From a candidate division FCPU426 bacterium (GTDB lineage: Bacteria > Oederibacteriota > Muellerivitia > Muellerivitales > Muellerivitaceae), in assembly GCA_963719085.1 (NCBI GenBank), contig CAVRAL010000001.1, positions 896,001-960,000 on the forward strand: a DNA stretch of 64,000 nucleotides, written 5' to 3'. This document shows, one piece after another, positions 1-64,000 of this stretch. A program made the position numbers and the translations under genes. Position 1 is the stretch's first letter. The number at the start of each line of letters is the position of its first letter. The notes below the pieces were generated by a model, which saw only the letters and a program-made list of their open reading frames with translations, searched no databases and had not been told where the DNA came from.

Positions 1-27
1 GCCCCCTACGCCGAGGCTTCGGGGGCC
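1..27. repeat. REP-like short palindrome (GCCCCCTACGCCGAGGCTTCGGGGGC), at window edge
   Basis: GCCCCC...GGGGGC arms around a CTACG/GCTTCG core; related palindrome at 24956-24992. Confidence 0.45.
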
Positions 28-65
28 AACTTTCGCTATTATCAAAATTTGATCGTAGCGAAAGT

Positions 66-142
66 TGGTGGGCGAAACAGGATTTGAACCTGTGACCCCC
101 TGCGTGTAAAGCAGGTGCTCTAACCAGCTGAGCTATTCGCCC
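66..142 (-). tRNA. tRNA-Val(TAC)
   Basis: Reverse complement GGGCGAATAGCTCAGCTGG...CCTGC-TTTACAC-GCAGG...GGTTCAAATCC...CGCCCACCA; cloverleaf, encoded CCA. Confidence 0.97.
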
Positions 143-239
143 GTAGTAAAACCTTAATTAAGCCTATACTAAAAACAAGACCTACAACTAAACTTGGGTG
201 GCCCTGAGCAACGTTGAAGGGCTGAGCTATTCGTCCCCA

Positions 240-277
240 AAAAACAAAACCCTAGGCCGTTTTCAGCGGCTAGGGTT
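240..277 (-). terminator. Probable intrinsic terminator after spoVS
   Basis: Minus strand AACCCTAGCCG-loop-CGGCCTAGGGTT followed by TTGTTTTT. Confidence 0.6.
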
Positions 278-301
278 GACAGAATGACCACCCAACGTTT
301 T

Positions 302-577
302 TCAGGCGTTTTTTTCAATCGAAAGTAAAAATTTGATGGCGCTCTTTTTCTCGCCGTCGATGGTCAGGTGGATAAACTCGGGTTTGCAACTGGCGTCCAT
401 GCCGTCCCCCCGCAAAAAGCCGCGGGCGATCGCGATGGCCTTGACCGTGTTATTAATGCTTTCCGGTCCCATGGCCACGATCTCAACCTGCTTCCCATCC
501 CGGACGTTGTTGGCGATGGCCCCAGCCACGGTGGAGGGATTGCTTTTGGCTGCGACTTTGAGCGTCATTGTCCCCAC
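302..577 (-). CDS. spoVS: SpoVS family protein
   Basis: LKVAAKSNPSTVAGAIA...INNTVKAIAIARGF...SAIKF is the SpoVS signature. Start placed at GTG 577 (AAGGAG upstream) or ATG 568, rather than ORF-track 616. Confidence 0.92.
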   Translation of the reverse strand: MGTMTLKVAAKSNPSTVAGAIANNVRDGKQVEIVAMGPESINNTVKAIAIARGFLRGDGMDASCKPEFIHLTIDGEKKSAIKFLLSIEKNA

Positions 578-620
578 GAGGTGTGGCTCCTTCTTAACAA
601 CGAACCGATTTAGCAAACTT

Positions 621-649
621 TTTATATCACGCGCCTAGGGGGCTGTCAA
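621..649 (-). promoter_or_regulatory. sigma70-type promoter of spoVS
   Basis: TTGACA-17 nt-TATAAA on the minus strand. Confidence 0.7.
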
Positions 650-680
650 CCAAGGGGCCAAAAGCCCCCCTTCAGGCCGA

Positions 681-3020
681 TTATCCGAGGATGACTTCCA
701 CTTCGTTCTTCGCTTTACCCTTTTGAGTCGGAATGACGTTCCCGGCGATCCGCTTTCCGTTCACAATCACCGATTTCACGCCTTGGCTCACATGTTTCGG
801 GTTTTTCACCGTGATGTGATAAACCGCGCCACGGAACTCACGGGTCACTTCATATTGGTTCCAATCCTTCGGAATACAAGGATCCACCATCAATCCCTTA
901 TAGGTCGGCCGGACGCCCAGGATGTTCTGGGTGGCGGCCACATAGTTCCAGCTGGCGGCGCCGGTCAGCCAAGAATTGCGGGCAAAACCAAAATCCCGGT
1001 GTTCCCGCGAGGCGATCGCCTGGGCGTAAATATAAGGCTCTGCCCGGTGGATTTCCTGGATCTTGTCCTTGGTGGTCGGCAGCAGTTGTTTGTAATACTT
1101 CATGGCGATATCCGCGCGGCCCAACTTGGTTTCCGCGATGACGGCCCAAGGATTGGCGTGCGAGAAAATTCCGCCGTTTTCCTTCAAGCCCGGCGGGAAG
1201 GTGCTGACGCCGCCCAAGCGGGGGCTGAAATGCTTGAAGCCCGGATACATCAAAGCCACGCCGTACTTGGAATCCAAGTATTTCTTAACCGCGTCCATGC
1301 ACTCGGGGCCGCGCTTCTCGTCCGCGACGCCGGAGATGACGGCCCAGGTCTGGGTGTTCAAATACACCTGGCCGTCTTTCTGCTTATGGGATCCCAGCAT
1401 GGTTCCCCATCCGTCAAAGGCCATGGCGTACCAAGCGCCGTCCCAGCAAACCTTGTTGGTGCGGGCGGCCATGTCATCGGCCATCTTCCGGTACTTCTTG
1501 GCGTCGGCGGACTTGCCCATCGTCTCCGCCAATTCGGCGAAGTCCCGCGCGCACTTCACCAGGAACTGGGCCACCCAAACGCTTTCGCCGGGCTTAGGCC
1601 CGTTGATTTGCAGGGTGTCATTCCAATCGGCGAATCCCATGCATGGAATCTTATGGGCTCCGATATTGTGATAGGTGTAATCCAAAGGCGCGCGCAAATG
1701 CTCGTACATGGTGGCCGCGCCCCCATCGGCCCACTTTACTTTTTCACTCAGGAACTTAAAGTCCCCGGTTTCCTTCACATAAGCCGTGGTGGATAAAATG
1801 ATCCAAAGCGGATCGTCCGAGTAACCCTTGCCGTCCCCTTCGCCGGTGAGGCGGAAGAACTGGTGATAAGCGGTCCCGTCCTTGAACATATTCTTGGCCA
1901 AATCCGTGATCAGCTTTTTGACCTTGCCCGGCACGCTGTGAATAACGCTCAAAACGTCCTGGTTGCTGTCGCGGAATCCCATACCGCGGCCGATGCCGCC
2001 CTCATATATGGAAGGACCCCGGGACATGCTGAAAGTCGTGTGAACCTGGTAGGCGTTCCATTGGTTCAAGGACAGGTTGACGTCTTTGTCCGGAGTCTTG
2101 ACCTGTAACGAGGCCAGCTTTTCGGTCCAATGGGACTTCAATTCCTTCATGACCTTATCGACCATGCCGGCTTTTTTGTATTTGGCCACGAGTTTGGCGC
2201 CGGCGGCAGGGCCCGAGGCGACCCCCAGGATGTAGGTGACCGACTTGCTTTCACCCGGTTTCAGGGTGATTTGAAGGGTGGTGGCGGCGACCGGATTTCC
2301 GCCGTCAGCGGTGGAACCCGAGCACTTGCCCTCAATAACGGCCTTGGGGTTGGCTTCGGAATGATAAAGACCCATGAATTCCTCACGGTCGCAATCATAA
2401 GAAGCGAACTTTTTATCCGCCGAGAAAAAGGCGTAATGGCCCGCGCTCTCGATCATCGTGGTGTGATGGATGATGTTGTTCTTCTCAAAGGCCTTGGCGA
2501 TGTTATAGGTGTATTGGAAGTTGATCATGTCGTTCTGGGCAAAGAACAAGCACAATTCCGCGTAAGAGGTTAAAGTCAGGGTCTTGGTGGCCGAAGTCTG
2601 GTTTTTGAGCGTCAGGCTCCACAATTCCAAATTATCGTCCACGGGCACCACATACAGCATGTCGGATTCCACGCCCTTATAGCTGGAAGTCACCCGGGTA
2701 TAGCCGAAGCCGTGTCGGGTCTCGGTTTTGTATTCGGACAAATCCTTCAACACCGGCTGCCAGGTGGCGGACCAATAGTCCTTGGTTTTTTCGTCGCGGA
2801 TATAAACGTACCGGCCGGGCCGGTCCATGGGAATGTTGTTCAAACGGTAGCGCAGGATGCGCTTGTCGCGCGCGGAAAGGTGGAAGCTGTAGCCCCCGCC
2901 GTTGTTGGAAATCAAGGCGCAATATTCATCGTTATGCAGGTAATTCATCCACGGCACCGGGGTATCGGGTCTTTCAATCACATATTCCTTATTAGGGACG
3001 TCGAAATAACCGTAGCGCAT
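681..3020 (-). CDS. GH94 glycoside phosphorylase (cellobiose/chitobiose phosphorylase-like)
   Basis: MRYGYFD..KEYVI..PDTP.PW.NYL start, GMGFRDSNQD, SDDPLW, ADWND catalytic motif, KENGGIFSH, SWLTG. Start at ATG 3020 after AGAGG. Confidence 0.93.
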   Translation of the reverse strand: MRYGYFDVPNKEYVIERPDTPVPWMNYLHNDEYCALISNNGGGYSFHLSARDKRILRYRLNNIPMDRPGRYVYIRDEKTKDYWSATWQPVLKDLSEYKTETRHGFGYTRVTSSYKGVESDMLYVVPVDDNLELWSLTLKNQTSATKTLTLTSYAELCLFFAQNDMINFQYTYNIAKAFEKNNIIHHTTMIESAGHYAFFSADKKFASYDCDREEFMGLYHSEANPKAVIEGKCSGSTADGGNPVAATTLQITLKPGESKSVTYILGVASGPAAGAKLVAKYKKAGMVDKVMKELKSHWTEKLASLQVKTPDKDVNLSLNQWNAYQVHTTFSMSRGPSIYEGGIGRGMGFRDSNQDVLSVIHSVPGKVKKLITDLAKNMFKDGTAYHQFFRLTGEGDGKGYSDDPLWIILSTTAYVKETGDFKFLSEKVKWADGGAATMYEHLRAPLDYTYHNIGAHKIPCMGFADWNDTLQINGPKPGESVWVAQFLVKCARDFAELAETMGKSADAKKYRKMADDMAARTNKVCWDGAWYAMAFDGWGTMLGSHKQKDGQVYLNTQTWAVISGVADEKRGPECMDAVKKYLDSKYGVALMYPGFKHFSPRLGGVSTFPPGLKENGGIFSHANPWAVIAETKLGRADIAMKYYKQLLPTTKDKIQEIHRAEPYIYAQAIASREHRDFGFARNSWLTGAASWNYVAATQNILGVRPTYKGLMVDPCIPKDWNQYEVTREFRGAVYHITVKNPKHVSQGVKSVIVNGKRIAGNVIPTQKGKAKNEVEVILG

Positions 3021-3076
3021 GGTCATCCTCTTTTTTGTAGTGTGAACTTTTTCCAACGCTCTTCAGCCGCAAACAA

Positions 3077-3090
3077 TGAAACCGATTTAA
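3077..3090. promoter_or_regulatory. Candidate LacI-family operator upstream of the GH94 gene
   Basis: TGAAACCGATTTAA, CG-centred pseudo-palindrome about 57 bp upstream of the start. Confidence 0.55.
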
Positions 3091-3278
3091 TGACTTCGAA
3101 TTTCTCAGAGTCCGCTTTTAGCGAAACCCGGAAATATATGGTGGGTGATGCCGGGCATCGACCCGCGCTTACGCGCTCATAGGGGAAAAACCCCCTATGG
3201 ACCCCATCTAAAACCGGGGAAACTTCCGTTTCCCCTACCCTTCCCAGGTTCTCGCCCTGCGGCGTAACTTGGAACATA

Positions 3279-3354
<76 letters not shown>

Positions 3355-3474
3355 GTTCAAAAAAATCAAAAACAAAAAATGGTGCGTACCTGGCACCGTA
3401 CAATAAATCAATGAGGCTGGTACATACCCCATTTTTTTATTTGAAGCTCTTGGCTCCAAACCTATTCAGAAAAA

Positions 3475-3551
3475 TGGTGCGCCTGAGAGGGCTCGAACCT
3501 CTGACCTACAGATTCGGAATCTGTCGCTCTATCCAACTGAGCTACAGGCGC
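3475..3551 (-). tRNA. tRNA-Arg(CCG)
   Basis: GCGCCTGTAGCTCAGTTGGATAGAGC...ACAGA-TTCCGAA-TCTGT...AGGCGCACCA. Confidence 0.97.
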
Positions 3552-3624
3552 CTGAAACTACGCCCAAGGTCCAGGGTCCATCACTCTTCGCCGCTCAAAC
3601 CCAGTGGAAAATCGCTTCAAAAAA

Positions 3625-3702
3625 TGGGGTGAGAGACGGGACTTGAACCCGCAACCCCCAGATCCACAATCTGGTGCTCTAACCAATTGAGCTACTCCCA
3701 CC
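3625..3702 (-). tRNA. tRNA-His(GTG)
   Basis: Encoded G-1; CCAGA-TTGTGGA-TCTGG anticodon arm; ends CACCCCA. Confidence 0.97.
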
Positions 3703-4066
3703 ATCTTCTTCCGCACCACTAAGGTCATGGCAGGACTTCAGTTTATTTCCCTTAAAAAAGCCGAGAACACAAACCTTTCCCAAAAGAGCCTAACCCAACG
3801 ACCAGGAGAAAAGCCTTAAAAGTGTAAAAGTACACTATAGAAATGTAAAGTTATATTTGATTGAAGTTGAGGCGGAATAGACCACCGAATCCGTGAAAAG
3901 TTTGGAAAACAGAAGGAGAAAAATGGCGCGCCCAACCACCTCAATCAACCCATTATGAAGATTGGACTTGTACCATTTTTTGTGTTCCAACAAAACATCC
4001 GTTTTGTTGATCTGTTAATGAAAAATGGTGCGGCCAATTCCCTTCAGTTGGTCTGTTAATGAAAAA

Positions 4067-4143
<77 letters not shown>

Positions 4144-4192
4144 GTGGATGAAAAGGAAAAAATAAATAGCAAAACAATCCGTTTGAACAATT

Positions 4193-4267
4193 TGGTCGGG
4201 GCGGTGAGATTCGAACTCACGGCCCCTTGGTCCCAAACCAAGTGCGCTACCGCTGCGCTACGCCCCG
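4193..4267 (-). tRNA. tRNA-Pro(TGG)
   Basis: CGGGGCGTAGCGCAGCGGTAGCGCA-CTTGG-TTTGGGA-CCAAG...CCCCGACCA. Confidence 0.96.
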
Positions 4268-4361
4268 CTCAAATTGTTCAAACCGGAAACCGCCTCAGCC
4301 TAAAGCCAAAGCGGGAGCCATTTTATGGGATGTTTCGAGTTTCTGGGAAATAAAACCGGGA

Positions 4362-4961
4362 CTAGGCCTTCGCCCATTGGGACAAAAAGACCTTGGCTTT
4401 TTGAACCGCCCGGCCCCGATGGCTGAGGACGTTTTTCTCTTCCAAGGTCATCTCGGCGAAAACCTTTTCAACGCCTTCGGGTTGGAAAACCGGGTCATAG
4501 CCAAAAGTTCTTTCCCCCTGGGCGGTCGGTGTAATCAGCCCTTCCACCCGGCCCTCAAAGACCCGCGGTGATTGGCCCGGGAAATAAAGCGTGATGATCG
4601 TCCTGAAAGCCGCTTGCCGCTTGGGCGTTGGAACGTCTTTCATCACCTCCAGCAATTTACGGACATTATCCTGGTAGGTGCATTTTTCACCCGCGAAACG
4701 GGCCGCGTAGATTCCCGGCTGGCCGTCCAGCGCTTCCACAAAAAGCCCCGTATCATCCGCCAGGGTCGGTAAACCCGTAAAGGCGGAAATCTCCTTGGCT
4801 TTTTTAAGGGAATTTTCCTCGAGGCTTTTTCCGTCCTCAATGACATCCGGCACGCCCGGAAACTCGAAAGCCGCCGTCAGTTCCAACGGCAAATCTTCCA
4901 ATTCTTTTTTGAGTTCGACGAACTTGTCCCGGTTATGGGTAGCGACCACTAACTTTTTCAT
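4362..4961 (-). CDS. rdgB: RdgB/HAM1 non-canonical purine NTP pyrophosphatase
   Basis: ATHN..K, ADDTGL, FGYDP, SHRG motifs; overlaps the rph stop (ATGA). Confidence 0.95.
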
Positions 4962-5665
4962 TTCGGCTTGGCCATCACCTTTTTTTGCGCTTTGAAAACT
5001 TCGCCGATCCCCTTTTGGGCCAGGGCCAAGAGGGTGGCAAGCTGGGCGTGGGAAAAGGGTTCCTTTTCAGCCGTCCCCTGGACCTCCACGAAACGGCCCG
5101 ATCCGGTCATGACCACGTTAAAATCCACGTCCGCCGAGGAATCCTCCTCGTAACACAAATCCAAAACCGGTTTGCCCTTGACGAGTCCCACGCTGACCGC
5201 CGCCACGGGTTCTTTGACCGGGGAGGACTTCAGCAGACCCTTCTTTTGAAGTTTTTGAACCGCGTCGGTGAGCGCCACATAGGCTCCGTTGATGGAAGCC
5301 GTGCGGGTGCCGCCATCGGCCTGCAAAACATCACAATCGATCACGATTTGGCGTTCTCCCAATTTTTCCAAATCCACCACGGCCCGAAGCGACCGGCCGA
5401 TAAGCCGCTGGATCTCATGGGTGCGTCCCCCGATTTTTCCCTTGGCGGACTCCCGGGGACTGCGGTCTTGGGTGCTTCGGGGCAGCATGGAATATTCGGC
5501 CGTGACCCAGCCCTTTCCTTTCCCCTTTAAAAAGGATGGAACATCCTCGGAAACGGAGGCGTTGCACAAAACCTTGGTGTTTCCCATGGAGACTAAAACC
5601 GAACCTTCGGCGTAGCGGGTGAAAGACCGGACAAATTGAATGGGTCGAATGCCTTTGGGAGCCAT
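4958..5665 (-). CDS. rph: Ribonuclease PH
   Basis: [46 protein letters not shown]. Confidence 0.98.
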
Positions 5666-5714
5666 GGGTTTCCTTTAATTAAAATGATCCGAGGGGGACT
5701 TCGCGGCGAAAAAA

Positions 5715-6677
5715 CTAAACGACGAAACTCTTTAACCGGGTTAAATCGTCGACTTCCTTATTGGCCTGGGAGGCCCGTTCCACCTTCTCATTAATCCATT
5801 GATAGAGCCGGGCCCGGACTTTGTTTTTCATCCCGGTTCCCAAACCCTTTTCCACGGCTTGAAGCCGCAAGGACAAAAGCGTCCCCAATCCGGCGTCAAA
5901 AACGGCGTTGGCCTTGGAAGGGTCCAAACTATTTTTGTTTTCCACCAATCGCTGGCTGTCCAAAGAGCCGTCCTGCAATAAATTGCCGGCCGCGTCCCAA
6001 TTGGCGTTGCGGAAAATTTCAGGATACTTTTCCCGGGTCAATTCCACCGTGCGTTCCAGCATCTTGAAGGTTTTCTTCTCCCCCACCAAATCTTTCAACT
6101 CATGGATGATGATGTTCCGGAACTCGTCGTAAAGCAGTAAAAACTCATATTCCTTCTGGGCCTGTTTCAGGCTTTCTTCGGCCGAAACCGCTACCGCGGC
6201 CGCGGCGACCGGCGCCGCGGGCGTTGTCGACGGAAGGAAAGGCGCGGACATGGGCTGGCTAAAATCAATGTCGAGCCCCGCGTTGGCTTCGGCGGGCGGA
6301 GGGGCTTCCACGGCGGCACCGGGCTCCACCGGGACGGGGGCTTCTGAAACGATGGATTCAACGCGAGCGGCTTGAGCCTCAACCGGCGCTTCTTCCACGG
6401 GAGCCGTTTGGGCGGCTTGTAATTTTTGTTCCAATAAATCTTGGAGGCGCCGCTCCAATTCCTGGGTCTTCGCCTCGAGTTCCTTTTCCCGCTCGCTTAT
6501 CCAATCTTGATACTTTTGCTCCACCGCGGCCGGAGGCTCGGACACGGCCGCTTCGGGGGTTTCCGGGGACGAAGCCGCTTCCTCAATCTTTTCAACGGCT
6601 TGACGCGCGGGTTCAAGGTCGCCCCCGAACAGCTCGCTGATGTCAATTTTTAACTCGTCGTCGGATTTGCGCATCAT
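5715..6677 (-). CDS. Hypothetical cytoplasmic protein (coiled coil, Pro/Ala linker, helical C-terminal domain)
   Basis: 320-aa ORF upstream of rph with its own promoter and AAGGTG SD-like site; no family recognised. Confidence 0.8.
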   Translation of the reverse strand: MMRKSDDELKIDISELFGGDLEPARQAVEKIEEAASSPETPEAAVSEPPAAVEQKYQDWISEREKELEAKTQELERRLQDLLEQKLQAAQTAPVEEAPVEAQAARVESIVSEAPVPVEPGAAVEAPPPAEANAGLDIDFSQPMSAPFLPSTTPAAPVAAAAVAVSAEESLKQAQKEYEFLLLYDEFRNIIIHELKDLVGEKKTFKMLERTVELTREKYPEIFRNANWDAAGNLLQDGSLDSQRLVENKNSLDPSKANAVFDAGLGTLLSLRLQAVEKGLGTGMKNKVRARLYQWINEKVERASQANKEVDDLTRLKSFVV

Positions 6678-6703
6678 TTCACCTTGATTTGGAAAGCGTG
6701 TGC

Positions 6704-6733
6704 ATCATATCGACTACCCTTAAAGCTTGTCAA
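6704..6733 (-). promoter_or_regulatory. sigma70-type promoter for hypothetical-rph-rdgB(-tRNA) unit
   Basis: TTGACA-18 nt-TATGAT. Confidence 0.7.
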
Positions 6734-6742
6734 CGCAAGCAC

Positions 6743-6802
6743 GGACGAAGCCCCCACCCACATATAAAGACTCATAACGAATGTGGGGACGAAGCCCCCA
6801 CC
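6743..6802. repeat. Two 16-bp direct repeats GGACGAAGCCCCCACC (44-bp period), REP-like
   Basis: Exact copies at 6743-6758 and 6787-6802; the second lies within the palindrome GTGGGG-ACGAAG-CCCCCAC. Confidence 0.6.
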
Positions 6803-6833
6803 ATCGATAAATTGAGTTTTAGGGCCGCCGGAA

Positions 6834-7901
6834 TCAAAAGGCCATCTTAATTTGGGCCGAAACCACGTCTTTAATATAGTACTGGCCCGGCTGGGTCGAT
6901 TCATTTTTCACCCGGCTCAAACCCAAACTTCCGGTCCATCCCGGCGCCCATTCCCAGGTGCCCTTCGCCGCCAACAGGTCTTCCCCATCGTCATTCGTGT
7001 ACCCCAGCTGCAGGTCGGGAACCGCCAGCGGCTGATAGTCATAATCCTTCTCATAGAGCCGGAAAAAAAGCTGGAGATAAAAATCTTTCATGGGGCTTAA
7101 GACACCGGCCCAGGAAACGCTCTCCACCGAATTGGAAAAAGCGTAACTATTGGAATTGGTCCTCGACGCGTAAAGATGGATATCTTGAAGGACTTTCAAA
7201 AAATAAAGATGAAACCCCAGGTCGGCGGAAAGGGTTTCGTCATTTTGAAGGAATGGAGCCGTGGTCACCGCGCCCGAATCCACGACCACCGCGTAGCGGT
7301 TGAATTGGCGGTTGTTCAGCTTCATCTCGAATTTGGCGCTGAAGGATTCCGACCAAATCCTTTGGGTCGAAAGCGATAGCCCGTCGTCCGTAAAATTCCT
7401 GGAAACGACGTAATCGGCGTCATTGTAATATTCCCGGGTGAGGATTTCGCCGCCCCCCTCCAAATTCCAATTGGGCGCCAAGCTGTAATCAGCGGCTACC
7501 AGGTTCGCCTCATCAAAATAATCAAACTCGTAATAGGCGCTGGAACGGAAAAAAGAATCATTGGTATACCGAAGCGAAAGCGGGCCCGCGTCGCCCACAA
7601 GGTTGAGATTCAAGTCATGGGTGAAATTATTCAGTTGGGAATAAAACTGATAAGTGTCCGCGTTTAAGGAATACTCGGCCTGGGCCCGGAAGGGTCCGCT
7701 TGCCGCCAGCGCGCTCACCCCCGCCGACAAGGAATCAATCTCATCCGTAAGCCGCCCCTGGTCCGAAACCAGGCGGAAAATATTGTTGTCATAGCGGGTT
7801 TCCAACCCGAGGGGCTGCAGACCCAACTGAACTTGACCCCAGGCACCGGCCGCCGCCCCGAAGGCGCATAAGCAAAAATAAAAGGCCACGATTTTCCTCA
7901 T
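6834..7901 (-). CDS. Predicted outer-membrane beta-barrel protein (BBP2-like)
   Basis: Signal peptide, ETRYDNNIF first-strand motif, alternating aromatic strands, C-terminal Phe (AQIKMAF). Confidence 0.7.
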   Translation of the reverse strand: MRKIVAFYFCLCAFGAAAGAWGQVQLGLQPLGLETRYDNNIFRLVSDQGRLTDEIDSLSAGVSALAASGPFRAQAEYSLNADTYQFYSQLNNFTHDLNLNLVGDAGPLSLRYTNDSFFRSSAYYEFDYFDEANLVAADYSLAPNWNLEGGGEILTREYYNDADYVVSRNFTDDGLSLSTQRIWSESFSAKFEMKLNNRQFNRYAVVVDSGAVTTAPFLQNDETLSADLGFHLYFLKVLQDIHLYASRTNSNSYAFSNSVESVSWAGVLSPMKDFYLQLFFRLYEKDYDYQPLAVPDLQLGYTNDDGEDLLAAKGTWEWAPGWTGSLGLSRVKNESTQPGQYYIKDVVSAQIKMAF

Positions 7902-8866
7902 TGGGACGCCCCCCCGCTCAATTTTTGAATTTGGGCCTGCACCGCCTGGATATATTGCCGAACTTGGGCCAGGTCGCTTTGGTCCTTAGCCTTTTGTTTT
8001 TGATCGGCCTCAATTTCCTTTTGAAAGTTGGAGTCCTGGGTCTGGCTTTGGAGGGTTTGCAGGTCGCCCTGGTTCAAGCTCTCTCGGGGAACCGAGGAAT
8101 CCTCGTTCATCTTCCGAACGTCCGAGAGAAAATCCCGCATTTTTGATTGGAGGTCGACTTCCTGTTCCAGTTCGGCCGCCTGCACGTCGGCTTTCTCAAT
8201 CTTTCCCTCAAGTTCCTTTTCCCGCTGCTGGAGGATGTCCAAGGTAGTGCTTAAGTTTCCGGCGGTCTGGTTGTCGGTCTTTTCCAGTAAGGACAGGGGG
8301 GGCATCTTCTCGTCAGCCGACGCTTCCGGAAAACGGTCGATCAAGGCTTGAAGCGCTTGGCGCTTCCGGGCGGTTTCGGTCAAGGCGCCGAGCTGGTCCG
8401 CGGATTGGTCCCCGATGGCCGCGTCCAATTGACGGCCGATTTCCTCGTCATAAAGGGAGAGCAAGGAAAGGCTTTTTTGCTCGAAATTTTCCAACGAATC
8501 GCGCCACTGTTGTTCCAGGCCGGATTCGGCCTCCAACTCGCCCCGCAGGTCATTCAATAATTTTTTTAATCGAAGCTGGTCGAAAAGGTTCAAATGGTTT
8601 TGATTGCGCAGCGCGGTGGTCTTTACTTCCAGCTTCTCAATTTCCCCGTGAAGCTCGCCGCGCCGGTCCTCATTTTTGACGAGGTCCTTGGCCTGGTCCG
8701 ACACGGCTTTTTCAAAGGTTTGGATGGATTGCTCCCATTCCCGGACTTGGGACGCCGGGATTTGCTCAAAGGAAGGCACGGGGGTTTGCGCCGCGGCGCT
8801 CCCCGCCGCGCCGGCGAACCCCATCCCCAGCCAAAGTAAAATAAGAAGCGGGCGGCTCATCCTCAT
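7898..8866 (-). CDS. Exported coiled-coil protein
   Basis: Signal peptide followed by Q/E/L-rich heptads; ATGA overlaps with both neighbours. Confidence 0.8.
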   Translation of the reverse strand: MRMSRPLLILLWLGMGFAGAAGSAAAQTPVPSFEQIPASQVREWEQSIQTFEKAVSDQAKDLVKNEDRRGELHGEIEKLEVKTTALRNQNHLNLFDQLRLKKLLNDLRGELEAESGLEQQWRDSLENFEQKSLSLLSLYDEEIGRQLDAAIGDQSADQLGALTETARKRQALQALIDRFPEASADEKMPPLSLLEKTDNQTAGNLSTTLDILQQREKELEGKIEKADVQAAELEQEVDLQSKMRDFLSDVRKMNEDSSVPRESLNQGDLQTLQSQTQDSNFQKEIEADQKQKAKDQSDLAQVRQYIQAVQAQIQKLSGGASQ

Positions 8867-10248
8867 TCAGCCTCGACTTCCGCGCCATCGGACAATAATC
8901 CGTATTTTTTCAATTTATAAATCAAGGCCGTCCGGTTCACGTCCAAAAGTTTGGCCGCCTTGGTCTGCACATGATTGGCCTTTTCCATGGCCTTCAAAAT
9001 AAGCTCCTTCTCGTAATTCTCCACTTTCTCCGTCAGGCTCGCGTCCTCCTTCAAAACATTCAAATACTCATCCTTTTGAAAGGTTTGGATATCCAAGGGA
9101 AGATTGGAGGGATAGATGGTCTCGGAGTCGGACAAGACGACCGCCCTTTGAATGGCGTTTTCCAGTTCCCGCACGTTCCCGGGCCAGGCGTAGCGCATCA
9201 TGAAATCCAGGGCTTTTTTGTCGATCTTCGTGATTTTTTTGTTGGCTTCCAGGCTATAGCGGGTCAGGAAATGATAGGCCAGCCTTTCAATATCGTCCCG
9301 GCGCTCCCGCAGGGGCGGCACAATGATCGGAACCACATTCAACCGGAAAAACAAATCCTCCCGGAACTGACCCTTTTTAATCGCCTCTTCCAAGTTTTTG
9401 TTGGTGGCCGCGATCACGCGCACGTCGGAACGGATGCTCTCGGTCCCCCCCACCCGCTCGAATTCCTTTTCCTGGAGCACCCGGAGCAATTTCACCTGGG
9501 TGACCAGGCTGATATCCCCGATCTCATCCAGAAAGATGGAACCGCCATGGGCCAACTCAAACCGGCCGATCCTTTTGCCCGCCGCGCCCGTGAAGGAGCC
9601 CTTTTCGTGCCCGAAAAGCTCGCTTTCCAAAACCCCCTCGGCCAAAACCGCGCAATTCACCTTAATAAAGGGCTTGTCCTTGCGCTTGCTGTTGAAATGG
9701 ATGGCGTGGGCCACCAGTTCCTTGCCCGTGCCCGATTCCCCCCGGATTAAAACCGCCGTGTCCGTGGGAGCCACTTTTTCAATCAGCTCATAAACGGGCT
9801 GCATGGCCGCGCTGTTGCCCACGATGCGCTTGTAGTTGTACTGGTCGTTCAACTTTTCCCGGAGGTATTTGTTCTCGTAAAAAAGTTTTTGGCGGTCGAT
9901 GGCTTTGTCCACGGTGATCTTGACCTGCTCGGTGGAAAAGGGCTTGGTGATGTAGTCGTAAGCCCCTAATTTCATCGCCTCGACGGCCGTCTCAATGGTT
10001 CCGTAGGCCGTCATGATGAGCACAATGATCTCCCCGTCGATTTCCTTGATCATTTTCAAAAGGGTCATGCCGTCGACCTTGGGCATCTTGATGTCCGTGA
10101 TGACCACGTCCACGTGCTTGGACTTGATGATCTCCATGGCCTTTTCGCCGTCCTCGGCCTCCAAGATCGAATGATTGACCCCATCCAGGGTTTGTTTCAA
10201 CACCTTGCGCATGCTGGACTTGTCGTCCACCAACAGGATTGTGCTCAT
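8863..10248 (-). CDS. sigma54-dependent response regulator (NtrC/AtoC type: REC-AAA+-Fis HTH)
   Basis: VDD/TDIKMP receiver, GESGTGKE, GSFTGA, WPGNVRELEN, C-terminal HTH. Start moved to ATG 10248 (GGAG SD). Confidence 0.96.
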   Translation of the reverse strand: MSTILLVDDKSSMRKVLKQTLDGVNHSILEAEDGEKAMEIIKSKHVDVVITDIKMPKVDGMTLLKMIKEIDGEIIVLIMTAYGTIETAVEAMKLGAYDYITKPFSTEQVKITVDKAIDRQKLFYENKYLREKLNDQYNYKRIVGNSAAMQPVYELIEKVAPTDTAVLIRGESGTGKELVAHAIHFNSKRKDKPFIKVNCAVLAEGVLESELFGHEKGSFTGAAGKRIGRFELAHGGSIFLDEIGDISLVTQVKLLRVLQEKEFERVGGTESIRSDVRVIAATNKNLEEAIKKGQFREDLFFRLNVVPIIVPPLRERRDDIERLAYHFLTRYSLEANKKITKIDKKALDFMMRYAWPGNVRELENAIQRAVVLSDSETIYPSNLPLDIQTFQKDEYLNVLKEDASLTEKVENYEKELILKAMEKANHVQTKAAKLLDVNRTALIYKLKKYGLLSDGAEVEAE

Positions 10249-10391
10249 TTCGGCATCTCCTCGACAGTATTCGAAAAAGTCCGGTGAGGACTTTTTATTC
10301 ATAACGAACGAGCCGCCTAAAAATCATATTTCGCGGCCCGCTCTTTCATTAGTCTATCGGTTCGGCGTTTAAAAATTTTGATCGCCGAACC

Positions 10392-12248
10392 CTACTTTGG
10401 AACAACCGGCAAAAGAAGCGCGAACAAGGCCCCGCCATCCGGCGCTTGGGCCGCGCCCACATCGCCGCCGTGCGCTTCCAATATTTTTTTGGTGATGGAT
10501 AGCCCGAGGCCGAACCCCTCGGTTTTGGTGGTGAAAAAAGGAGTGAACATCTTTTTTAAATTCTCGGGTAAAAAGCCGGGGCCGTGGTCCCGCACTGAGA
10601 CACAAACCCAAGCGTTGACCGTTTCATTCAAAAGCAGGGGTGAAAACTCAAAACGCCTCAGCCAGGCCGTCAGTTCCCTGCGGGAATACCGGGTTTGGAT
10701 GATTTCGATGGCGGATTTCGTCGGAGCGGCCTGGATGGCGTTCAGGATGATGTTCAAGAGCGCCCGCCGAAACTGCTCGGAGTCCAGGTGCAGGAAGGCC
10801 TCTTGTTTGGCCTCAAAGGTCACCTTGATTTTTTTGGATTCGGCCTCTTTTTTCACCAGCGGCAACAAACCCTGGATCACCTCGGCGATATCGACCTCAT
10901 GGGCTTCCACCGCGGTGGGTTTGGCGAAAACCAGGAAATTGGTCACGATTTTATTTAAGATCTCGATCTCGGTGGCGATATCGGTGACCATCTCCTTGGC
11001 CGCGTCGTTGTCCTTCACCCTTTTCTGGAGAATCTCGGTGAAACCCTTCATCGCGGCCAGGGGGTTCCGGATTTCATGGGCGATCCCGGCGGCCAATTCC
11101 CCGATCGTGGCCATTTTTTCTGCCACCTTGATGCGGGTCTCCAGACGCCGCAATTGGGTCTCATCGGTGAAAATAATTTCCGTACCGATGATTTTCGAGT
11201 CCGCCCCCAAAACCGGTGTCCCGCGGACCTGGATAATTTTGAGCGGCTCCTCGGATAAGTAAACCTCGGTATCGGCCAAGCCTGCCTTTTGAAGCAGAGG
11301 CGCCTGGATCACCTCAAGAAAAGCCGGGAAAGCCTCGAGCGCCTTCTCGACCGGCCGTCCCAGGACGCCCGTTTGGGAAAAGCCCAAAATGGAGGCGGCC
11401 GCCTTGTTGAAGGTGGTGATTTTTCCCTTCAGGTCCACCACCATGATCCCGTTGGACATACTTTCGAGAATATACTCGTTGTGCGATTCCAGCCGTTTGG
11501 TCATCTCGTTGAAGGCGAAGGCCAGCGCCCCGATTTCGTTGTTGGAAGTGACTTCCACCCTTTGGCTGAAGTCCCCCTCCGACACCCGTTGGGAAGCCTG
11601 GGCCAGGTCCTCAATGGGGGCGATAAACCTTCGGCCAAAAGCGTAAAGCAAACCGCCCATCAAGGCCAAACAAACCAGCCCGAAGATGAACAAAATGCGG
11701 GCGAACTCATTGAGCCCGTCCATGAACTTGGCGCTGGCTTCCACGCCCACGATCGCCACCACGGCTCCCGACCCGTCCCGAACCGGGCTGTAGCCGATCT
11801 TGTAAATGCCTCCGTCATTCTCAGGGAAAAGAATGGAAGCGGTGGATTGACCCTGCTTGGCTTTAAGAAAAGGCTCCGGGTCCAAATCCTTCAACCAATT
11901 GGTCTCCCGGAATTGGTAATTGTTATCGGCGTCGACCAAGACCCGGCCGTCCCCATCCAAAACAAAAATATCCTTGGCTTGGCTTTGCTGTTGGATTTCC
12001 ACGAGGGTTTGCTGGAAGGTTTTGTAAAGTTTGACGCCCGGATTTAAAAAAGGAATCCATTCGCCTTTGAGTTGGCCGGCGGAAAGGCGGGCGATGGCCA
12101 CCAGCCGCTCCCCCATTTCCCCGTCAAAGGTTTCTTTGGAAATGTAGTAAGAGAAGCCGCCATAGACAAAGAGGATGATGATGCCCACGAACAAAGTCCG
12201 GCTGACGAGTTCGGCCAAAATACTTCCGCGGAATGTGAAACTGGCCAT
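10392..12248 (-). CDS. Membrane sensor histidine kinase (periplasmic domain, HAMP, PAS, HisKA, HATPase)
   Basis: Two TM segments, EIGALAFAFNEM HAMP, AHEIRNPL H-box, NAIQA, DHGPG, GFGLGL. Confidence 0.95.
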   Translation of the reverse strand: MASFTFRGSILAELVSRTLFVGIIILFVYGGFSYYISKETFDGEMGERLVAIARLSAGQLKGEWIPFLNPGVKLYKTFQQTLVEIQQQSQAKDIFVLDGDGRVLVDADNNYQFRETNWLKDLDPEPFLKAKQGQSTASILFPENDGGIYKIGYSPVRDGSGAVVAIVGVEASAKFMDGLNEFARILFIFGLVCLALMGGLLYAFGRRFIAPIEDLAQASQRVSEGDFSQRVEVTSNNEIGALAFAFNEMTKRLESHNEYILESMSNGIMVVDLKGKITTFNKAAASILGFSQTGVLGRPVEKALEAFPAFLEVIQAPLLQKAGLADTEVYLSEEPLKIIQVRGTPVLGADSKIIGTEIIFTDETQLRRLETRIKVAEKMATIGELAAGIAHEIRNPLAAMKGFTEILQKRVKDNDAAKEMVTDIATEIEILNKIVTNFLVFAKPTAVEAHEVDIAEVIQGLLPLVKKEAESKKIKVTFEAKQEAFLHLDSEQFRRALLNIILNAIQAAPTKSAIEIIQTRYSRRELTAWLRRFEFSPLLLNETVNAWVCVSVRDHGPGFLPENLKKMFTPFFTTKTEGFGLGLSITKKILEAHGGDVGAAQAPDGGALFALLLPVVPK

Positions 12249-12408
12249 ACCGGCTCCCAACTGTTAGTTCTCCATCAGCCTCAAACAGCAATGTCATTAA
12301 ATTGACTAATTTGTTAGATAATAGCACTAATCGGAAAAATTAGAGGGATTTTTGACTTTAGGCGGATAACAAGGATTTGAAGGGATTTTACACAGGATTT
12401 CGGACAAT

Positions 12409-12440
12409 AAAAAAGAGACGGAAAAATGCCCGTCTCTTTT
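12409..12440 (-). terminator. Intrinsic terminator after the propeller lipoprotein
   Basis: AAAAGAGACGG...CCGTCTCTTTT inverted repeat with T tract on the minus strand. Confidence 0.7.
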
Positions 12441-12509
12441 GAGAACTGCGCTGTTGAGTGACACTCAAACTTTACCGCCCGGTTGAAGACCGGATGGCGA
12501 ATCAAAATC

Positions 12510-13889
12510 TCAATGGTATTCCATTACAGTCACCTTGTTAACGCCGCCACTTGAATCCACGTAAGCGACATAGGGGTCCCCACCGGTGTCGAAAGCCAAT
12601 GAATTATAGGTAGTGCTATAGGCGGAGAAATGCCCGCTCCCAACCGTCACCCAACCCGTGGTTCCTGCCCCCGTATGCTCCATGACCATCGCTTCACTGG
12701 TCGGGTTCGACTCATCAGAAAAAGAAATATAAGCGTTATTGTTGGTGGGGCTAAAAGCCAGCGTTGAGTAAAAAGAATTGTGGGGAGTAAAGCCTGCGGT
12801 GCCCACCGCCGCCCAACTTGATCCACCCCACCCCATCACATTGTCCATCGCATTATTGCTGTTATCCATGTAAGCAACATAGGGGTTTCCGTCGTTAAAG
12901 ACCAGCGATGTGTAATTCGCGACATGGTTGTTCAAGGTGCCTCCGCCTCCGGCACCTCCAAACCCGCCCAGATAGGTCCAAGCGCCCGAGACATACTCCG
13001 CGATCGAAGCGCCTCCATAATAGCTATCCCCAAAGGCAACATAGGGATTATTGCTACTGTCAAAAGCCACCGATGGAAAAGTCCCGCCGCCGGTCGAGAA
13101 AGCACTGCCTCCCACCGTGACCCAATTCGTTCCGTTGTACGCCATCAAGTAGCTGTAAGTGGCACCCTCAAAAGCCACGTAAGGTTTTCCCGTGCTGTCC
13201 ACCGCGATTGAAGTATAAGAGGCCTGTCCGCCAAAGCCGGGGTTTCCAATCGTTACCCAAGCACTTCCCGTATATTCTTCAACGGTGAGATAAGCCGATT
13301 CCGTGCCATCCGCGTAAGCCACATAAAGATTGTTGTTATAAAAGGCCGCCGAGATGTAAGAAGCCGCGCCCGGCGTAAAATCCGCGCCATATACGGCCGA
13401 CCAAGTAGATCCGTTGTACTCCTCGACCATACCCTTATCATTGTTACTCTCATCCGCGTAAACCACGTAAGGATTGTTATTGTTAAAATGCAAGCTCGTG
13501 TAAAGCGCTTCCGATCCAAATTCCGCGGTTCCCACGACCTGCCATGAGGCCCCACCGGTGGTCGGGGTACTTGTGACTGTCGGCGTGGATGTCACCGTCA
13601 AAGTGGCCGTGGCCGTCTGAGTCACCGTTGGGGTGACCGTAAAGGTACGCGTCGAACTTGTCGTGGGCGTCAAGGTGGCCGTCGTTGTTTTGGTCGCGGT
13701 TGGCGTGAGGGTAACCGTAGGTGTCTTGGTAACCGTAAAAGTCGCCGAAGGCAACCCGACCGTCGTCGTACCGGTCGGAGACGAAGAACCAGGTGTGGTG
13801 GGGGTCGATGAGCCGGAGCAACCAACATAAAAAAAGCCAGAAGCCAGAGTTCCCATGAATAAAACGACAAAAGATAAACGCTTGCGCAT
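12510..13889 (-). CDS. Lipoprotein with Thr-rich stalk and about 7-bladed beta-propeller
   Basis: Lipobox-like FYVGC; (T-x)n tract; seven ~47-aa repeats W..VG..GF / G.PYVAY.D. Confidence 0.8.
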   Translation of the reverse strand: MRKRLSFVVLFMGTLASGFFYVGCSGSSTPTTPGSSSPTGTTTVGLPSATFTVTKTPTVTLTPTATKTTTATLTPTTSSTRTFTVTPTVTQTATATLTVTSTPTVTSTPTTGGASWQVVGTAEFGSEALYTSLHFNNNNPYVVYADESNNDKGMVEEYNGSTWSAVYGADFTPGAASYISAAFYNNNLYVAYADGTESAYLTVEEYTGSAWVTIGNPGFGGQASYTSIAVDSTGKPYVAFEGATYSYLMAYNGTNWVTVGGSAFSTGGGTFPSVAFDSSNNPYVAFGDSYYGGASIAEYVSGAWTYLGGFGGAGGGGTLNNHVANYTSLVFNDGNPYVAYMDNSNNAMDNVMGWGGSSWAAVGTAGFTPHNSFYSTLAFSPTNNNAYISFSDESNPTSEAMVMEHTGAGTTGWVTVGSGHFSAYSTTYNSLAFDTGGDPYVAYVDSSGGVNKVTVMEYH

Positions 13890-14035
13890 AGTCCCGCCTC
13901 TGAAATTTTAATGATGGAAAACTAGGCCTGACTCTAACGAGTCCTGAATCGGTTGTATAGATGAAGTGCCCGTGATAAAGGTAAAACGACGACCATGAAT
14001 TAGGATTTTTAGGAGACGATAAAGATTTTGAAAAA

Positions 14036-15856
14036 TTAACCCAACGAATGGAAATGTTGATAGAGCTTGGCGGCCAGTTCCTTCGAAAAACTCGGGACGG
14101 CCTGAAGTTCTTCCAGCGAGGCTGTTTTGACCTTGTCCACGGACTCGAAAGTATTCAAAAGCGCCCTCAATCGGGATGGACCAATCCCCTTCACTCCGCG
14201 TAACAGGGATGTTACCGCGTTTCGGTCACGGATGATCCGATGGTAGCCCACGGCGAAACGATGGGACTCGTCCCGGACCCGCTGTAATAAATAGCGCGCC
14301 TTCAAATGACCGCGAAAGTCCACCGGATGGGATTCCTCGGGCAAAAAAACCTCTTCTTCCCGTTTGGCCAAGGACGCCAATCCGTAATCGCCGCCCAGGC
14401 CTTCGTCCAGAACCTGTTTCACGGCGCTCAGTTGGCCCTTGCCCCCGTCAATGAGAAACAGATCCGGCAAGGGATTGCCTTCCCGCTCAACCAGGGCCAA
14501 ATAACGGCGCATCATTTCCTGGTGGGATTTGAAATCATCCTGGCCCACCACGTCCCTGATTTTGAATTTTCGATAGCGGTTCTTTTCCGGGATGCCATCC
14601 TTGAAAAAAACCGCCGAACCCACGTTGAAGGTTCCTTGAAGATTGGAAATGTCGAAACAAGCGATATTGCGCGGAAGTGCCTTCAGGCGTAAAAGTTTTT
14701 TCAATTCTTCCAATACATCGGTCTGGCGCAGGTCTTCCTTGAGGGAGGCCAGGGCGTTCCGTTCGGCGATCTCCATCAAGTCGCTCCGCCAGCCGGAATC
14801 GGCGTTTTTCACCGTGACTTTTTTCACCTTCAAAGCCGACACCCAGATTTGGATATCGGGATCGATGGGAAAGTCGCGGGCCACCAAAATCTCATCCGGC
14901 ACGAAAACACCCGGGACATAAAATTGGCGCAGGAAAAACGGCAATACTTCGGCCAAAGACTGTTCCAGCTCGTTCTCCAACACCAGTTTGACGTGGTCAA
15001 TCACTTTTCCCTGCCGCACCTGAAGCACGGACGCCAAAACTTTCCCCAGACCGGCGGTTAGGGCGATCACATCCAGGTCCAGCTTTTCCGCCGTGATGAC
15101 CGCGTAGCCGTTTTGCATCTGCTCAATGGATGAAAGCAGGTCCCGGCACTTGGCCGCTTCCTCGTATTCCAGCCGCTCGGAGGCCTTCAACATCTCCGCC
15201 TTCAGGTAATTCATCAGCGATTCGTGCTTCCCTTCCAGAAACCACTTCACCCGGTCCACGATGGTCGCGTAGCCGGTTTTATCGATGGCGCCGATGCAGG
15301 GGGCCGGACATTGTTTGATTTGGTAACTCAGGCAGGCCCTTTCGGCCTTGCCGTCGATCTCAATGTCGCAATCCCGGATATTGAAATAGCGGTAAATGAT
15401 TTTGAGGATTTCGCGCAGTTTCAGGTTGGGAAAAGGGCCATAGTAGCGCGAACCATCCGCCATGGGCCGCCGGGAGATCAAAACCCGGGGGAAATCCTCC
15501 CGCGTGGTCAGCTTGATATAGGGATAGCTTTTGTCGTCGCGCAAAACCACGTTGTACCGGGGCCGATAGCGCTTGATCAAATTGCTCTCAAGTAAAAAGG
15601 CCTGGGACTCGTCGGTCGTCACCACGAATTCCAGGTGATGGACCTGCGTCACCAGGGACCTGATTTTGGGGCTGTCTTGGGCGTTCTTATTGAAATAAGA
15701 AGCCACGCGCTTTTTGATGGAAACCGCCTTGCCCACGTAAAGCACGGTGTCGAAAGCGTTTTTGAAAAGATAAATGCCGGGCGCGTCCGGAAATTTCGAA
15801 ACCTGTTCCCGAAGCTCCTCGATCTTTTTTTCGGGTTCGGACTGGAGGGTGGACAT
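14036..15856 (-). CDS. uvrC: Excinuclease ABC subunit C
   Basis: GIY..YVGKA GIY-YIG domain, FDISN, DGGKGQ, RDESHRFA, HhH. Confidence 0.98.
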   Translation of the reverse strand: MSTLQSEPEKKIEELREQVSKFPDAPGIYLFKNAFDTVLYVGKAVSIKKRVASYFNKNAQDSPKIRSLVTQVHHLEFVVTTDESQAFLLESNLIKRYRPRYNVVLRDDKSYPYIKLTTREDFPRVLISRRPMADGSRYYGPFPNLKLREILKIIYRYFNIRDCDIEIDGKAERACLSYQIKQCPAPCIGAIDKTGYATIVDRVKWFLEGKHESLMNYLKAEMLKASERLEYEEAAKCRDLLSSIEQMQNGYAVITAEKLDLDVIALTAGLGKVLASVLQVRQGKVIDHVKLVLENELEQSLAEVLPFFLRQFYVPGVFVPDEILVARDFPIDPDIQIWVSALKVKKVTVKNADSGWRSDLMEIAERNALASLKEDLRQTDVLEELKKLLRLKALPRNIACFDISNLQGTFNVGSAVFFKDGIPEKNRYRKFKIRDVVGQDDFKSHQEMMRRYLALVEREGNPLPDLFLIDGGKGQLSAVKQVLDEGLGGDYGLASLAKREEEVFLPEESHPVDFRGHLKARYLLQRVRDESHRFAVGYHRIIRDRNAVTSLLRGVKGIGPSRLRALLNTFESVDKVKTASLEELQAVPSFSKELAAKLYQHFHSLG

Positions 15857-15867
15857 GTCGGTGGGGC

Positions 15868-17856
15868 TTAAGCTTCGGTTTTTAAACGGTCGCGCAAAAT
15901 CCGGATCTGGTCCCGGAGCTCGGCGGCCTTCTCATACTCGTATTTTTGGGCGAAGCTCACCATGGATTTTTCCAGTTCCACGATTTTACGCGGAATGGCC
16001 GCGGGCTCCAGGTAGGCCTGCCCTTCCTCGGCGGCGATGGGCACCGTGTAGTAATCGGCCTCGTAGACCGTGGTCAACAGCTCCCGGATTTGTTTCTTGA
16101 TGGTGACGGGCGTGATGCCGTTTTCCTTATTGTAGGCCGTTTGAATCTTCCGGCGGCGCTTAGTCTCCGCCAAGGTCTTGCGCATGGAATCGGTTTCTTT
16201 ATCCGCGTAAAACAGAACCTTGCCTTCCACATTGCGGGCCGCGCGGCCGGCGGTCTGCATGAGCGAGACTTCGGAGCGAAGGAAACCTTCCTTGTCCGCG
16301 TCCAGGATGGCCACCAAACTCACCTCGGGCAGGTCCAGGCCCTCCCGGAGCAAATTAACGCCGATCAAAACATCGTAAACCCCCAACCGCAAATCCCGGA
16401 TAATCCGGATCCGGTCCAAGGTCTCCACGTCCGAATGTAGGTAAGCCACTTTCACGTTGAGCTGTTTCAGATAGCTGGTCAGGTCCTCGGCCATTTTTTT
16501 AGTCAGCGTAGTGACCAAAACCCTCTGGCCTTTGCCCGCGCGGTCCCTGATTTCCCCGATCAAGTCATCCACCTGGGTTTTCGCGGGACGAACCTCAATC
16601 TCAGGATCCATCAGCCCGGTCGGACGGATAATCTGCTCCACCACCTTGTCCCCGCTTTTTTTAATCTCATCCGGCGCCGGCGTGGCCGAGACATAGATCA
16701 CCTGGCCCACCTTCGCGTTGAACTCATCAAACTTTAAGGGTCGGTTGTCGTAGGCGCACTTGAGCCGGAATCCGAAGTCCACCAGGTTTTTTTTGCGCGC
16801 GAAATCGCCGTTGAACATGGCCCGCAATTGGGGCTGAGTCACATGGGACTCGTCAATGAAGGTCAGGAAATCCTTCGGGAAATAATCGAGCAGAGTAAAA
16901 GGCGGATCACCCGGGCTTCGGTTCTCGAAATGGCGGCTGTAATTCTCAATCCCCTGGCAATAGCCCATCTCCTCAATCATTTCCAGGTCAAAGGTGGTGC
17001 GCTGTTCCAAACGCTGGGCTTCCACCAACTTGTTGTCATTTTTAAGCTCCACCAGCCGGAGCCGCAACTCTTCCCGGATATTATCCAGCGCCGATTTTTT
17101 GACTTCCTCGGGCATAACGTAATGCTTGGCCGGATAAATGGGCAGCACCTTCCGGCGGTTGAGGCTTTTACCCGTCACGGGGTCCATCTCGGATATTTTC
17201 TCGATCTCGTCCCCAAAAAACTCGATCCGGAAAGGATTTTCCTCATAAGCCGGATAGACCTCGATCACGTCGCCCTTCACCCGGAAACGGCCCCGGCTGA
17301 AGTCGATATCGTTGCGGGCGTATTGAATGGCCACCAGTTCCCGCAGAAAGGATTCCCGGTGGATTTCCGAGCCTTCGCGCAAAACGATATGCATCTTTTT
17401 ATAGTTTTCCGGCGAGCCTAAACCATAGATGCAGGAAACCGAGGCCACAATGATCACGTCCCGCCGCTCCTGAAGCAGCGCGGTAGCTTCCAGCCGCAGC
17501 CGGTCCAGTTCCATATTGATGGAAGCGTCTTTCTCGATGAAGGTGTCCGTGTGGGGGATATAGGCTTCAGGCTGGTAATAATCGTAATAACTGACGAAGT
17601 AGGCCACGGCGTTGTTGGGGAAAAATTCCTTGAACTCGCTATACAGCTGGGCCGCCAGGGTCTTGTTGTGCGAAATGATCAGCGCCGGCCTTTGGACCTT
17701 TTGGATCACATGGGCCATGCTGAAGGTTTTGCCCGATCCGGTCACGCCCAGGAGGGTCTGGTGCCGGGCGTCGGACTCGAGGTTTTTCACCATTTGGGCG
17801 ATGGCCCGGGGCTGGTCGCCGGTAGGCTTGAAGTCGGAAACAATTTCGAATTTCAT
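15868..17856 (-). CDS. uvrB: Excinuclease ABC subunit B
   Basis: [25 protein letters not shown] hairpin, DESH, C-terminal UVR domain. Confidence 0.99.
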
Positions 17857-17945
17857 GGAGCCATTGTGGGACAGGCGAAAGCTTTATTCAAGGGTAACTC
17901 AAACGGAAGGGTCTCCCTTTCGCTTGAGTTTAACCCACTTTATCC

Positions 17946-20900
17946 TCAATGAAGAACGATGACTTTTCCGGTTTTGTGGTAATCGAATGATCTGTTTGAA
18001 ACTTCGATGGCGTAAAGATACAGTCCGCTGGCCACATCCGCTCCCTCTCCATTGTTTAACTTCCAAATGAGGTTATTAAGCCCGACGGTTCCTGTCATTT
18101 TCCCCTCATAGACCTTTTCCCCCGAGATGGTGTAAAGAATCAGCTCAATTTGGGCCTCTTGAGTCAATTGCACTTGGAACCGAATCGGCTCCTCATCCGT
18201 GGAGATGTTCGGTATTGCTAAAACTGAAACAGTATCTTCAGGAGCCGTTGTCGGGGTCGGTGTAATAGGCAACGTTGGAGTCATAGTCAATGTCGGCGAA
18301 GAGGTTGGCGTTTCCGTGATATGAGGTTCGGTAATTGAAACCGCTTCAGCCATGGCAATCTCTCCCGAGGGGGTTGGAGTTTTCGTCGGCGTTCTAGTCG
18401 GCGTAATCGTAGGCGTTTTCGTCGGTGTTTTGGTTATCGTTGGAGAAAACGTTCGCGTTATCGTCGGAGTCATCGTAATTGTCTTTGTTTTGGTAGGCGT
18501 CCACGTCGAAGTTTTACTGGGCGTGATCGTTGGCGTCCGGGTGATCGTCGGAGTTCTGGTTATGGTCGGAGTTTGAGTCACCGTCTTGGTAGCCGTCGGG
18601 GTCTTCGTAACCGTTGAAGTCCGGGTGATCGTCAGCGTAAAGGTGACAGTTCGAGTAAATGTTGGTGTAGTGGTAGCCGTTATAGTGGGCGTAAAAGTTC
18701 CTGTTTTCGTAATAGTCGGCGTTGCAGTCGACGTAATCGTCGGTGTCAGACTCGGCGTCAAAGTGGGTGTTCCTGTTGTTGTCGCCGTGATTGTCATCGT
18801 GGGCGACGGCGTGTTTGTCGAAGTAAAGCTTGGTGTAGGCGTAATAGTTGGTGTACTTGTGAAAGACGGCGTTTGGGTGGCTGTAGTAGTAAAAGTAGCC
18901 GTATTAGTCGGAGTAATCGTAAAAGTAGGCGTGGCCGTTGAAGTCGCTGTCGGGCTTTGGGTTGGCGTCTGGGTGGAAGAAATTGGACAATTCAGTCCAC
19001 AGGGCGAGAATTTTTGAACCCTGTCGGAGATCAATTCCGTGGTGTAAAGGTTATTGGAGCTGTCAAAAGCAATTCCGTTCACTTGGTTGAATTGGCTATT
19101 ACCCGTCGGCGCGAAAGTCCCAAGGTAAGAACCGGTATTCGTGAAGGCTTGGATATTGTTATTCTGCCAATCGGTCACATAGACGTTTCCGCAAGGGCCC
19201 ACCGCCACCCCGTAAGGACCATAAAATTGGTCAGTCCCCGAACCTTGCGATCCCCATTGAGTGATATAGGTCCCACCAGTTGTAAATTTTTCAACCCGAT
19301 CATTCGAGAAAGGCGGTCCAAAAGTGGTTCCACGATAATCAACAATGTAGATGTATCCTAATCCATCCAGCGCGACCCCCAACGGATCATTAAACTGACC
19401 ATTTCCGGCGCCATTACTTCCCCATTGAGTCACATAGCCATTAGATGAATTGAATACTTGAATTCGATAATTTCTGGAATCCGAGACATAAGAATTTCCA
19501 CTTCCATCGACCGCTATCCCAACGGGCCCTTCAAACATGCCGTTTCCACTTCCAGCCGTACCCCATTGCGTTACATAAGTTCCACCTGAAGTTAAAACCT
19601 GGATACGATTATTGCCAAAATCCGCAATATAAACATTCCCACCGGGACCTATCGCTATCCCAGCGGGCTGATTGAATTGGCCAACTCCACTTCCGGCTGT
19701 CAAACCGCCCCAGGTCGCCAACCACGTTCCACTAGTGGTGAATTTTTGAATTCGATTATTCGTCGTCTCTGACACATAAACCCAACCATTCGCCGAATCC
19801 ACCGCGATATTAGCCGGTTGAATGAACTGGCCATTGCTCGTTCCATACCCGCCCCACTGAAGGCTGGGACAAAACATCGGTTGCGGCGTGGGCGTGGGCG
19901 TCGCCGTCGGGGCGCCCGGCGTGGGGGTCGCCAGTTCACAACAAGGGGAATTCCAAGTCCAAGGTGTGGTACTGGTATCATTCGTCAAAACACTCCACAC
20001 ATACCCCAGGTATGAAATCACAATTCCAGTACCCGAAGAGAACGAAAAGGGCGTCGCCGTATCCGTCTCACTCCAATTAGCCCCATTCGTCGAAACCCAA
20101 ACATCACTCAAAGTTCCACCGCTACCCGTCCCTCCGACTATCCACATGGAATTACCGCATACCACACCCGAAGCTCCAAATCTTCCCGAGGTGAACGCGC
20201 TGTTGGTAGCCTGCGTCCAATTAATTCCGTCTGAGGAAGACCAAGCGTCGTTATAAGCAATTCCCGAAGCCCAACTTGAATAGGTTCCACCGATGACCCA
20301 CATTTGATTGTTGAACGTAAGACAGGTCGGACTCCATCTTGGGCCGAAATTGGCCGACGCACTCGTTTCCGTCCAATTGATTCCATCTGAGGAAGACCAA
20401 ACATCATTTAAATATTGATTCGTATAGGGATCACCGTAGCTCAAGGACGGATCGCCAGCAATCACCCACATTTTATTGTTGTAAGCCAAGAGCCCAAAAT
20501 CAAACCTGGGCGGAAAAGGCGCGGCCGATGTCACTTTTGTCCAAGTCGATCCGTTGCTGGAATGCCAAACATTCGAAGTTGTCCCTCCGGGACCCGCATA
20601 AGCATAAACTCCACCCACCACCCATATCTGGCCATTGAAAACCACCGACTGCTCGCCTTGCATATTTTGCGGACTTATGGGTATGGTTCCCACCAGCGTC
20701 CAATTAATACCATTGAACGAAGAATAGGCTTGGCCCCCTGAAGTAATCACCCACATCCTCGGCCCTAATCCATCCTGCGGATCAAATACAAAATTGTTAC
20801 CCGCCGAACCCAATAAATCAGTTGGCGCATTGGTCGTCAACGATGTCCATGTATTTCCCGGTTGGCCCGCTGCGCACATTCCAAATGTCGGTGTCGGCGT

Positions 20901-22844
20901 CGGGGATTGAGGAGTATAGGTGGGACTAGGGGTGAATGTAGGCGTGGGAGTAAAAGTTGGCGCAAAACCTTGAAGATCATCGAACAAGTTGCACTGCGGA
21001 CTCCCCAAACCCGTGGTCAGGTCATAACCGGAAACGGCTTGATATTGGCTTGGAACGGTACCCCAATAATTGTTACTACCAATTTGAATGTCATGAAAAT
21101 CGTTGGCATAATTCGTCAACGCCAATGAATATAACGCGGGATTCGCAAAACCAATCGGTCCCTTCCCAGCGGATGCCGCTTGTTGATTAACCAAAGCCAT
21201 AAATCCCGCCCAAAGAGGCGCGGCAGCACTGGTTCCGCCAGTGCCATAAGCTTCACCCATGAAATAAAACATGATGTCATCCGCGACTAACGCGACGTCC
21301 GGAATATTCCGATACAAAGACGACGCGGAGTTCGTGCCATTCACAAATGGCACTTGATACGTCGGGATCGGAACTGGGGTGTAAATCGGCCCGCCACAGA
21401 TTCCACCACTACTAACCTCGTTGGGTGCTGGCGTAAGGGTCGCCGAGGGACCCGGAGAATCATTCCAAACCGTTTCCCCCGACCAAGTTTCGTTACTTCC
21501 AGTCGCTAAATTGGTTCCACCGACAACTGTGAAATTTGAAAGTTGATCCATGGGCGCTTCGATGACCGGCTGCGGGTCACTGGTGACATAGGCGCCTAAA
21601 TCACCTGAAGCCTGGAAAAAGGATTGTCCATCCGCTTGAAATTGGAGAATTGAAGTTTGTAAGTTACCATCTGTGGAATAAGTTGGCCATGACCATGAAC
21701 TGCTAATGAGATTACAAAATGGGGCATTTATAGAACTAGGGTTGGCTATAGCGGCAAAAACATCATCAGGTATAAAATTATTGTCATTACCTTCAAAAAC
21801 CGCTAACTGGGATAACCCCGGCGCCATCGCAATTACCATCTCTACATCCAGGGTCACTTCACTGGTATAGGCATAAGGACTTTGTGGTGGATTCGCGTCC
21901 GGAACTCCACTGAATCCATCCAATAAGTAGTTGTTTATGGAAAGTGTCGGAGCAGGCAATCCATAAGCGACCGCGGCGCTCTCGTAGTTGTTAATGTCAT
22001 TTGATAGATACCCGTCAAATTCCACCAAGGCAACCGATTGGCCTGTTCCAGTAAGAGAAACACAGGGTACATAAGCCTTCCTGAAATCCTCACCAATATA
22101 ATAACCGTAAAAAGAACCATCGAGAGCGTTTGTGGTCAGATTTCCCTTTTCAGCTCCTGGCGAAGTTTTTACGGACTTCGACGGACTCAGAGAGGACGGC
22201 AAAACATTCCGAGTAGATTTCATCGACGACTTTGGTTGTTCATAATTTTCAAGTCCGCTAATATGCAAAATCGGGACGTCCAAATCCAGGGAAGGCTCCA
22301 CATCGGACGCACGAAACAAACTACCATCGGGCCGTTTATAATTATTCAGATGCAAATAAAAAGTTTTTTCAATGTCGGCGGCGGTTCCACTGACATCAAT
22401 CAAGGCTCGATTGGTATATGCCCTCTGTATCTTTAGATTATGAGAGATTAAAAAATTCTCTACCGCTCTAAAATCAGATTCAGTCGGACCAAACATTTCC
22501 GTAAATTTTTCCGGAGTTAAAAACTTTCTGAAGTTTAGGCTTTTAGGATCGTAAATATCCTTCAATAGGTATTGCAAAGCTTCCTGGTTTCTCAACGGCA
22601 AGCCGATAGCGAGATTCAGTTGAGTGGAATCGGGAACACTCCCGACCAATTGTGAAATGATTCTCGCCGGAAGCATATGACCGTGAAGCTGTTGCCTACC
22701 AGTCGCCTGAGCGTAGGAGGGAAAAACGACAGTCAAAAACATCAAGAGTAATGTCAGATTTAAACCGAAATGAGATTTCCGTGAGTGGTTTGGGGAAGGA
22801 TTCAGTTTTCGGTTCATTGTCTTCGGCACCATATATAAATCCAT
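17946..22844 (-). CDS. Secreted S53 (sedolisin/kumamolisin-like) protease with kelch-like and NHL propellers, (T-x)n stalk and CTD/FlgD-Ig-like C-terminal domain
   Basis: Pro-domain (FRKFLTPEKFTEMFGP), EVTLDVE, ASGD.G, RNIPDV, GGTSAAAP, GYDLTTGLGSP; NDVWSSSDGINW repeats; GQF..P.GIA NHL repeats; VASGLYLY...KVIVLH end. Start may be 22817. Confidence 0.9.
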   Translation of the reverse strand: MDLYMVPKTMNRKLNPSPNHSRKSHFGLNLTLLLMFLTVVFPSYAQATGRQQLHGHMLPARIISQLVGSVPDSTQLNLAIGLPLRNQEALQYLLKDIYDPKSLNFRKFLTPEKFTEMFGPTESDFRAVENFLISHNLKIQRAYTNRALIDVSGTAADIEKTFYLHLNNYKRPDGSLFRASDVEPSLDLDVPILHISGLENYEQPKSSMKSTRNVLPSSLSPSKSVKTSPGAEKGNLTTNALDGSFYGYYIGEDFRKAYVPCVSLTGTGQSVALVEFDGYLSNDINNYESAAVAYGLPAPTLSINNYLLDGFSGVPDANPPQSPYAYTSEVTLDVEMVIAMAPGLSQLAVFEGNDNNFIPDDVFAAIANPSSINAPFCNLISSSWSWPTYSTDGNLQTSILQFQADGQSFFQASGDLGAYVTSDPQPVIEAPMDQLSNFTVVGGTNLATGSNETWSGETVWNDSPGPSATLTPAPNEVSSGGICGGPIYTPVPIPTYQVPFVNGTNSASSLYRNIPDVALVADDIMFYFMGEAYGTGGTSAAAPLWAGFMALVNQQAASAGKGPIGFANPALYSLALTNYANDFHDIQIGSNNYWGTVPSQYQAVSGYDLTTGLGSPQCNLFDDLQGFAPTFTPTPTFTPSPTYTPQSPTPTPTFGMCAAGQPGNTWTSLTTNAPTDLLGSAGNNFVFDPQDGLGPRMWVITSGGQAYSSFNGINWTLVGTIPISPQNMQGEQSVVFNGQIWVVGGVYAYAGPGGTTSNVWHSSNGSTWTKVTSAAPFPPRFDFGLLAYNNKMWVIAGDPSLSYGDPYTNQYLNDVWSSSDGINWTETSASANFGPRWSPTCLTFNNQMWVIGGTYSSWASGIAYNDAWSSSDGINWTQATNSAFTSGRFGASGVVCGNSMWIVGGTGSGGTLSDVWVSTNGANWSETDTATPFSFSSGTGIVISYLGYVWSVLTNDTSTTPWTWNSPCCELATPTPGAPTATPTPTPQPMFCPSLQWGGYGTSNGQFIQPANIAVDSANGWVYVSETTNNRIQKFTTSGTWLATWGGLTAGSGVGQFNQPAGIAIGPGGNVYIADFGNNRIQVLTSGGTYVTQWGTAGSGNGMFEGPVGIAVDGSGNSYVSDSRNYRIQVFNSSNGYVTQWGSNGAGNGQFNDPLGVALDGLGYIYIVDYRGTTFGPPFSNDRVEKFTTGGTYITQWGSQGSGTDQFYGPYGVAVGPCGNVYVTDWQNNNIQAFTNTGSYLGTFAPTGNSQFNQVNGIAFDSSNNLYTTELISDRVQKFSPCGLNCPISSTQTPTQSPTATSTATPTFTITPTNTATFTTTATQTPSFTSTPTITPTPSFTSTNTPSPTMTITATTTGTPTLTPSLTPTITSTATPTITKTGTFTPTITATTTPTFTRTVTFTLTITRTSTVTKTPTATKTVTQTPTITRTPTITRTPTITPSKTSTWTPTKTKTITMTPTITRTFSPTITKTPTKTPTITPTRTPTKTPTPSGEIAMAEAVSITEPHITETPTSSPTLTMTPTLPITPTPTTAPEDTVSVLAIPNISTDEEPIRFQVQLTQEAQIELILYTISGEKVYEGKMTGTVGLNNLIWKLNNGEGADVASGLYLYAIEVSNRSFDYHKTGKVIVLH

Positions 22845-22995
22845 TCAAAAACATGTTCAAAACATACGATAGACGCGCAACGATTGAACGAAGAATAATC
22901 CAGAAAAAAAATACTTCAACAAAATTCTTTGTTAACTAAATAATAACTGCACTAAAACTGACCGGTCGCAATGAGCCACATCAGCAACGCCGGAA

Positions 22996-23009
22996 TTAAA
23001 CCGATTTTA
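22996..23009. promoter_or_regulatory. Candidate LacI-family operator upstream of the S53 protease
   Basis: TTAAACCGATTTTA, near-identical to the 3077 site; lies in AT-rich DNA, so chance match is possible. Confidence 0.4.
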
Positions 23010-23176
23010 CATTCAAGGTTTTCCGATTAACTAAAAATCAGAAACTTAAAAATAATCAGCTTCATTGGATTTATTTTTTTAGATTAGTTCGATTGCAGAG
23101 TTGGAAAAACAATGGATTACAATTGGTCTAAATCGCGATTCGAAAAATCCGAGTTGACTTAAAAGAGTACTCAAAT

Positions 23177-23211
23177 AAAAAAAGCCCACATCCTTTCGGA
23201 TGTGGGCTTTT
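23177..23211 (-). terminator. Intrinsic terminator after the CBM lipoprotein
   Basis: Perfect 10-bp stem GCCCACATCC, GAAA loop, followed by T7 on the minus strand. Confidence 0.9.
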
Positions 23212-23222
23212 ATGCTTAGTCG

Positions 23223-24764
23223 TTATGGTATTAGAGTAATGTCGTCCACCCAAAGGTCAAAGTTTCCGGCACCTTGCGGTTGCCATTGCATTTGCCCGAC
23301 TTGAGTCGTATCCACGGGATGCGCAGGAGCACCACCGCAACTTCCCCCTGAATATGTGGCCGCAGTCGTCATTGCACTGAACGTAATCGTCACCGGTGTC
23401 CAGGCAGCGCTCGCGGAGAGCGCAGAAGCAAGCTGGTTTGGCGGATAACAAGAACCACCACCATTCCAATTCTCCTCATCTGTTATGGCGAATTGATAAC
23501 TGGTACTCGTGGCGCTACGGACATAAAAGGCAACTTTTGTATAAGAGGAAATATCATTTGAGAACGTGTTCGAAGCCCCTAACCAAAAACCCATTCCGCA
23601 ATAAGCCGTTTCAGTTCCTGAAATATGAGCAGCCAGACTATTTCCGCCAGTGTGGCCCGGCGCGCTCAAGAAAAACGCCGTACCTGGCTCTCCCAACGGA
23701 CACATATTGGCTTCTGTTCCACTATAGGGCGGCACGTTTGGACTTGGCCCATCTCCATAGGCAAACCAGTATCCTCCAGCTCCGGCACCATATTGTATTT
23801 GAGCGGTTCCCGTTACATTGGTATTGTTCATTACCGCTTGGAAATTATCGATAACGTTCGCCGCTGGCGGAGTCGCAGCCGCAGGGGCGGCAGCGTTGGT
23901 GAAATGAATATCGTCCAAGGAGATGTCCGCGTCGTAATTTGTCGTCCCATTACTCTGGGGAACAAACTTAACCGTGGATAAACCCGTAGGGTCGACATTG
24001 GACCCAGTCTTGCTCAAGGCTTGATTGTAAAAAACCGTGTATTGCTTCCAAGTATTCGTTAACGGAATCGCCACGTAATGATCAGTAGAAGTAGCCGCGT
24101 CAACAAAATCAACGTTGACCACTTGAACTTGTGTGCAATTGGTCGCCGGGAAACTATTAGCGATCGCATAAAAGCTGATGCCCGTATAGGTTGAGCCAAC
24201 CGTCGCGTCATAAGCGGTTCCACCGCTTAAAAATGTAAAATAAAGTTGATCATAGGTTGAATAGGACCCCGAAAGCTCAACAGCAGTCGTGGAAACGTAT
24301 CCGGTCGTAGGAGTAAAGGTTACAGAAGCTCCATCCGAGTTAGCTCCCCAGTATCCAGTTCGAGCGACTGAGTTTTGATCTGTAATCGCTGCGATATTGG
24401 CTACGTTATCCTGGCCTGCTCCCCCGGTTGATTCAAAATCATCGATCAATGTCAGATCCGGAGTGTTTGTGGCCGTAGGAGTAGCGGTTGCTGTAACCGT
24501 TGGCGTCGAAGTTATTGTAAAAGTATTTGTCGGAGGCGCCGGAGTGTTGGTAATGGTAAAGGTCGCCGTGGGACCATTCGGGGTCGGAGTGATGGTCGGC
24601 GTTAAGGTAGCTGTCGGCGGAATCGGCGTAAAGGTATTCGTCGGAGAAGTGTTCAAGGGGATGGTCGGGAGAACCGATATCTGGCGTGTGCAACCCAAGA
24701 ATAAACCGGTTAAAGAGACGCCGATTAAGGTAAAGCAAATCGCAAGATTTCTCCAGATTCTCAT
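23223..24764 (-). CDS. Lipoprotein with Thr/Pro stalk and two CBM11/CIA30-like beta-sandwich modules
   Basis: Lipobox LFLGC; two modules IDDFE...GYW...Y.GISFY...W.QYTV.F...DDI. Confidence 0.75.
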   Translation of the reverse strand: MRIWRNLAICFTLIGVSLTGLFLGCTRQISVLPTIPLNTSPTNTFTPIPPTATLTPTITPTPNGPTATFTITNTPAPPTNTFTITSTPTVTATATPTATNTPDLTLIDDFESTGGAGQDNVANIAAITDQNSVARTGYWGANSDGASVTFTPTTGYVSTTAVELSGSYSTYDQLYFTFLSGGTAYDATVGSTYTGISFYAIANSFPATNCTQVQVVNVDFVDAATSTDHYVAIPLTNTWKQYTVFYNQALSKTGSNVDPTGLSTVKFVPQSNGTTNYDADISLDDIHFTNAAAPAAATPPAANVIDNFQAVMNNTNVTGTAQIQYGAGAGGYWFAYGDGPSPNVPPYSGTEANMCPLGEPGTAFFLSAPGHTGGNSLAAHISGTETAYCGMGFWLGASNTFSNDISSYTKVAFYVRSATSTSYQFAITDEENWNGGGSCYPPNQLASALSASAAWTPVTITFSAMTTAATYSGGSCGGAPAHPVDTTQVGQMQWQPQGAGNFDLWVDDITLIP

Positions 24765-24805
24765 GAACGGACCCCCGGGGTTAATTTAACTTATCTCTGT
24801 AATGG

Positions 24806-24820
24806 GCATATTGGGTGCCA
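24806..24820 (-). promoter_or_regulatory. sigma54 (-24/-12) promoter of the CBM lipoprotein gene
   Basis: TGGCAC-CCAAT-ATGC with canonical GG-N10-GC spacing, about 42 bp upstream of ATG. Confidence 0.65.
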
Positions 24821-24873
24821 AAAGCAACGTCATAAATTACCACAAATAAGGCTTTTTTCAATAAGGCGGACCC

Positions 24874-24887
24874 TGAAAACGGTTTCA
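24874..24887. promoter_or_regulatory. Candidate LacI-family operator
   Basis: TGAAAACGGTTTCA, near-perfect CG-centred palindrome. Confidence 0.6.
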
Positions 24888-24955
24888 TGGGCTCCGAAAT
24901 GTCATAAAACAATCCAAAAGCGTGGGCTTTCTGACTGAGTTTACCCTAGATACAA

Positions 24956-24992
24956 AGTACCCGGGCTTCGCCTAACGGCTACGCCGGGTGCT
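24956..24992. repeat. REP-like palindrome
   Basis: AGTACCCGG-GCTTCGCCTAACGGCTACG-CCGGGTGCT; shares GCTTCG/CTACG cores with 1-27. Confidence 0.45.
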
Positions 24993-25027
24993 CCAAACCC
25001 ATTATTAAAATTTCAATGAAGTTTGGA

Positions 25028-27187
25028 TCATATGCCTTTCATTTTTAGGATGTTTCTCAGCTTTTCCTTCACATCCTCGTTATCCGGATCCTCGTTTAAA
25101 ATTCTCTCATATATCTTGAGTGCTTCCACGAACAAGCCCTGCTTGGCGTAAATATCGGCCAAAGTTTGACGGATAAAGGGATCCTCGAGCGAATCGCCGC
25201 CCACCCCGGTTCCCAACTGGGCCGCCGGCACCCCCGCGGGCCCGGAAGGTTTCGAAACCGCGGGCGCCGGCAAAGGCGGCGGGGCCGGGGGCGCGGTCTT
25301 CTTTTCCCGTTCCTTTTCCTGCCGTAAACGTTCCATTCCGTGGGAAATTTCCTGGTTCACCTGCGCCCGGGCGGTTTCGTGGACCTTTTTTTGCTCCTCA
25401 AACTTGGCCCGTTCTTGTTCCTGTTTTTGAAGCGCGGCCTGGAGTTGGGCTTCCCGCGCGGCGTCTTTTTCCCGGCGCTCTTTCTCGGCGGCTTCCGACT
25501 GGGCCCGGTCCTTCATTTCCCGCTCGAGTTGCTCCCGGATTTTCTGCTCATAGGACAGCTTGGTTTGTTCCAACTCATCCTTAATCTTATTGATGGATTC
25601 AAGTTTTTCCTTGTCGAGCCGTTCCCGCTCCTGCAGCAGCTTCATTTGCTTTTCCTCGAATTCCTTCGAGATCTTCTCGCGCAGCTCGTCTTCCTTCGTG
25701 CGCTGGACCTGCTCCATGAGTTTGGATTCCAGGTCCTGCTTCAACCGCATCTGCTCCAATTCCCGCTTCATCTCAGCCTCGAACTGCCGCTCTTGGGCGT
25801 ACCGCTTTTGTTCCTCGGCCAACCGGCGGGTCTGCTCTTCCATTTCCTTGCGCATCTGTTCCTTGAGCTCACGTTCCAACTCGGCCTTGATCTCCTCGGG
25901 CGAGGGGTGTTTCTCCACCGGTTCGGCGGCCCGGGCCATCAAGGCGTAGACCTGCTGCAGCCGGGTGCGGATTTCCGGCCACTCCGGCCAGCGCTTGAGC
26001 ATGTCGAGGTAAACGTCGATCGACTGCTCAAACAAGCCCTTCTCCGAATAGGACTCGGCCTGGGCCAGCATGTTCTTTTTATCCTGCTCGTCGTCATTGG
26101 GAGTCGCGGCCACGGCCGCTTCCGGAGCCGGAGGCTCCTCGGGAATCGGGGCTTCCAGGGGCGGCGGATTCAACCCCAGGGTATAGGTTTTGACGTCCTC
26201 ATTTTCCGGATCCATTTCCAGGATCACGCGCTGGATATCCCTCGCCTCGTCCAAAAGGTTCTCGCTGAAATAAACGTTGAGGATTTTGAGATAAACGCTT
26301 ACCGCCTGGGGCGCCTGTCCCAATCGCGCGTAAGCCATGGCCAAATATTTCAAGGCACCGACATGGTTTTCCTGTTTGGCTAAAAACTTCTCGAAAGCCG
26401 ACCGGGCTTCCTCGAATTTTTGCTGGTTGAAGTAGATGACACCCAAGTGGTAGTAGGTCTCGACGTCGCCCAGTTGGATGGAACGCTGGGCCGTTTTCTC
26501 GGCTTTTTCCAAATCGTTTTTGCCGATATAAATCTCGACCAAGTTTTGAAGGCTGGAAACCGCGGCGTCGATTTGCTTGGCTTCCACCAAAAGATCGCTT
26601 AATTTTTCCCGGGCCTCGATGTTGTAGGGGTCCCAAGCGGTCACCGTTTGAAGGATGTCAACCAGCTTTCCCGTTTGGGTGGCCGGGTCCAAAAGCGAGG
26701 CCAGGTTCATCAAAAGCTCGATGGCCTCAAACTTCTGGCCTTTTTTCATCAAAAGCTTGGCCAGCTGAATATTGACATCCAGGCGGGCGGGTTCGGCTTT
26801 CAGGATGGAGCGGTAAATGTCGGCGGCTTTGTCGGGCTCGGCCTCCTCGGCCTGGGCGGCCTTTTCCATGTAACGGTCGATCAAGTTTTTGACCGCGGCC
26901 AAAAGCTCGGTGTCGTTGGGCATCAGCTTGAGCATGCGCTTGTAGACCTGCAGGACCTTATCGACCTGGTTTTTCTGGTCGAAGCCCTGCGCCACGAGGT
27001 CATATTGTTTGAGGGCTTCCTTGGCGTCGCCTTTTTTGGCGTAAATATCCGCCAACATGTTGTGGACGTTGAGGTCCTTCGAGTCCATCTCGGCGAGTTT
27101 GTGGTATTCCTCGATAGCCCTATCCCAATCACCTTTTTGGTAATAGGAATAGGCGGTTTTAATTAGGGCTGACTTGTCCTCGGGCAA
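25028..27187 (-). CDS. TPR-repeat protein with long coiled coil and C-terminal TPR
   Basis: Multiple TPR helices, E/Q/K/R-rich coil, TLADIYAKQG C-terminal TPR; TTG start with AAGGAG SD. Confidence 0.85.
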   Translation of the reverse strand: MPEDKSALIKTAYSYYQKGDWDRAIEEYHKLAEMDSKDLNVHNMLADIYAKKGDAKEALKQYDLVAQGFDQKNQVDKVLQVYKRMLKLMPNDTELLAAVKNLIDRYMEKAAQAEEAEPDKAADIYRSILKAEPARLDVNIQLAKLLMKKGQKFEAIELLMNLASLLDPATQTGKLVDILQTVTAWDPYNIEAREKLSDLLVEAKQIDAAVSSLQNLVEIYIGKNDLEKAEKTAQRSIQLGDVETYYHLGVIYFNQQKFEEARSAFEKFLAKQENHVGALKYLAMAYARLGQAPQAVSVYLKILNVYFSENLLDEARDIQRVILEMDPENEDVKTYTLGLNPPPLEAPIPEEPPAPEAAVAATPNDDEQDKKNMLAQAESYSEKGLFEQSIDVYLDMLKRWPEWPEIRTRLQQVYALMARAAEPVEKHPSPEEIKAELERELKEQMRKEMEEQTRRLAEEQKRYAQERQFEAEMKRELEQMRLKQDLESKLMEQVQRTKEDELREKISKEFEEKQMKLLQERERLDKEKLESINKIKDELEQTKLSYEQKIREQLEREMKDRAQSEAAEKERREKDAAREAQLQAALQKQEQERAKFEEQKKVHETARAQVNQEISHGMERLRQEKEREKKTAPPAPPPLPAPAVSKPSGPAGVPAAQLGTGVGGDSLEDPFIRQTLADIYAKQGLFVEALKIYERILNEDPDNEDVKEKLRNILKMKGI

Positions 27188-27401
27188 AGCGGGGAAACTC
27201 CTTCAAACGGGAGACTTGGAGAAAGCAATTTAACACATTCGGGCGCCGCTGCGCTATGCCGGACAAAACCGAGCTTCGCCGGAAAACGGCGCCACTGGGC
27301 AGGCGCCGATGTCGGGCGTTGAAAGGGCCGAAATAAGCGGCCGGGATGGGTCGAAATGCCGTGAAAAGCGGGCATTATTCCCCACCCCGCCAAACCCCGC
27401 T

Positions 27402-30284
27402 CTACTTCGCGGGGGTGATCTCGATACAGGTGATGGAATAGGGCGGAAACTTATAGGCGAAACGGTTCCCCACCGTGGCGGAGGCTTTCAACCGCGAAGG
27501 CCCTTTGTCGATGACGGCCCGGTACAGGTTCTCGCTCCATTGGTACTCGTTCGAGCTCAACTGGTAAAAATCCAGTTTCGACTTCGACTTGGCCGACCCG
27601 CCCAGGTTCAGCTGGGTGTTGTAAGCCGTCGAGTTGCTCTTGTTGATCACCAAAAGATATTTTTTCCCGTTGCCCGTGCTGGCGTAAACCGCCAAGTCGT
27701 CCTGGTTGGAACGGGCTTGGAAGAGCGTCGTCCCAAAGTGATGCTCCATCATATTGATGGCCCAATAGTGGGCCCTCGGTTGGAAGGGTTCGGACGGATT
27801 GTTGTTGGGGTCGATCGCCCCGTGTCCCCCGCCCAATCCGGTCTTCTGGGTGTACAAGTCCCAAATATTGGTTTGGTTCACGCCCCAAACCATCATCTGG
27901 GCCAGGAAGTCGGCGGCGAAGATGCCGTTGACCAGCTTGGCCGTGGTGGGAGTCTCGTCCCCGGAGTTCCACTCCGTGACCGCGATTTCAATTTGATTGG
28001 CGCGGTCCGGGATATTTTTTTGAATCGACGCGCGGATTTTGGGGATGATTTGCGACCACAAGGCGGTCTTCGCCAACAAATTACCGTCGCTGTCGTTGGA
28101 CCAATAGGGATAGCTATGGACCGAGATCACATCCACATAGGGACCGCATTCCTCCAAGAACTTTTCCACCCACCAGGGTGAATCCGGCGAGGCCAGCCAG
28201 GGCGAGCCTTCCTTGCGCTCGCGGCTGTCCTCGTGGGCGATCGTCGGGCCCATCAATTTTAAATCCGGGTATTTGGCCCGGATGGCCTTGGCGAATTCCA
28301 AGTAATGTTTGCAATAGTTGTCGATGACCGTCCAATATTGGTTTTGGCCTTGGTAAATCAAATCCTGCGTATAGTCGGGCTCATTGCCCATCTCCACGTA
28401 TTTCAGCGGGATACCCCTGGACTTGATGTCCGCGATCCAATCCAAAGCGTCCTGCGGCGTGCCGGTCATCATATTGACCGTCAGCAAAACCTCTCCCCGG
28501 GGGACGGATTGCACGAACTCCGCCATCTTGGGCCAGTTGAAATCCCAAGTGGTGGAAACGGTCGCGCCGTCGTTGTTGTAGGTCTGGCCCGTGCGCCAAT
28601 TAAAAAGGTTGGCGAATCCCCCGCCCGGAAGGCGGAAATAGGAAAAGTCATCCTCGGTTTCCTTCAACCCTTTCGGATCGGTCATCCATTTCGGGTCATA
28701 CCAAGCCGCGATATTCACCCCGTATAGGTAGTGCGGGTTGAAGGAGCGGATTTTTTTATCAAAATAAATGTCGGCGACGGCGGGTTGCACCTTATAAGCG
28801 TTGGCCGAAAGCGTCACGTTCCAAACATTGGCTTGGCCCGCGTGCACCTTGACGGTTTCCTTGTCCGATTTGTAACCGGGCGCGAAAGCCTCCGCGACGT
28901 AGTCATCCTCCGGCAGGTCGGCTTTAAAGGAGCCGTCCGAACCCGGGGTAATGAGCTGTTTGGCGATGGCCACAATGGCGCCGGGGACGGGTTTACCGGC
29001 GGCGTCCAAAACACTGCCTTTCAACTGGGCGGCGGCGCCCTTTTCAATTCCCCGGACGTTGTCGATGATGATGGACCCGGCGATAGGACCGCCCGAATTA
29101 AAGACCAAAAACACCTTGGTCAGGCCGCCCTTGAACTGGGTGCCGTCCACCTCTTGTTTAATATGATTCCAACCCTCATGGACCGACATCTTGATTTGGT
29201 TCCAGTTATTGGCCGGGCTTTGGGTTACCAGATACACTTCCCCGTAAACAGCCTTCGCCAAACTGCCCTGGGGAAAATAAATATCCATGGTGATCGCCTT
29301 GAAATTTTCCCATTGGTTGGCCAAGGGTACGGTCGTGCAAACCGCCAGGGCCTGGTTCCAGCCCTGGGACCCGTCGGTGTCCACCCGCATAGAGCCGGTG
29401 CCTTCGGTGAGGGTCACGGTCTCGGCGCTGACCTTCCCCGTGAATCCGCCCATGTCGCCCCCGTTGAATCCCCAAATCAAATCACCCGAGGTCGAGGCCG
29501 AATTTTTTCCCGCCAAAGGATCCATTTCAGCCACCACGGCTCCCGGCATCGCGACCTTCGGCGAGGTGTTCACATAAACCGTCTGGCCCGCGAATTGGAG
29601 CGTGCCCCAGGTGGAAGGGTCCTGCCAGCTGGTGGAACTGCCCGACCAGGACATTTGAAGCGAACGGGTTTTGCCCATCGGGCCGCAGTCGTCCAAGTCC
29701 AGGTCAAAGCCGATGGACTTGCCGGGCCCCACGTTGATTTTGAAAAAATATTGGAGCGGAATCGAGGCTTCCAAAATATAACCGCCCGCCGTGGCCGTGG
29801 TGGCCACCTTGGCCCCCGGAATATCGGCCTTGTCCGTCATGCTGTAAACTTCGGCGCCGTCGCCGGCTTTGCCCGGGGAAATAATGACCTGGACATCAGT
29901 GGCCGAGTAGGACTTGCGGGCCGGATTGGAAATATCCGTTCCCACGTAAAGCTCCAAGGCGTCCCCGTTATAAATGTTGCTGGCGTTTTGGCTGTTGAAC
30001 TGGGGATTTTTGCTCGCGATGTCCGCCGCGATATATAAATTGGTTTTATCGTAGGTGATGTAGACCTTGCCGCTGAAAAAATCCGCGCCGGTCCAATCCG
30101 ATTGGCCGATCACCATCTGGGTTTTTTGGTCGAGCACAATGACGGGCTTGGCGGGCCAACCGGTCAGATCCCCGTTCAAGGAAGGCGGCGCGGCCGTATC
30201 CATGATGGAAACCGTGGCTTGGGCGTCCGCGAAAACCGGCGCCAATAAAATAGTCCAAAATAAGATCGTTTTCAGGAGATTCAT
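27402..30284 (-). CDS. Exported multidomain glycoside hydrolase: CBM9-like, CBM-like, carboxypeptidase-regulatory-like and clan GH-A catalytic domain (GH44/GH51/GH79-like)
   Basis: Signal peptide; YD..NLYIA...GDALELY...GYILEASIP (CBM9-like); FRLPGG, MGNEPD acid/base, SVHSYP, VTEWN nucleophile. Confidence 0.8.
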   Translation of the reverse strand: MNLLKTILFWTILLAPVFADAQATVSIMDTAAPPSLNGDLTGWPAKPVIVLDQKTQMVIGQSDWTGADFFSGKVYITYDKTNLYIAADIASKNPQFNSQNASNIYNGDALELYVGTDISNPARKSYSATDVQVIISPGKAGDGAEVYSMTDKADIPGAKVATTATAGGYILEASIPLQYFFKINVGPGKSIGFDLDLDDCGPMGKTRSLQMSWSGSSTSWQDPSTWGTLQFAGQTVYVNTSPKVAMPGAVVAEMDPLAGKNSASTSGDLIWGFNGGDMGGFTGKVSAETVTLTEGTGSMRVDTDGSQGWNQALAVCTTVPLANQWENFKAITMDIYFPQGSLAKAVYGEVYLVTQSPANNWNQIKMSVHEGWNHIKQEVDGTQFKGGLTKVFLVFNSGGPIAGSIIIDNVRGIEKGAAAQLKGSVLDAAGKPVPGAIVAIAKQLITPGSDGSFKADLPEDDYVAEAFAPGYKSDKETVKVHAGQANVWNVTLSANAYKVQPAVADIYFDKKIRSFNPHYLYGVNIAAWYDPKWMTDPKGLKETEDDFSYFRLPGGGFANLFNWRTGQTYNNDGATVSTTWDFNWPKMAEFVQSVPRGEVLLTVNMMTGTPQDALDWIADIKSRGIPLKYVEMGNEPDYTQDLIYQGQNQYWTVIDNYCKHYLEFAKAIRAKYPDLKLMGPTIAHEDSRERKEGSPWLASPDSPWWVEKFLEECGPYVDVISVHSYPYWSNDSDGNLLAKTALWSQIIPKIRASIQKNIPDRANQIEIAVTEWNSGDETPTTAKLVNGIFAADFLAQMMVWGVNQTNIWDLYTQKTGLGGGHGAIDPNNNPSEPFQPRAHYWAINMMEHHFGTTLFQARSNQDDLAVYASTGNGKKYLLVINKSNSTAYNTQLNLGGSAKSKSKLDFYQLSSNEYQWSENLYRAVIDKGPSRLKASATVGNRFAYKFPPYSITCIEITPAK

Positions 30285-30336
30285 CGAGTACGTCCCTTTC
30301 TTTGAAGCGGTTGAACGACACGACGCAAAAATAAAA

Positions 30337-30415
30337 TTTACAATGACGGACGCTGATAAACGCCGATAAATCCAACTTCATTCTTTTGATTCAACATCTG
30401 CGGAATCATTGTAAA
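30337..30415. repeat. Palindromic intergenic repeat, family A (short copy)
   Basis: TTTACAATGA...TCATTGTAAA ends with ACGCTGATAAACGCCGAT core, as at 33459 and 39351-39714. Confidence 0.7.
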
Positions 30416-30426
30416 TGACGTTTTCT

Positions 30427-31464
30427 TTATTTACGGTTTTCAGCTTCCTTCAAATAGAAACCGCAGCTTTCCCGCACGACCAGCTTGGTGGGGAAAAACC
30501 GGTGGGAATAATCCAGCGGTCTTTTTTCAATCTGGTTCCAAAGCATCTTGGCGGCTTCATAACCCATGTCGTAAATCGGCTGATGGACCGTGGTCAGGGT
30601 CGAATCCAAAGGAATGTCGTCGAAACCGATGACCGCCACATTCTGGGGCACTTTGATGCCGTTCTTCCGAAGCTGTTTGATGGCCCCCATCGCCATCACG
30701 TCGTTGGAGGACAAAATCGCCGTGGGCGGTTGTTTGACTTTCCAAAAATGCTCCACGGCCTTCATGCCCGATTCCTCGGTCCAAGGACCGGAGAAAACAA
30801 GGTCATCCGAATAAGGGAGATTTTTCTTTTTCATCACATACTTAAAAGCGTTGTAACGATCGAGCGTATTCTTGGAAAACTCAATGTCGCCCGAGATAAA
30901 ACCGATGCGCTTGTGGCCTAAGGCGATCAGGTGGTCCACTGCGTCAATGATGCCCTGGGTATTCAAGCAATCCACGAAACAAACCTGGGGATCATTCACT
31001 TGGTAGTTGATCAAGACATAAGGAAGGGATCCTTGCTTCAAGTCTTGGAAAAAGCGGGATTCCACGGGCGGCGCGATGGCCAGAATTCCGTCCACCAATC
31101 CGGAATTGACGAAATTGGCGTAAACCCCCGAGTCCCCCATTTCCCGGCTGAAGGTGTTCATCAGGATGTTGTATTTTTTTTCGCTTAAAAAGTTGATGAT
31201 GCCGTCCAGCACCCGGGTCAAATAGAAGTCACTGAGGGTCGGCCGGTCATACCAAAAGAAAACCACGCCCACATTATAGGTTTTGCGGGTCTTGAGGCCC
31301 CGGGCCATGGTGTTGGGGTAATAGCCCAGTTCCTTCAGGATCTTCTCGATGCGCTGTTGGGTCTTCGCGCCTACTTTATGAATGTCCTTTTGGTTGACCA
31401 CACGGGAAACCGTCGCCACGGAGACCCCGGCTTTCAGGGCCACATCCTTGATCGTAATCGCCAT
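30427..31464 (-). CDS. LacI family transcriptional regulator
   Basis: TIKDVALKAGVSVATVSRV HTH, YYPNTMARGL hinge, VIGFDD, VRESC. Confidence 0.96.
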   Translation of the reverse strand: MAITIKDVALKAGVSVATVSRVVNQKDIHKVGAKTQQRIEKILKELGYYPNTMARGLKTRKTYNVGVVFFWYDRPTLSDFYLTRVLDGIINFLSEKKYNILMNTFSREMGDSGVYANFVNSGLVDGILAIAPPVESRFFQDLKQGSLPYVLINYQVNDPQVCFVDCLNTQGIIDAVDHLIALGHKRIGFISGDIEFSKNTLDRYNAFKYVMKKKNLPYSDDLVFSGPWTEESGMKAVEHFWKVKQPPTAILSSNDVMAMGAIKQLRKNGIKVPQNVAVIGFDDIPLDSTLTTVHQPIYDMGYEAAKMLWNQIEKRPLDYSHRFFPTKLVVRESCGFYLKEAENRK

Positions 31465-31535
31465 GGATACCTCGGTTCGCTTTTATAGGACTCACGGATT
31501 ACACAACGCCGCTCCGGTCTTTTGTCCGGGCTCGA

Positions 31536-32081
31536 TCAGGACTTCGGCTTCTCCAAGGTCACCTTGGTCATCTTATCGCCTTGGCGCAGTTTCAACACAA
31601 TGTCCATGCCCTTCAAAACCTTGCCAAAAACCGTGTAGCTTCCGTCCAAATTGTGGGCCGCGTCCAGGCAGATATAAAACTGGCTGGAGGCCGAATTGGG
31701 ATCGGCGCTGCGGGCCATGCCCAAGGCGCCCGCGTCGTGCTGGTGGCCGGTGATCTCCAGCGGAATCGTCTTGCCCGATCCGCCGCCGCCGGTTCCCGTC
31801 GGGTCCCCGCCCTGGATGACAAACCCCGCCACGTAGCGGTGGAAGGTCAATCCGTCATAAAATCCCGAGGAAACCAGATCCACAAAGTTTTTCGTGGTGG
31901 TCGGCACATCGCCGAAAAGTTCCACGGTAAAATCACCCTGGGTCGTTTTGAAATCAATGATTGGATTCACGACCGCCGAAGCCGAACCGTCTGAAGAAGT
32001 ATTTTTCGCCACGCTGTCCCCTTTCGCGCAACCCGCCAATAGAAAAACACAAACCATCGCCACATGAATTTGTCGAAGCAT
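31536..32081 (-). CDS. Cyclophilin-type peptidyl-prolyl isomerase, lipoprotein
   Basis: Lipobox [41 protein letters not shown]. Start at ATG 32081 (AAGGAG SD). Confidence 0.95.
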
Positions 32082-32192
32082 CTGTTTCTCCTTGTTTCTT
32101 TCGGGTTTTATGATAAACGCTCCCCGGAAGATCGTCAAAAAATTTAAGCGATTTAAAACGGGGAACGGCCTCCCAACCCGCCCGTTCCTTTC

Positions 32193-32221
32193 TTGACTTC
32201 CCCGTTTCCCTCCTCTAGAAT
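32193..32221 (+). promoter_or_regulatory. sigma70-type promoter of tRNA-Glu(-argC)
   Basis: TTGACT-17 nt-TAGAAT. Confidence 0.75.
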
Positions 32222-32262
32222 CTGCTCTCTTTTGAACAGCTATTGCTTCAAAAACAACATCC

Positions 32263-32338
32263 GACCCCATCGTCTAGAGGCCTAGGACACCTGGTTTTCA
32301 TCCAGGCAACACGGGTTCGAATCCCGTTGGGGTCACCA
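32263..32338 (+). tRNA. tRNA-Glu(TTC)
   Basis: GACCCCATCGTCTAGAGG...CCTGG-TTTTCAT-CCAGG...GGTTCGAATCC...GGGGTCACCA. Confidence 0.97.
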
Positions 32339-32375
32339 TTTTTACTTCCTTTCACCGCACCCTTGGAGTCCCAAA

Positions 32376-33431
32376 ATGATAAAAGTTGGCATTTACGGAG
32401 CCACCGGTTACATGGGCGGAGAAGCTTTACGGGTCTTGCTGGAGCATCCCGGGGCGCAGGTTTCCTGGATTACCAGCCGCTCGGAAGCCGAACTCGCCGA
32501 TTATCACCCCAATCTTTATGACGCCGCCCTCCGCTTTATCCGGCCGGAAAATATAACCCCTTGCGACGTGGTTTTTATGGCCGTACCCTCGGGCGTTTCC
32601 ATGGAAGTGGCGCCCAAACTGCTCAAACAAGGCATGAAAGTCATCGACCTGGGATCGGACTTCCGGTTGGGCGACCGCGCGGTTTGGGAAAAAGTTTATA
32701 AAAGAAAACACACCAGCTGGCCCCAGGCCCAAAAAGCCGTCTACGGCATCACCGAACTCCATCGGGAAGAGATTAAAAAGACCCAATTGGTCGCCAACCC
32801 GGGCTGCTTCGCTTCCGCCGCCATTTTGGGGCTCGCGCCGCTGGTGGAAAACCAGCTGATCGACCTTTCCAAAATCACCGTGGACGGCCTTTCGGGAACC
32901 GCCGGCGTGGGTTCCGAACTTTCCCGGCCGGCCCATCACGCTGAAATCGGCAACAACTTGATCCCCTACAACGTGGTCAACCACCGGCACACCTATGAAG
33001 TGGAGCAGGAGTTGACCCGGTTGGTGAAAAAGAAGGTCAGCGTCCATTTCACCCCGATCTACGTCCCCATCATCCGGGGGGTCCTGGATATCTGCCATGT
33101 TTTCCCCAAGCGTAAAATCACCCGTAAAGCCCTGTTGAAGCTTTATCAGGAATACTACGAGGGCGAGTTCTTCGTGAAAATTTACGACCTTCCCCATGAA
33201 AAAGGCGTTTCGTGGCAATACAAGCCTTACCCTTGGGTGAACAGCGTTTCCGGCACCAATTACAACTTGATTGGAATGGACGTGGATGAGGAACGGGGAC
33301 GGATCGTCATTTTCAGCGCCTTGGACAGCATCGGCAAGGGCGGCGCCCACGCCGGGGTCCAGAATATGAACCTGATGTTCGGCCTGGATGAAATGACCGG
33401 CCTGACCCGTTACGGCCTTCATCCTATTTGA
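32376..33431 (+). CDS. argC: N-acetyl-gamma-glutamyl-phosphate reductase family (ArgC/LysY)
   Basis: GATGYMG, DLGSDFR, VANPGC catalytic Cys, HRH..E..Q, QNMNLMFG. Confidence 0.88.
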   Translation: MIKVGIYGATGYMGGEALRVLLEHPGAQVSWITSRSEAELADYHPNLYDAALRFIRPENITPCDVVFMAVPSGVSMEVAPKLLKQGMKVIDLGSDFRLGDRAVWEKVYKRKHTSWPQAQKAVYGITELHREEIKKTQLVANPGCFASAAILGLAPLVENQLIDLSKITVDGLSGTAGVGSELSRPAHHAEIGNNLIPYNVVNHRHTYEVEQELTRLVKKKVSVHFTPIYVPIIRGVLDICHVFPKRKITRKALLKLYQEYYEGEFFVKIYDLPHEKGVSWQYKPYPWVNSVSGTNYNLIGMDVDEERGRIVIFSALDSIGKGGAHAGVQNMNLMFGLDEMTGLTRYGLHPI

Positions 33432-33458
33432 TTTCAACCGAAAGCAAACCCATACATT

Positions 33459-33628
33459 CGCAATGATCAAAGCGGATGAACGCCGATTTTAATAATTGAA
33501 AATTAAAAAGGATTTAGTTCTCATCGGCGTTTATCGGCGTCCGCGCCGCTTCTCCATATAATGGTTAGCGAAGAGCGGCATTGTCCTGGGAACCTTTGTC
33601 TTCAATACGGGATCCCGGGACATCAGCG
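33459..33628. repeat. Palindromic intergenic repeat, family A, with 79-bp double-hairpin insert
   Basis: Inverted homolog of 39527-39692; lies between convergent genes. Confidence 0.8.
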
Positions 33629-33649
33629 CTAATGGACTAAGCCTTTCGG

Positions 33650-34033
33650 TCAGCTTTCGCCCCAGTCGATCTTATCCAAGATCGCCCAAACCGATTCGGG
33701 ATCCTGTTCCACCGGCACCCGGTAAAGGGCCGCCCCATTGCAAGGGCCGCTTTCGCACTCCCCGGTTTCAGGCCGGTAAATCGCCCCATGGCTTTTGCAA
33801 ACCACCCAAGCGCCGTCCTCGGATAAAAAATCATTATCGTCATAATCCAAGCCCACCATCCAATGCCGGCACAGGTTTAAATAAGCGTAAAACTCCCCGC
33901 CTTTTCGGATGAGAAAAGCCTCGGTGACCCGGTCGGCGCGGCGGATTTTAAATTTTTTGGTTTGGCCGTCTTTCAGCTCATCGATCCGGGCGATTTTGAC
34001 CCGGCGGGGGCCCGCCTTCTCTTTTTTAGGCAT
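33650..34033 (-). CDS. Rieske-type [2Fe-2S] ferredoxin
   Basis: NLCRH (C-x-H) and CKSHGA (C-x2-H) ligands, GPC. Confidence 0.9.
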   Translation of the reverse strand: MPKKEKAGPRRVKIARIDELKDGQTKKFKIRRADRVTEAFLIRKGGEFYAYLNLCRHWMVGLDYDDNDFLSEDGAWVVCKSHGAIYRPETGECESGPCNGAALYRVPVEQDPESVWAILDKIDWGES

Positions 34034-35606
34034 GGGGTTCTTCCTTTTTCCGCGGCAAGATCGACAGGACCATCAACAGAATCCCCGAAAGGAAAAGGCA
34101 AAAAAACGCGAACCAGTGCCCCCATTTAAAATAAAAAGTCGGTCCCGCCGCGGTTAAAACCGGTTCGGTCAAAAGGGCTTCCTGATAAAGCGGGGTCTGG
34201 CCCAAAAGGCGGCCCAAAGGATCGGTCGCCAGTGAAATTCCCGTGTTGGCGCAGCGGAAGAGCGGTTTGCGTTCTTCCGCCGCCCGGACCACGGCCATCA
34301 TGGCGTGTTGATAGGCGCAGGCCGTGCGGCCATACCAGGCGTCGTTGCTGATGTTGACCAAAACATCCGCCCCCGTATCCAGCGCCGCCCGCCGGATGTC
34401 CCCGGGAAAAATGGCCTCGTAGCAGATCACCGGAGTGAACGAGAAGCGCTCGGTCTCAAAATGGGAATAAGCCGGACCGGGTTGAAAACTCCCCAAATCG
34501 CTCACGACCGGCCCCAAGAAAAATAAATATTTTTGGAACGGCACATACTCGCCGAACGGGACCAAGTGGCGCTTGCGGTAGATTCCCAGGGGCTTCCCGG
34601 CGGCGCCGAAATAAACGGCCGCGTTGTAATCCGCCTCCCCCGCTTTGCCCGTCCGAAGCAAATCCAGGCAGCCCACCAAAATCGGCGTCTTGGCTTGGCG
34701 GACGATTCCCGAAACCGTCGCCAAGTCACCCGGCGTCCAGAGTAAAAAAGAAGGCGCCGCGGTCTCCGGCCACAGGATCAGATCCGGCTTCTCCCGCGCC
34801 GCCGCGTCGGTCCCCCGCGCCAAACGGCGGTAGGTGTCCTCGGCGTAAGTCCGGTTCCATTTGACCGACTGGTCGATATTGGGCTGGACGATCGCCACGT
34901 TTCCCGCCGCCGTCAGCGCGGCGCGATGAACTTCAAAGCCCCCCACCATCCCCAAAAGCGCGGTCAAAACCGCGGGAAACACAAAATATTTTAAGACGAC
35001 GGCGCGAGAGCCTACGGAAGCGCCCTCCCACCATAATAAATAAAGTCCCCGGGCCCCCAAACTGCCCGCCCCCACAATCAAAAAGGTAAGGCCTTCCACG
35101 CCCAAAAATGAGGTCCAAAATAAGAATGAGGGATAAGGCGCGCAAGCGTAGCCGATTTGATCCCAGGGGAAACCCCCAAAAAACCAATTGGCCCGGATGG
35201 TCTCCAATCCCACCCAAAGGACGGGGACGCCCAGCTCAAAGAGCCACGAGGAGCGCAGGCGGGCGCGGGCCCAGGAAAAAAGGAAACCAAAAACCAGAAA
35301 AAAAAGACTGAGGCCAAAGACCAGGGCGGCCCAAGCCGGAAAGCTCAAATATTGGGCCTCGCGCAAAAGCGCGATCCAGTAGAGGATCCCCCCAAATTGG
35401 ACCAGACCGAAGACCCAGCCCAAAAGGGCTCCCCGCTTTAAATCCGCTTGTTGGAGGGCGAGAAAAAAAGGAACCAACGCGACCCACACCAAGGGCGCGC
35501 CCCAGGGAGTCAAACTTTTATCCAGGAAATTGGGGAAAGAAAAGACGACCAGCCATCCGCTCAAAACACAAAGCGCCAAGGAGCCTTTGAGCGAAAATGG
35601 TTTCAT
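34026..35606 (-). CDS. lnt: Apolipoprotein N-acyltransferase
   Basis: TM-rich N-terminus, GGFPW, VQPNI, WPETA, K.HLVPFGEYVP, ICYE, SNDAW, ANTGIS. Confidence 0.97.
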   Translation of the reverse strand: MKPFSLKGSLALCVLSGWLVVFSFPNFLDKSLTPWGAPLVWVALVPFFLALQQADLKRGALLGWVFGLVQFGGILYWIALLREAQYLSFPAWAALVFGLSLFFLVFGFLFSWARARLRSSWLFELGVPVLWVGLETIRANWFFGGFPWDQIGYACAPYPSFLFWTSFLGVEGLTFLIVGAGSLGARGLYLLWWEGASVGSRAVVLKYFVFPAVLTALLGMVGGFEVHRAALTAAGNVAIVQPNIDQSVKWNRTYAEDTYRRLARGTDAAAREKPDLILWPETAAPSFLLWTPGDLATVSGIVRQAKTPILVGCLDLLRTGKAGEADYNAAVYFGAAGKPLGIYRKRHLVPFGEYVPFQKYLFFLGPVVSDLGSFQPGPAYSHFETERFSFTPVICYEAIFPGDIRRAALDTGADVLVNISNDAWYGRTACAYQHAMMAVVRAAEERKPLFRCANTGISLATDPLGRLLGQTPLYQEALLTEPVLTAAGPTFYFKWGHWFAFFCLFLSGILLMVLSILPRKKEEPHA

Positions 35607-35627
35607 GAAATCACTTAAAAAGCGGGT

Positions 35628-36689
35628 TTATTTTTTGCGGGGTTTGGCGGTCGACTCGCGGATGATCAAATCCACGTCAAAAGCCCGGTGCAGGTACTCG
35701 ATCGGGGTCCCGTTCAAGATCGAATGCGCGATATTGACGGAGGCTTTCCCCATCTCTAAAAGCGGCTGATGCAGGGTCGTCAAGGAAGGATCGGCGAGCC
35801 GGGCCACGTAGGTATCGTCAAAACCGATGATCGAGATATCTTCCGGAACTGATTTTCCCTTGTGGCGGGCCGCCTTGATCACGCCGATCGCCATCGTGTC
35901 GGACACGCAGCAAATCGTGGTCAGATCGGGGTTCTTGTCCAACAGCTCCTTGCCCAATTGGTAGCCCGCGTCCAAGGTGAAAGGATCGGGCCGGAAATGG
36001 GAATAAACCACGTTTTGTTCTTGAAAAGGAATGCCGTGGTCGCGTAAGGCGTCCCGGTAGCCGGACAGCCGGTCCTGGCAGATCTTTAAATGCTCCGGGC
36101 CGTTCACGAACCCGATGCGTTTATGATCCAGGGAAATCAGGTAAGCCACCGCCTTATAAATGCCTTTGCGGTCCTCGGCGTGGAGGGTCGGGATTTTTTC
36201 CAAGATATGGTTCGGGCCTTCCATAGCCACCGGCTGCAAAATAATCAAGGGCAGCTCTTCTTTTTGGAATCGTTCCAGAACCGCGTCTTCCATGGGAACG
36301 GACAAGGCGATGACGGCGTCGATGCGGCGTTCGCCCAAAATGCGGTCATAAATATCGTTGAATTCCTCCAAGCTTCCGTTGCAATTATAAATTTTCAAAT
36401 CCACATTGGCGTGACGGCATTCCATCTCAATGCCGCGGATGATTTCGTTGTAATAAGGGGAATCAAACATCGTCCCGAAAATACCGATGGTGTTGGTCCG
36501 GGACATCACCAAACTGCGGGCCGCGACATTGGGATAATAGTTGAATTTTTTGATCGCCTCTAAAACCTTTTCACGGGTTTCAGCGGAGATCCGGGGATTT
36601 TGGTTGATCACCATGGACACCGTGGTGTGGGAAACACCGCAGTATTTGGCGATTTGTTTTAAGGTCGCGCGGGACCGGCTATGGAGCAT
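35628..36689 (-). CDS. LacI family transcriptional regulator
   Basis: TLKQIAKYCGVSHTTVSMV HTH, YYPNVAARSL, IIGFDD, IIREST. Confidence 0.96.
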   Translation of the reverse strand: MLHSRSRATLKQIAKYCGVSHTTVSMVINQNPRISAETREKVLEAIKKFNYYPNVAARSLVMSRTNTIGIFGTMFDSPYYNEIIRGIEMECRHANVDLKIYNCNGSLEEFNDIYDRILGERRIDAVIALSVPMEDAVLERFQKEELPLIILQPVAMEGPNHILEKIPTLHAEDRKGIYKAVAYLISLDHKRIGFVNGPEHLKICQDRLSGYRDALRDHGIPFQEQNVVYSHFRPDPFTLDAGYQLGKELLDKNPDLTTICCVSDTMAIGVIKAARHKGKSVPEDISIIGFDDTYVARLADPSLTTLHQPLLEMGKASVNIAHSILNGTPIEYLHRAFDVDLIIRESTAKPRKK

Positions 36690-36702
36690 GATATCGTTTT
36701 AA
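36689..36702. promoter_or_regulatory. Candidate LacI operator at the lacI start codon (autoregulation)
   Basis: TGATATCGTTTTAA touching the ATG. Confidence 0.45.
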
Positions 36703-36723
36703 ATACCTCGTTAAAAAAACTGC

Positions 36724-37089
36724 TTAGGGTTTTTGGGGCGCCGTCGTAGCCGGAACCGTGTTGGCGGAAGAAGCCGCCGCGGGCTGTGAACCCTGCGCCG
36801 CCTGGGCCGCTTGCTGCTGTTGGACGATGGTGTCGGCCACCGAACTGGTCTGATTCTCGAACCGGGGGAAAACCGACAGACCCAGGCACAACAACATAAA
36901 GAGAGCGGCTAAAATGGTTGTGAACTTGGTCCAAAAGGTTTTTCCGCTGGTTCCCAAAAGGCTTTGGCCCGTTCCGGCGAAAAGTCCCCCGCCGGCGCTT
37001 TTCGGCTGCTGGATCAGGATGACCCCGATCAAAAGAAAGGCGGTAAAAACAAACAAGGTCATAATAAAGGTGTACATGATTCTCTCCAA
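36724..37089 (-). CDS. secG: Preprotein translocase subunit SecG
   Basis: Two TMs, ILIQQPK.GGGLF.G, TKFT..LA; follows tpiA. Start may be 37077. Confidence 0.92.
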   Translation of the reverse strand: MERIMYTFIMTLFVFTAFLLIGVILIQQPKSAGGGLFAGTGQSLLGTSGKTFWTKFTTILAALFMLLCLGLSVFPRFENQTSSVADTIVQQQQAAQAAQGSQPAAASSANTVPATTAPQKP

Positions 37090-37232
37090 AAAAGGTTCCG
37101 GGTTTAATCAAACCCGGGTGTCTAGGTTTCCGGCGAAACCAAACCGAAGCCGTCAGGCGGATTTAAACCGGAGGGTTATTTTAAATTAAACCGGGCGGAA
37201 AGTGCCAAAAAAATTGGGTTTAAAGCGCCAAG

Positions 37233-37985
37233 TTAGTACCGGACCAAGGCCTCAAAAGAATCGGCTTTAAGGCTGGCGCCGCCCACCAAAGCCCCGTCAA
37301 TATCCGGCTGGGCCATCAATTGCTTGATATTCTCGGGCTTCACGCTTCCCCCATATTGAATCCGGAGGGCTTCCGCCGCTCCCGCGTTGTATTTGGCCTT
37401 AACCCATTCCCGGATGAAATGATGCACCTGGTTGGCCTGCTCCGGCGTCGCCGTCTTCCCCGTCCCAATCGCCCAAACCGGCTCATAGGCGATGACCACG
37501 GATGCCAAATCCGCCAGCGAGATATTCTCAAAGCAACCCTTCAACTGGGTCTCAATGACCGCCTCGGTCTTTCCCGATTCCCGCTCCTGAAGGGTTTCCC
37601 CCACGCAAACAATCGCCTTCAAACCATTTTTCAGGACGTTTTTAAGCTTTTGGTTGATCCGGGAGTCGGTGTCGTTGTCATATTGACGGCGCTCCGAATG
37701 ACCCAAAATCACGAACTTCACCCCAACCGCTCGAAGCATGGAAGGACTCACATTGCCGGTAAAGGCGCCCTCGTTTTCCCAGTGGGCGTCTTGGGCGCCG
37801 ACTTGGATTTTGGAAAAGCCCAAAACGCCCGTGACCGCGTCCAGCGACAAGGCGGTGGGGCAAACCACGATTTCCCGGCCTTCGACGTCTTTCAATTTTT
37901 CGTCCAATTGTTTCGCGAAGTCCACGGACTCCTTGACGGTTTTATACATTTTCCAGTTACCGGCGATAATCGGGGTGCGGGCCAT
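37233..37985 (-). CDS. tpiA: Triosephosphate isomerase
   Basis: AGNWKM, GHSERR, AYEPVWAIGTG, YGGSV, LVGGASL. Confidence 0.99.
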   Translation of the reverse strand: MARTPIIAGNWKMYKTVKESVDFAKQLDEKLKDVEGREIVVCPTALSLDAVTGVLGFSKIQVGAQDAHWENEGAFTGNVSPSMLRAVGVKFVILGHSERRQYDNDTDSRINQKLKNVLKNGLKAIVCVGETLQERESGKTEAVIETQLKGCFENISLADLASVVIAYEPVWAIGTGKTATPEQANQVHHFIREWVKAKYNAGAAEALRIQYGGSVKPENIKQLMAQPDIDGALVGGASLKADSFEALVRY

Positions 37986-38026
37986 ATGAGGTTCCTTTCA
38001 AATTTCAAATCAAGAAACTGCGATTT

Positions 38027-38116
38027 ACCACGAAGTTCACAAAGTTCACGAAGTTTAGGCAAAACAATCTACTTTTGATTTTTGTCTCACTTCGTGCACT
38101 TTGTGAACTTCGTGGT
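38027..38116. repeat. Long palindrome with 9-bp internal periodicity (family B)
   Basis: 28-bp arms ACCACGAAGTTCACAAAGT(T/G)CACGAAGT with one mismatch, AT-rich loop. Confidence 0.85.
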
Positions 38117-38124
38117 GAAAAATC

Positions 38125-39327
38125 TTATTTCTTGTCGGTTAACGCGACAATTCCTGGAAGTTGTTTCCCTTCCATGAACTCAAGCGAGGCGCCGCCGCCG
38201 GTGGAGATATGGGACATTTTGGAAGCCAATCCCATTTGGGTCACCGCCGCCACCGAGTCGCCGCCGCCCACGATGGTAATGGCTCCCCGTTCGGAAGCTT
38301 CGGCCATTAATTTGGCGATGGCCAGCGTCCCCTTGGCGAAGGGTTCCATCTCAAAGACTCCGATGGGGCCGTTCCAAAAAATGGTTTTGGCGGTGCGGAT
38401 GAAGGTCGCGTATTTTTCAACGGTATTCGGCCCCGCGTCCAACCCTTCCCAGCCGGGCGCGATGCCTCCCCGGGGGACAATCTTGATGTTCGCTTTGGCG
38501 TCGTATTTATCCGCGACCACGTGGTCGATGGGCAAAAGAAGCGGCACATCGGTATCAATGGATTGCATCATCAGATCCTTGGCCAAATCGATCTTGTCGT
38601 TCTCCACGATCGAATTCCCAATCTCCAATTTCCGGGCTTTCAAAAAGGTATAGGCCATCCCGCCGCCGATGATCAAAACGTCCACGACCTTCATTAAGCT
38701 CTTGATGACCTCAATTTTCGAGGAAACCTTCGACCCGCCCACAATGGCCACGAAAGGCCGCGCCGGGTTGGATAAAGCCCCGCCCAGGTACTGGATTTCT
38801 TTCATCATCAGGAATCCCGCCGCCGACTGGGGGATGAACTTGGTCACGCCCTCCGTGGAAGCGTGGGCCCGGTGGGCGGTGCCAAAGGCGTCGTTCACGT
38901 AAAGATCGGCCAAGGCCGCCAATTTTTTGGCGAAAGCGGGGTCGTTCTTTTCTTCCTCGGGATAAAAACGGATGTTTTCCAACAAGGCCACATCCCCGTT
39001 CTTCATGGCCGCGACTTCCTTCTCGACTTCCGGACCCACCGAATCAGTCAAAGCCTTCACCGGCTTCTTTAAAAGCTCGGACAAGCGTTCGGCCACCGGC
39101 TTCAAGCGCAGCTTCTCGTCCACGCCCTTGGGGCGTCCCAAGTGGGAAACCAAAACCACCTTGGCCCCTTTATCCGAAAGATATTGGATGGTTTTCAGGG
39201 ATTCGCGGATACGGGTATCGTCGGTGATTTTGAGATTCGCGTCGAGCGGGACGTTAAAATCCACCCGGACCAAAACCCTTTTACCCGCCGGGCTTAAATC
39301 TTCCACCGTTAATTTGTTGAGCGCCAA
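38125..39327 (-). CDS. pgk: Phosphoglycerate kinase
   Basis: [42 protein letters not shown]. Confidence 0.99.
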
Positions 39328-39350
39328 GATCCGCCTCCTAAAATGTCTTT

Positions 39351-39714
39351 AGAACCTCTAACAAAAATCAAAGGCATCGCAACAATGATGAACGCTGATA
39401 AACGCGGATTTGTAAAAAATCATAGGACTTCGACCATTTTTTATCAGCGTCCATCCGTATCCATCATTGTAAAAAAGGTTTTTGTAAGAGACTCTTAGAA
39501 CCTCCAACAAAATTAAACGTCATTGAACAATGATGTTCCCAGGCTCCATATTGAAGTCAAAAATACCCGGGACACCGCCGCTCTCCCATAACCATGATAT
39601 GGAGAAGCGACGCGGACGCCGATAAACGCAGATTTGAGAAAACATAAAATTGGGCCATTTTTCATCAGCGTTCATCCGCGTTAATCATTGTAAAAAGTCA
39701 TTATTAGAGACTCT
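39351..39714. mobile_element. Two tandem MITE-like units (39351-39495, 39497-39714), each enclosing a family A palindrome
   Basis: Each starts AGAACCTC(T/C)AACAAAA and ends TT(G/A)T(A/T)AGAGACTCT (imperfect terminal inverted repeats); no coding capacity. Confidence 0.65.
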
Positions 39715-40649
39715 CACTTCTTTTTTGCCTGCATATCGGTCTTGAAGGCTTCCGCGATCGTGCTCAAAGCGCCCAAGGTTCCGCTGGCTTCCATCGGCAA
39801 AAAGATCTTAGTGGCTTGGCCGTCGGCCACGGTGCCGAGCGTCTCCATGTACTTCAAGGCCAAAATATCCTGGGTCGGATTTCCGTCATGCATGGCCTTG
39901 AAAACGGTGGTGATGGCCTGCGCCTCACCCTCAGCCAAGGCGATTTTTTGGAATTTATTCGCGCTGGCGACCTGTTGGATCGCCGCGGCCTGTCCTTCGG
40001 CGCTCAGGATGGCCGATTGCTTTTCCCCTTCCGCCTTGGTGATGGCGGCCTGCTTGATTCCCTCGGCCTCGATGATGGCGGCCCGCTTGGTGCGCTCCGC
40101 CTTCATTTGGGCGCTCATGGCGTTCACGATATCGGCCGGCGGGTCGATCTTTTGGATTTCCACGCGCGTGACCTTCACGCCCCATTTGTCGGTGGCCTCG
40201 TCCAAAATTTCCCGCAGTTGGGTGTTGATGCGCTCCCGGCTGTTCAAGGTCTCATCCAGCGCCAGTTCCCCGATGGTATTGCGCAGGTTGGTTTGGGCCA
40301 GCTTCAAGGCCGACATCTCGAACTGCTTCACGTTGTAAACCACCTTGAAGGCGTCCGTCACCAAGAAATAAATGACCGCGTCCACGGTCACGACCACGTT
40401 GTCTTTGGTGATAACTTCCTGGGGCGGAACCCCGATGACCTGCTCGCGCATGTCGACTTTGCGCATGGTCTCGATGAAGGGAAACACCACGGTCAAGCCG
40501 GGCTCGCTGGTCTTTAAAAACCGTCCCAAACGCTCCACCAAACCCTTTTCAAAGGGCCGCACGATCTTGATGGCCATGGACACGTAGATAAAAGCGAAAA
40601 TGAAAACAATAAAAACCACCGGACCTTCCAAAGCGCCTAACGCGTCCAT
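39714..40649 (-). CDS. SPFH/stomatin-like protein (QmcA/YbbK type)
   Basis: N-terminal TM, VERLG, VITKDNV, WGVKVTRVE, QMKAER..RA.I.EAEG. Confidence 0.95.
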   Translation of the reverse strand: MDALGALEGPVVFIVFIFAFIYVSMAIKIVRPFEKGLVERLGRFLKTSEPGLTVVFPFIETMRKVDMREQVIGVPPQEVITKDNVVVTVDAVIYFLVTDAFKVVYNVKQFEMSALKLAQTNLRNTIGELALDETLNSRERINTQLREILDEATDKWGVKVTRVEIQKIDPPADIVNAMSAQMKAERTKRAAIIEAEGIKQAAITKAEGEKQSAILSAEGQAAAIQQVASANKFQKIALAEGEAQAITTVFKAMHDGNPTQDILALKYMETLGTVADGQATKIFLPMEASGTLGALSTIAEAFKTDMQAKKK

Positions 40650-40673
40650 AAAGCCTCCTGGAAATTAAAAAAG

Positions 40674-41114
40674 TTATTGGGTTGGGTTAATAATTTCGAC
40701 GATTAAAAGATTGGACCTAACTTCTTTCACCCGGACCTCATCGCCCACCGTCAAGGACGGAGACCCTTGCGACTCGACCCGCCAGGACTGGCCTTCCACC
40801 ATGGCATAGCCATGGGTCGGGGGATTCGACAAGAGCTTGGTGACTTTTCCGGTTTGCCCGATGAGTGAGTCCACATTGGCCAAACGGGCGCTTTTACCCG
40901 ATAGCTTGGCGGCCCAACGGCGGGTGACGGCGACGAGCAACACCGAGGAAACGCCAAATAAAATATACTGAATGACGTCGGAAGGAACAAAAAAACTGAC
41001 GATGGCCGTGAGGACTGCCCCCGCGCCTATCCATAGGAAGAAAAAAGAGGTGGTGGCGATTTCCAGGGTGAACAACGCCACCGCCAGAAGTCCCCACCAG
41101 AGCGCAGGAGCCAT
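40674..41114 (-). CDS. NfeD-like (YbbJ) membrane protein
   Basis: Hydrophobic N-terminus with LEI...FF.LW.G, LIGQTG.V and GQSW OB-fold; paired with SPFH. Start at ATG 41114. Confidence 0.9.
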   Translation of the reverse strand: MAPALWWGLLAVALFTLEIATTSFFFLWIGAGAVLTAIVSFFVPSDVIQYILFGVSSVLLVAVTRRWAAKLSGKSARLANVDSLIGQTGKVTKLLSNPPTHGYAMVEGQSWRVESQGSPSLTVGDEVRVKEVRSNLLIVEIINPTQ

Positions 41115-41137
41115 GAGCCCGCCTTTTACAGGAAGCT

Positions 41138-42145
41138 TTACTTCTTCGAGGCCATGTATTCCACGAGGTCGACCACGCGGTTGGAATAACCCCATTCGTT
41201 GTCATACCAGGAAAGCACCTTGACCATATTGCCGCCCACCACGTAAGTGGAAAGCAGGTCCACGATCGAGGAATGCGAGTTGCCTTTGAAGTCCAAGGAA
41301 ACCAAGGGTTCGTCGGTCACGTCCAGATACTTGTCCAGTTTCGGGCTCTTGGCCGCTTCTTTCAAAGCGTTGTTCACGTCGTCCTTGGTGACGGTTTTGG
41401 AGACTTCGACCACCAGGTCGACCACCGAAACCACCGGCGTGGGAACGCGGATCGACAATCCGTCCAATTTTCCCTTCATTTCCGGCAGGACCAAACCAAT
41501 GGCCTTGGCGGCTCCCGTGCTGGTCGGGATCATGTTGAGGCTGGCGGCGCGGGCGCGGCGCAGGTCCTTATGCGGAAAGTCCAAGGTGACCTGGTCGTTG
41601 GTGAAGCTGTGGATCGTGGTCATCAAGCCCTTCACGATGCCGAACTTCTCGTGCAAAACCTTGGCGAAAGGCGCCAAGCAGTTGGTCGTGCAGGAAGCGT
41701 TGGAAACCACATGGTGGTTCGCCGGTTCGTATTTATCCTCGTTCACGCCCAAGACGATGGTGATATCCTCGCCCGTGGCCGGCGCCGAGATGATGACTTT
41801 CTTCACGGAATCGCGAAGATGGGCCTTGGCCTTTTCCTTATCGGTGAAGAACCCCGTGGATTCCACCACGAATTCCGCGCCCACGGTTCCCCAAGGAATC
41901 TGGGCCGGATCGCGCTGGGAGAACACTTTGATTTCTTTGCCGTTGACCGTGATGGAGCCTTCGCCGGCCTTGATGTCGGCGTGCAAGTTGCCCAGCACCG
42001 AGTCGTACTTGAGCAAATGAGCCAGGGTTTTGGAATCCGTCAGGTCGTTTACGGCGACGATTTCAATGTTGGGGTTGCTCATCGCGGCGCGATAGACGTT
42101 GCGTCCAATGCGACCGAATCCGTTGATTCCGACTTTAATGGCCAT
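41138..42145 (-). CDS. gap: Type I glyceraldehyde-3-phosphate dehydrogenase
   Basis: [39 protein letters not shown]. Confidence 0.99.
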
Positions 42146-42213
42146 GCTGTTCCTCCGGTTTTGATCCAAAAAGGGATAAATCAGCCCAATAAAAGGGCCT
42201 TAAATGAAGCGAT

Positions 42214-42242
42214 AAGCTAACACAGGGGGTTTACTGGGTCAA
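42214..42242 (-). promoter_or_regulatory. sigma70-type promoter of the gap operon
   Basis: TTGACC-17 nt-TAGCTT with extended TG. Confidence 0.55.
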
Positions 42243-42270
42243 GGGCCGGGGGTAAAGACTGAAGCGGGAT

Positions 42271-43002
42271 TTAAACCGCTTCCGCCTCAAAATGATGCGG
42301 GGTTCGTCCATAAACAACCGCCTTCACCACCGACACGCCCGCTTGGCGTAAAACCTTCGCGCATTCTTCCAGCGTCGCCCCAGTCGTTAAAACATCATCC
42401 ACTAAAACCACTTGGGAAGCCGGCGGCTGAGAGCCGACATAACGATAGGCGCCCTTGGGATTGGTCAGTCTCTTTTGACGGCTCAAGGACATCTGCGCCG
42501 GGGTTGAAATCGTTTTAACAATAGTTTCTTTTAGGGGTTTACGAACCCGCTTCGCGATCGCGCCCGCCAGCAATCGGGCCGGATGATAACCCCGCTCCCT
42601 TTCTCGTTCGGAACTTAAGGGCACGGGCACAATCGCGTCGACGCCCTCCCAAAAAGAATCGGAACTCTCCGCTGTCATTTTTTCAGCCAAAACTTCCGCT
42701 AAAGCTTCCATCCCTTCAAACTTAAAGGCGTGATGCGCCAACCGCAAAGGGCCCCTATAAGCGCCAAAGGCGCGGGTTTCCGTTAAAAAATAATCACGAT
42801 CCCCGCAATCCCGGCATCGGGGACGGACCGATCCCTCAAACGCTCCTACGGCCAAAGCGATTCCACAATGGCCGCAACGAACGCCTTCGTAAGGTTCAAC
42901 GGAATCAAAACAAGAAGCGCAAAGGACGTTCGAAAGGCCTTCGCGGAAGGGGTCGCCGCAGTAGCGGCAGACTTTAGGAAATAGCGTGTCGATCAAGAAC
43001 AT
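42271..43002 (-). CDS. comF: ComF family protein (double zinc ribbon plus PRTase)
   Basis: Four CxxC motifs, VPVPL...RERGY, VLVDDVLTTGATL. Confidence 0.93.
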   Translation of the reverse strand: MFLIDTLFPKVCRYCGDPFREGLSNVLCASCFDSVEPYEGVRCGHCGIALAVGAFEGSVRPRCRDCGDRDYFLTETRAFGAYRGPLRLAHHAFKFEGMEALAEVLAEKMTAESSDSFWEGVDAIVPVPLSSERERERGYHPARLLAGAIAKRVRKPLKETIVKTISTPAQMSLSRQKRLTNPKGAYRYVGSQPPASQVVLVDDVLTTGATLEECAKVLRQAGVSVVKAVVYGRTPHHFEAEAV

Positions 43003-43017
43003 AAGAAGTTACCTCGC

Positions 43018-46000
43018 CTACTTGACGACCGCCACTTTATCAATTTCCTGGTGGTCGGGCATCTCGGTGGTGATGAGATAGACACCGGAAGCAACTAGAC
43101 TGCCGTTCATATTTTTCCCATCCCACATCAAATCGGGATCCACCAGATGGGTATATACACCAACCGACGCAAAATTTCTGTGGACCAATTGCTTGATGAA
43201 TGTTCCCGCCAAGTTGTAAACCTTGATCGTCACCATTCCCGCTTTGGTGATCGCCAACCGAAAATGAACCGCATTGTTCGCCGTACCGGGACGAATCGCG
43301 TTTAAATCCAAGGCGTTGCTGGCACCTAAGGCAAAAGCAGTTACCACGTTATAAGATGAAAAATGCGCTAGGGCGGTCGGAACATCCGGCGGATTATCAA
43401 AAGCTTGCACTAAATAAGAAAAAGCATTGCCCCCAACAATGGTCTCCGGATCAGAATAAGTCACCAAACCCGCGGAAGGTTGACTAATCCCCGTGGTAAA
43501 GGAAACCGGATAAGTGGCTCCGCCGTCCACCGACTGGTAAACCACGTAGCCGCCTAAGGGATACATGGTGGTCGGGTCAAAAACCGTCACCGGCGGCGCG
43601 GTCAAAGGAACCGCCAAATTCGCGGGGTACCAACTCAAGGTATTCGCGTTCCCGCTTTGGGCAATCGTCACCGTTCCATCATTTACCACCGGCGGTTTGG
43701 CGGGCAACGCGGTTACCGAGGCGCTTAAAGCGGTGCCGCCAGACACCGTATCAATCGTCTCCATTTGATACACATAAAAGGTTTTATCGAGCAAACCCGA
43801 ATCGGTGTAATTATTGCCGGTGATCCCTGTTTTCACGACTTGGAAACTTCCCAAGGTGTCCGCCCCTAGTTTTCTAAAAAGCGTATAGCTTACGGCGCCG
43901 CTGGGCGCGCCTTGGAAATCCCAGCGAAGTTGGACAAGGCCATCCCCTGAAATGGACGTCAAATTTTGAACCGGTTGCGGAACCACCACTTCACTGACCG
44001 AAGCCGAAAACCCGCTTTGGACCCCGCCTCCCGAAATCGCCGCGACTTGATAAAAGTAAGTCCCCGAGTCTGAAACGGCGCTATCCGAGTAGCTGGTGGC
44101 CGCCGCTCCCGGAACTTGGGCGAGTTCCACAAAAGTCGGGGTCGCCGAGGGCGTGGCAACCGCCCGGTACACCACATAACCTGATACCGATCCCGGCGTG
44201 GGCGTCATGACCGGCGAAAACTGGGCCCAGACCAGCTCATTGTGATCCGCCCCCGGAGTCACGCCAAGGGACGGCGGATGAATGGCGATGATCCCCGCGG
44301 TCACCGGCGAGCCTTGGCCCTGGTTGTTATAGGAAGTCATGGAATAGTAATAAGCGGTCGCGGGTACCACTTGACTATCTACGGTGGTAGCGCTGGAGGG
44401 CCCCAGCGGAACAAACAGCGGGGTCGGTGTGGCCCCGGCGGTGGTGGACCGGTAAATTTGATAAGCCGTCACAGAAACATCACCGGCCGGCGCGGCCCAA
44501 GCCAAGGTCACCGCGGAAGGGCCCGCCGATAAGTTAAGCGCCGAAGGCGGATTGGGCCACATCGTGACCGCGGCGTTCCCCACGACGTTTTGATTGGCCG
44601 CGATTCCCAACCGCGAAGGAACCACCCGGTAATAGGTGACATAGCCCTGGGTTAAAGTCGCCGGGTCCGAAAGGAAGGAGGTGGGCGACGATACGGTGCC
44701 GATGAGGTTCTCAAAAGGAAAGCCGGAATCGGTCGAACTATAAATGGTGTAGCTGTCCACGTTGGATGGGTAGGTCAACCCGGATATCCAAACCACCGGC
44801 GGAATCGCAGGGGTCGTTCCCGGTGTGGGTGAAAATCCCGGAGGCGGCGAGAGACTGACCGTCGGGGTCCAAAGCGGCGCCGAAAAAGCGGTAGCGGGCA
44901 TGCTCGCGTCACTGAATCCTTGGTGATTGATGGCGGCCACGCTGTAAGACGAAATGGTTCCGGGAGTTTCCGTGGCCTGCCAAACAAAAATCGGCGTCGG
45001 CGTGGGGCTCAACAGGGTAACCGGTGCCCCGTTATAAGTGGCGATCGGAGTTTGGGTCGCGTTCAAATAAATGGCGTAAGCCGTGACCGCGTCCGTGGTC
45101 GGGTTGGGCGGCCAGTTCAAAGTGGTCTGCGTCACTCCCCCAATCGCGGTCACACCTTGAGGAACGGTTGGCCAAGTTAAGCTGCTTCCTTCCGGAGCCG
45201 GAGTGGAAGGCGGGTAGTTAGGATAAAGCGGGCTTTCGGCGACCAATTGACCGGAGGCGTTCGATCGTGCTGTGATCCGGTAATAGTAAACAATTCCAGG
45301 TGTTAGGGTGGCGTCTGGATAAGTCAGTTGGGTAATCGGCGCTGTGCCAATCAGCGAAAAATTGGCCCCCGAAGTCTCGGAGCGATAAACACCATAAGAA
45401 TCCACTGAACCAAAACCCGGGGTTAAAGTCACGTTCGGCGTGGCATTCCAACTCACCTGCATTTTCCGGCTACCGGATGCCATTACCGCCGTCACAGCGT
45501 AAGAAGGCAACCTAATCCCCGATAAAGTGACCGGCGGCGCGCTGGACCCATGGGCGTTTTGAGCGAAAAGATAATCAAAGACTGAGGAATGCCAAAATGG
45601 GGCTGTTTGAGTAGTCGATTGAGTAAAGGTATAGGTTGCGGGACCAGCGGCGTCGATCGCTAAAGGCGTTGACGTCGGCGTAGCACTCGAAGTGGTTCCA
45701 AAATCCGGACCATAAACTTGATATCCAGTCACTGCGTCGGTCAAAGGATTCGCAAGCCAGCTATAGGTTAAGGAATTCCCGTCGCCGGTTAAAGGTAAAA
45801 GCACGGGCTGGAATGGCCCTGAATTGTTCGGGCCCGCCGTCACTTGATTGGAAGCCGATGACAAATCCGAAGTACTTCCCACCCCATCGATCGCCCCGAC
45901 TTGATAAATGAACCTCGTTCCCGCGGAGGCGCCCGTGATGAAATCATTATAAGAAGATTGGGCGGCTGAAACGGTGGCAATGGGCGTGGGCGTCACGACT

Positions 46001-47517
46001 TGAAACTCCGTCACGGGTTCCCGATAAATCCCATAGTCTTGGATGGGTCCATAAAACCCGGCCGTCGTTCCCGGCCAACTGACGACCACTTCATTGTTCC
46101 CTGTCGGCCCTGTAGCGGTGACCGCCGAAACGGGGGTTGGGGCCAAAGCCAGGGTTTCGGGCGTCGGCACGCCCATAGCCCCCTCATGGCTGGTCGTGTC
46201 GTAGGGCGCGACCCAATAGGAAATGCCATTGGCGCTGGCGTCGGACGTGTCAACCGCTTGAAGTGTCGCCGCGGCCGCCAAGACCACAGCGAAGGGGGTT
46301 GGAGTCGCCGTGGCGGACGCCGCGAAGGTCAAGGTTCCGGTCGGCGTCGGCGCGGTCGGAGGAGGCCCGTTAAGGCTTTTATAAATCCTATAGCCTTGAA
46401 GTCCATAAATGCCGTTCGAGCCTTGGGACCAAGTGATCGTCACGGCGCCGATTGCAGGACCTGGGGTCACCATGATGGGGCTGGAAACCACCGGGCCGTA
46501 AAAAGAGACCGGAGCCAAATTGGAACCGGTGTTGCCGTTGGATCCCATGGCCGATACCGAGTAATCATATGGAAACGCGGCGGAACCCGAAAACGGAACG
46601 GTCGTATCGTCATAAACATAGGTCGGCGTCACGCTGGCCACCGGAACCTGCAAAGTGGCGACGGGCGTGTTGTTTCGCATCACTTGATAAACCGACACCA
46701 CTCCGGACGCCACTTCGGACGCGGCCGGTCCATTCCAAATCAAATGAACACCATAGCCGCCTCCGCCGATAATGGACGCCGACAAGTTGGGCGCCGCCGG
46801 GGCCAAGGTGACCGGTTTGCCGGGAGCGGAAGAAAAATCCGGAACACCGCTGATATTTCCGGCCGAGTCTTGGGCCAAAACCACATAGAAAAAGTAAGAA
46901 TTGGCCGGACTGCTGACCGACGAATCCGTAAATTGATTGGTGACGGCCATGGCATAAGTCACCGGGTCAGCCGTCAAAACCACCGAACCCGGAACCGGCG
47001 AGGGAGTCCCCGTTACCGTGGCGATCGGGACCACATACCGGTAAATTTGGTACTCGGTCACCGGGTAAGTGGAAAGCGGGATTCCCCAGTTGATATTGAC
47101 GGCGTTTGTAAAAAAATTATCCAACTGGACCGATTGGATGATCGTAGGAGGGCTAAAAGGGGTGACCGTGACCGCCGAGGAAGGGCCCAGGCTATTATTG
47201 AACCCGGCCAAAAGATACTGGTAGGTTCTTCCATTGGTGACCTGGCCGTCCACAAAAGCCGGCGTCGCGGCGGCCGACACGATGGCCACCGGCGTCAGCG
47301 TCCCCGTGGGGGTCGGCGCGGCCGAAACATTTCGATAAAGATAATAATCCGTCGCCGCCGGCGTGAGCTCCTGCCAACTGAGGCTGACCGCCCCATCACC
47401 CGCCGCCGCGGTGAAAGCCGAAGGCGTCGGAAGGGTCTGAGCGGCCAAAGGCGCCGCCAAAACCACCGCCAAAAGGATTCCCCGCATGAGGGCTGAAGGT
47501 TTCAAGTCTTGTCCCAT
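43018..47517 (-). CDS. Large secreted fibronectin type III repeat protein with CTD/FlgD-Ig-like C-terminal domain
   Basis: Signal peptide; roughly a dozen L.W...Y.IYR...Y.D...Y.Y.V.A repeats; C-terminus IKVYNLAG..IK.L...WDGKN.NG..VASGVY...DKVAVVK. Confidence 0.85.
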   Translation of the reverse strand: MGQDLKPSALMRGILLAVVLAAPLAAQTLPTPSAFTAAAGDGAVSLSWQELTPAATDYYLYRNVSAAPTPTGTLTPVAIVSAAATPAFVDGQVTNGRTYQYLLAGFNNSLGPSSAVTVTPFSPPTIIQSVQLDNFFTNAVNINWGIPLSTYPVTEYQIYRYVVPIATVTGTPSPVPGSVVLTADPVTYAMAVTNQFTDSSVSSPANSYFFYVVLAQDSAGNISGVPDFSSAPGKPVTLAPAAPNLSASIIGGGGYGVHLIWNGPAASEVASGVVSVYQVMRNNTPVATLQVPVASVTPTYVYDDTTVPFSGSAAFPYDYSVSAMGSNGNTGSNLAPVSFYGPVVSSPIMVTPGPAIGAVTITWSQGSNGIYGLQGYRIYKSLNGPPPTAPTPTGTLTFAASATATPTPFAVVLAAAATLQAVDTSDASANGISYWVAPYDTTSHEGAMGVPTPETLALAPTPVSAVTATGPTGNNEVVVSWPGTTAGFYGPIQDYGIYREPVTEFQVVTPTPIATVSAAQSSYNDFITGASAGTRFIYQVGAIDGVGSTSDLSSASNQVTAGPNNSGPFQPVLLPLTGDGNSLTYSWLANPLTDAVTGYQVYGPDFGTTSSATPTSTPLAIDAAGPATYTFTQSTTQTAPFWHSSVFDYLFAQNAHGSSAPPVTLSGIRLPSYAVTAVMASGSRKMQVSWNATPNVTLTPGFGSVDSYGVYRSETSGANFSLIGTAPITQLTYPDATLTPGIVYYYRITARSNASGQLVAESPLYPNYPPSTPAPEGSSLTWPTVPQGVTAIGGVTQTTLNWPPNPTTDAVTAYAIYLNATQTPIATYNGAPVTLLSPTPTPIFVWQATETPGTISSYSVAAINHQGFSDASMPATAFSAPLWTPTVSLSPPPGFSPTPGTTPAIPPVVWISGLTYPSNVDSYTIYSSTDSGFPFENLIGTVSSPTSFLSDPATLTQGYVTYYRVVPSRLGIAANQNVVGNAAVTMWPNPPSALNLSAGPSAVTLAWAAPAGDVSVTAYQIYRSTTAGATPTPLFVPLGPSSATTVDSQVVPATAYYYSMTSYNNQGQGSPVTAGIIAIHPPSLGVTPGADHNELVWAQFSPVMTPTPGSVSGYVVYRAVATPSATPTFVELAQVPGAAATSYSDSAVSDSGTYFYQVAAISGGGVQSGFSASVSEVVVPQPVQNLTSISGDGLVQLRWDFQGAPSGAVSYTLFRKLGADTLGSFQVVKTGITGNNYTDSGLLDKTFYVYQMETIDTVSGGTALSASVTALPAKPPVVNDGTVTIAQSGNANTLSWYPANLAVPLTAPPVTVFDPTTMYPLGGYVVYQSVDGGATYPVSFTTGISQPSAGLVTYSDPETIVGGNAFSYLVQAFDNPPDVPTALAHFSSYNVVTAFALGASNALDLNAIRPGTANNAVHFRLAITKAGMVTIKVYNLAGTFIKQLVHRNFASVGVYTHLVDPDLMWDGKNMNGSLVASGVYLITTEMPDHQEIDKVAVVK

Positions 47518-50500
47518 TTAAAACCGGGCCTCCCCGCTGACGGTGGCCTCGACTAAGTCGTATCCCAATGTGGGCGCGTAGTAATTGTTCAAATGCTCGT
47601 AGGTAAAACCAATCCCCACCCGAAGGTTCTTCAACGCGTTGTAATTAAGGGACAGTGTACCATTGTACCTTTGGGTCACAAGCTGGTTATAGCTGTAGGA
47701 CGATTGATTGTTGATCAGCTCCGCCAAAAGCACGAGCCGGGCTTCCAAGGGATTTTCCAACTTGATCTTCCAATGGGTGAAGGGGACGTGGATGGTCTGG
47801 TTGTCCAGGAATTTTTGGTTGTACTCGATCGAATACTGGTCATCCTGCATCGAGGTATAAACGCCCTGGGAAGTTTGATCCCCCCGGGTGTATTGAATGC
47901 GGATATTGCCCTGGGCCCCCTTATCGATGTCATAAGGCAGGACGAGGGAGATCACGTCGCTGTTGGAGAGCAAAAACGGGTTGTTGTTGCTGTCATATTG
48001 ATAGTTTTGGGTGCGGGTGAATTGGACTTGGGCGGAGTTGATGTTGAGATTGATCAAGGGCAAGGTGAACAGCTTTTTGCTCCAAACCGTGGTGAAGCCG
48101 AAGGTATTGATATCCTGCGTGGTGGGATTGGTCCCCAAGGCCACTACGGACAAGGTCTCGCCCCAGGACCCCGTGGGACGCATATCCCACCCATCCAAAA
48201 TATTGAAACTGGCGTTCAAGCGGTCGGTGATGGTCTCGCTCCCCAAGTAATCCTGCGTCACGGGCCGCGACACCAGCCAAGTTTGGTCAAAATCCAAGGG
48301 CTGGCTCGCTTGGAAACTATTCGGGTTGATCGATTGAATGGTGGCGTTGGAACTTTCGGTGCGGCCCGCGTCCACGGACAGGTTGGTTTTTTGCAGGAAA
48401 GGAAGCCAGCTGGCCGGCGTGAAGCTGAGCAGGTAATTGATGCTGTTGGCGTTGGTGAATTGGGGCTGGGGAAAAGAAACATAGTCATATTGGACGCTGC
48501 CCGTGTAATTCACCGAGGGGATCAGGCCCGGAATGCCGCGGTAAACCACACCGGCCGTCGGTTGATAGCGGTTCTGGAAAGGCGTGTAATTTTGATAGAA
48601 CATCGTGGTCGGCATTCCCGGCGTATTGGTGTTGCCCACCGCGTCGACCAGGGTGAGGGTATAGCCGGGGGAAATCACCAGGTTCTTAATCAACTCGGTG
48701 GTGTTGGTCCAGCCATAAACCTGGTTGCGCGTGGTCCGGTCGTAATTATAAAGGTCCGGGAAAGTGACCCCTTCCGCGATATTAAAATCCTGGCTGTCAT
48801 GGGTGATCGAAAAAGTCTCGGTGAATTGATTCGTACCGATGGGAATGGAAAATATCTGATTCGGGGCGTCGTAAGTGGAGGCCAAGGCCACGATCTGCTC
48901 GGCTTTGTTGGTATTGCCCTGCACTCCAGGCTGACTCAAATAAACATCCTCGTACCGGTCTTTTTCCTCGTTGGTGCTTTCGGAAATACGCACCGAAGTG
49001 AACCGGCCAAAGCTCGGCCCCAAATCCTTCGTATAGCCGATGCTTCCCGTGGTGCTGTCCACATAGCTGTTGGGCAAAAGCTCGAAATTGGGATTGGACG
49101 TGTCCGCCGCCTCCGTGTAAGTGTCCTGATGGGTGTAAGAAAACTGGGTGACCAGCGGCTGGGAGAAAAGACTGACAGCGTTGGAGGAATAATCCGCGCC
49201 CAATTGAGTGGAATGCTGGAACCGGGTCGCCTGTTGATCCAACTGGGTGAATCCCGAGTCCACTTCCCGGTAGCGGGCGTTGATCGTGGCGAAATTGTCC
49301 CCCACCAGCAAGGTCGCGTTGGCGCGGCGGGCCACGCCCGCGCGGCTGATGGGATTGGTGGTGCGCAGGTTGTTGATCCACAGCTCGTTGGTCGTCGCCG
49401 TCGGGGCGTTGGGCGACAGAACCCCGAAGGAGATCTGGCTGACCCGGTTGATGAACGGTGTTCCAAAAGTGCTTCGATTACCGTCCGAACCGTCCAGGTC
49501 GATGATCACGGATTTCCAAAGGAGATTCTGATAAGCCGTGGTCAAGGGGATATTGTATTGATAGTAATCCTGCTGGTCGTTCCCCAAGCGCACGAAAAGC
49601 ACATCCCCCGGGCTAAAGGAAACCGCCTCCAGGTCAAATCGCATTTGGCTGTAAATGGTGAAATCCAGGGTTTGGCTGAAAGTGCGGGTGGCATAATAAA
49701 TTGGGCGTCCATTGATGTTGCCGGGAGGATCGAAATCCGTCGAGGATAAGTTGTAATTGATTTGAAGGGCGCTTTCCTTGGCCGTGATGGAGCTTTGATC
49801 TTCCCCTTGGGTGAGGGTCACAAACCGCAGGGTCGGGTTGTAGCTGGAATTGATCGGCTGGTTGACCGTGGTGACGTCGAATTTCGACGTGTTCACCGTC
49901 ACCCCCTGGTCCACATTGGCCGTCGGGTCTACTTGCAATTGCCAAAGATTATGTGTAAAGGCCATGCTTTCTAAAAGAAAGTAACCATCTTGGGCCGCCG
50001 CCGAATTTCCAGTGGTCCACAACCGCACCGAACGTACCACTTGGGAATTAGGCACTCCTACCGAATGGAAGAAATAATTGACGCCCGCATCCGTGGTGTT
50101 GGTGCTGTCGGGCGGCGGCGCTGTATTGGCCGGGAGATTTACTGGAATTTTCACTTCTTTCCAACCGTTCCAGTTCGCGTGAATCCCATACTCAAAATAA
50201 GCGTCCGCGCCGTCCAAGGTGTTGTCACTGTTCTGGTCTTCGGTGATAAAAACGTCAGTACCCACACCTTCCTGTGTAGAAGTGGTCTCAGTGGAAATTC
50301 CCGTAATGGCCTGCAAGATTCCCGGGCCTGCCAATGGATTCGTGAAATAAAAACTGGGAATGCCATAAGCGGGGTTGGGATGCGCCTGATTCGGGATAGT
50401 AACCCCATTAGCGTCAACCGTCGTATCCTGGTCCAATATCCCATTGCCATTGGTGTCCTCGGCAAAAGAACCAAAATCCGCCATGATCCACTTGTCCTGG

Positions 50501-53364
50501 CCGTCGTTGTAAATCCAAGACTCAAAAAAGACCGTGTTTGAAAGATCAGTTCCCAAGGTCGATAAGGTTTGCTTTAACCCCGCCCAGCGCTGGTTGGTTA
50601 AGTTTGAATAGGGAAACTCAAGTACACTCACGATGTCGGTCCCGACTTTAGTGGTCGCGTAAATATGTCCGCCGGCCCCAGGAACCGTAACTCCTGGAGG
50701 CGACGTCGTGCCATTTGTCATCTCTTGCTCCGAAATGGTTTGGAATTGGAAGCCGTTGTTATAATTAAAGAACCGGGCCCGGTTATTGGTCGAGGCATTT
50801 GAGCTTCCATCGTAAGTGGTCGGACCCAAAAACGCCGGAACCGATTCGGGAGGCGGCGAAACCAGCCAGGAAGTGGCGTTCACCGAAAGGTTGGTCGCGC
50901 TGTCGATTCCATCCATGTTGTCGATCATGGCCACGCCGGTCTCGCCTTCGGTGTCGAAAGTATTGGGATCGTAAAAGCTCTTGGCTACTTCCCCGGACAA
51001 CTGCAGGCTCAGGGGCGGGGTCCAGTTTTCCAAGCCCGGGATGAGGCTGGTCAAGGCCTTCACCGAATTGCGGTCCACGTCGAAGCGGGCGTCGGCGTCA
51101 ATGATGGCCAGGTCATTGGGCTCACTGCCGATTTGGGGGACATCGGTAGGCTGTTGGGTGCCGCTATAGAGGAAGGTCGACCCCAGGAAAAAATGGTCGG
51201 TCACGTCATATTCGGCCCGGGTGCCGAGAATATTTTCCTGCGCGAAGGCGCCGAAGGGTGAGTACTCATAAGTGACTACGACCTGGCTGTCCGGCAGGAG
51301 GATGTTCTTGTTCACGAAGTCGAGGTTTCCCGAGGTGTAATCGAAAGAATAATCCGTATCCCGGTGCAAAAGCCGGCCGTCCAAGTAAACCGTTTCGCTC
51401 CCGAGCAGGATGTTGAAACGGCCCATGTTGAAGAAATTCTGCCGGGTGTCATAGACCAATTGCATGCGGTAAAGGCTGGTCGGGACCGTGGTTTGGCTGT
51501 AAACGTCGTTGGGCCCCGTGCCGTTGGTATTGTCCGGCGGAGGATTGGCGAAAGGCCTCTCGGGGAAGGACGCGTTCTGGGTGTCGGTCACGACGAGCAG
51601 GTTCAAATCGGTGTTCACATTGACGCTCCAACGGGCCCCCACCGCCGTGCCGGTCTGGACCACGCTGTTTGTTCCCTGGTTGATGATTTGGAACGAGAAA
51701 TTGGGATCCTGGTTGGGCGGCACGATGGGAACGGTGCCCAAGCTGAAATAATTCAACAAGTAAAGCGCGCTGACATCGGCCGGATTGGAATTGTCTTTGA
51801 TCAAATGGGGCTGATTGGGTCCCGGCTTCATCATCCCGCCCGGAGGCACGGTAAGGTTCGGGTTGTTGATGGGCTGGTTCAAGTCCAGGATATTGCCGTT
51901 GACGTCTTCCCCGACCCTTTGCCCATCCTGCTGGACGAAAGCCACCGCGATGCGGGAGCTGATGTTCACCGGCGTGATGAAGGTCACGATGCCCGTGGTG
52001 TAATCAATGGTGTAATCCCGGCCCGGTAAAAATTTTTGGAAGGGACCGATATAATTCGCGCTCTGGGGCGGTAATTGGCCCGTGCCCGGATCGACCCAAA
52101 TCTGTTCCGTGCCGTTTTGCGGCAGGTCCACGTTCACCACTTGGCCGTTCAGGGTTTGATTATTCACCGACTTCGTCATCATGAAATATTTATAAGGGAT
52201 AAATTGAATGTCGTTGAGGGTCAGGTTGACCTGCACCTGGTTGCCCTTGAAAACCTTGGTCTCCGAGAGCCCCTTGGTTTGGGCGAAAAAGGAAGTCACC
52301 CGCAAGTCATCGAATTTCAGTTTGGACTGGATGCCGAAAAGCTGCTTATTGAACCCGGCGAACTCCGTGTTGGGAAGCACCAGATTGAGGTCGCCGAAAG
52401 ACACTTCCTGTACCGGGCTGTTCTCGTCCCCGTGATACACGATTGAGATTTGCTGCTGGGTCTGGTCCAATCCCCCGGTCCGGTTGACGTCGCTGTAATC
52501 CACGTGCACATCCACGTTTTGCCCCACCTTGCCGTCCAAGTTCACGACCAATTCCTGGTTCACATTGGTGGAATTGGAATTGGCCGAGAGCCCGTTCAGG
52601 CCGTCCGGGCGGTCGAAATGCTGGAAAGTAAAATCAGCCTCGATCTGCTTATAGCCCTGGATCGACAATTGGCTGTCGGCGGGAAGCTGGAATTTGAAGA
52701 GATTCTGGTCGGGAATCTTCAACTCGGTTTCTTCCGCCGGGGTGGGGGTCGGCGTGGGCGTTTCCAGAACCCCCGGGGGCGCAGGAATGTCCAACCCCTG
52801 GGGCGTCACGGCCAACTCGTCCGAAAAGGCGCTCACATTTCCCTGGGCGTCGATGGAGGCCACGACGTAAAAATAATCATCCCCGTTCTCGGGCGCGGGC
52901 AAGTTCGTGCCCGCCCCGTCGAGAAAATAAGGCGCGTTCAGCGGCTTGGGATTGAGCAATCGATAACCAAACCCCGGCATGCGGGAGCGGTAAACCTCGT
53001 AACCCACCACCGGGCCTTGGGCCGGGGCGGCGTTCCAAGAAAGATAAACCCCCTCTTTCAAAAGTAAGTTCGCGAGCCCGGTGGGCGGCGGCACCGACGA
53101 CGCGGCAGCCGTGGCGGCCGCGCCGGTCACGCTGGCCGGGCCCGCGGTCGCGACCGGTACTTGAAGCACTTGCTTTTCCTGGGTGGTCGCGGTGGGAACC
53201 GCGTAATCGTTATTAGCTGTTTGCGAAAAAACCGCCGGGGGCAAAAACAACAAACCGCCCGCCAAGACAAGCCATAGCGCGGCCCCCGAACCTCCGCGCG
53301 GAAAGCCGGAAGCCGTCGGACCCGGCAAAAACCCTAGGATGAGCGTTAACTTCTTTTTCAGCAT
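47518..53364 (-). CDS. sprA: SprA/Sov-like giant outer-membrane protein (T9SS translocon homolog) with N-terminal FN3-like domain
   Basis: Q.L.VNLDGKVG..V.V.VDY, FGD..L.LP.TEF.G..KQLFGI..KL.F..L.VT.FFAQ.KG, GSETV.LDGR.L.R..DY..DY..G, GTRAEY, LSGEVAKS, IDNMDG, TEDQNSDNTLD blocks; C-terminal Phe. Confidence 0.8.
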   Translation of the reverse strand: MLKKKLTLILGFLPGPTASGFPRGGSGAALWLVLAGGLLFLPPAVFSQTANNDYAVPTATTQEKQVLQVPVATAGPASVTGAAATAAASSVPPPTGLANLLLKEGVYLSWNAAPAQGPVVGYEVYRSRMPGFGYRLLNPKPLNAPYFLDGAGTNLPAPENGDDYFYVVASIDAQGNVSAFSDELAVTPQGLDIPAPPGVLETPTPTPTPAEETELKIPDQNLFKFQLPADSQLSIQGYKQIEADFTFQHFDRPDGLNGLSANSNSTNVNQELVVNLDGKVGQNVDVHVDYSDVNRTGGLDQTQQQISIVYHGDENSPVQEVSFGDLNLVLPNTEFAGFNKQLFGIQSKLKFDDLRVTSFFAQTKGLSETKVFKGNQVQVNLTLNDIQFIPYKYFMMTKSVNNQTLNGQVVNVDLPQNGTEQIWVDPGTGQLPPQSANYIGPFQKFLPGRDYTIDYTTGIVTFITPVNISSRIAVAFVQQDGQRVGEDVNGNILDLNQPINNPNLTVPPGGMMKPGPNQPHLIKDNSNPADVSALYLLNYFSLGTVPIVPPNQDPNFSFQIINQGTNSVVQTGTAVGARWSVNVNTDLNLLVVTDTQNASFPERPFANPPPDNTNGTGPNDVYSQTTVPTSLYRMQLVYDTRQNFFNMGRFNILLGSETVYLDGRLLHRDTDYSFDYTSGNLDFVNKNILLPDSQVVVTYEYSPFGAFAQENILGTRAEYDVTDHFFLGSTFLYSGTQQPTDVPQIGSEPNDLAIIDADARFDVDRNSVKALTSLIPGLENWTPPLSLQLSGEVAKSFYDPNTFDTEGETGVAMIDNMDGIDSATNLSVNATSWLVSPPPESVPAFLGPTTYDGSSNASTNNRARFFNYNNGFQFQTISEQEMTNGTTSPPGVTVPGAGGHIYATTKVGTDIVSVLEFPYSNLTNQRWAGLKQTLSTLGTDLSNTVFFESWIYNDGQDKWIMADFGSFAEDTNGNGILDQDTTVDANGVTIPNQAHPNPAYGIPSFYFTNPLAGPGILQAITGISTETTSTQEGVGTDVFITEDQNSDNTLDGADAYFEYGIHANWNGWKEVKIPVNLPANTAPPPDSTNTTDAGVNYFFHSVGVPNSQVVRSVRLWTTGNSAAAQDGYFLLESMAFTHNLWQLQVDPTANVDQGVTVNTSKFDVTTVNQPINSSYNPTLRFVTLTQGEDQSSITAKESALQINYNLSSTDFDPPGNINGRPIYYATRTFSQTLDFTIYSQMRFDLEAVSFSPGDVLFVRLGNDQQDYYQYNIPLTTAYQNLLWKSVIIDLDGSDGNRSTFGTPFINRVSQISFGVLSPNAPTATTNELWINNLRTTNPISRAGVARRANATLLVGDNFATINARYREVDSGFTQLDQQATRFQHSTQLGADYSSNAVSLFSQPLVTQFSYTHQDTYTEAADTSNPNFELLPNSYVDSTTGSIGYTKDLGPSFGRFTSVRISESTNEEKDRYEDVYLSQPGVQGNTNKAEQIVALASTYDAPNQIFSIPIGTNQFTETFSITHDSQDFNIAEGVTFPDLYNYDRTTRNQVYGWTNTTELIKNLVISPGYTLTLVDAVGNTNTPGMPTTMFYQNYTPFQNRYQPTAGVVYRGIPGLIPSVNYTGSVQYDYVSFPQPQFTNANSINYLLSFTPASWLPFLQKTNLSVDAGRTESSNATIQSINPNSFQASQPLDFDQTWLVSRPVTQDYLGSETITDRLNASFNILDGWDMRPTGSWGETLSVVALGTNPTTQDINTFGFTTVWSKKLFTLPLINLNINSAQVQFTRTQNYQYDSNNNPFLLSNSDVISLVLPYDIDKGAQGNIRIQYTRGDQTSQGVYTSMQDDQYSIEYNQKFLDNQTIHVPFTHWKIKLENPLEARLVLLAELINNQSSYSYNQLVTQRYNGTLSLNYNALKNLRVGIGFTYEHLNNYYAPTLGYDLVEATVSGEARF

Positions 53365-53395
53365 ATGGAAAACCGAGCCTCTTTTTCGAACGTCC

Positions 53396-54145
53396 TCAAT
53401 CCAGCCCCAACTTTTCCCTCAGATCGTCCAGCCGCTCCCGGCTGATCGGAAGCCGGGTTTTCGCGGCGTCGGACAAAACCGCCAAATACTTCCGGTCCCC
53501 CTCGTGTTCCAGTTCCTTGAGATAATCCAAATTAATCAGCGCGCTGCGGTGGACGCGAAGAAACTTCCGGGGATCCAGCCGCTTGGAAAGCGTGTCCAGG
53601 CTGTCGTCGACTAAAAGTTCCTGGCCTTCCACCAGAATCACCACGTAATGGTCGCGGGCCACCACCGCCGAAATGAGCGCGGGATCAAAAACCCGGTACT
53701 TGGCGCCGCACTTGACGGCCATCCGGCGCTTGGCTTGTCCCTCCTCCATTTTTTCGTAAAAACGCGCCATCTCCTCGAAGGCCGCGGGACGCCGGCGCTT
53801 GCGGATTTTTTCCACGGTCTCCGCCAGCCTTTCGGGGGCCACGGGCTTGACCAGATAATCGGCCGCGGACAGCTCAAAGGCTTTCAAAGCGTGCTCGCTG
53901 TAAGCCGTGACGAAAACCACGCTGGGGCCCTCGCCGGCCCAGGCCTGGGCCGTTTCCAACCCATTCAGTTCGGGCATCTCAATGTCCAAAAAAACCAAAT
54001 CCGGTTTTAAATCCTGGGTCGCCTGCAGCGCCTCCAAACCATTGGAGGCCTCCCCCACCACTTGGAGGTCGGAAAACCCGGAAATCATCCGGGCCAACCG
54101 GGATCTGGCCGGCGCCTCGTCATCCACAATCAGTACCCGGATCAT
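53396..54145 (-). CDS. LytTR family response regulator
   Basis: VDDEAPAR, LDIEMP, TAY.EHALKAFE, FLRVHRS, PISRE. Confidence 0.96.
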   Translation of the reverse strand: MIRVLIVDDEAPARSRLARMISGFSDLQVVGEASNGLEALQATQDLKPDLVFLDIEMPELNGLETAQAWAGEGPSVVFVTAYSEHALKAFELSAADYLVKPVAPERLAETVEKIRKRRRPAAFEEMARFYEKMEEGQAKRRMAVKCGAKYRVFDPALISAVVARDHYVVILVEGQELLVDDSLDTLSKRLDPRKFLRVHRSALINLDYLKELEHEGDRKYLAVLSDAAKTRLPISRERLDDLREKLGLD

Positions 54146-55290
54146 ATCGCCTCTTTTTTCAAATCCGGGATGAGCCCCGGAAAATGCACCACCATCCGCG
54201 TCCCGTGGGGGGACCGGGGAAGAACCTCGATCGTGCCGACCTGGGAGTAGCTCAACTCCAAACGTTTGCGGCAGTTTTCAAGCGCCGTCCCCGAACCCCG
54301 GTAGGAGGAGTTTCCAAAACCCACGCCGTCATCCTCCACCCACACTTTGAGGCCCAAGCCTTCCCGCTCCCAACCCACCCACAAACTTCCGCCCTGGGCC
54401 CTCGACGAAAGCCCATGCTTGACCGCGTTCTCCACTAAGGGCTGTAAAATAAGCACCGGCACCTGGATCGTTTCTTTTTCCCGCTCATCCCCCTTTTGGA
54501 TCGCGACTTTAAGGCGGGATCCGAATCGGGCCTGCTCGATTTCCAAGTAATCCCGGCAGAAATCAAGCTCTTGGGCCAAGGAGTGGACGCTTTTACGGCT
54601 GGCCGCTAAAACCGCTTGGAAAAGTCCCGAAAGTTTAACGACCACCCTTTCGGCCTGGGCGGGATCGGCCGGGATCAAGGCCGCCACCGTGTTCAAGGTA
54701 TTAAATAGGAAATGCGGGTTCATCTGGTCCTTCAACTTGGTCAAAAGGGCCTGGAGCCTTTCCTTTTCCATTTCCTCGGTTTTCAACTGCCCTGCGGCCA
54801 CCGCGTCCCGCAAGTCCTGCCAGGAGATAAAAAAGAAACAAATGAGCAGCAACAGCCAACCGCCGAATATTTCTTTGCCGTAGTAAAACCATTGAAAGCG
54901 GGGCTCGATAGCGGGCCCGATATAAATCCAATTAATCAAGGACACCATCAAGTGAAGGGCCAGAATGAGGCCCGGGGGAATCAAAAAAGCCAGGAACAAC
55001 AGGTACCAACCCATCCCGTGCCGCGGCCGGTCGCGGCCCGACCAGGAAATCCAACCCCGCTCCATTTCCAAATAAAGCCGGATCGCTCCCATGCCGAACA
55101 AACAAACCAGCGTGGCCTCAAGAAAATCCCATCCCCACCGGAAAAAGATGGAATCAATGGATTTTTCCCCGGAAAAGAAGCTGACTCCCAGCGTCCAGAG
55201 GGGATTCACGATGAGCAAAAGCTTCAGGAAAGAACGGCCATAATCCCGCGCGAAGTCCAGTGAAAGAAATTTTTTCCATCCTTGGGGCAT
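54142..55290 (-). CDS. LytS/YehU-type sensor histidine kinase
   Basis: Four TMs, QMNPHFLFNTLN, YLEIEQARF, LQPLVENAVKHG, DDGVG. Start likely ATG 55290 (AAAGGA SD). Confidence 0.94.
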   Translation of the reverse strand: MPQGWKKFLSLDFARDYGRSFLKLLLIVNPLWTLGVSFFSGEKSIDSIFFRWGWDFLEATLVCLFGMGAIRLYLEMERGWISWSGRDRPRHGMGWYLLFLAFLIPPGLILALHLMVSLINWIYIGPAIEPRFQWFYYGKEIFGGWLLLLICFFFISWQDLRDAVAAGQLKTEEMEKERLQALLTKLKDQMNPHFLFNTLNTVAALIPADPAQAERVVVKLSGLFQAVLAASRKSVHSLAQELDFCRDYLEIEQARFGSRLKVAIQKGDEREKETIQVPVLILQPLVENAVKHGLSSRAQGGSLWVGWEREGLGLKVWVEDDGVGFGNSSYRGSGTALENCRKRLELSYSQVGTIEVLPRSPHGTRMVVHFPGLIPDLKKEAI

Positions 55291-55456
55291 GCCCCATCCT
55301 TTCTTGTCAACCCGGCGGACCGTCCGCGAATCGCCCCAAATCATAGCAATATTCCCCAAAAGACGATGACTCATTTTCGCCCGCCCCCGGCCCATTTATT
55401 CAAACGCCCCTTACTAAATATCCCACAAAAAAAGGAGCTTTAAAAAAGAAACCCCG

Positions 55457-55536
55457 AACCGCCGGAAAACCCGCCCCAACCGCCGGAACACGGCGTTTGG
55501 AACCGCCCCCCTCCGGCCCTTGGGCTGTGTTATACT
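55457..55536 (+). promoter_or_regulatory. Direct repeats AACCGCCGGAA (candidate LytTR boxes) plus extended -10 for lptFG
   Basis: Copies at 55457 and 55478, partial copy at 55501; TGtTATACT at 55528-55536 with no recognisable -35. Confidence 0.55.
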
Positions 55537-55565
55537 CGGGCCCGAAATTATCCAAGGAAACCTCA

Positions 55566-56708
55566 TTGAAAATCGCCCAACGCTATATTCTTTGGGAAAT
55601 CGCGCCCTCATTCCTGATCAGCGTTTCCGCCCTCACCTTCATCTTCATCCTCAACAAGGTTTTCGTGCTTTTGGATCTGGTCATTAATAAAAAAGTCCCC
55701 TTGGGGGACACCTTGGTGCTTTATTTCAGCCTCATTCCCTTCGTGCTTTCTTTAACCGTTCCCATGGCCATGATGATCGCCACACTGATGGCCTACGGCC
55801 GCTTGAGCTCGGACATGGAAATCACGGCCTTCAAAAGCGGCGGAGTCCATTTGTTCCAGCTGATTTATCCCGTGCTTCTTTTCTCGGTGGTCATGACCGC
55901 CGGCATGCTTTATTTCAACGCCTTCATACTCCCCACCGCCAATTTCGCCTTCAAAAAAACCCATTTTAAAATCCTGGAAAACCAGGCCAACGTGGCCGTC
56001 CAGGAAAAAACTTTCATCAATCTTTTCGACGGCTATCAGTTTTATATCGACCAACTCGATCCCAGCGGGCTCTTCAAGGACGTCAAGGTTTTCAACCGGG
56101 TTTCTTCCACGGCCCCCTTGCAGACCACAGTGGCCCAAAGCGGCTGGCTGGACACCAATCAAAAAACCTTCCAACTTTTTTTCCACCTCAACCAAGGCGT
56201 CATTATGTGGGACAACATCAATTACCATAGTTACGACCGCCTCTACTTCGATAAATATCTCATCCATTTGAACATGGAAAATCAGCTGGCCCATTTATCC
56301 GACGTTAAAAAAGACTATGAGGAAATGAACTTGGGCGAGTTGTCCGATGAGATCGCCACCTCCAATGATCCCAACCGGATCCTTTACCTGAAAGCCGAAT
56401 ACCAAAAAAGGCTGGCCTTGCCCTTCGCCTGCCTGGCCCTGACTTGGTTTTGCGCCCCCCTGGGACTCTGGACCCGATCCAAGGGTTTCATGGCCTTTGT
56501 GATCGGCATCTCCATGATCTTTATTTATTACTTACTTTTGGTTTTGGGGCAGGTTTTAAGCCAAAGGGGCGAGCTCAACCCGATCGTGGGGTTGTGGGGG
56601 GCCAACGCGACCCTGGCGTCCATTGGATTTATCCTCTACTATCTGGTCGCTTTCGAGAACCAGGCTTTCCGGTGGCCGATCTCTCATCGTAAAAGAAGGG
56701 CCTCGTGA
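55566..56708 (+). CDS. lptF: LPS export ABC transporter permease LptF
   Basis: RYILWEI, YGRLSSDMEITAFKSGG, KRLALPFAC; TTG start at 55566 after AAGGA. Confidence 0.9.
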   Translation: MKIAQRYILWEIAPSFLISVSALTFIFILNKVFVLLDLVINKKVPLGDTLVLYFSLIPFVLSLTVPMAMMIATLMAYGRLSSDMEITAFKSGGVHLFQLIYPVLLFSVVMTAGMLYFNAFILPTANFAFKKTHFKILENQANVAVQEKTFINLFDGYQFYIDQLDPSGLFKDVKVFNRVSSTAPLQTTVAQSGWLDTNQKTFQLFFHLNQGVIMWDNINYHSYDRLYFDKYLIHLNMENQLAHLSDVKKDYEEMNLGELSDEIATSNDPNRILYLKAEYQKRLALPFACLALTWFCAPLGLWTRSKGFMAFVIGISMIFIYYLLLVLGQVLSQRGELNPIVGLWGANATLASIGFILYYLVAFENQAFRWPISHRKRRAS

Positions 56709-57790
56709 AAATCATTTCCCGCTATATCCTGAGCCAATTCCTGCTCCCCTTTCTGCTTTCGCTTTTCGCCTTTTCCGTGATCATTTTAATCATCCAGGTT
56801 TTCGATGAACTGCATTATGTCATGCAGCAAAAACCGGGCTTTTGGATCACCTTGGAATACTACCTTTTAAAAATTCCGGGGCTGCTTTTGGAAATTATCC
56901 CCATCGCGGTGCTGATGGCCGTTCTTTTCTCGCTCAGCAACCTGGCCAAGTTGAATGAACTGATGGCCATGCGGGCCGGCGGAGCCAGTATTTTCCTGGT
57001 GGCGCGGCCCATCCTGTTTTGCGGCGTGGTGGTTTTTGGACTGACCATCCTTTTCAACGAGTTGATCGTCCCCAAGGCCAATTCACTTGACCGCCAGATC
57101 CGCTGGGACGACATTGAGCGCCGCCCCCAAACCCCAACCACCGCCAAGTCGAATCTGTCGCTGATGGGATCGGACAATCAGATGATCCATATCGGTCATT
57201 TCGACGGCCCCACGAACACGATGAGCGACATTATTGTCTTGAGCTTCGACAATGGAATCCATTTGAAATCCCGCATCGACGCCAAACAAGCCGTTTACCA
57301 AAATGGTCAGTGGTTTTTCCAAAACGGTTATTTCAGGATTTTCGACGACACGGGCGCCGAGCTATCCTGCAAGCCCTTCGACCGCGCGCCATTCAACTTG
57401 GATGAAAAACCCGGGGATCTGCTCAAGGACGAGGAAGAAGGCGCGGTCGTTAACATCGTGCAGCTTTATTACAATATCCAGCATCTGAAGGAAAACGGCG
57501 CGGATTATCACAAGGAATTAATTGAGCTTCACAAAAAAATCGCGTTCCCTTTCGCCTGCGTCATCCTGGCGCTTCTTGGGGTGTCCTGGGGCTGGAGCAT
57601 GGGCAAGTACAGCGGCGTGGCGGCGAGCTTTGGGATCTGCCTGATCGTCGCCTTTATTTATATCGGCGGCATGCAGGTTTTTCAGACGCTGGGAACCTCT
57701 GGGACCCTTTCGCCCTTCGTTTCCATGTGGACCGCCAATGTCCTGTTCGGCTTAGGGGGAATCTGGCTGCTGCTTCGAAAGAACCGCTGA
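56705..57790 (+). CDS. lptG: LPS export ABC transporter permease LptG
   Basis: MKIISRYIL, NELMAMRAGGAS, KKIAFPFAC, W.AN; GTGA overlap with lptF. Confidence 0.9.
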   Translation: MKIISRYILSQFLLPFLLSLFAFSVIILIIQVFDELHYVMQQKPGFWITLEYYLLKIPGLLLEIIPIAVLMAVLFSLSNLAKLNELMAMRAGGASIFLVARPILFCGVVVFGLTILFNELIVPKANSLDRQIRWDDIERRPQTPTTAKSNLSLMGSDNQMIHIGHFDGPTNTMSDIIVLSFDNGIHLKSRIDAKQAVYQNGQWFFQNGYFRIFDDTGAELSCKPFDRAPFNLDEKPGDLLKDEEEGAVVNIVQLYYNIQHLKENGADYHKELIELHKKIAFPFACVILALLGVSWGWSMGKYSGVAASFGICLIVAFIYIGGMQVFQTLGTSGTLSPFVSMWTANVLFGLGGIWLLLRKNR

Positions 57791-57800
57791 CGGCGGCCGC

Positions 57801-58610
57801 TTAAACCGCCTGAAGAAACAACCCCGCGCGGTCGGCGAAAGCCACGGTCTTTTCTTGATCCAGCAAAAAGGTTTTGCCCGCCTCCACGACCAAACCGGCG
57901 GAATGAATTTTCGCCAAATGTTCCAAAGTTTTCAAACCCACCGTGGGAATATCAAACCGCCAATCCTGGCGGGGGCTCGCCGTTTTGATCAGGATGACGC
58001 CCTTGCCGGCCAGGGTTCCCGCGCGCCGGATCGCCTCATTCGTGCCCTCCAAGGCTTCCACGGCCACCACCGCCCCGCCTTTTAAAAGCAGGGTCTGGCC
58101 CACCGCCGCCTTCGCCAATTGTCGGGCCATGGCCAAACCATACCGGATGGTTTTTTGCTCGAACGCCGAGGGTTTTCGCCGGGTCATTCCGCCGCGCGCC
58201 GCGATCAAATCGTCCATCAAAAAACGCGCGTCCATCAACCGCACGCCGTCGCGGCCCAGTTCAAAGGCGATTTCTTTCAGCAGGGCTTCCCCGGAGCGGT
58301 TTTTGGCCCGGGCTAAAAGCGCCAGCGCCCTAAAATCAAACCGCAGATTCGAGAACAATCGGCCGTGCCGCACCCGGCCGTGCATCACGGCCTGGCGCAC
58401 CTTTTCTTTTTTGAAAAAGGAAATGAGTTTCCCCAATTGCCCGATGGAGATCCATTCCACCGCGTCCCCCAGCCGTTCCAGGCTCGGCGAGGCTTCGCCG
58501 CGCAAGGCGGCGATTTTAAGCGGGTGACCCGCCTGCCGGGCGCGGGCCGCGAAAAGAAACGGCAATTCGCCGGCCCCCGCGATCAATCCAATGGTGGGAG
58601 GGGTTTTCAC
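57801..58610 (-). CDS. lpxI: UDP-2,3-diacylglucosamine pyrophosphatase LpxI
   Basis: IGLIAG.GELP, VGQT, AVEALEGT, QDWRFDIPTVG; follows lpxA. Confidence 0.93.
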   Translation of the reverse strand: MKTPPTIGLIAGAGELPFLFAARARQAGHPLKIAALRGEASPSLERLGDAVEWISIGQLGKLISFFKKEKVRQAVMHGRVRHGRLFSNLRFDFRALALLARAKNRSGEALLKEIAFELGRDGVRLMDARFLMDDLIAARGGMTRRKPSAFEQKTIRYGLAMARQLAKAAVGQTLLLKGGAVVAVEALEGTNEAIRRAGTLAGKGVILIKTASPRQDWRFDIPTVGLKTLEHLAKIHSAGLVVEAGKTFLLDQEKTVAFADRAGLFLQAV

Positions 58611-58618
58611 TATCCGGA

Positions 58619-59392
58619 TTACCGGACGATTCCGCGCTGGGATTGGGTGAGGAACTCGACCAAGGTTTTGATCTCCTCCAAAGGCGGAAAATCCCGGTTC
58701 AGCGCCGTGACGGCCTCTTGAAGCGTTAGGTTACTTCGGAAAATCACCTTATGGGCTTTCTTCAAGTGATCAATGGTTTCTTTGGGGAAATTCGCCCGCT
58801 CCAACCCGACCTGGTTGATCCCGGCGATATGCAGGGGTTCCCCGCCCGCGATCATGTACGGCACCACGTCTTGAACCGCCCGGAAGCCGCCGCCGATCAT
58901 GGCGTATTTTCCCACCCGCACGAATTGATGCACCGGGGTGACGCCCCCGATATTGGCGTAATCATCGATCCGGGCATGGCCGCCCAGGGTCGCCAAATTC
59001 GCCAGCTTCACATGGTTGCCGACCACGCAGTTGTGGCCCACATGGCTTTGGATCATGAGCCAATTGTCGTTCCCGATTACGGTCTTGGTGCCTTCGCCCG
59101 TGCCGGGATTGATGGTGGCGTATTCCCGGATCAGGTTGTTATCCCCGATCTCCAGCCAGGTTCGCTCGCCCGCGTATTTGACGTCCTGGGGCTCGCTGCC
59201 AACCACCGCACCCGTGAAGATACGGTTATTTTTGCCTAAAATCGTGTTGCCCGTGATGACCGCGTGCGGACCCACGGACGTGCCGTCGCCTATGGTGACG
59301 TTGCCGTCGACAATGGCGTAAGGGCCGATTGTCACGCCCGCGCCTAACCGGGCTTTGGGATCCACGATGGCCGTCGGATGAATTTGAGACAT
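58619..59392 (-). CDS. lpxA: UDP-GlcNAc O-acyltransferase
   Basis: IHPTAIV, hexapeptide repeats, PQDVKY, HVGHNC, VHQFVRVG. Confidence 0.98.
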   Translation of the reverse strand: MSQIHPTAIVDPKARLGAGVTIGPYAIVDGNVTIGDGTSVGPHAVITGNTILGKNNRIFTGAVVGSEPQDVKYAGERTWLEIGDNNLIREYATINPGTGEGTKTVIGNDNWLMIQSHVGHNCVVGNHVKLANLATLGGHARIDDYANIGGVTPVHQFVRVGKYAMIGGGFRAVQDVVPYMIAGGEPLHIAGINQVGLERANFPKETIDHLKKAHKVIFRSNLTLQEAVTALNRDFPPLEEIKTLVEFLTQSQRGIVR

Positions 59393-60732
59393 TAGACCAT
59401 CTCCCCGCTTTGTCCCTTATCCACCAGGGCGCAGGTGATCTCGGCCTCCGCCACCACTTGACCGTCCACCAGCGCCTTGGCCGCCAGTTTGCAGATTTTC
59501 GTGCGGAGGACGATCACATCCACTTCCAAGCGCAGCTGATCCCCGGGGTTGACCGGCCTTCGAAACCGCGCCCCGTTGATGCCAGCCAGGTATTGGATTT
59601 TGCTGTTGTCCCCGTCCCGGGCGGCCAAAACCGCGACGCCGCCGACCTGGGCCAAGGCTTCCAAAATCAAAACTCCCGGCATGACCGGGTGGCCAGGAAA
59701 ATGACCCTGAAAAAAAGTCTCGTTCATCGAGACATTTTTAAGCCCCACCGCCCTTTTACCGGGTTCCAATTCCAGGATCCGATCCACTAAAAGAAAAGGA
59801 TAGCGGTGCGGCAAAAGCTTTTGAATCTCGATGATATCAAGCATGGTTTCTCCCTTTTTCTGGTTCGACGGCCCGGCGGCGGCGCTTTTTTTCCCGAATT
59901 TTTCCTCCAAGGCCTTCGCCAACTCCACATGAAAACGGTGGCCGGCTTTTTTCACCGTAATCTTGCCTACCAATGGCCGGTTGAGCAGGGTCAAATCGCC
60001 CAAAAGATCCATGGTTTTATGCCGGACAAACTCATCCACGAACCGAAGCGGTCCGTTCAAAACCCCTTTTTCCCCCACCACCAAGGCGCAATCCAAATCG
60101 CCGCCCTTGATGAGTCCTTGCTGGCGCAAAGCTTCCACTTCCTTCTCAAAGCAAAAGGTGCGGGCCGGGGCCAACTCTTTCTCAAAGTTTCCCGGCGTAA
60201 TCGCGACCTGGACCTGTTGATGCTCCAATCCCGGATTCGGAAAGGAAATGGTCACATCCAAAAGGAGGCCGTCAAAAGGCTCCGCTTTCAAAAACACGTC
60301 CCCAAATTGAAGCTCCAGGGTTTCGGTAATGACCAAGGGATCCACCTTGTCCCCCTGCTCCACCCAACCGGCCTGATCCAGCGCCCGGCAAAAGGAAACC
60401 GCGCTTCCATCCATGATGGGCATTTCCTCGCCGGTCATCTCAACTTTTAAGTTGTTGAGGCCCAAGCCCTGGACGGACGCGAGGAAATGCTCAATGGTAT
60501 GGATCTTGGCGTTTTTCTCTCCCGTCAAAGTCGTTCCCCGGGCCGTGCTGGTGACCCCATAGGGCGTCAGGAGGATCTCCGCGCCGAGATCTTTTCGGAA
60601 AAAGCGGATCCCGCTTCCCGCCGGGGCCGGCGAAACGGTCACCGCGCATTCGGAGCCCGTATGAAGCCCCTTGCCTTGGAAGGAAAAAGCTTTTTTGATC
60701 GTGCGTTGTTGGGGAAATGTTTTAAGCGTCAT
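59392..60732 (-). CDS. lpxC-fabZ: Bifunctional LpxC/FabZ
   Basis: [27 protein letters not shown] (LpxC) in frame with [23 protein letters not shown] (FabZ). Confidence 0.96.
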
Positions 60733-61768
60733 GTTTTTTCACGCCTTGGATTTTTTCGATGGCTTTTTCCAACTGACGAACGCGTTTCAGCAAGACGGGC
60801 AATTGGCGGTAAGCCGCCACATTTTTCATTTCTTCCGCCATCGGCGCCGAAGGCGAGCCCCAATAAAGGCCCTTCGCCGGGATGTCTTCCATGACTCCCG
60901 TGCGGGTCGCCAGGGTGACTCCGTCCCCGATTTCCAAATGGCCCGCCAAACCTACCTGGCCGCCCATCATGGTAAAGTCGCCCACGGTGGTGGAGCCCGC
61001 GATTCCGGTTTGGGCCGCGATCACGCCATGGCGGCCGATGACTACGTTATGGCCGACCTGAATCAGGTTGTCTAGTTTGGTGCCTTCGCCGATCCGCGTG
61101 GTTCCCAGCACGGCCCGATCCACGCAAACATTCGCGCCCAGTTCCACATCATCCTCAATCACCACGTTTCCCACCTGGGGAATCTTGACGTACTTTTCCT
61201 TGTCTTTGGCGAAGCCAAACCCATCGGACCCGATGACCACCCCGGGTTGAAGAATCACCCGGTTCCCGATCCGGCAATTTTCCCGGATCGTGACATTGGG
61301 GTAAATCAGGCAATCCGCGCCAACCACCGCTTCGTCTCCCAGGAATACCCCCGGAAAAAGGACGCTTCGCGCGCCCACTTGGGCGCCCGCCGAAACCGTA
61401 ACGCCCGCGTAGATCGCGGCGGACGGATCCACCCGGGCCGACGGATGGACCTGGGCTCCGGCACGGATCCCCGGTTCATGGCTTGGGCCGGGATGAAAAA
61501 GCGAAATAGCTTTGGCTAAAACCAAATAAGGATTGGGCACCAACACATAGGCTTTATTGACCCCCGGCATTTCCTTTTCGCAAAGAATCGCCGAAGCGCC
61601 CGTGGATTGGGCGAAGGAAGCGTAGCGGGAATGGGTCACAAAGGTCAGATCCCCCTCGCGGGCCGACGCCAAAGGCGCGATGCCCCGCAAAGACGTTTGG
61701 GGGTCTCCAATAAAGGAGCCCCCCAATTTTTCCGCCAATTCTTTTAAGGAAAAAGACCGGCCCATCAA
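60722..61768 (-). CDS. lpxD: UDP-3-O-acylglucosamine N-acyltransferase
   Basis: [36 protein letters not shown]. Confidence 0.98.
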
Positions 61769-62308
61769 TTAATTCGCGGGCGAGGCTGATCCACTATCGG
61801 ACGCGGCCGGGGCCGACGCCGGAAATTGTTTGGCGACCTCGTCGGTCAAATCCACCGGGTTATTGACGAGGATGGTTTTTTCCGAATCCAACACCACGTC
61901 GTAACCCTTGGCTTGCGCGACCTTCACGATAATGGCCTTGATCTGGACCAACAGATCATCGGTCATTTGATCCTGCTGGGCTTTCAACGCGGCCATAACC
62001 TGGTTGCTATCCTGTGTGTAATCCTCGTATTTTTTCTTCAGGATATATTCCTTGTCCGATTTTTGCGAAGGAGTCAAAACCGAGGCTTGTTTATCGAAAT
62101 CATCGCTCAGTTTTTGCAAATCCTGTTTTTCTTTCAGAATGCCCTTTTGCTTATCCGCCGCCAAGGCCGTGAATTTATCCTGGGCGTCTTTGGTGCCCGG
62201 ATATTCATTAAACAGCTTGGCCAAATCAACGGTCGCCATCTTGAAATCTTTCGCGAAAGACGTGGAAGCCAGCAAAAACAAGCAGGTGATCAAACTAAGA
62301 ATACGCAT
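61769..62308 (-). CDS. skp: Skp/OmpH periplasmic chaperone
   Basis: Signal peptide, KMATVD, KVAQAKGYDVVLD, DLTDEV; start ATG 62308 after AAGGAG. Confidence 0.9.
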   Translation of the reverse strand: MRILSLITCLFLLASTSFAKDFKMATVDLAKLFNEYPGTKDAQDKFTALAADKQKGILKEKQDLQKLSDDFDKQASVLTPSQKSDKEYILKKKYEDYTQDSNQVMAALKAQQDQMTDDLLVQIKAIIVKVAQAKGYDVVLDSEKTILVNNPVDLTDEVAKQFPASAPAASDSGSASPAN

Positions 62309-62329
62309 GAACAACTCCTTAAAAATAGT

Positions 62330-62425
62330 ATCGGCCCTGAGGTCATCCCATCTTGAAGTTGGACGAAGCAGGAGCTCGCCAAGTTTCCCCCGCCGCAAAA
62401 TTCACGGGATAAGAATTCAGCCGAT
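62330..62425 (-). ncRNA. Candidate structured leader RNA (96-nt irregular hairpin) of the skp-lpx operon
   Basis: Nested pairings ATCGGC/GCCGAT, ATCCC/GGGAT, TGAA/TTCA, GCGGGGG/CTCCTGC. Confidence 0.4.
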
Positions 62426-62448
62426 TCGGGCCAGAGGCACGAGGCAGG

Positions 62449-62477
62449 ATTCTAACACGAGGTTTCCTCTGGAACAA
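62449..62477 (-). promoter_or_regulatory. sigma70-type promoter of the skp-lpx operon
   Basis: TTGTTC-17 nt-TAGAAT with extended TG. Confidence 0.6.
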
Positions 62478-62497
62478 TCCAGGGAAAAGAGCCTCTT

Positions 62498-62893
62498 TTA
62501 AGCGAACCCGTTCTTTTGAAGGAATTTTACGAGGATTTCATCATCCTGCGGACGCAAAAGGGTAAATTTTAAGCCGTATTCATAGCGGCCTTGGGAGGGA
62601 AAATTGTGATAATTCGACCGCACCACTTCCGCCTGACCCAAAAGGGGCGCTTCAATCGTTTCAAGGGGGAATTCAATCTCAACCAATGAATTGACTTCGA
62701 GATAGTTTTTGGTGGAAAGAAAAAAGCCTGTCCGGCTGAGGTTGGCCATCAAATTATTGCCGTTATGCAGGTTTTCCTCGGGCGCTTCCCCGCTGGGAGA
62801 GCGTAACAAGCGGAACCGGATATGAAAGTGGACAGGAAAACGGGGGGCCACCCGTTGATCAGAAGGGTTCGGTAAAGTCATGGGTTGTTCCAA
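62498..62893 (-). CDS. PilZ domain protein
   Basis: QRVAPR (RxxxR) and NLSRTG (N/DxSxxG) motifs, YGLKF. Confidence 0.85.
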   Translation of the reverse strand: MEQPMTLPNPSDQRVAPRFPVHFHIRFRLLRSPSGEAPEENLHNGNNLMANLSRTGFFLSTKNYLEVNSLVEIEFPLETIEAPLLGQAEVVRSNYHNFPSQGRYEYGLKFTLLRPQDDEILVKFLQKNGFA

Positions 62894-62908
62894 CGGCTCC
62901 GGAAAAGC

Positions 62909-63931
62909 CTATAGAAAAAGCAAAACCGCCGTGACGACCGCTGTCGCGCCAACCGCCAGAACTTTCATCATCCCCGAAGGCTTATTTTTTTTCGCCTCGA
63001 GATTGCTGACCTTCATCGCGTCAAAGGGACGCCCGTAACTCCACAAATCCTCTTCCTGAATGTTGGGCTTGGTTTGGCTGACCGCCCCGTTTGCCGCTAT
63101 TTGGCTGGGGGCCGTCTGTCCCGCCATCACCGGGAAAGTCACCCGGCCCAATTGCGGATTATAAAGGCCGTCATAAATCGTTTTAGCGATCAGGTTGGGA
63201 TCGGTTTGTCTAAAATCGTTATCGGGCAAAACCATCGATTTCGGGGAGTAGTTCACGATGTTGTAGTTCAAGTTGTTGTAGATGTGGTTGTTCGAGATAG
63301 TCGGCGTCCCGAAATCTTTCAGGTAAAACCCGTACTTGTTGTTGTAGATCTCATTATTCGAAATCACCGGGCTCGAGGTATCCGAGATCAACACAAAACC
63401 CACACCATTGGCGGTGATGCGGTTATGAATAATTTGGGGGCTGGAATTAAGTGCGATTTCCACGCCGCTTTGGGCTCCATAGATGGCGCAGCCGGTGATC
63501 ATGGGCGAGGCCGCGTTACAAACCACCCGGCCGCCTTTAATTAAACAAGCCTGCAAAATGGAGTTCGCCGGGTCGCTGCCATAAAAGTAAATCGCGCCCC
63601 ACAAGGTTCCGTTGGTATCCGGCATAAAGGAGATCGGCTGGGTATTATCGGCCACCGCCCTCAATCCGCCTTCCACCACCAAATTGGGTCCATCCCCCGG
63701 CTTGCCCGAGGTATTGGCCACAAAATGGATCTCAGTTCCCGGGGCGATGGTCAAAACCGCGCCCTTGGCGACCGTAATGTCATTTTGAATGATGTAAGGA
63801 TTGCCGTCGGGGGACCAGGTCGTGTTGACGCCGATGGAATCGTGAATATAAGTGGGACCCGCCGCCTGAACCTGGGAAAAAGTCAACGAAATCAAAAGCG
63901 CGCAAAAGCCAGACCCTAAAATTTTCCGCAA
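62909..63931 (-). CDS. Exported right-handed beta-helix (NosD/pectin-lyase-like) protein with C-terminal hydrophobic anchor
   Basis: Signal peptide, TTW...NPY.I..D.TV..G..LTI.PG, SP.I.NN.I.NN repeats, terminal VLAVGATAVVTAVLLFL. Confidence 0.75.
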   Translation of the reverse strand: MRKILGSGFCALLISLTFSQVQAAGPTYIHDSIGVNTTWSPDGNPYIIQNDITVAKGAVLTIAPGTEIHFVANTSGKPGDGPNLVVEGGLRAVADNTQPISFMPDTNGTLWGAIYFYGSDPANSILQACLIKGGRVVCNAASPMITGCAIYGAQSGVEIALNSSPQIIHNRITANGVGFVLISDTSSPVISNNEIYNNKYGFYLKDFGTPTISNNHIYNNLNYNIVNYSPKSMVLPDNDFRQTDPNLIAKTIYDGLYNPQLGRVTFPVMAGQTAPSQIAANGAVSQTKPNIQEEDLWSYGRPFDAMKVSNLEAKKNKPSGMMKVLAVGATAVVTAVLLFL

Positions 63932-64000
63932 AGGAAGCCTCTTGTTGGTTGAGGTGAATGAAAGCGAAAGTTAGTCTAACAAAAGCTTTAAGCTTTGCAA

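Follow-up and report, generated by a model that had tools for sequence, protein, structure and literature searches.

A SprA-type translocon homologue paired with an FN3-repeat protein in a candidate phylum, probably part of a reduced T9SS-like pathway

The window, i.e. the whole stretch of 64,000 nucleotides analysed here, encodes on its minus strand a genuine SprA/Sov homologue, and its gene runs directly into that of a protein made of FN3 domains and a C-terminal domain (CTD) (Table 1). Direct evidence covers homology and fold, the order of the genes, co-occurrence and the orthology of the repeats. We consider it probable that the pair belongs to a reduced T9SS-like outer-membrane pathway, motor-less or differently powered, in which the FN3 protein, as a surface rod, is the co-encoded signature cargo.

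Table 1. Features of the sprA locus and of a second CTD gene in the window
Feature	Position	Strand	Evidence
Second CTD cargo, 1632 aa: sedolisin pro-domain, Kelch, NHL, CTD	17946..22844	-	Pfam, custom HMM
comF-family gene	42271..43002	-	TIGR00201, DZR_2, Pribosyltran
FN3-rod protein, 1499 aa: signal peptide, 13 FN3, CTD	43018..47517	-	Profile searches, iterated HMM
CTD of FN3-rod protein, residues ~1402-1499, ...VASGVYL...KVAVIK	43021..43314	-	Alignment
Array of 13 FN3 domains, residues 27-1388	43354..47439	-	Iterated HMM
sprA, T9SS-type outer-membrane translocon homologue, 1948 aa	47518..53364	-	TIGR04189, profile vs 6H3I_A, fold matches
Pro/Thr-rich linker of SprA, residues ~187-213, ...ETPTPTPTPAEE...	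52726..52806	-	Translation
Extra N-terminal FN3 domain of SprA, residues 89-186	52807..53100	-	FN3 HMM, alignment
LytTR-type response regulator, 249 aa	53396..54145	-	Pfam Response_reg + LytTR
LytS-type sensor histidine kinase, 417 aa	54142..55395	-	Pfam PF06580 His_kinase + HATPase_c

The SprA homologue and its N-terminal FN3 arm

An earlier note, made from the sequence alone, had described two adjacent open reading frames (ORFs) of 1948 and 1499 aa, the larger one with SprA/Sov-like blocks and a terminal Phe. Both ORFs are present on the minus strand, and the larger one is matched by TIGR04189 in four stretches with 231.8 bits (cut-off 200, E = 1.1e-68) and ends in ...GEARF. The proposed check against PF14349 (SprA_N) turned out negative: unlike known SprA, the ORF has no match to any Pfam family at E ≤ 0.01. 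SprA_N is carried by some close relatives (P0030, P0034) and by most of the distant matches. A phmmer search of the PDB with the single SprA sequence gave no match, whereas a profile built from 27 homologues (A1) matched 6H3I_A with E = 2.6e-160, its positions 88-1660 aligning with chain residues 60-2054. As side observations, a single-sequence search of a protein atlas gave matches under 0.9, and one protein match of 26% identity is labelled 'Elusimicrobia bacterium'.

The SprA/Sov translocon fold is a giant 36-strand beta-barrel. The structural model of the homologue, which covers residues 749-1948 (pLDDT 81.9), contains a long series of strands of 12-20 residues, and its top four Foldseek matches are the SprA chains 8GL8, 8GL6, 6H3I and 6H3J (E = 9e-39 to 1e-32, TMq 0.41-0.45), followed by the next match at E = 9e-6. 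The protein thus shares homology over most of its length, and the same fold matches, with F. johnsoniae SprA (6H3I, 6H3J, 8GL6, 8GL8) and P. gingivalis Sov. They also have in common a Phe at the C-terminus and an N-terminal extension in the periplasm. At 2403 aa, the F. johnsoniae protein is longer by ~450 residues. SprA is detected in 94 of the 99 phylum genomes.

The extra FN3-like domain near the N-terminus and the Pro/Thr linker that follows it, both pointed out before, were borne out: an HMM derived from the repeats of the neighbouring protein matches the domain with 42 bits (E = 5.6e-11), and the linker is read in the translation (Table 1). The FN3 arm can be aligned in 12 relatives, in which the linker differs in length and sequence. 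The alignment with F. johnsoniae SprA begins only C-terminal to this domain, and where the window SprA carries FN3 on a Pro/Thr linker, the F. johnsoniae protein has a segment grasped by SkpA/SprE. In the account of that system in PMC10994853, a periplasmic dish of SkpA/SprE docks on the SprA N-terminus. It is possible that the FN3 arm has a docking role in the periplasm as well. Before the arm lies a short motif, ...EEIQ[VI]LDAID..., which is conserved in relatives and weaker in the window SprA; its reading as a TonB-box-like or Skp-binding element was dropped for want of supporting evidence.

The FN3-rod protein and the arrangement of the locus

The sprA stop codon directly contacts the start of the FN3 gene, as the earlier note had stated: in ...CGG TTT TAA ATG GGA..., TAA (47518-47520) abuts ATG (47515-47517). 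An alternative start at an in-frame Met, residue 11, would leave a gap of 30 nt. The co-directional run is headed by the kinase gene, which shares 4 nt with the regulator gene, and 31 nt containing AAGAGG separate the end of the regulator from the sprA ATG. The comF-family gene lies 15 nt downstream of the FN3 gene, and many other loci of the phylum likewise have such a gene after sprA or sprA-FN3. In loci of the same family or order, full-length FN3-rod orthologues (38-42% identity) stand directly after sprA in 12 of 12 cases, and 9 of the 12 have the kinase-regulator pair upstream of sprA. The operon behind the LytS/LytTR pair in this family may be controlled by the LytTR regulator. In relatives, downstream genes of ~583 and ~545 aa appear MutL-like and lipoprotein-like, respectively, as judged by eye from their end sequences, with no evident tie to secretion. 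The sequencing runs with the locus are three soil DNA runs of one study, with no RNA run among them.

The FN3-rod protein is free of Cys and has no catalytic or lectin domain. Its last two FN3 repeats are modelled as all-beta (pLDDT 92.5), with FN3 tandems as the best fold matches, and its tail as a beta-sandwich (pLDDT above 90). The repeats are orthologous by position, each finding its counterpart as best partner in 13 of 13 cases in seven orthologues and in 12 of 13 in one, and their number is stable by clade.

For the CTD/FlgD-Ig-like nature claimed for the end of this protein there is a weak FlgD_ig match (18.3 bits, cut-off 27), to which a weak match with the PorZ tail can be added (E = 4.2e-4); TIGR04183 does not match this tail, which stays below every curated cut-off. 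Among 38 orthologue tails, FlgD_ig is matched in 29, CHU_C in three and Por_Secre_tail in two. An HMM of the tail finds 33 of the 12698 ORFs at E ≤ 1e-3, 27 of them with the tail at the C-terminus; of the genome's 18 TIGR04183 places, 10 fall in ORFs that this HMM also matches. By sequence, the domain is best regarded as a type-A-like export domain, whose family has at least 26 further tails in this genome.

Conservation of the FN3 gene beside sprA, a check that the earlier note had proposed, was found in 39 of 58 evaluable loci, always directly downstream. Its distribution follows the SprA arm: an FN3-CTD gene is present in 38 of the 44 loci whose SprA has the FN3 arm, vs 1 of 14 without it. 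This co-occurrence, however, may trace back to no more than one or two events in evolution, since related genomes are not independent. The remaining 19 of the 58 loci have no FN3 gene after sprA, and 13 of these are short SprA genes; all sampled genomes from the families of these 13 keep CTD tails and PorV-family barrels.

These data bear on the role of the FN3 protein. It could be a fixed subunit of the translocon, either a plug or gatekeeper with its CTD inside the pore or else, together with the SprA arm, a tether or ratchet that could stand in for the missing motor-hub. The pairing with the arm, the clade-stable number of position-orthologous repeats and the lack of a catalytic or lectin domain all fit such a subunit, as does the docking at the SprA N-terminus described for F. 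johnsoniae in PMC10994853. The CTD also stands out among the tails by its strong conservation, its HMM scoring 122-150 bits within the family vs 20-54 bits for other ORFs of the genome. Nevertheless, we regard a fixed subunit as rather unlikely. The gene is missing from the 19 loci, short SprA genes included, the Sec signal of the protein is an ordinary one and its CTD falls within the general family, the pairing with the arm may date from so few events, and the protein evolves faster than SprA (38-42% vs 50-56% identity to relatives).

Of the partner roles suggested in the earlier note, the plug and the periplasmic conduit are thus unsupported, because the protein is cargo-like in make-up and absent from loci that still have SprA, barrels and tails, whereas a surface filament is the best fit. 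Even so, a fixed repeat number, a highly conserved CTD and co-variation with the SprA arm would be unusual in a mere cargo protein, and a structural role may come in as well.

Cargo tails, PorV-family barrels and the search for a motor

The second CTD protein, at 17946, was recovered with a custom CTD HMM (E = 7.1e-7, residues 1548-1631), and the tail part of the PorU model matches it as well. A count of CTD proteins in the genome gave TIGR04183 at 18 places, 14 of them over the cut-off, and such tails exceed the cut-off in 99 of 99 phylum genomes. Other tail-bearing ORFs have hydrolase or protease domains (GH62, GH30, S8), and a PA14/CBM9 protein of the genome matches TIGR04183 as well.

It had been stated that neither PorV nor motor genes lie in the window. 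This holds for the window itself, but PorV-family genes sit elsewhere in the genome. The PorV/PorQ family model NF033709 is matched by three proteins with 183, 149 and 100 bits (cut-off 90), and the PorV equivalog NF033710 reaches 83 bits at best, below its cut-off of 250. PorV_fam is over the cut-off in 99 of 99 phylum genomes, with 8-20 copies each and 17 matches in the window's genome, and some of these barrels are fused to OmpA-like, TPR or FN3 parts.

A remote search for PorV, PorU and GldKLMN was among the checks that the earlier note had proposed. In profile searches of the window's genome, GldK, GldL, GldM, GldN and PorP/SprF gave no match, and PorU gave 13 weak matches, all to the tail part of the model. 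Among the 99 phylum genomes, none has GldM, none has GldL over the cut-off (one marginal match, E = 6.9e-4), and none has PorU over the cut-off, almost all PorU matches being tail-only. GldK is over the cut-off in none of the 60 genomes that are at least 90% complete; its weak matches cover only the generic sulfatase-modifying domain, which is also matched in Bacillus and Methanosarcina. The Gld models were silent in every genome searched, so that these negatives, those for GldM and GldL included, have no positive control and divergent motor proteins may exist.

PorW/SprE was matched best, with 104 bits against a cut-off of 250, by an 831-aa TPR protein beside an ExbBD-TonB set; this candidate was rejected, as YbgF/CpoB scores higher on it (252 bits). 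An alternative motor was sought among six MotA/ExbB paralogues and likewise rejected, all six having standard partners: one is part of a flagellar MotAB set and five have TonB- or TolA-type neighbours, three of these five sets adjoining TonB-dependent receptors.

It could be argued that the T9SS is complete, and that its motor, hub and sortase are simply too divergent for models trained on Bacteroidota, in which case nothing would be mechanistically new. The silent Gld models are compatible with this, the TPR protein by the ExbBD-TonB set does score on PorW/SprE, and SprA itself is so divergent that Pfam and the single-sequence PDB search miss it. Against this stand the absence of GldM, and of GldL over the cut-off, from all 99 genomes searched, the confinement of GldK and PorU matches to a generic domain and, almost always, to tails, the better fit of the TPR protein to YbgF/CpoB and the ordinary partners of all MotA/ExbB genes. 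We judge a complete but divergent system to be quite unlikely.

The SprA homologue might also serve another outer-membrane task, e.g. envelope or LPS-linked biogenesis, with the adjacency of the CTD gene as a frozen accident. In the window sprA is near lptFG and lpx genes, lptF is its direct upstream neighbour in the relatives L028, L030, L034, L035 and L037, and a motor was not detected. This seems very improbable, however, given the homology to the solved translocon, the fact that nearly all of the 99 genomes combine SprA with PorV-family barrels and CTD tails, and a neighbouring protein that bears the exact tag recognised by the SprA pore in known systems.

The arguments against a Bacteroidota host fared unequally. 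A spoVS gene is indeed present in the window (323-565, minus strand), while the TTGACA promoter argument fails, with 5 promoter-like sites vs 6.7 expected. With a real SprA, PorV-family barrels, CTD cargo and no motor detected, the host does not appear to be an ordinary Bacteroidota member with a complete T9SS.

Proposed pathway and its relation to known systems

In the reduced pathway that we favour, the host would be a soil bacterium from a candidate phylum, uncultured and equipped with flagella and LPS, and SprA would be the translocon. The many PorV/PorQ-family barrels encoded elsewhere are likely carriers or anchors, and the cargo would comprise some 30-40 proteins with a type-A-like CTD. 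The FN3-rod protein presumably crosses the inner membrane by the Sec route and may then be exported by SprA. An FN3 domain spans ~3.5 nm, and at this spacing the protein would form a rod with a set length of roughly 45 nm, standing on the surface of the cell.

The canonical T9SS of Bacteroidota comprises SprA, PorV, PorU/PorZ/PorQ, PorP, SprE/PorW and GldK/L/M/N. The pathway has in common with it the pore, barrels of the PorV/PorQ family, and many secreted hydrolases and proteases that carry Ig-like C-terminal sorting domains. It differs in that the GldLM motor, the GldKN ring, the PorU sortase and PorP/SprF are undetected here, and in that the PorV-family barrels are greatly multiplied and partly fused to other domains. 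The FN3-rod protein resembles F. johnsoniae SprB and RemA/RemZ in being long, built of repeats, presumably surface-exposed and equipped with a T9SS CTD, but its gene is translationally coupled to sprA, it has FN3 domains only, and its repeat number is fixed by clade. sprB of F. johnsoniae sits in an operon apart from sprA. The host genome encodes flagella and, unlike F. johnsoniae, no detectable gliding genes.

The account of F. johnsoniae in PMC10994853 describes the RemZ CTD trapped inside SprA on PorV loops, and deduces that release of the carrier-cargo complex from SprA needs motor energy. It is conceivable, though unlikely, that SprA here works without GldLM and GldKN and that the FN3 rod and the FN3 arm of SprA form a lineage-specific accessory apparatus in most lineages, which could be a fibre attached to the translocon or an entropic or folding ratchet. 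If true, this apparatus would take over part of the job of the Bacteroidota motor-hub, namely clearing carrier-cargo complexes from the pore.

Of 97 Bacteroidetes genomes, 60 were reported to have the T9SS, which was found in no clade besides (PMC4793230); the literature consulted here puts it in Bacteroidota or, at most, also in other FCB phyla. Our literature search, incomplete in coverage, found no account of a candidate phylum outside FCB that has SprA or a T9SS. The T9SS appears only in the reference lists of PMC8542988 and PMC7031533 and only in the methods of PMC13755416, and PMC12204202 holds nothing relevant.

An uncultured phylum with SprA, many PorV-family barrels and dozens of tagged cargo proteins, and with no detectable motor, ring or sortase, would show the minimal core of the system, and it makes the clearing of the pore in the absence of GldLM a direct question. 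With the gene for the pore beside that for its probable cargo, the conserved sprA-FN3 pair is a natural two-gene unit for reconstitution.

The sprA-FN3 gene pair and its setting

The genes for P0001 (sprA) and P0002 (the FN3/CTD protein) run in the same direction and abut directly: the junction reads CGG TTT TAA ATG GGA, the stop of sprA adjoining the P0002 start, and GGGGAGG lies 11 nt upstream of the P0002 ATG. Gene starts were taken from simple ORF calls, and an alternative in-frame Met at residue 11 of P0002 would leave a gap of 30 nt to sprA. A LytS/LytTR pair precedes sprA here and in 9 of 12 relatives from the window's family and order; in this family, the sprA-FN3 operon would stand under that pair. 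Beyond the comF-family gene come the genes gap and nfeD, then one of the SPFH family, and finally pgk and tpi.

Since lptFG, lpxI, lpxA, a fused lpxC-fabZ, lpxD and skp occur in the vicinity of the run, the organism is an LPS diderm. Its genome (3.04 Mb in 5 contigs, 99% complete) contains flagellar genes, and this flagellated LPS diderm also carries a SpoVS homologue. Such an lpxC-fabZ fusion typically occurs in Bacteroidota and groups related to them, and is possibly a hint on the affinities of the phylum.

Features of the locus, the host genome (G000, contigs C1 to C5) and one related genome (G094)
Feature	Position	Strand	Remarks
sprA (P0001)	47518..53364	-	1948-aa ORF
FN3/CTD gene (P0002)	43018..47517	-	1499-aa ORF
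LytS-type kinase	54142..55395	-	upstream of sprA, heads gene run
LytTR regulator	53396..54145	-	ends 31 nt ahead of sprA
comF-family gene	42271-43002	-	15 nt after P0002
N-terminal SprA motif	about 53170-53210	-	QEKQVLQVPVA
Fused lpxC-fabZ	59392-60732	-	458 bits on bifunctional model, cut-off 465
SpoVS homologue	323-565	-	101.6 bits, sole copy in genome
Cyclophilin-type peptidyl-prolyl isomerase	31536-32270	-	N-terminal extension of ~100 residues
Skp/OmpH homologue	61769-62398	-	within lpxD cluster
Second SprA-like protein	G000:C5:152281-155592	-	1103 aa, outside window, partly in locus L004
Fused PorV/PorQ-family barrel	G000:C1:750663-752438
Fused PorV/PorQ-family barrel	G000:C4:42078-44117
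Fused PorV/PorQ-family barrel	G000:C1:766735-768183
Fused PorV/PorQ-family barrel	G000:C1:1272921-1274231
Split FN3 chain, first ORF (L042)	G094:C2:7464-9920		818 aa, 9 FN3, tailless
Split FN3 chain, second ORF (L042)	G094:C2:9923-10675		250 aa, 2 FN3 + tail

SprA with an FN3 arm and the FN3 rod

P0001 is SprA. The Sov/SprA identity put forward in the earlier note was borne out by NCBIfam TIGR04189 (T9SS translocon Sov/SprA), on which the protein reaches 231.8 bits (cut-off 200). Neither a Pfam scan nor a search of PDB sequences with the single protein found a match; a profile of 27 homologues aligned with residues 60-2054 of the F. johnsoniae SprA chain (6H3I_A) at E 2.6e-160. An AlphaFold2 model restricted to residues 749-1948 (mean pLDDT 81.9) displays a long series of 12-20-residue strands, and its best four Foldseek matches are the SprA chains 8GL8, 8GL6, 6H3I and 6H3J (E 9e-39 to 1e-32, TMq 0.41-0.45), the fifth-best dropping to E 9e-6. 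The last residue is Phe. One database match to SprA, 26% identical, is labelled 'Elusimicrobia bacterium'.

An HMM made from the P0002 repeats locates an FN3 domain at residues 89-186 of P0001 (42 bits, E 5.6e-11), directly followed by a Pro/Thr linker. Because the alignment of F. johnsoniae SprA starts only past this domain, the FN3 arm represents an addition to SprA. The extended N terminus of F. johnsoniae SprA is periplasmic and held by a SkpA trimer and SprE, according to PMC10994853; by analogy, the arm of P0001 would hang in the periplasm. The same paper has F. johnsoniae SprA binding a PPI subunit as well as a Skp homologue; the window encodes a cyclophilin-type isomerase and a Skp/OmpH homologue (see table). 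Between signal peptide and FN3 arm, the SprA proteins of loci L023-L033 share a conserved short motif, ...SP.EEIQ[VI]LDAID..., which is weaker in the window. The host also encodes a second, smaller SprA-like outer-membrane protein with an N-terminal LysM domain and a C-terminal Phe, in which 70 residues match SprA model positions 591-660 (33 bits). Next to its gene is an ORF of 401 aa that gives weak CTD-like matches.

P0002 combines an FN3 rod with a T9SS-type tail: behind a Sec-type signal peptide come 13 FN3 domains in tandem (27-1388), and the protein closes with a C-terminal domain of ~98 residues ending ...VASGVYL...KVAVIK. It has no Cys, and no further domain type was found. Modelled together with the two FN3 domains before it, the tail gives an all-beta structure (pLDDT 92.5), whose best fold matches are tandem FN3 domains from titin-type, contactin and fibronectin proteins. 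The tail reaches no curated cut-off: it scores 18.3 bits on FlgD_ig (cut-off 27), gives E 4.2e-4 on the PorZ tail and has no match to TIGR04183; among 38 orthologous tails, FlgD_ig matches 29, CHU_C 3 and Por_Secre_tail 2.

An HMM built from 17 orthologous tails retrieves 33 of 12698 genome ORFs at E<=1e-3, with the domain at the extreme C terminus in 27, and includes 10 of the 18 places marked by TIGR04183. The P0002 tail therefore belongs to the general cargo-tag family of the genome. Other tail-bearing ORFs contain GH62, GH30, malectin, CBM3 or subtilase domains, and a PA14/CBM9 protein is matched by TIGR04183 rather than the tail HMM. The 1632-aa sedolisin/Kelch/NHL protein of the window is likewise tail-bearing, and the CTDs previously noticed on the FN3 protein and a second protein of the window prove to share the tail HMM family. 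Within the tail-HMM set, P0002 is the only protein built of an FN3 chain.

The FN3 array is old and fixed, unlike a fast-changing adhesin repeat. When compared with eight 13-repeat orthologues, the best partner of each P0002 repeat sits at the same position in 13/13 cases for seven and 12/13 for one; mean local scores are 56 among repeats within the protein versus 159-194 for positional partners.

Conservation of the pair across the phylum

We compared sprA loci from 60 genomes, one each, plus the window; L056, L082 and L090 had no room downstream of sprA and were left out, giving 58 evaluable loci. An FN3 chain lies directly downstream of sprA in 39, including L079 (cut by a contig end, tail unseen) and L080 (ORF call overlapping sprA), so that the adjacency seen in the window is conserved. 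SprA has one or three N-terminal FN3 domains by HMM in 44 loci, 38 of them with the chain; among the 14 loci lacking the domain by HMM, only L034 has it, and its SprA N terminus aligns as a degenerate FN3. The arm occurs without an adjacent chain in six loci (L040, L051, L053, L057, L059 and L063). Since related genomes are not independent, a small number of evolutionary events may account for this co-occurrence. The split of the chain in L042 may be genuine, or may come from a frameshift or a sequencing error.

All 13 loci of the window's family and order have the chain, as proteins of 1473-1635 aa aligning full-length at 38-42% identity, with SprA at 42-56%. Repeat number is clade-stable: 13-15 in this family and order. 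Three further loci have 13-14 repeats, 14 loci from six families have 9-10, three have 7-8 and four have 2-3. The rod is dispensable in lineages keeping the rest of the system: comF directly follows 11 of 13 short SprA genes (1697-1846 aa), and the families of these loci retain tails and PorV-family barrels. Over much of the phylum (window and L036-L088), a comF-family gene lies downstream of sprA or sprA-FN3 on the same strand, and it comes after the FN3 gene in 12 of the 13 family and order loci, window included; comF has no evident functional link to sprA/FN3.

A probable reduced T9SS-like pathway

PorV-like barrels abound in the genome: the PorV equivalog model finds 14 weak matches and PorV_fam finds 17. 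Three barrels scanned exceed the PorV/PorQ family cut-off of 90 (183, 149 and 100 bits), none reaching the equivalog cut-off, and several PorV-like barrel genes adjoin tagged cargo genes. Some PorV/PorQ-family barrels are fused to FlgD-Ig-like plus OmpA-like peptidoglycan-binding domains, to TPR repeats or, by eye, to an FN3-like domain; several of these share operons with CTD-tagged glycoside hydrolases.

Across the phylum, SprA relatives are present in 94 of 99 genomes, while TIGR04183 tails (5-52 matches each) and PorV_fam exceed their cut-offs in all 99. Searches of the host genome with GldK, GldL, GldM, GldN and PorP/SprF models gave zero matches, the Gld negatives lacking a positive control since these models matched in no genome searched. 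With the same limit, GldM was found in 0/99 genomes, GldL over cut-off in 0/99 (one marginal match) and GldK over cut-off in 0/60 of at least 90% completeness; weak GldK matches reflect a generic domain also matched in Bacillus and Methanosarcina. The same pipeline detects SprA, PorV_fam and tails, and PorV_fam matches the Bacteroides control. PorU exceeds its cut-off in 0/99 genomes and matches in the host through its tail part only. All six MotA/ExbB-family genes of the host are accounted for: one belongs to a flagellar MotAB, and the other five lie in sets that have ExbD and/or neighbours of TonB or TolA type. An 831-aa TPR protein beside one such set was rejected as PorW/SprE (104 bits, cut-off 250; YbgF scores 252).

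The evidence best supports a reduced T9SS-like outer-membrane pathway built from SprA, PorV/PorQ-family barrels and CTD cargo, with the FN3 rod as co-encoded signature cargo. The rod would be exported to the cell surface, forming a fibre of set length. Of the 'dedicated partner' proposed in the earlier note, the link to sprA stands as old and tight; the plug and conduit roles found no support. In the literature covered, PMC4793230 and PMC11285876 among others, T9SS is restricted to Bacteroidota or, at the widest, to further FCB phyla; PMC4793230 detected it in 60 of the 97 Bacteroidetes genomes surveyed and in no other clade. The present phylum is likely outside FCB, and no report of SprA in a non-FCB candidate phylum turned up in our literature search.
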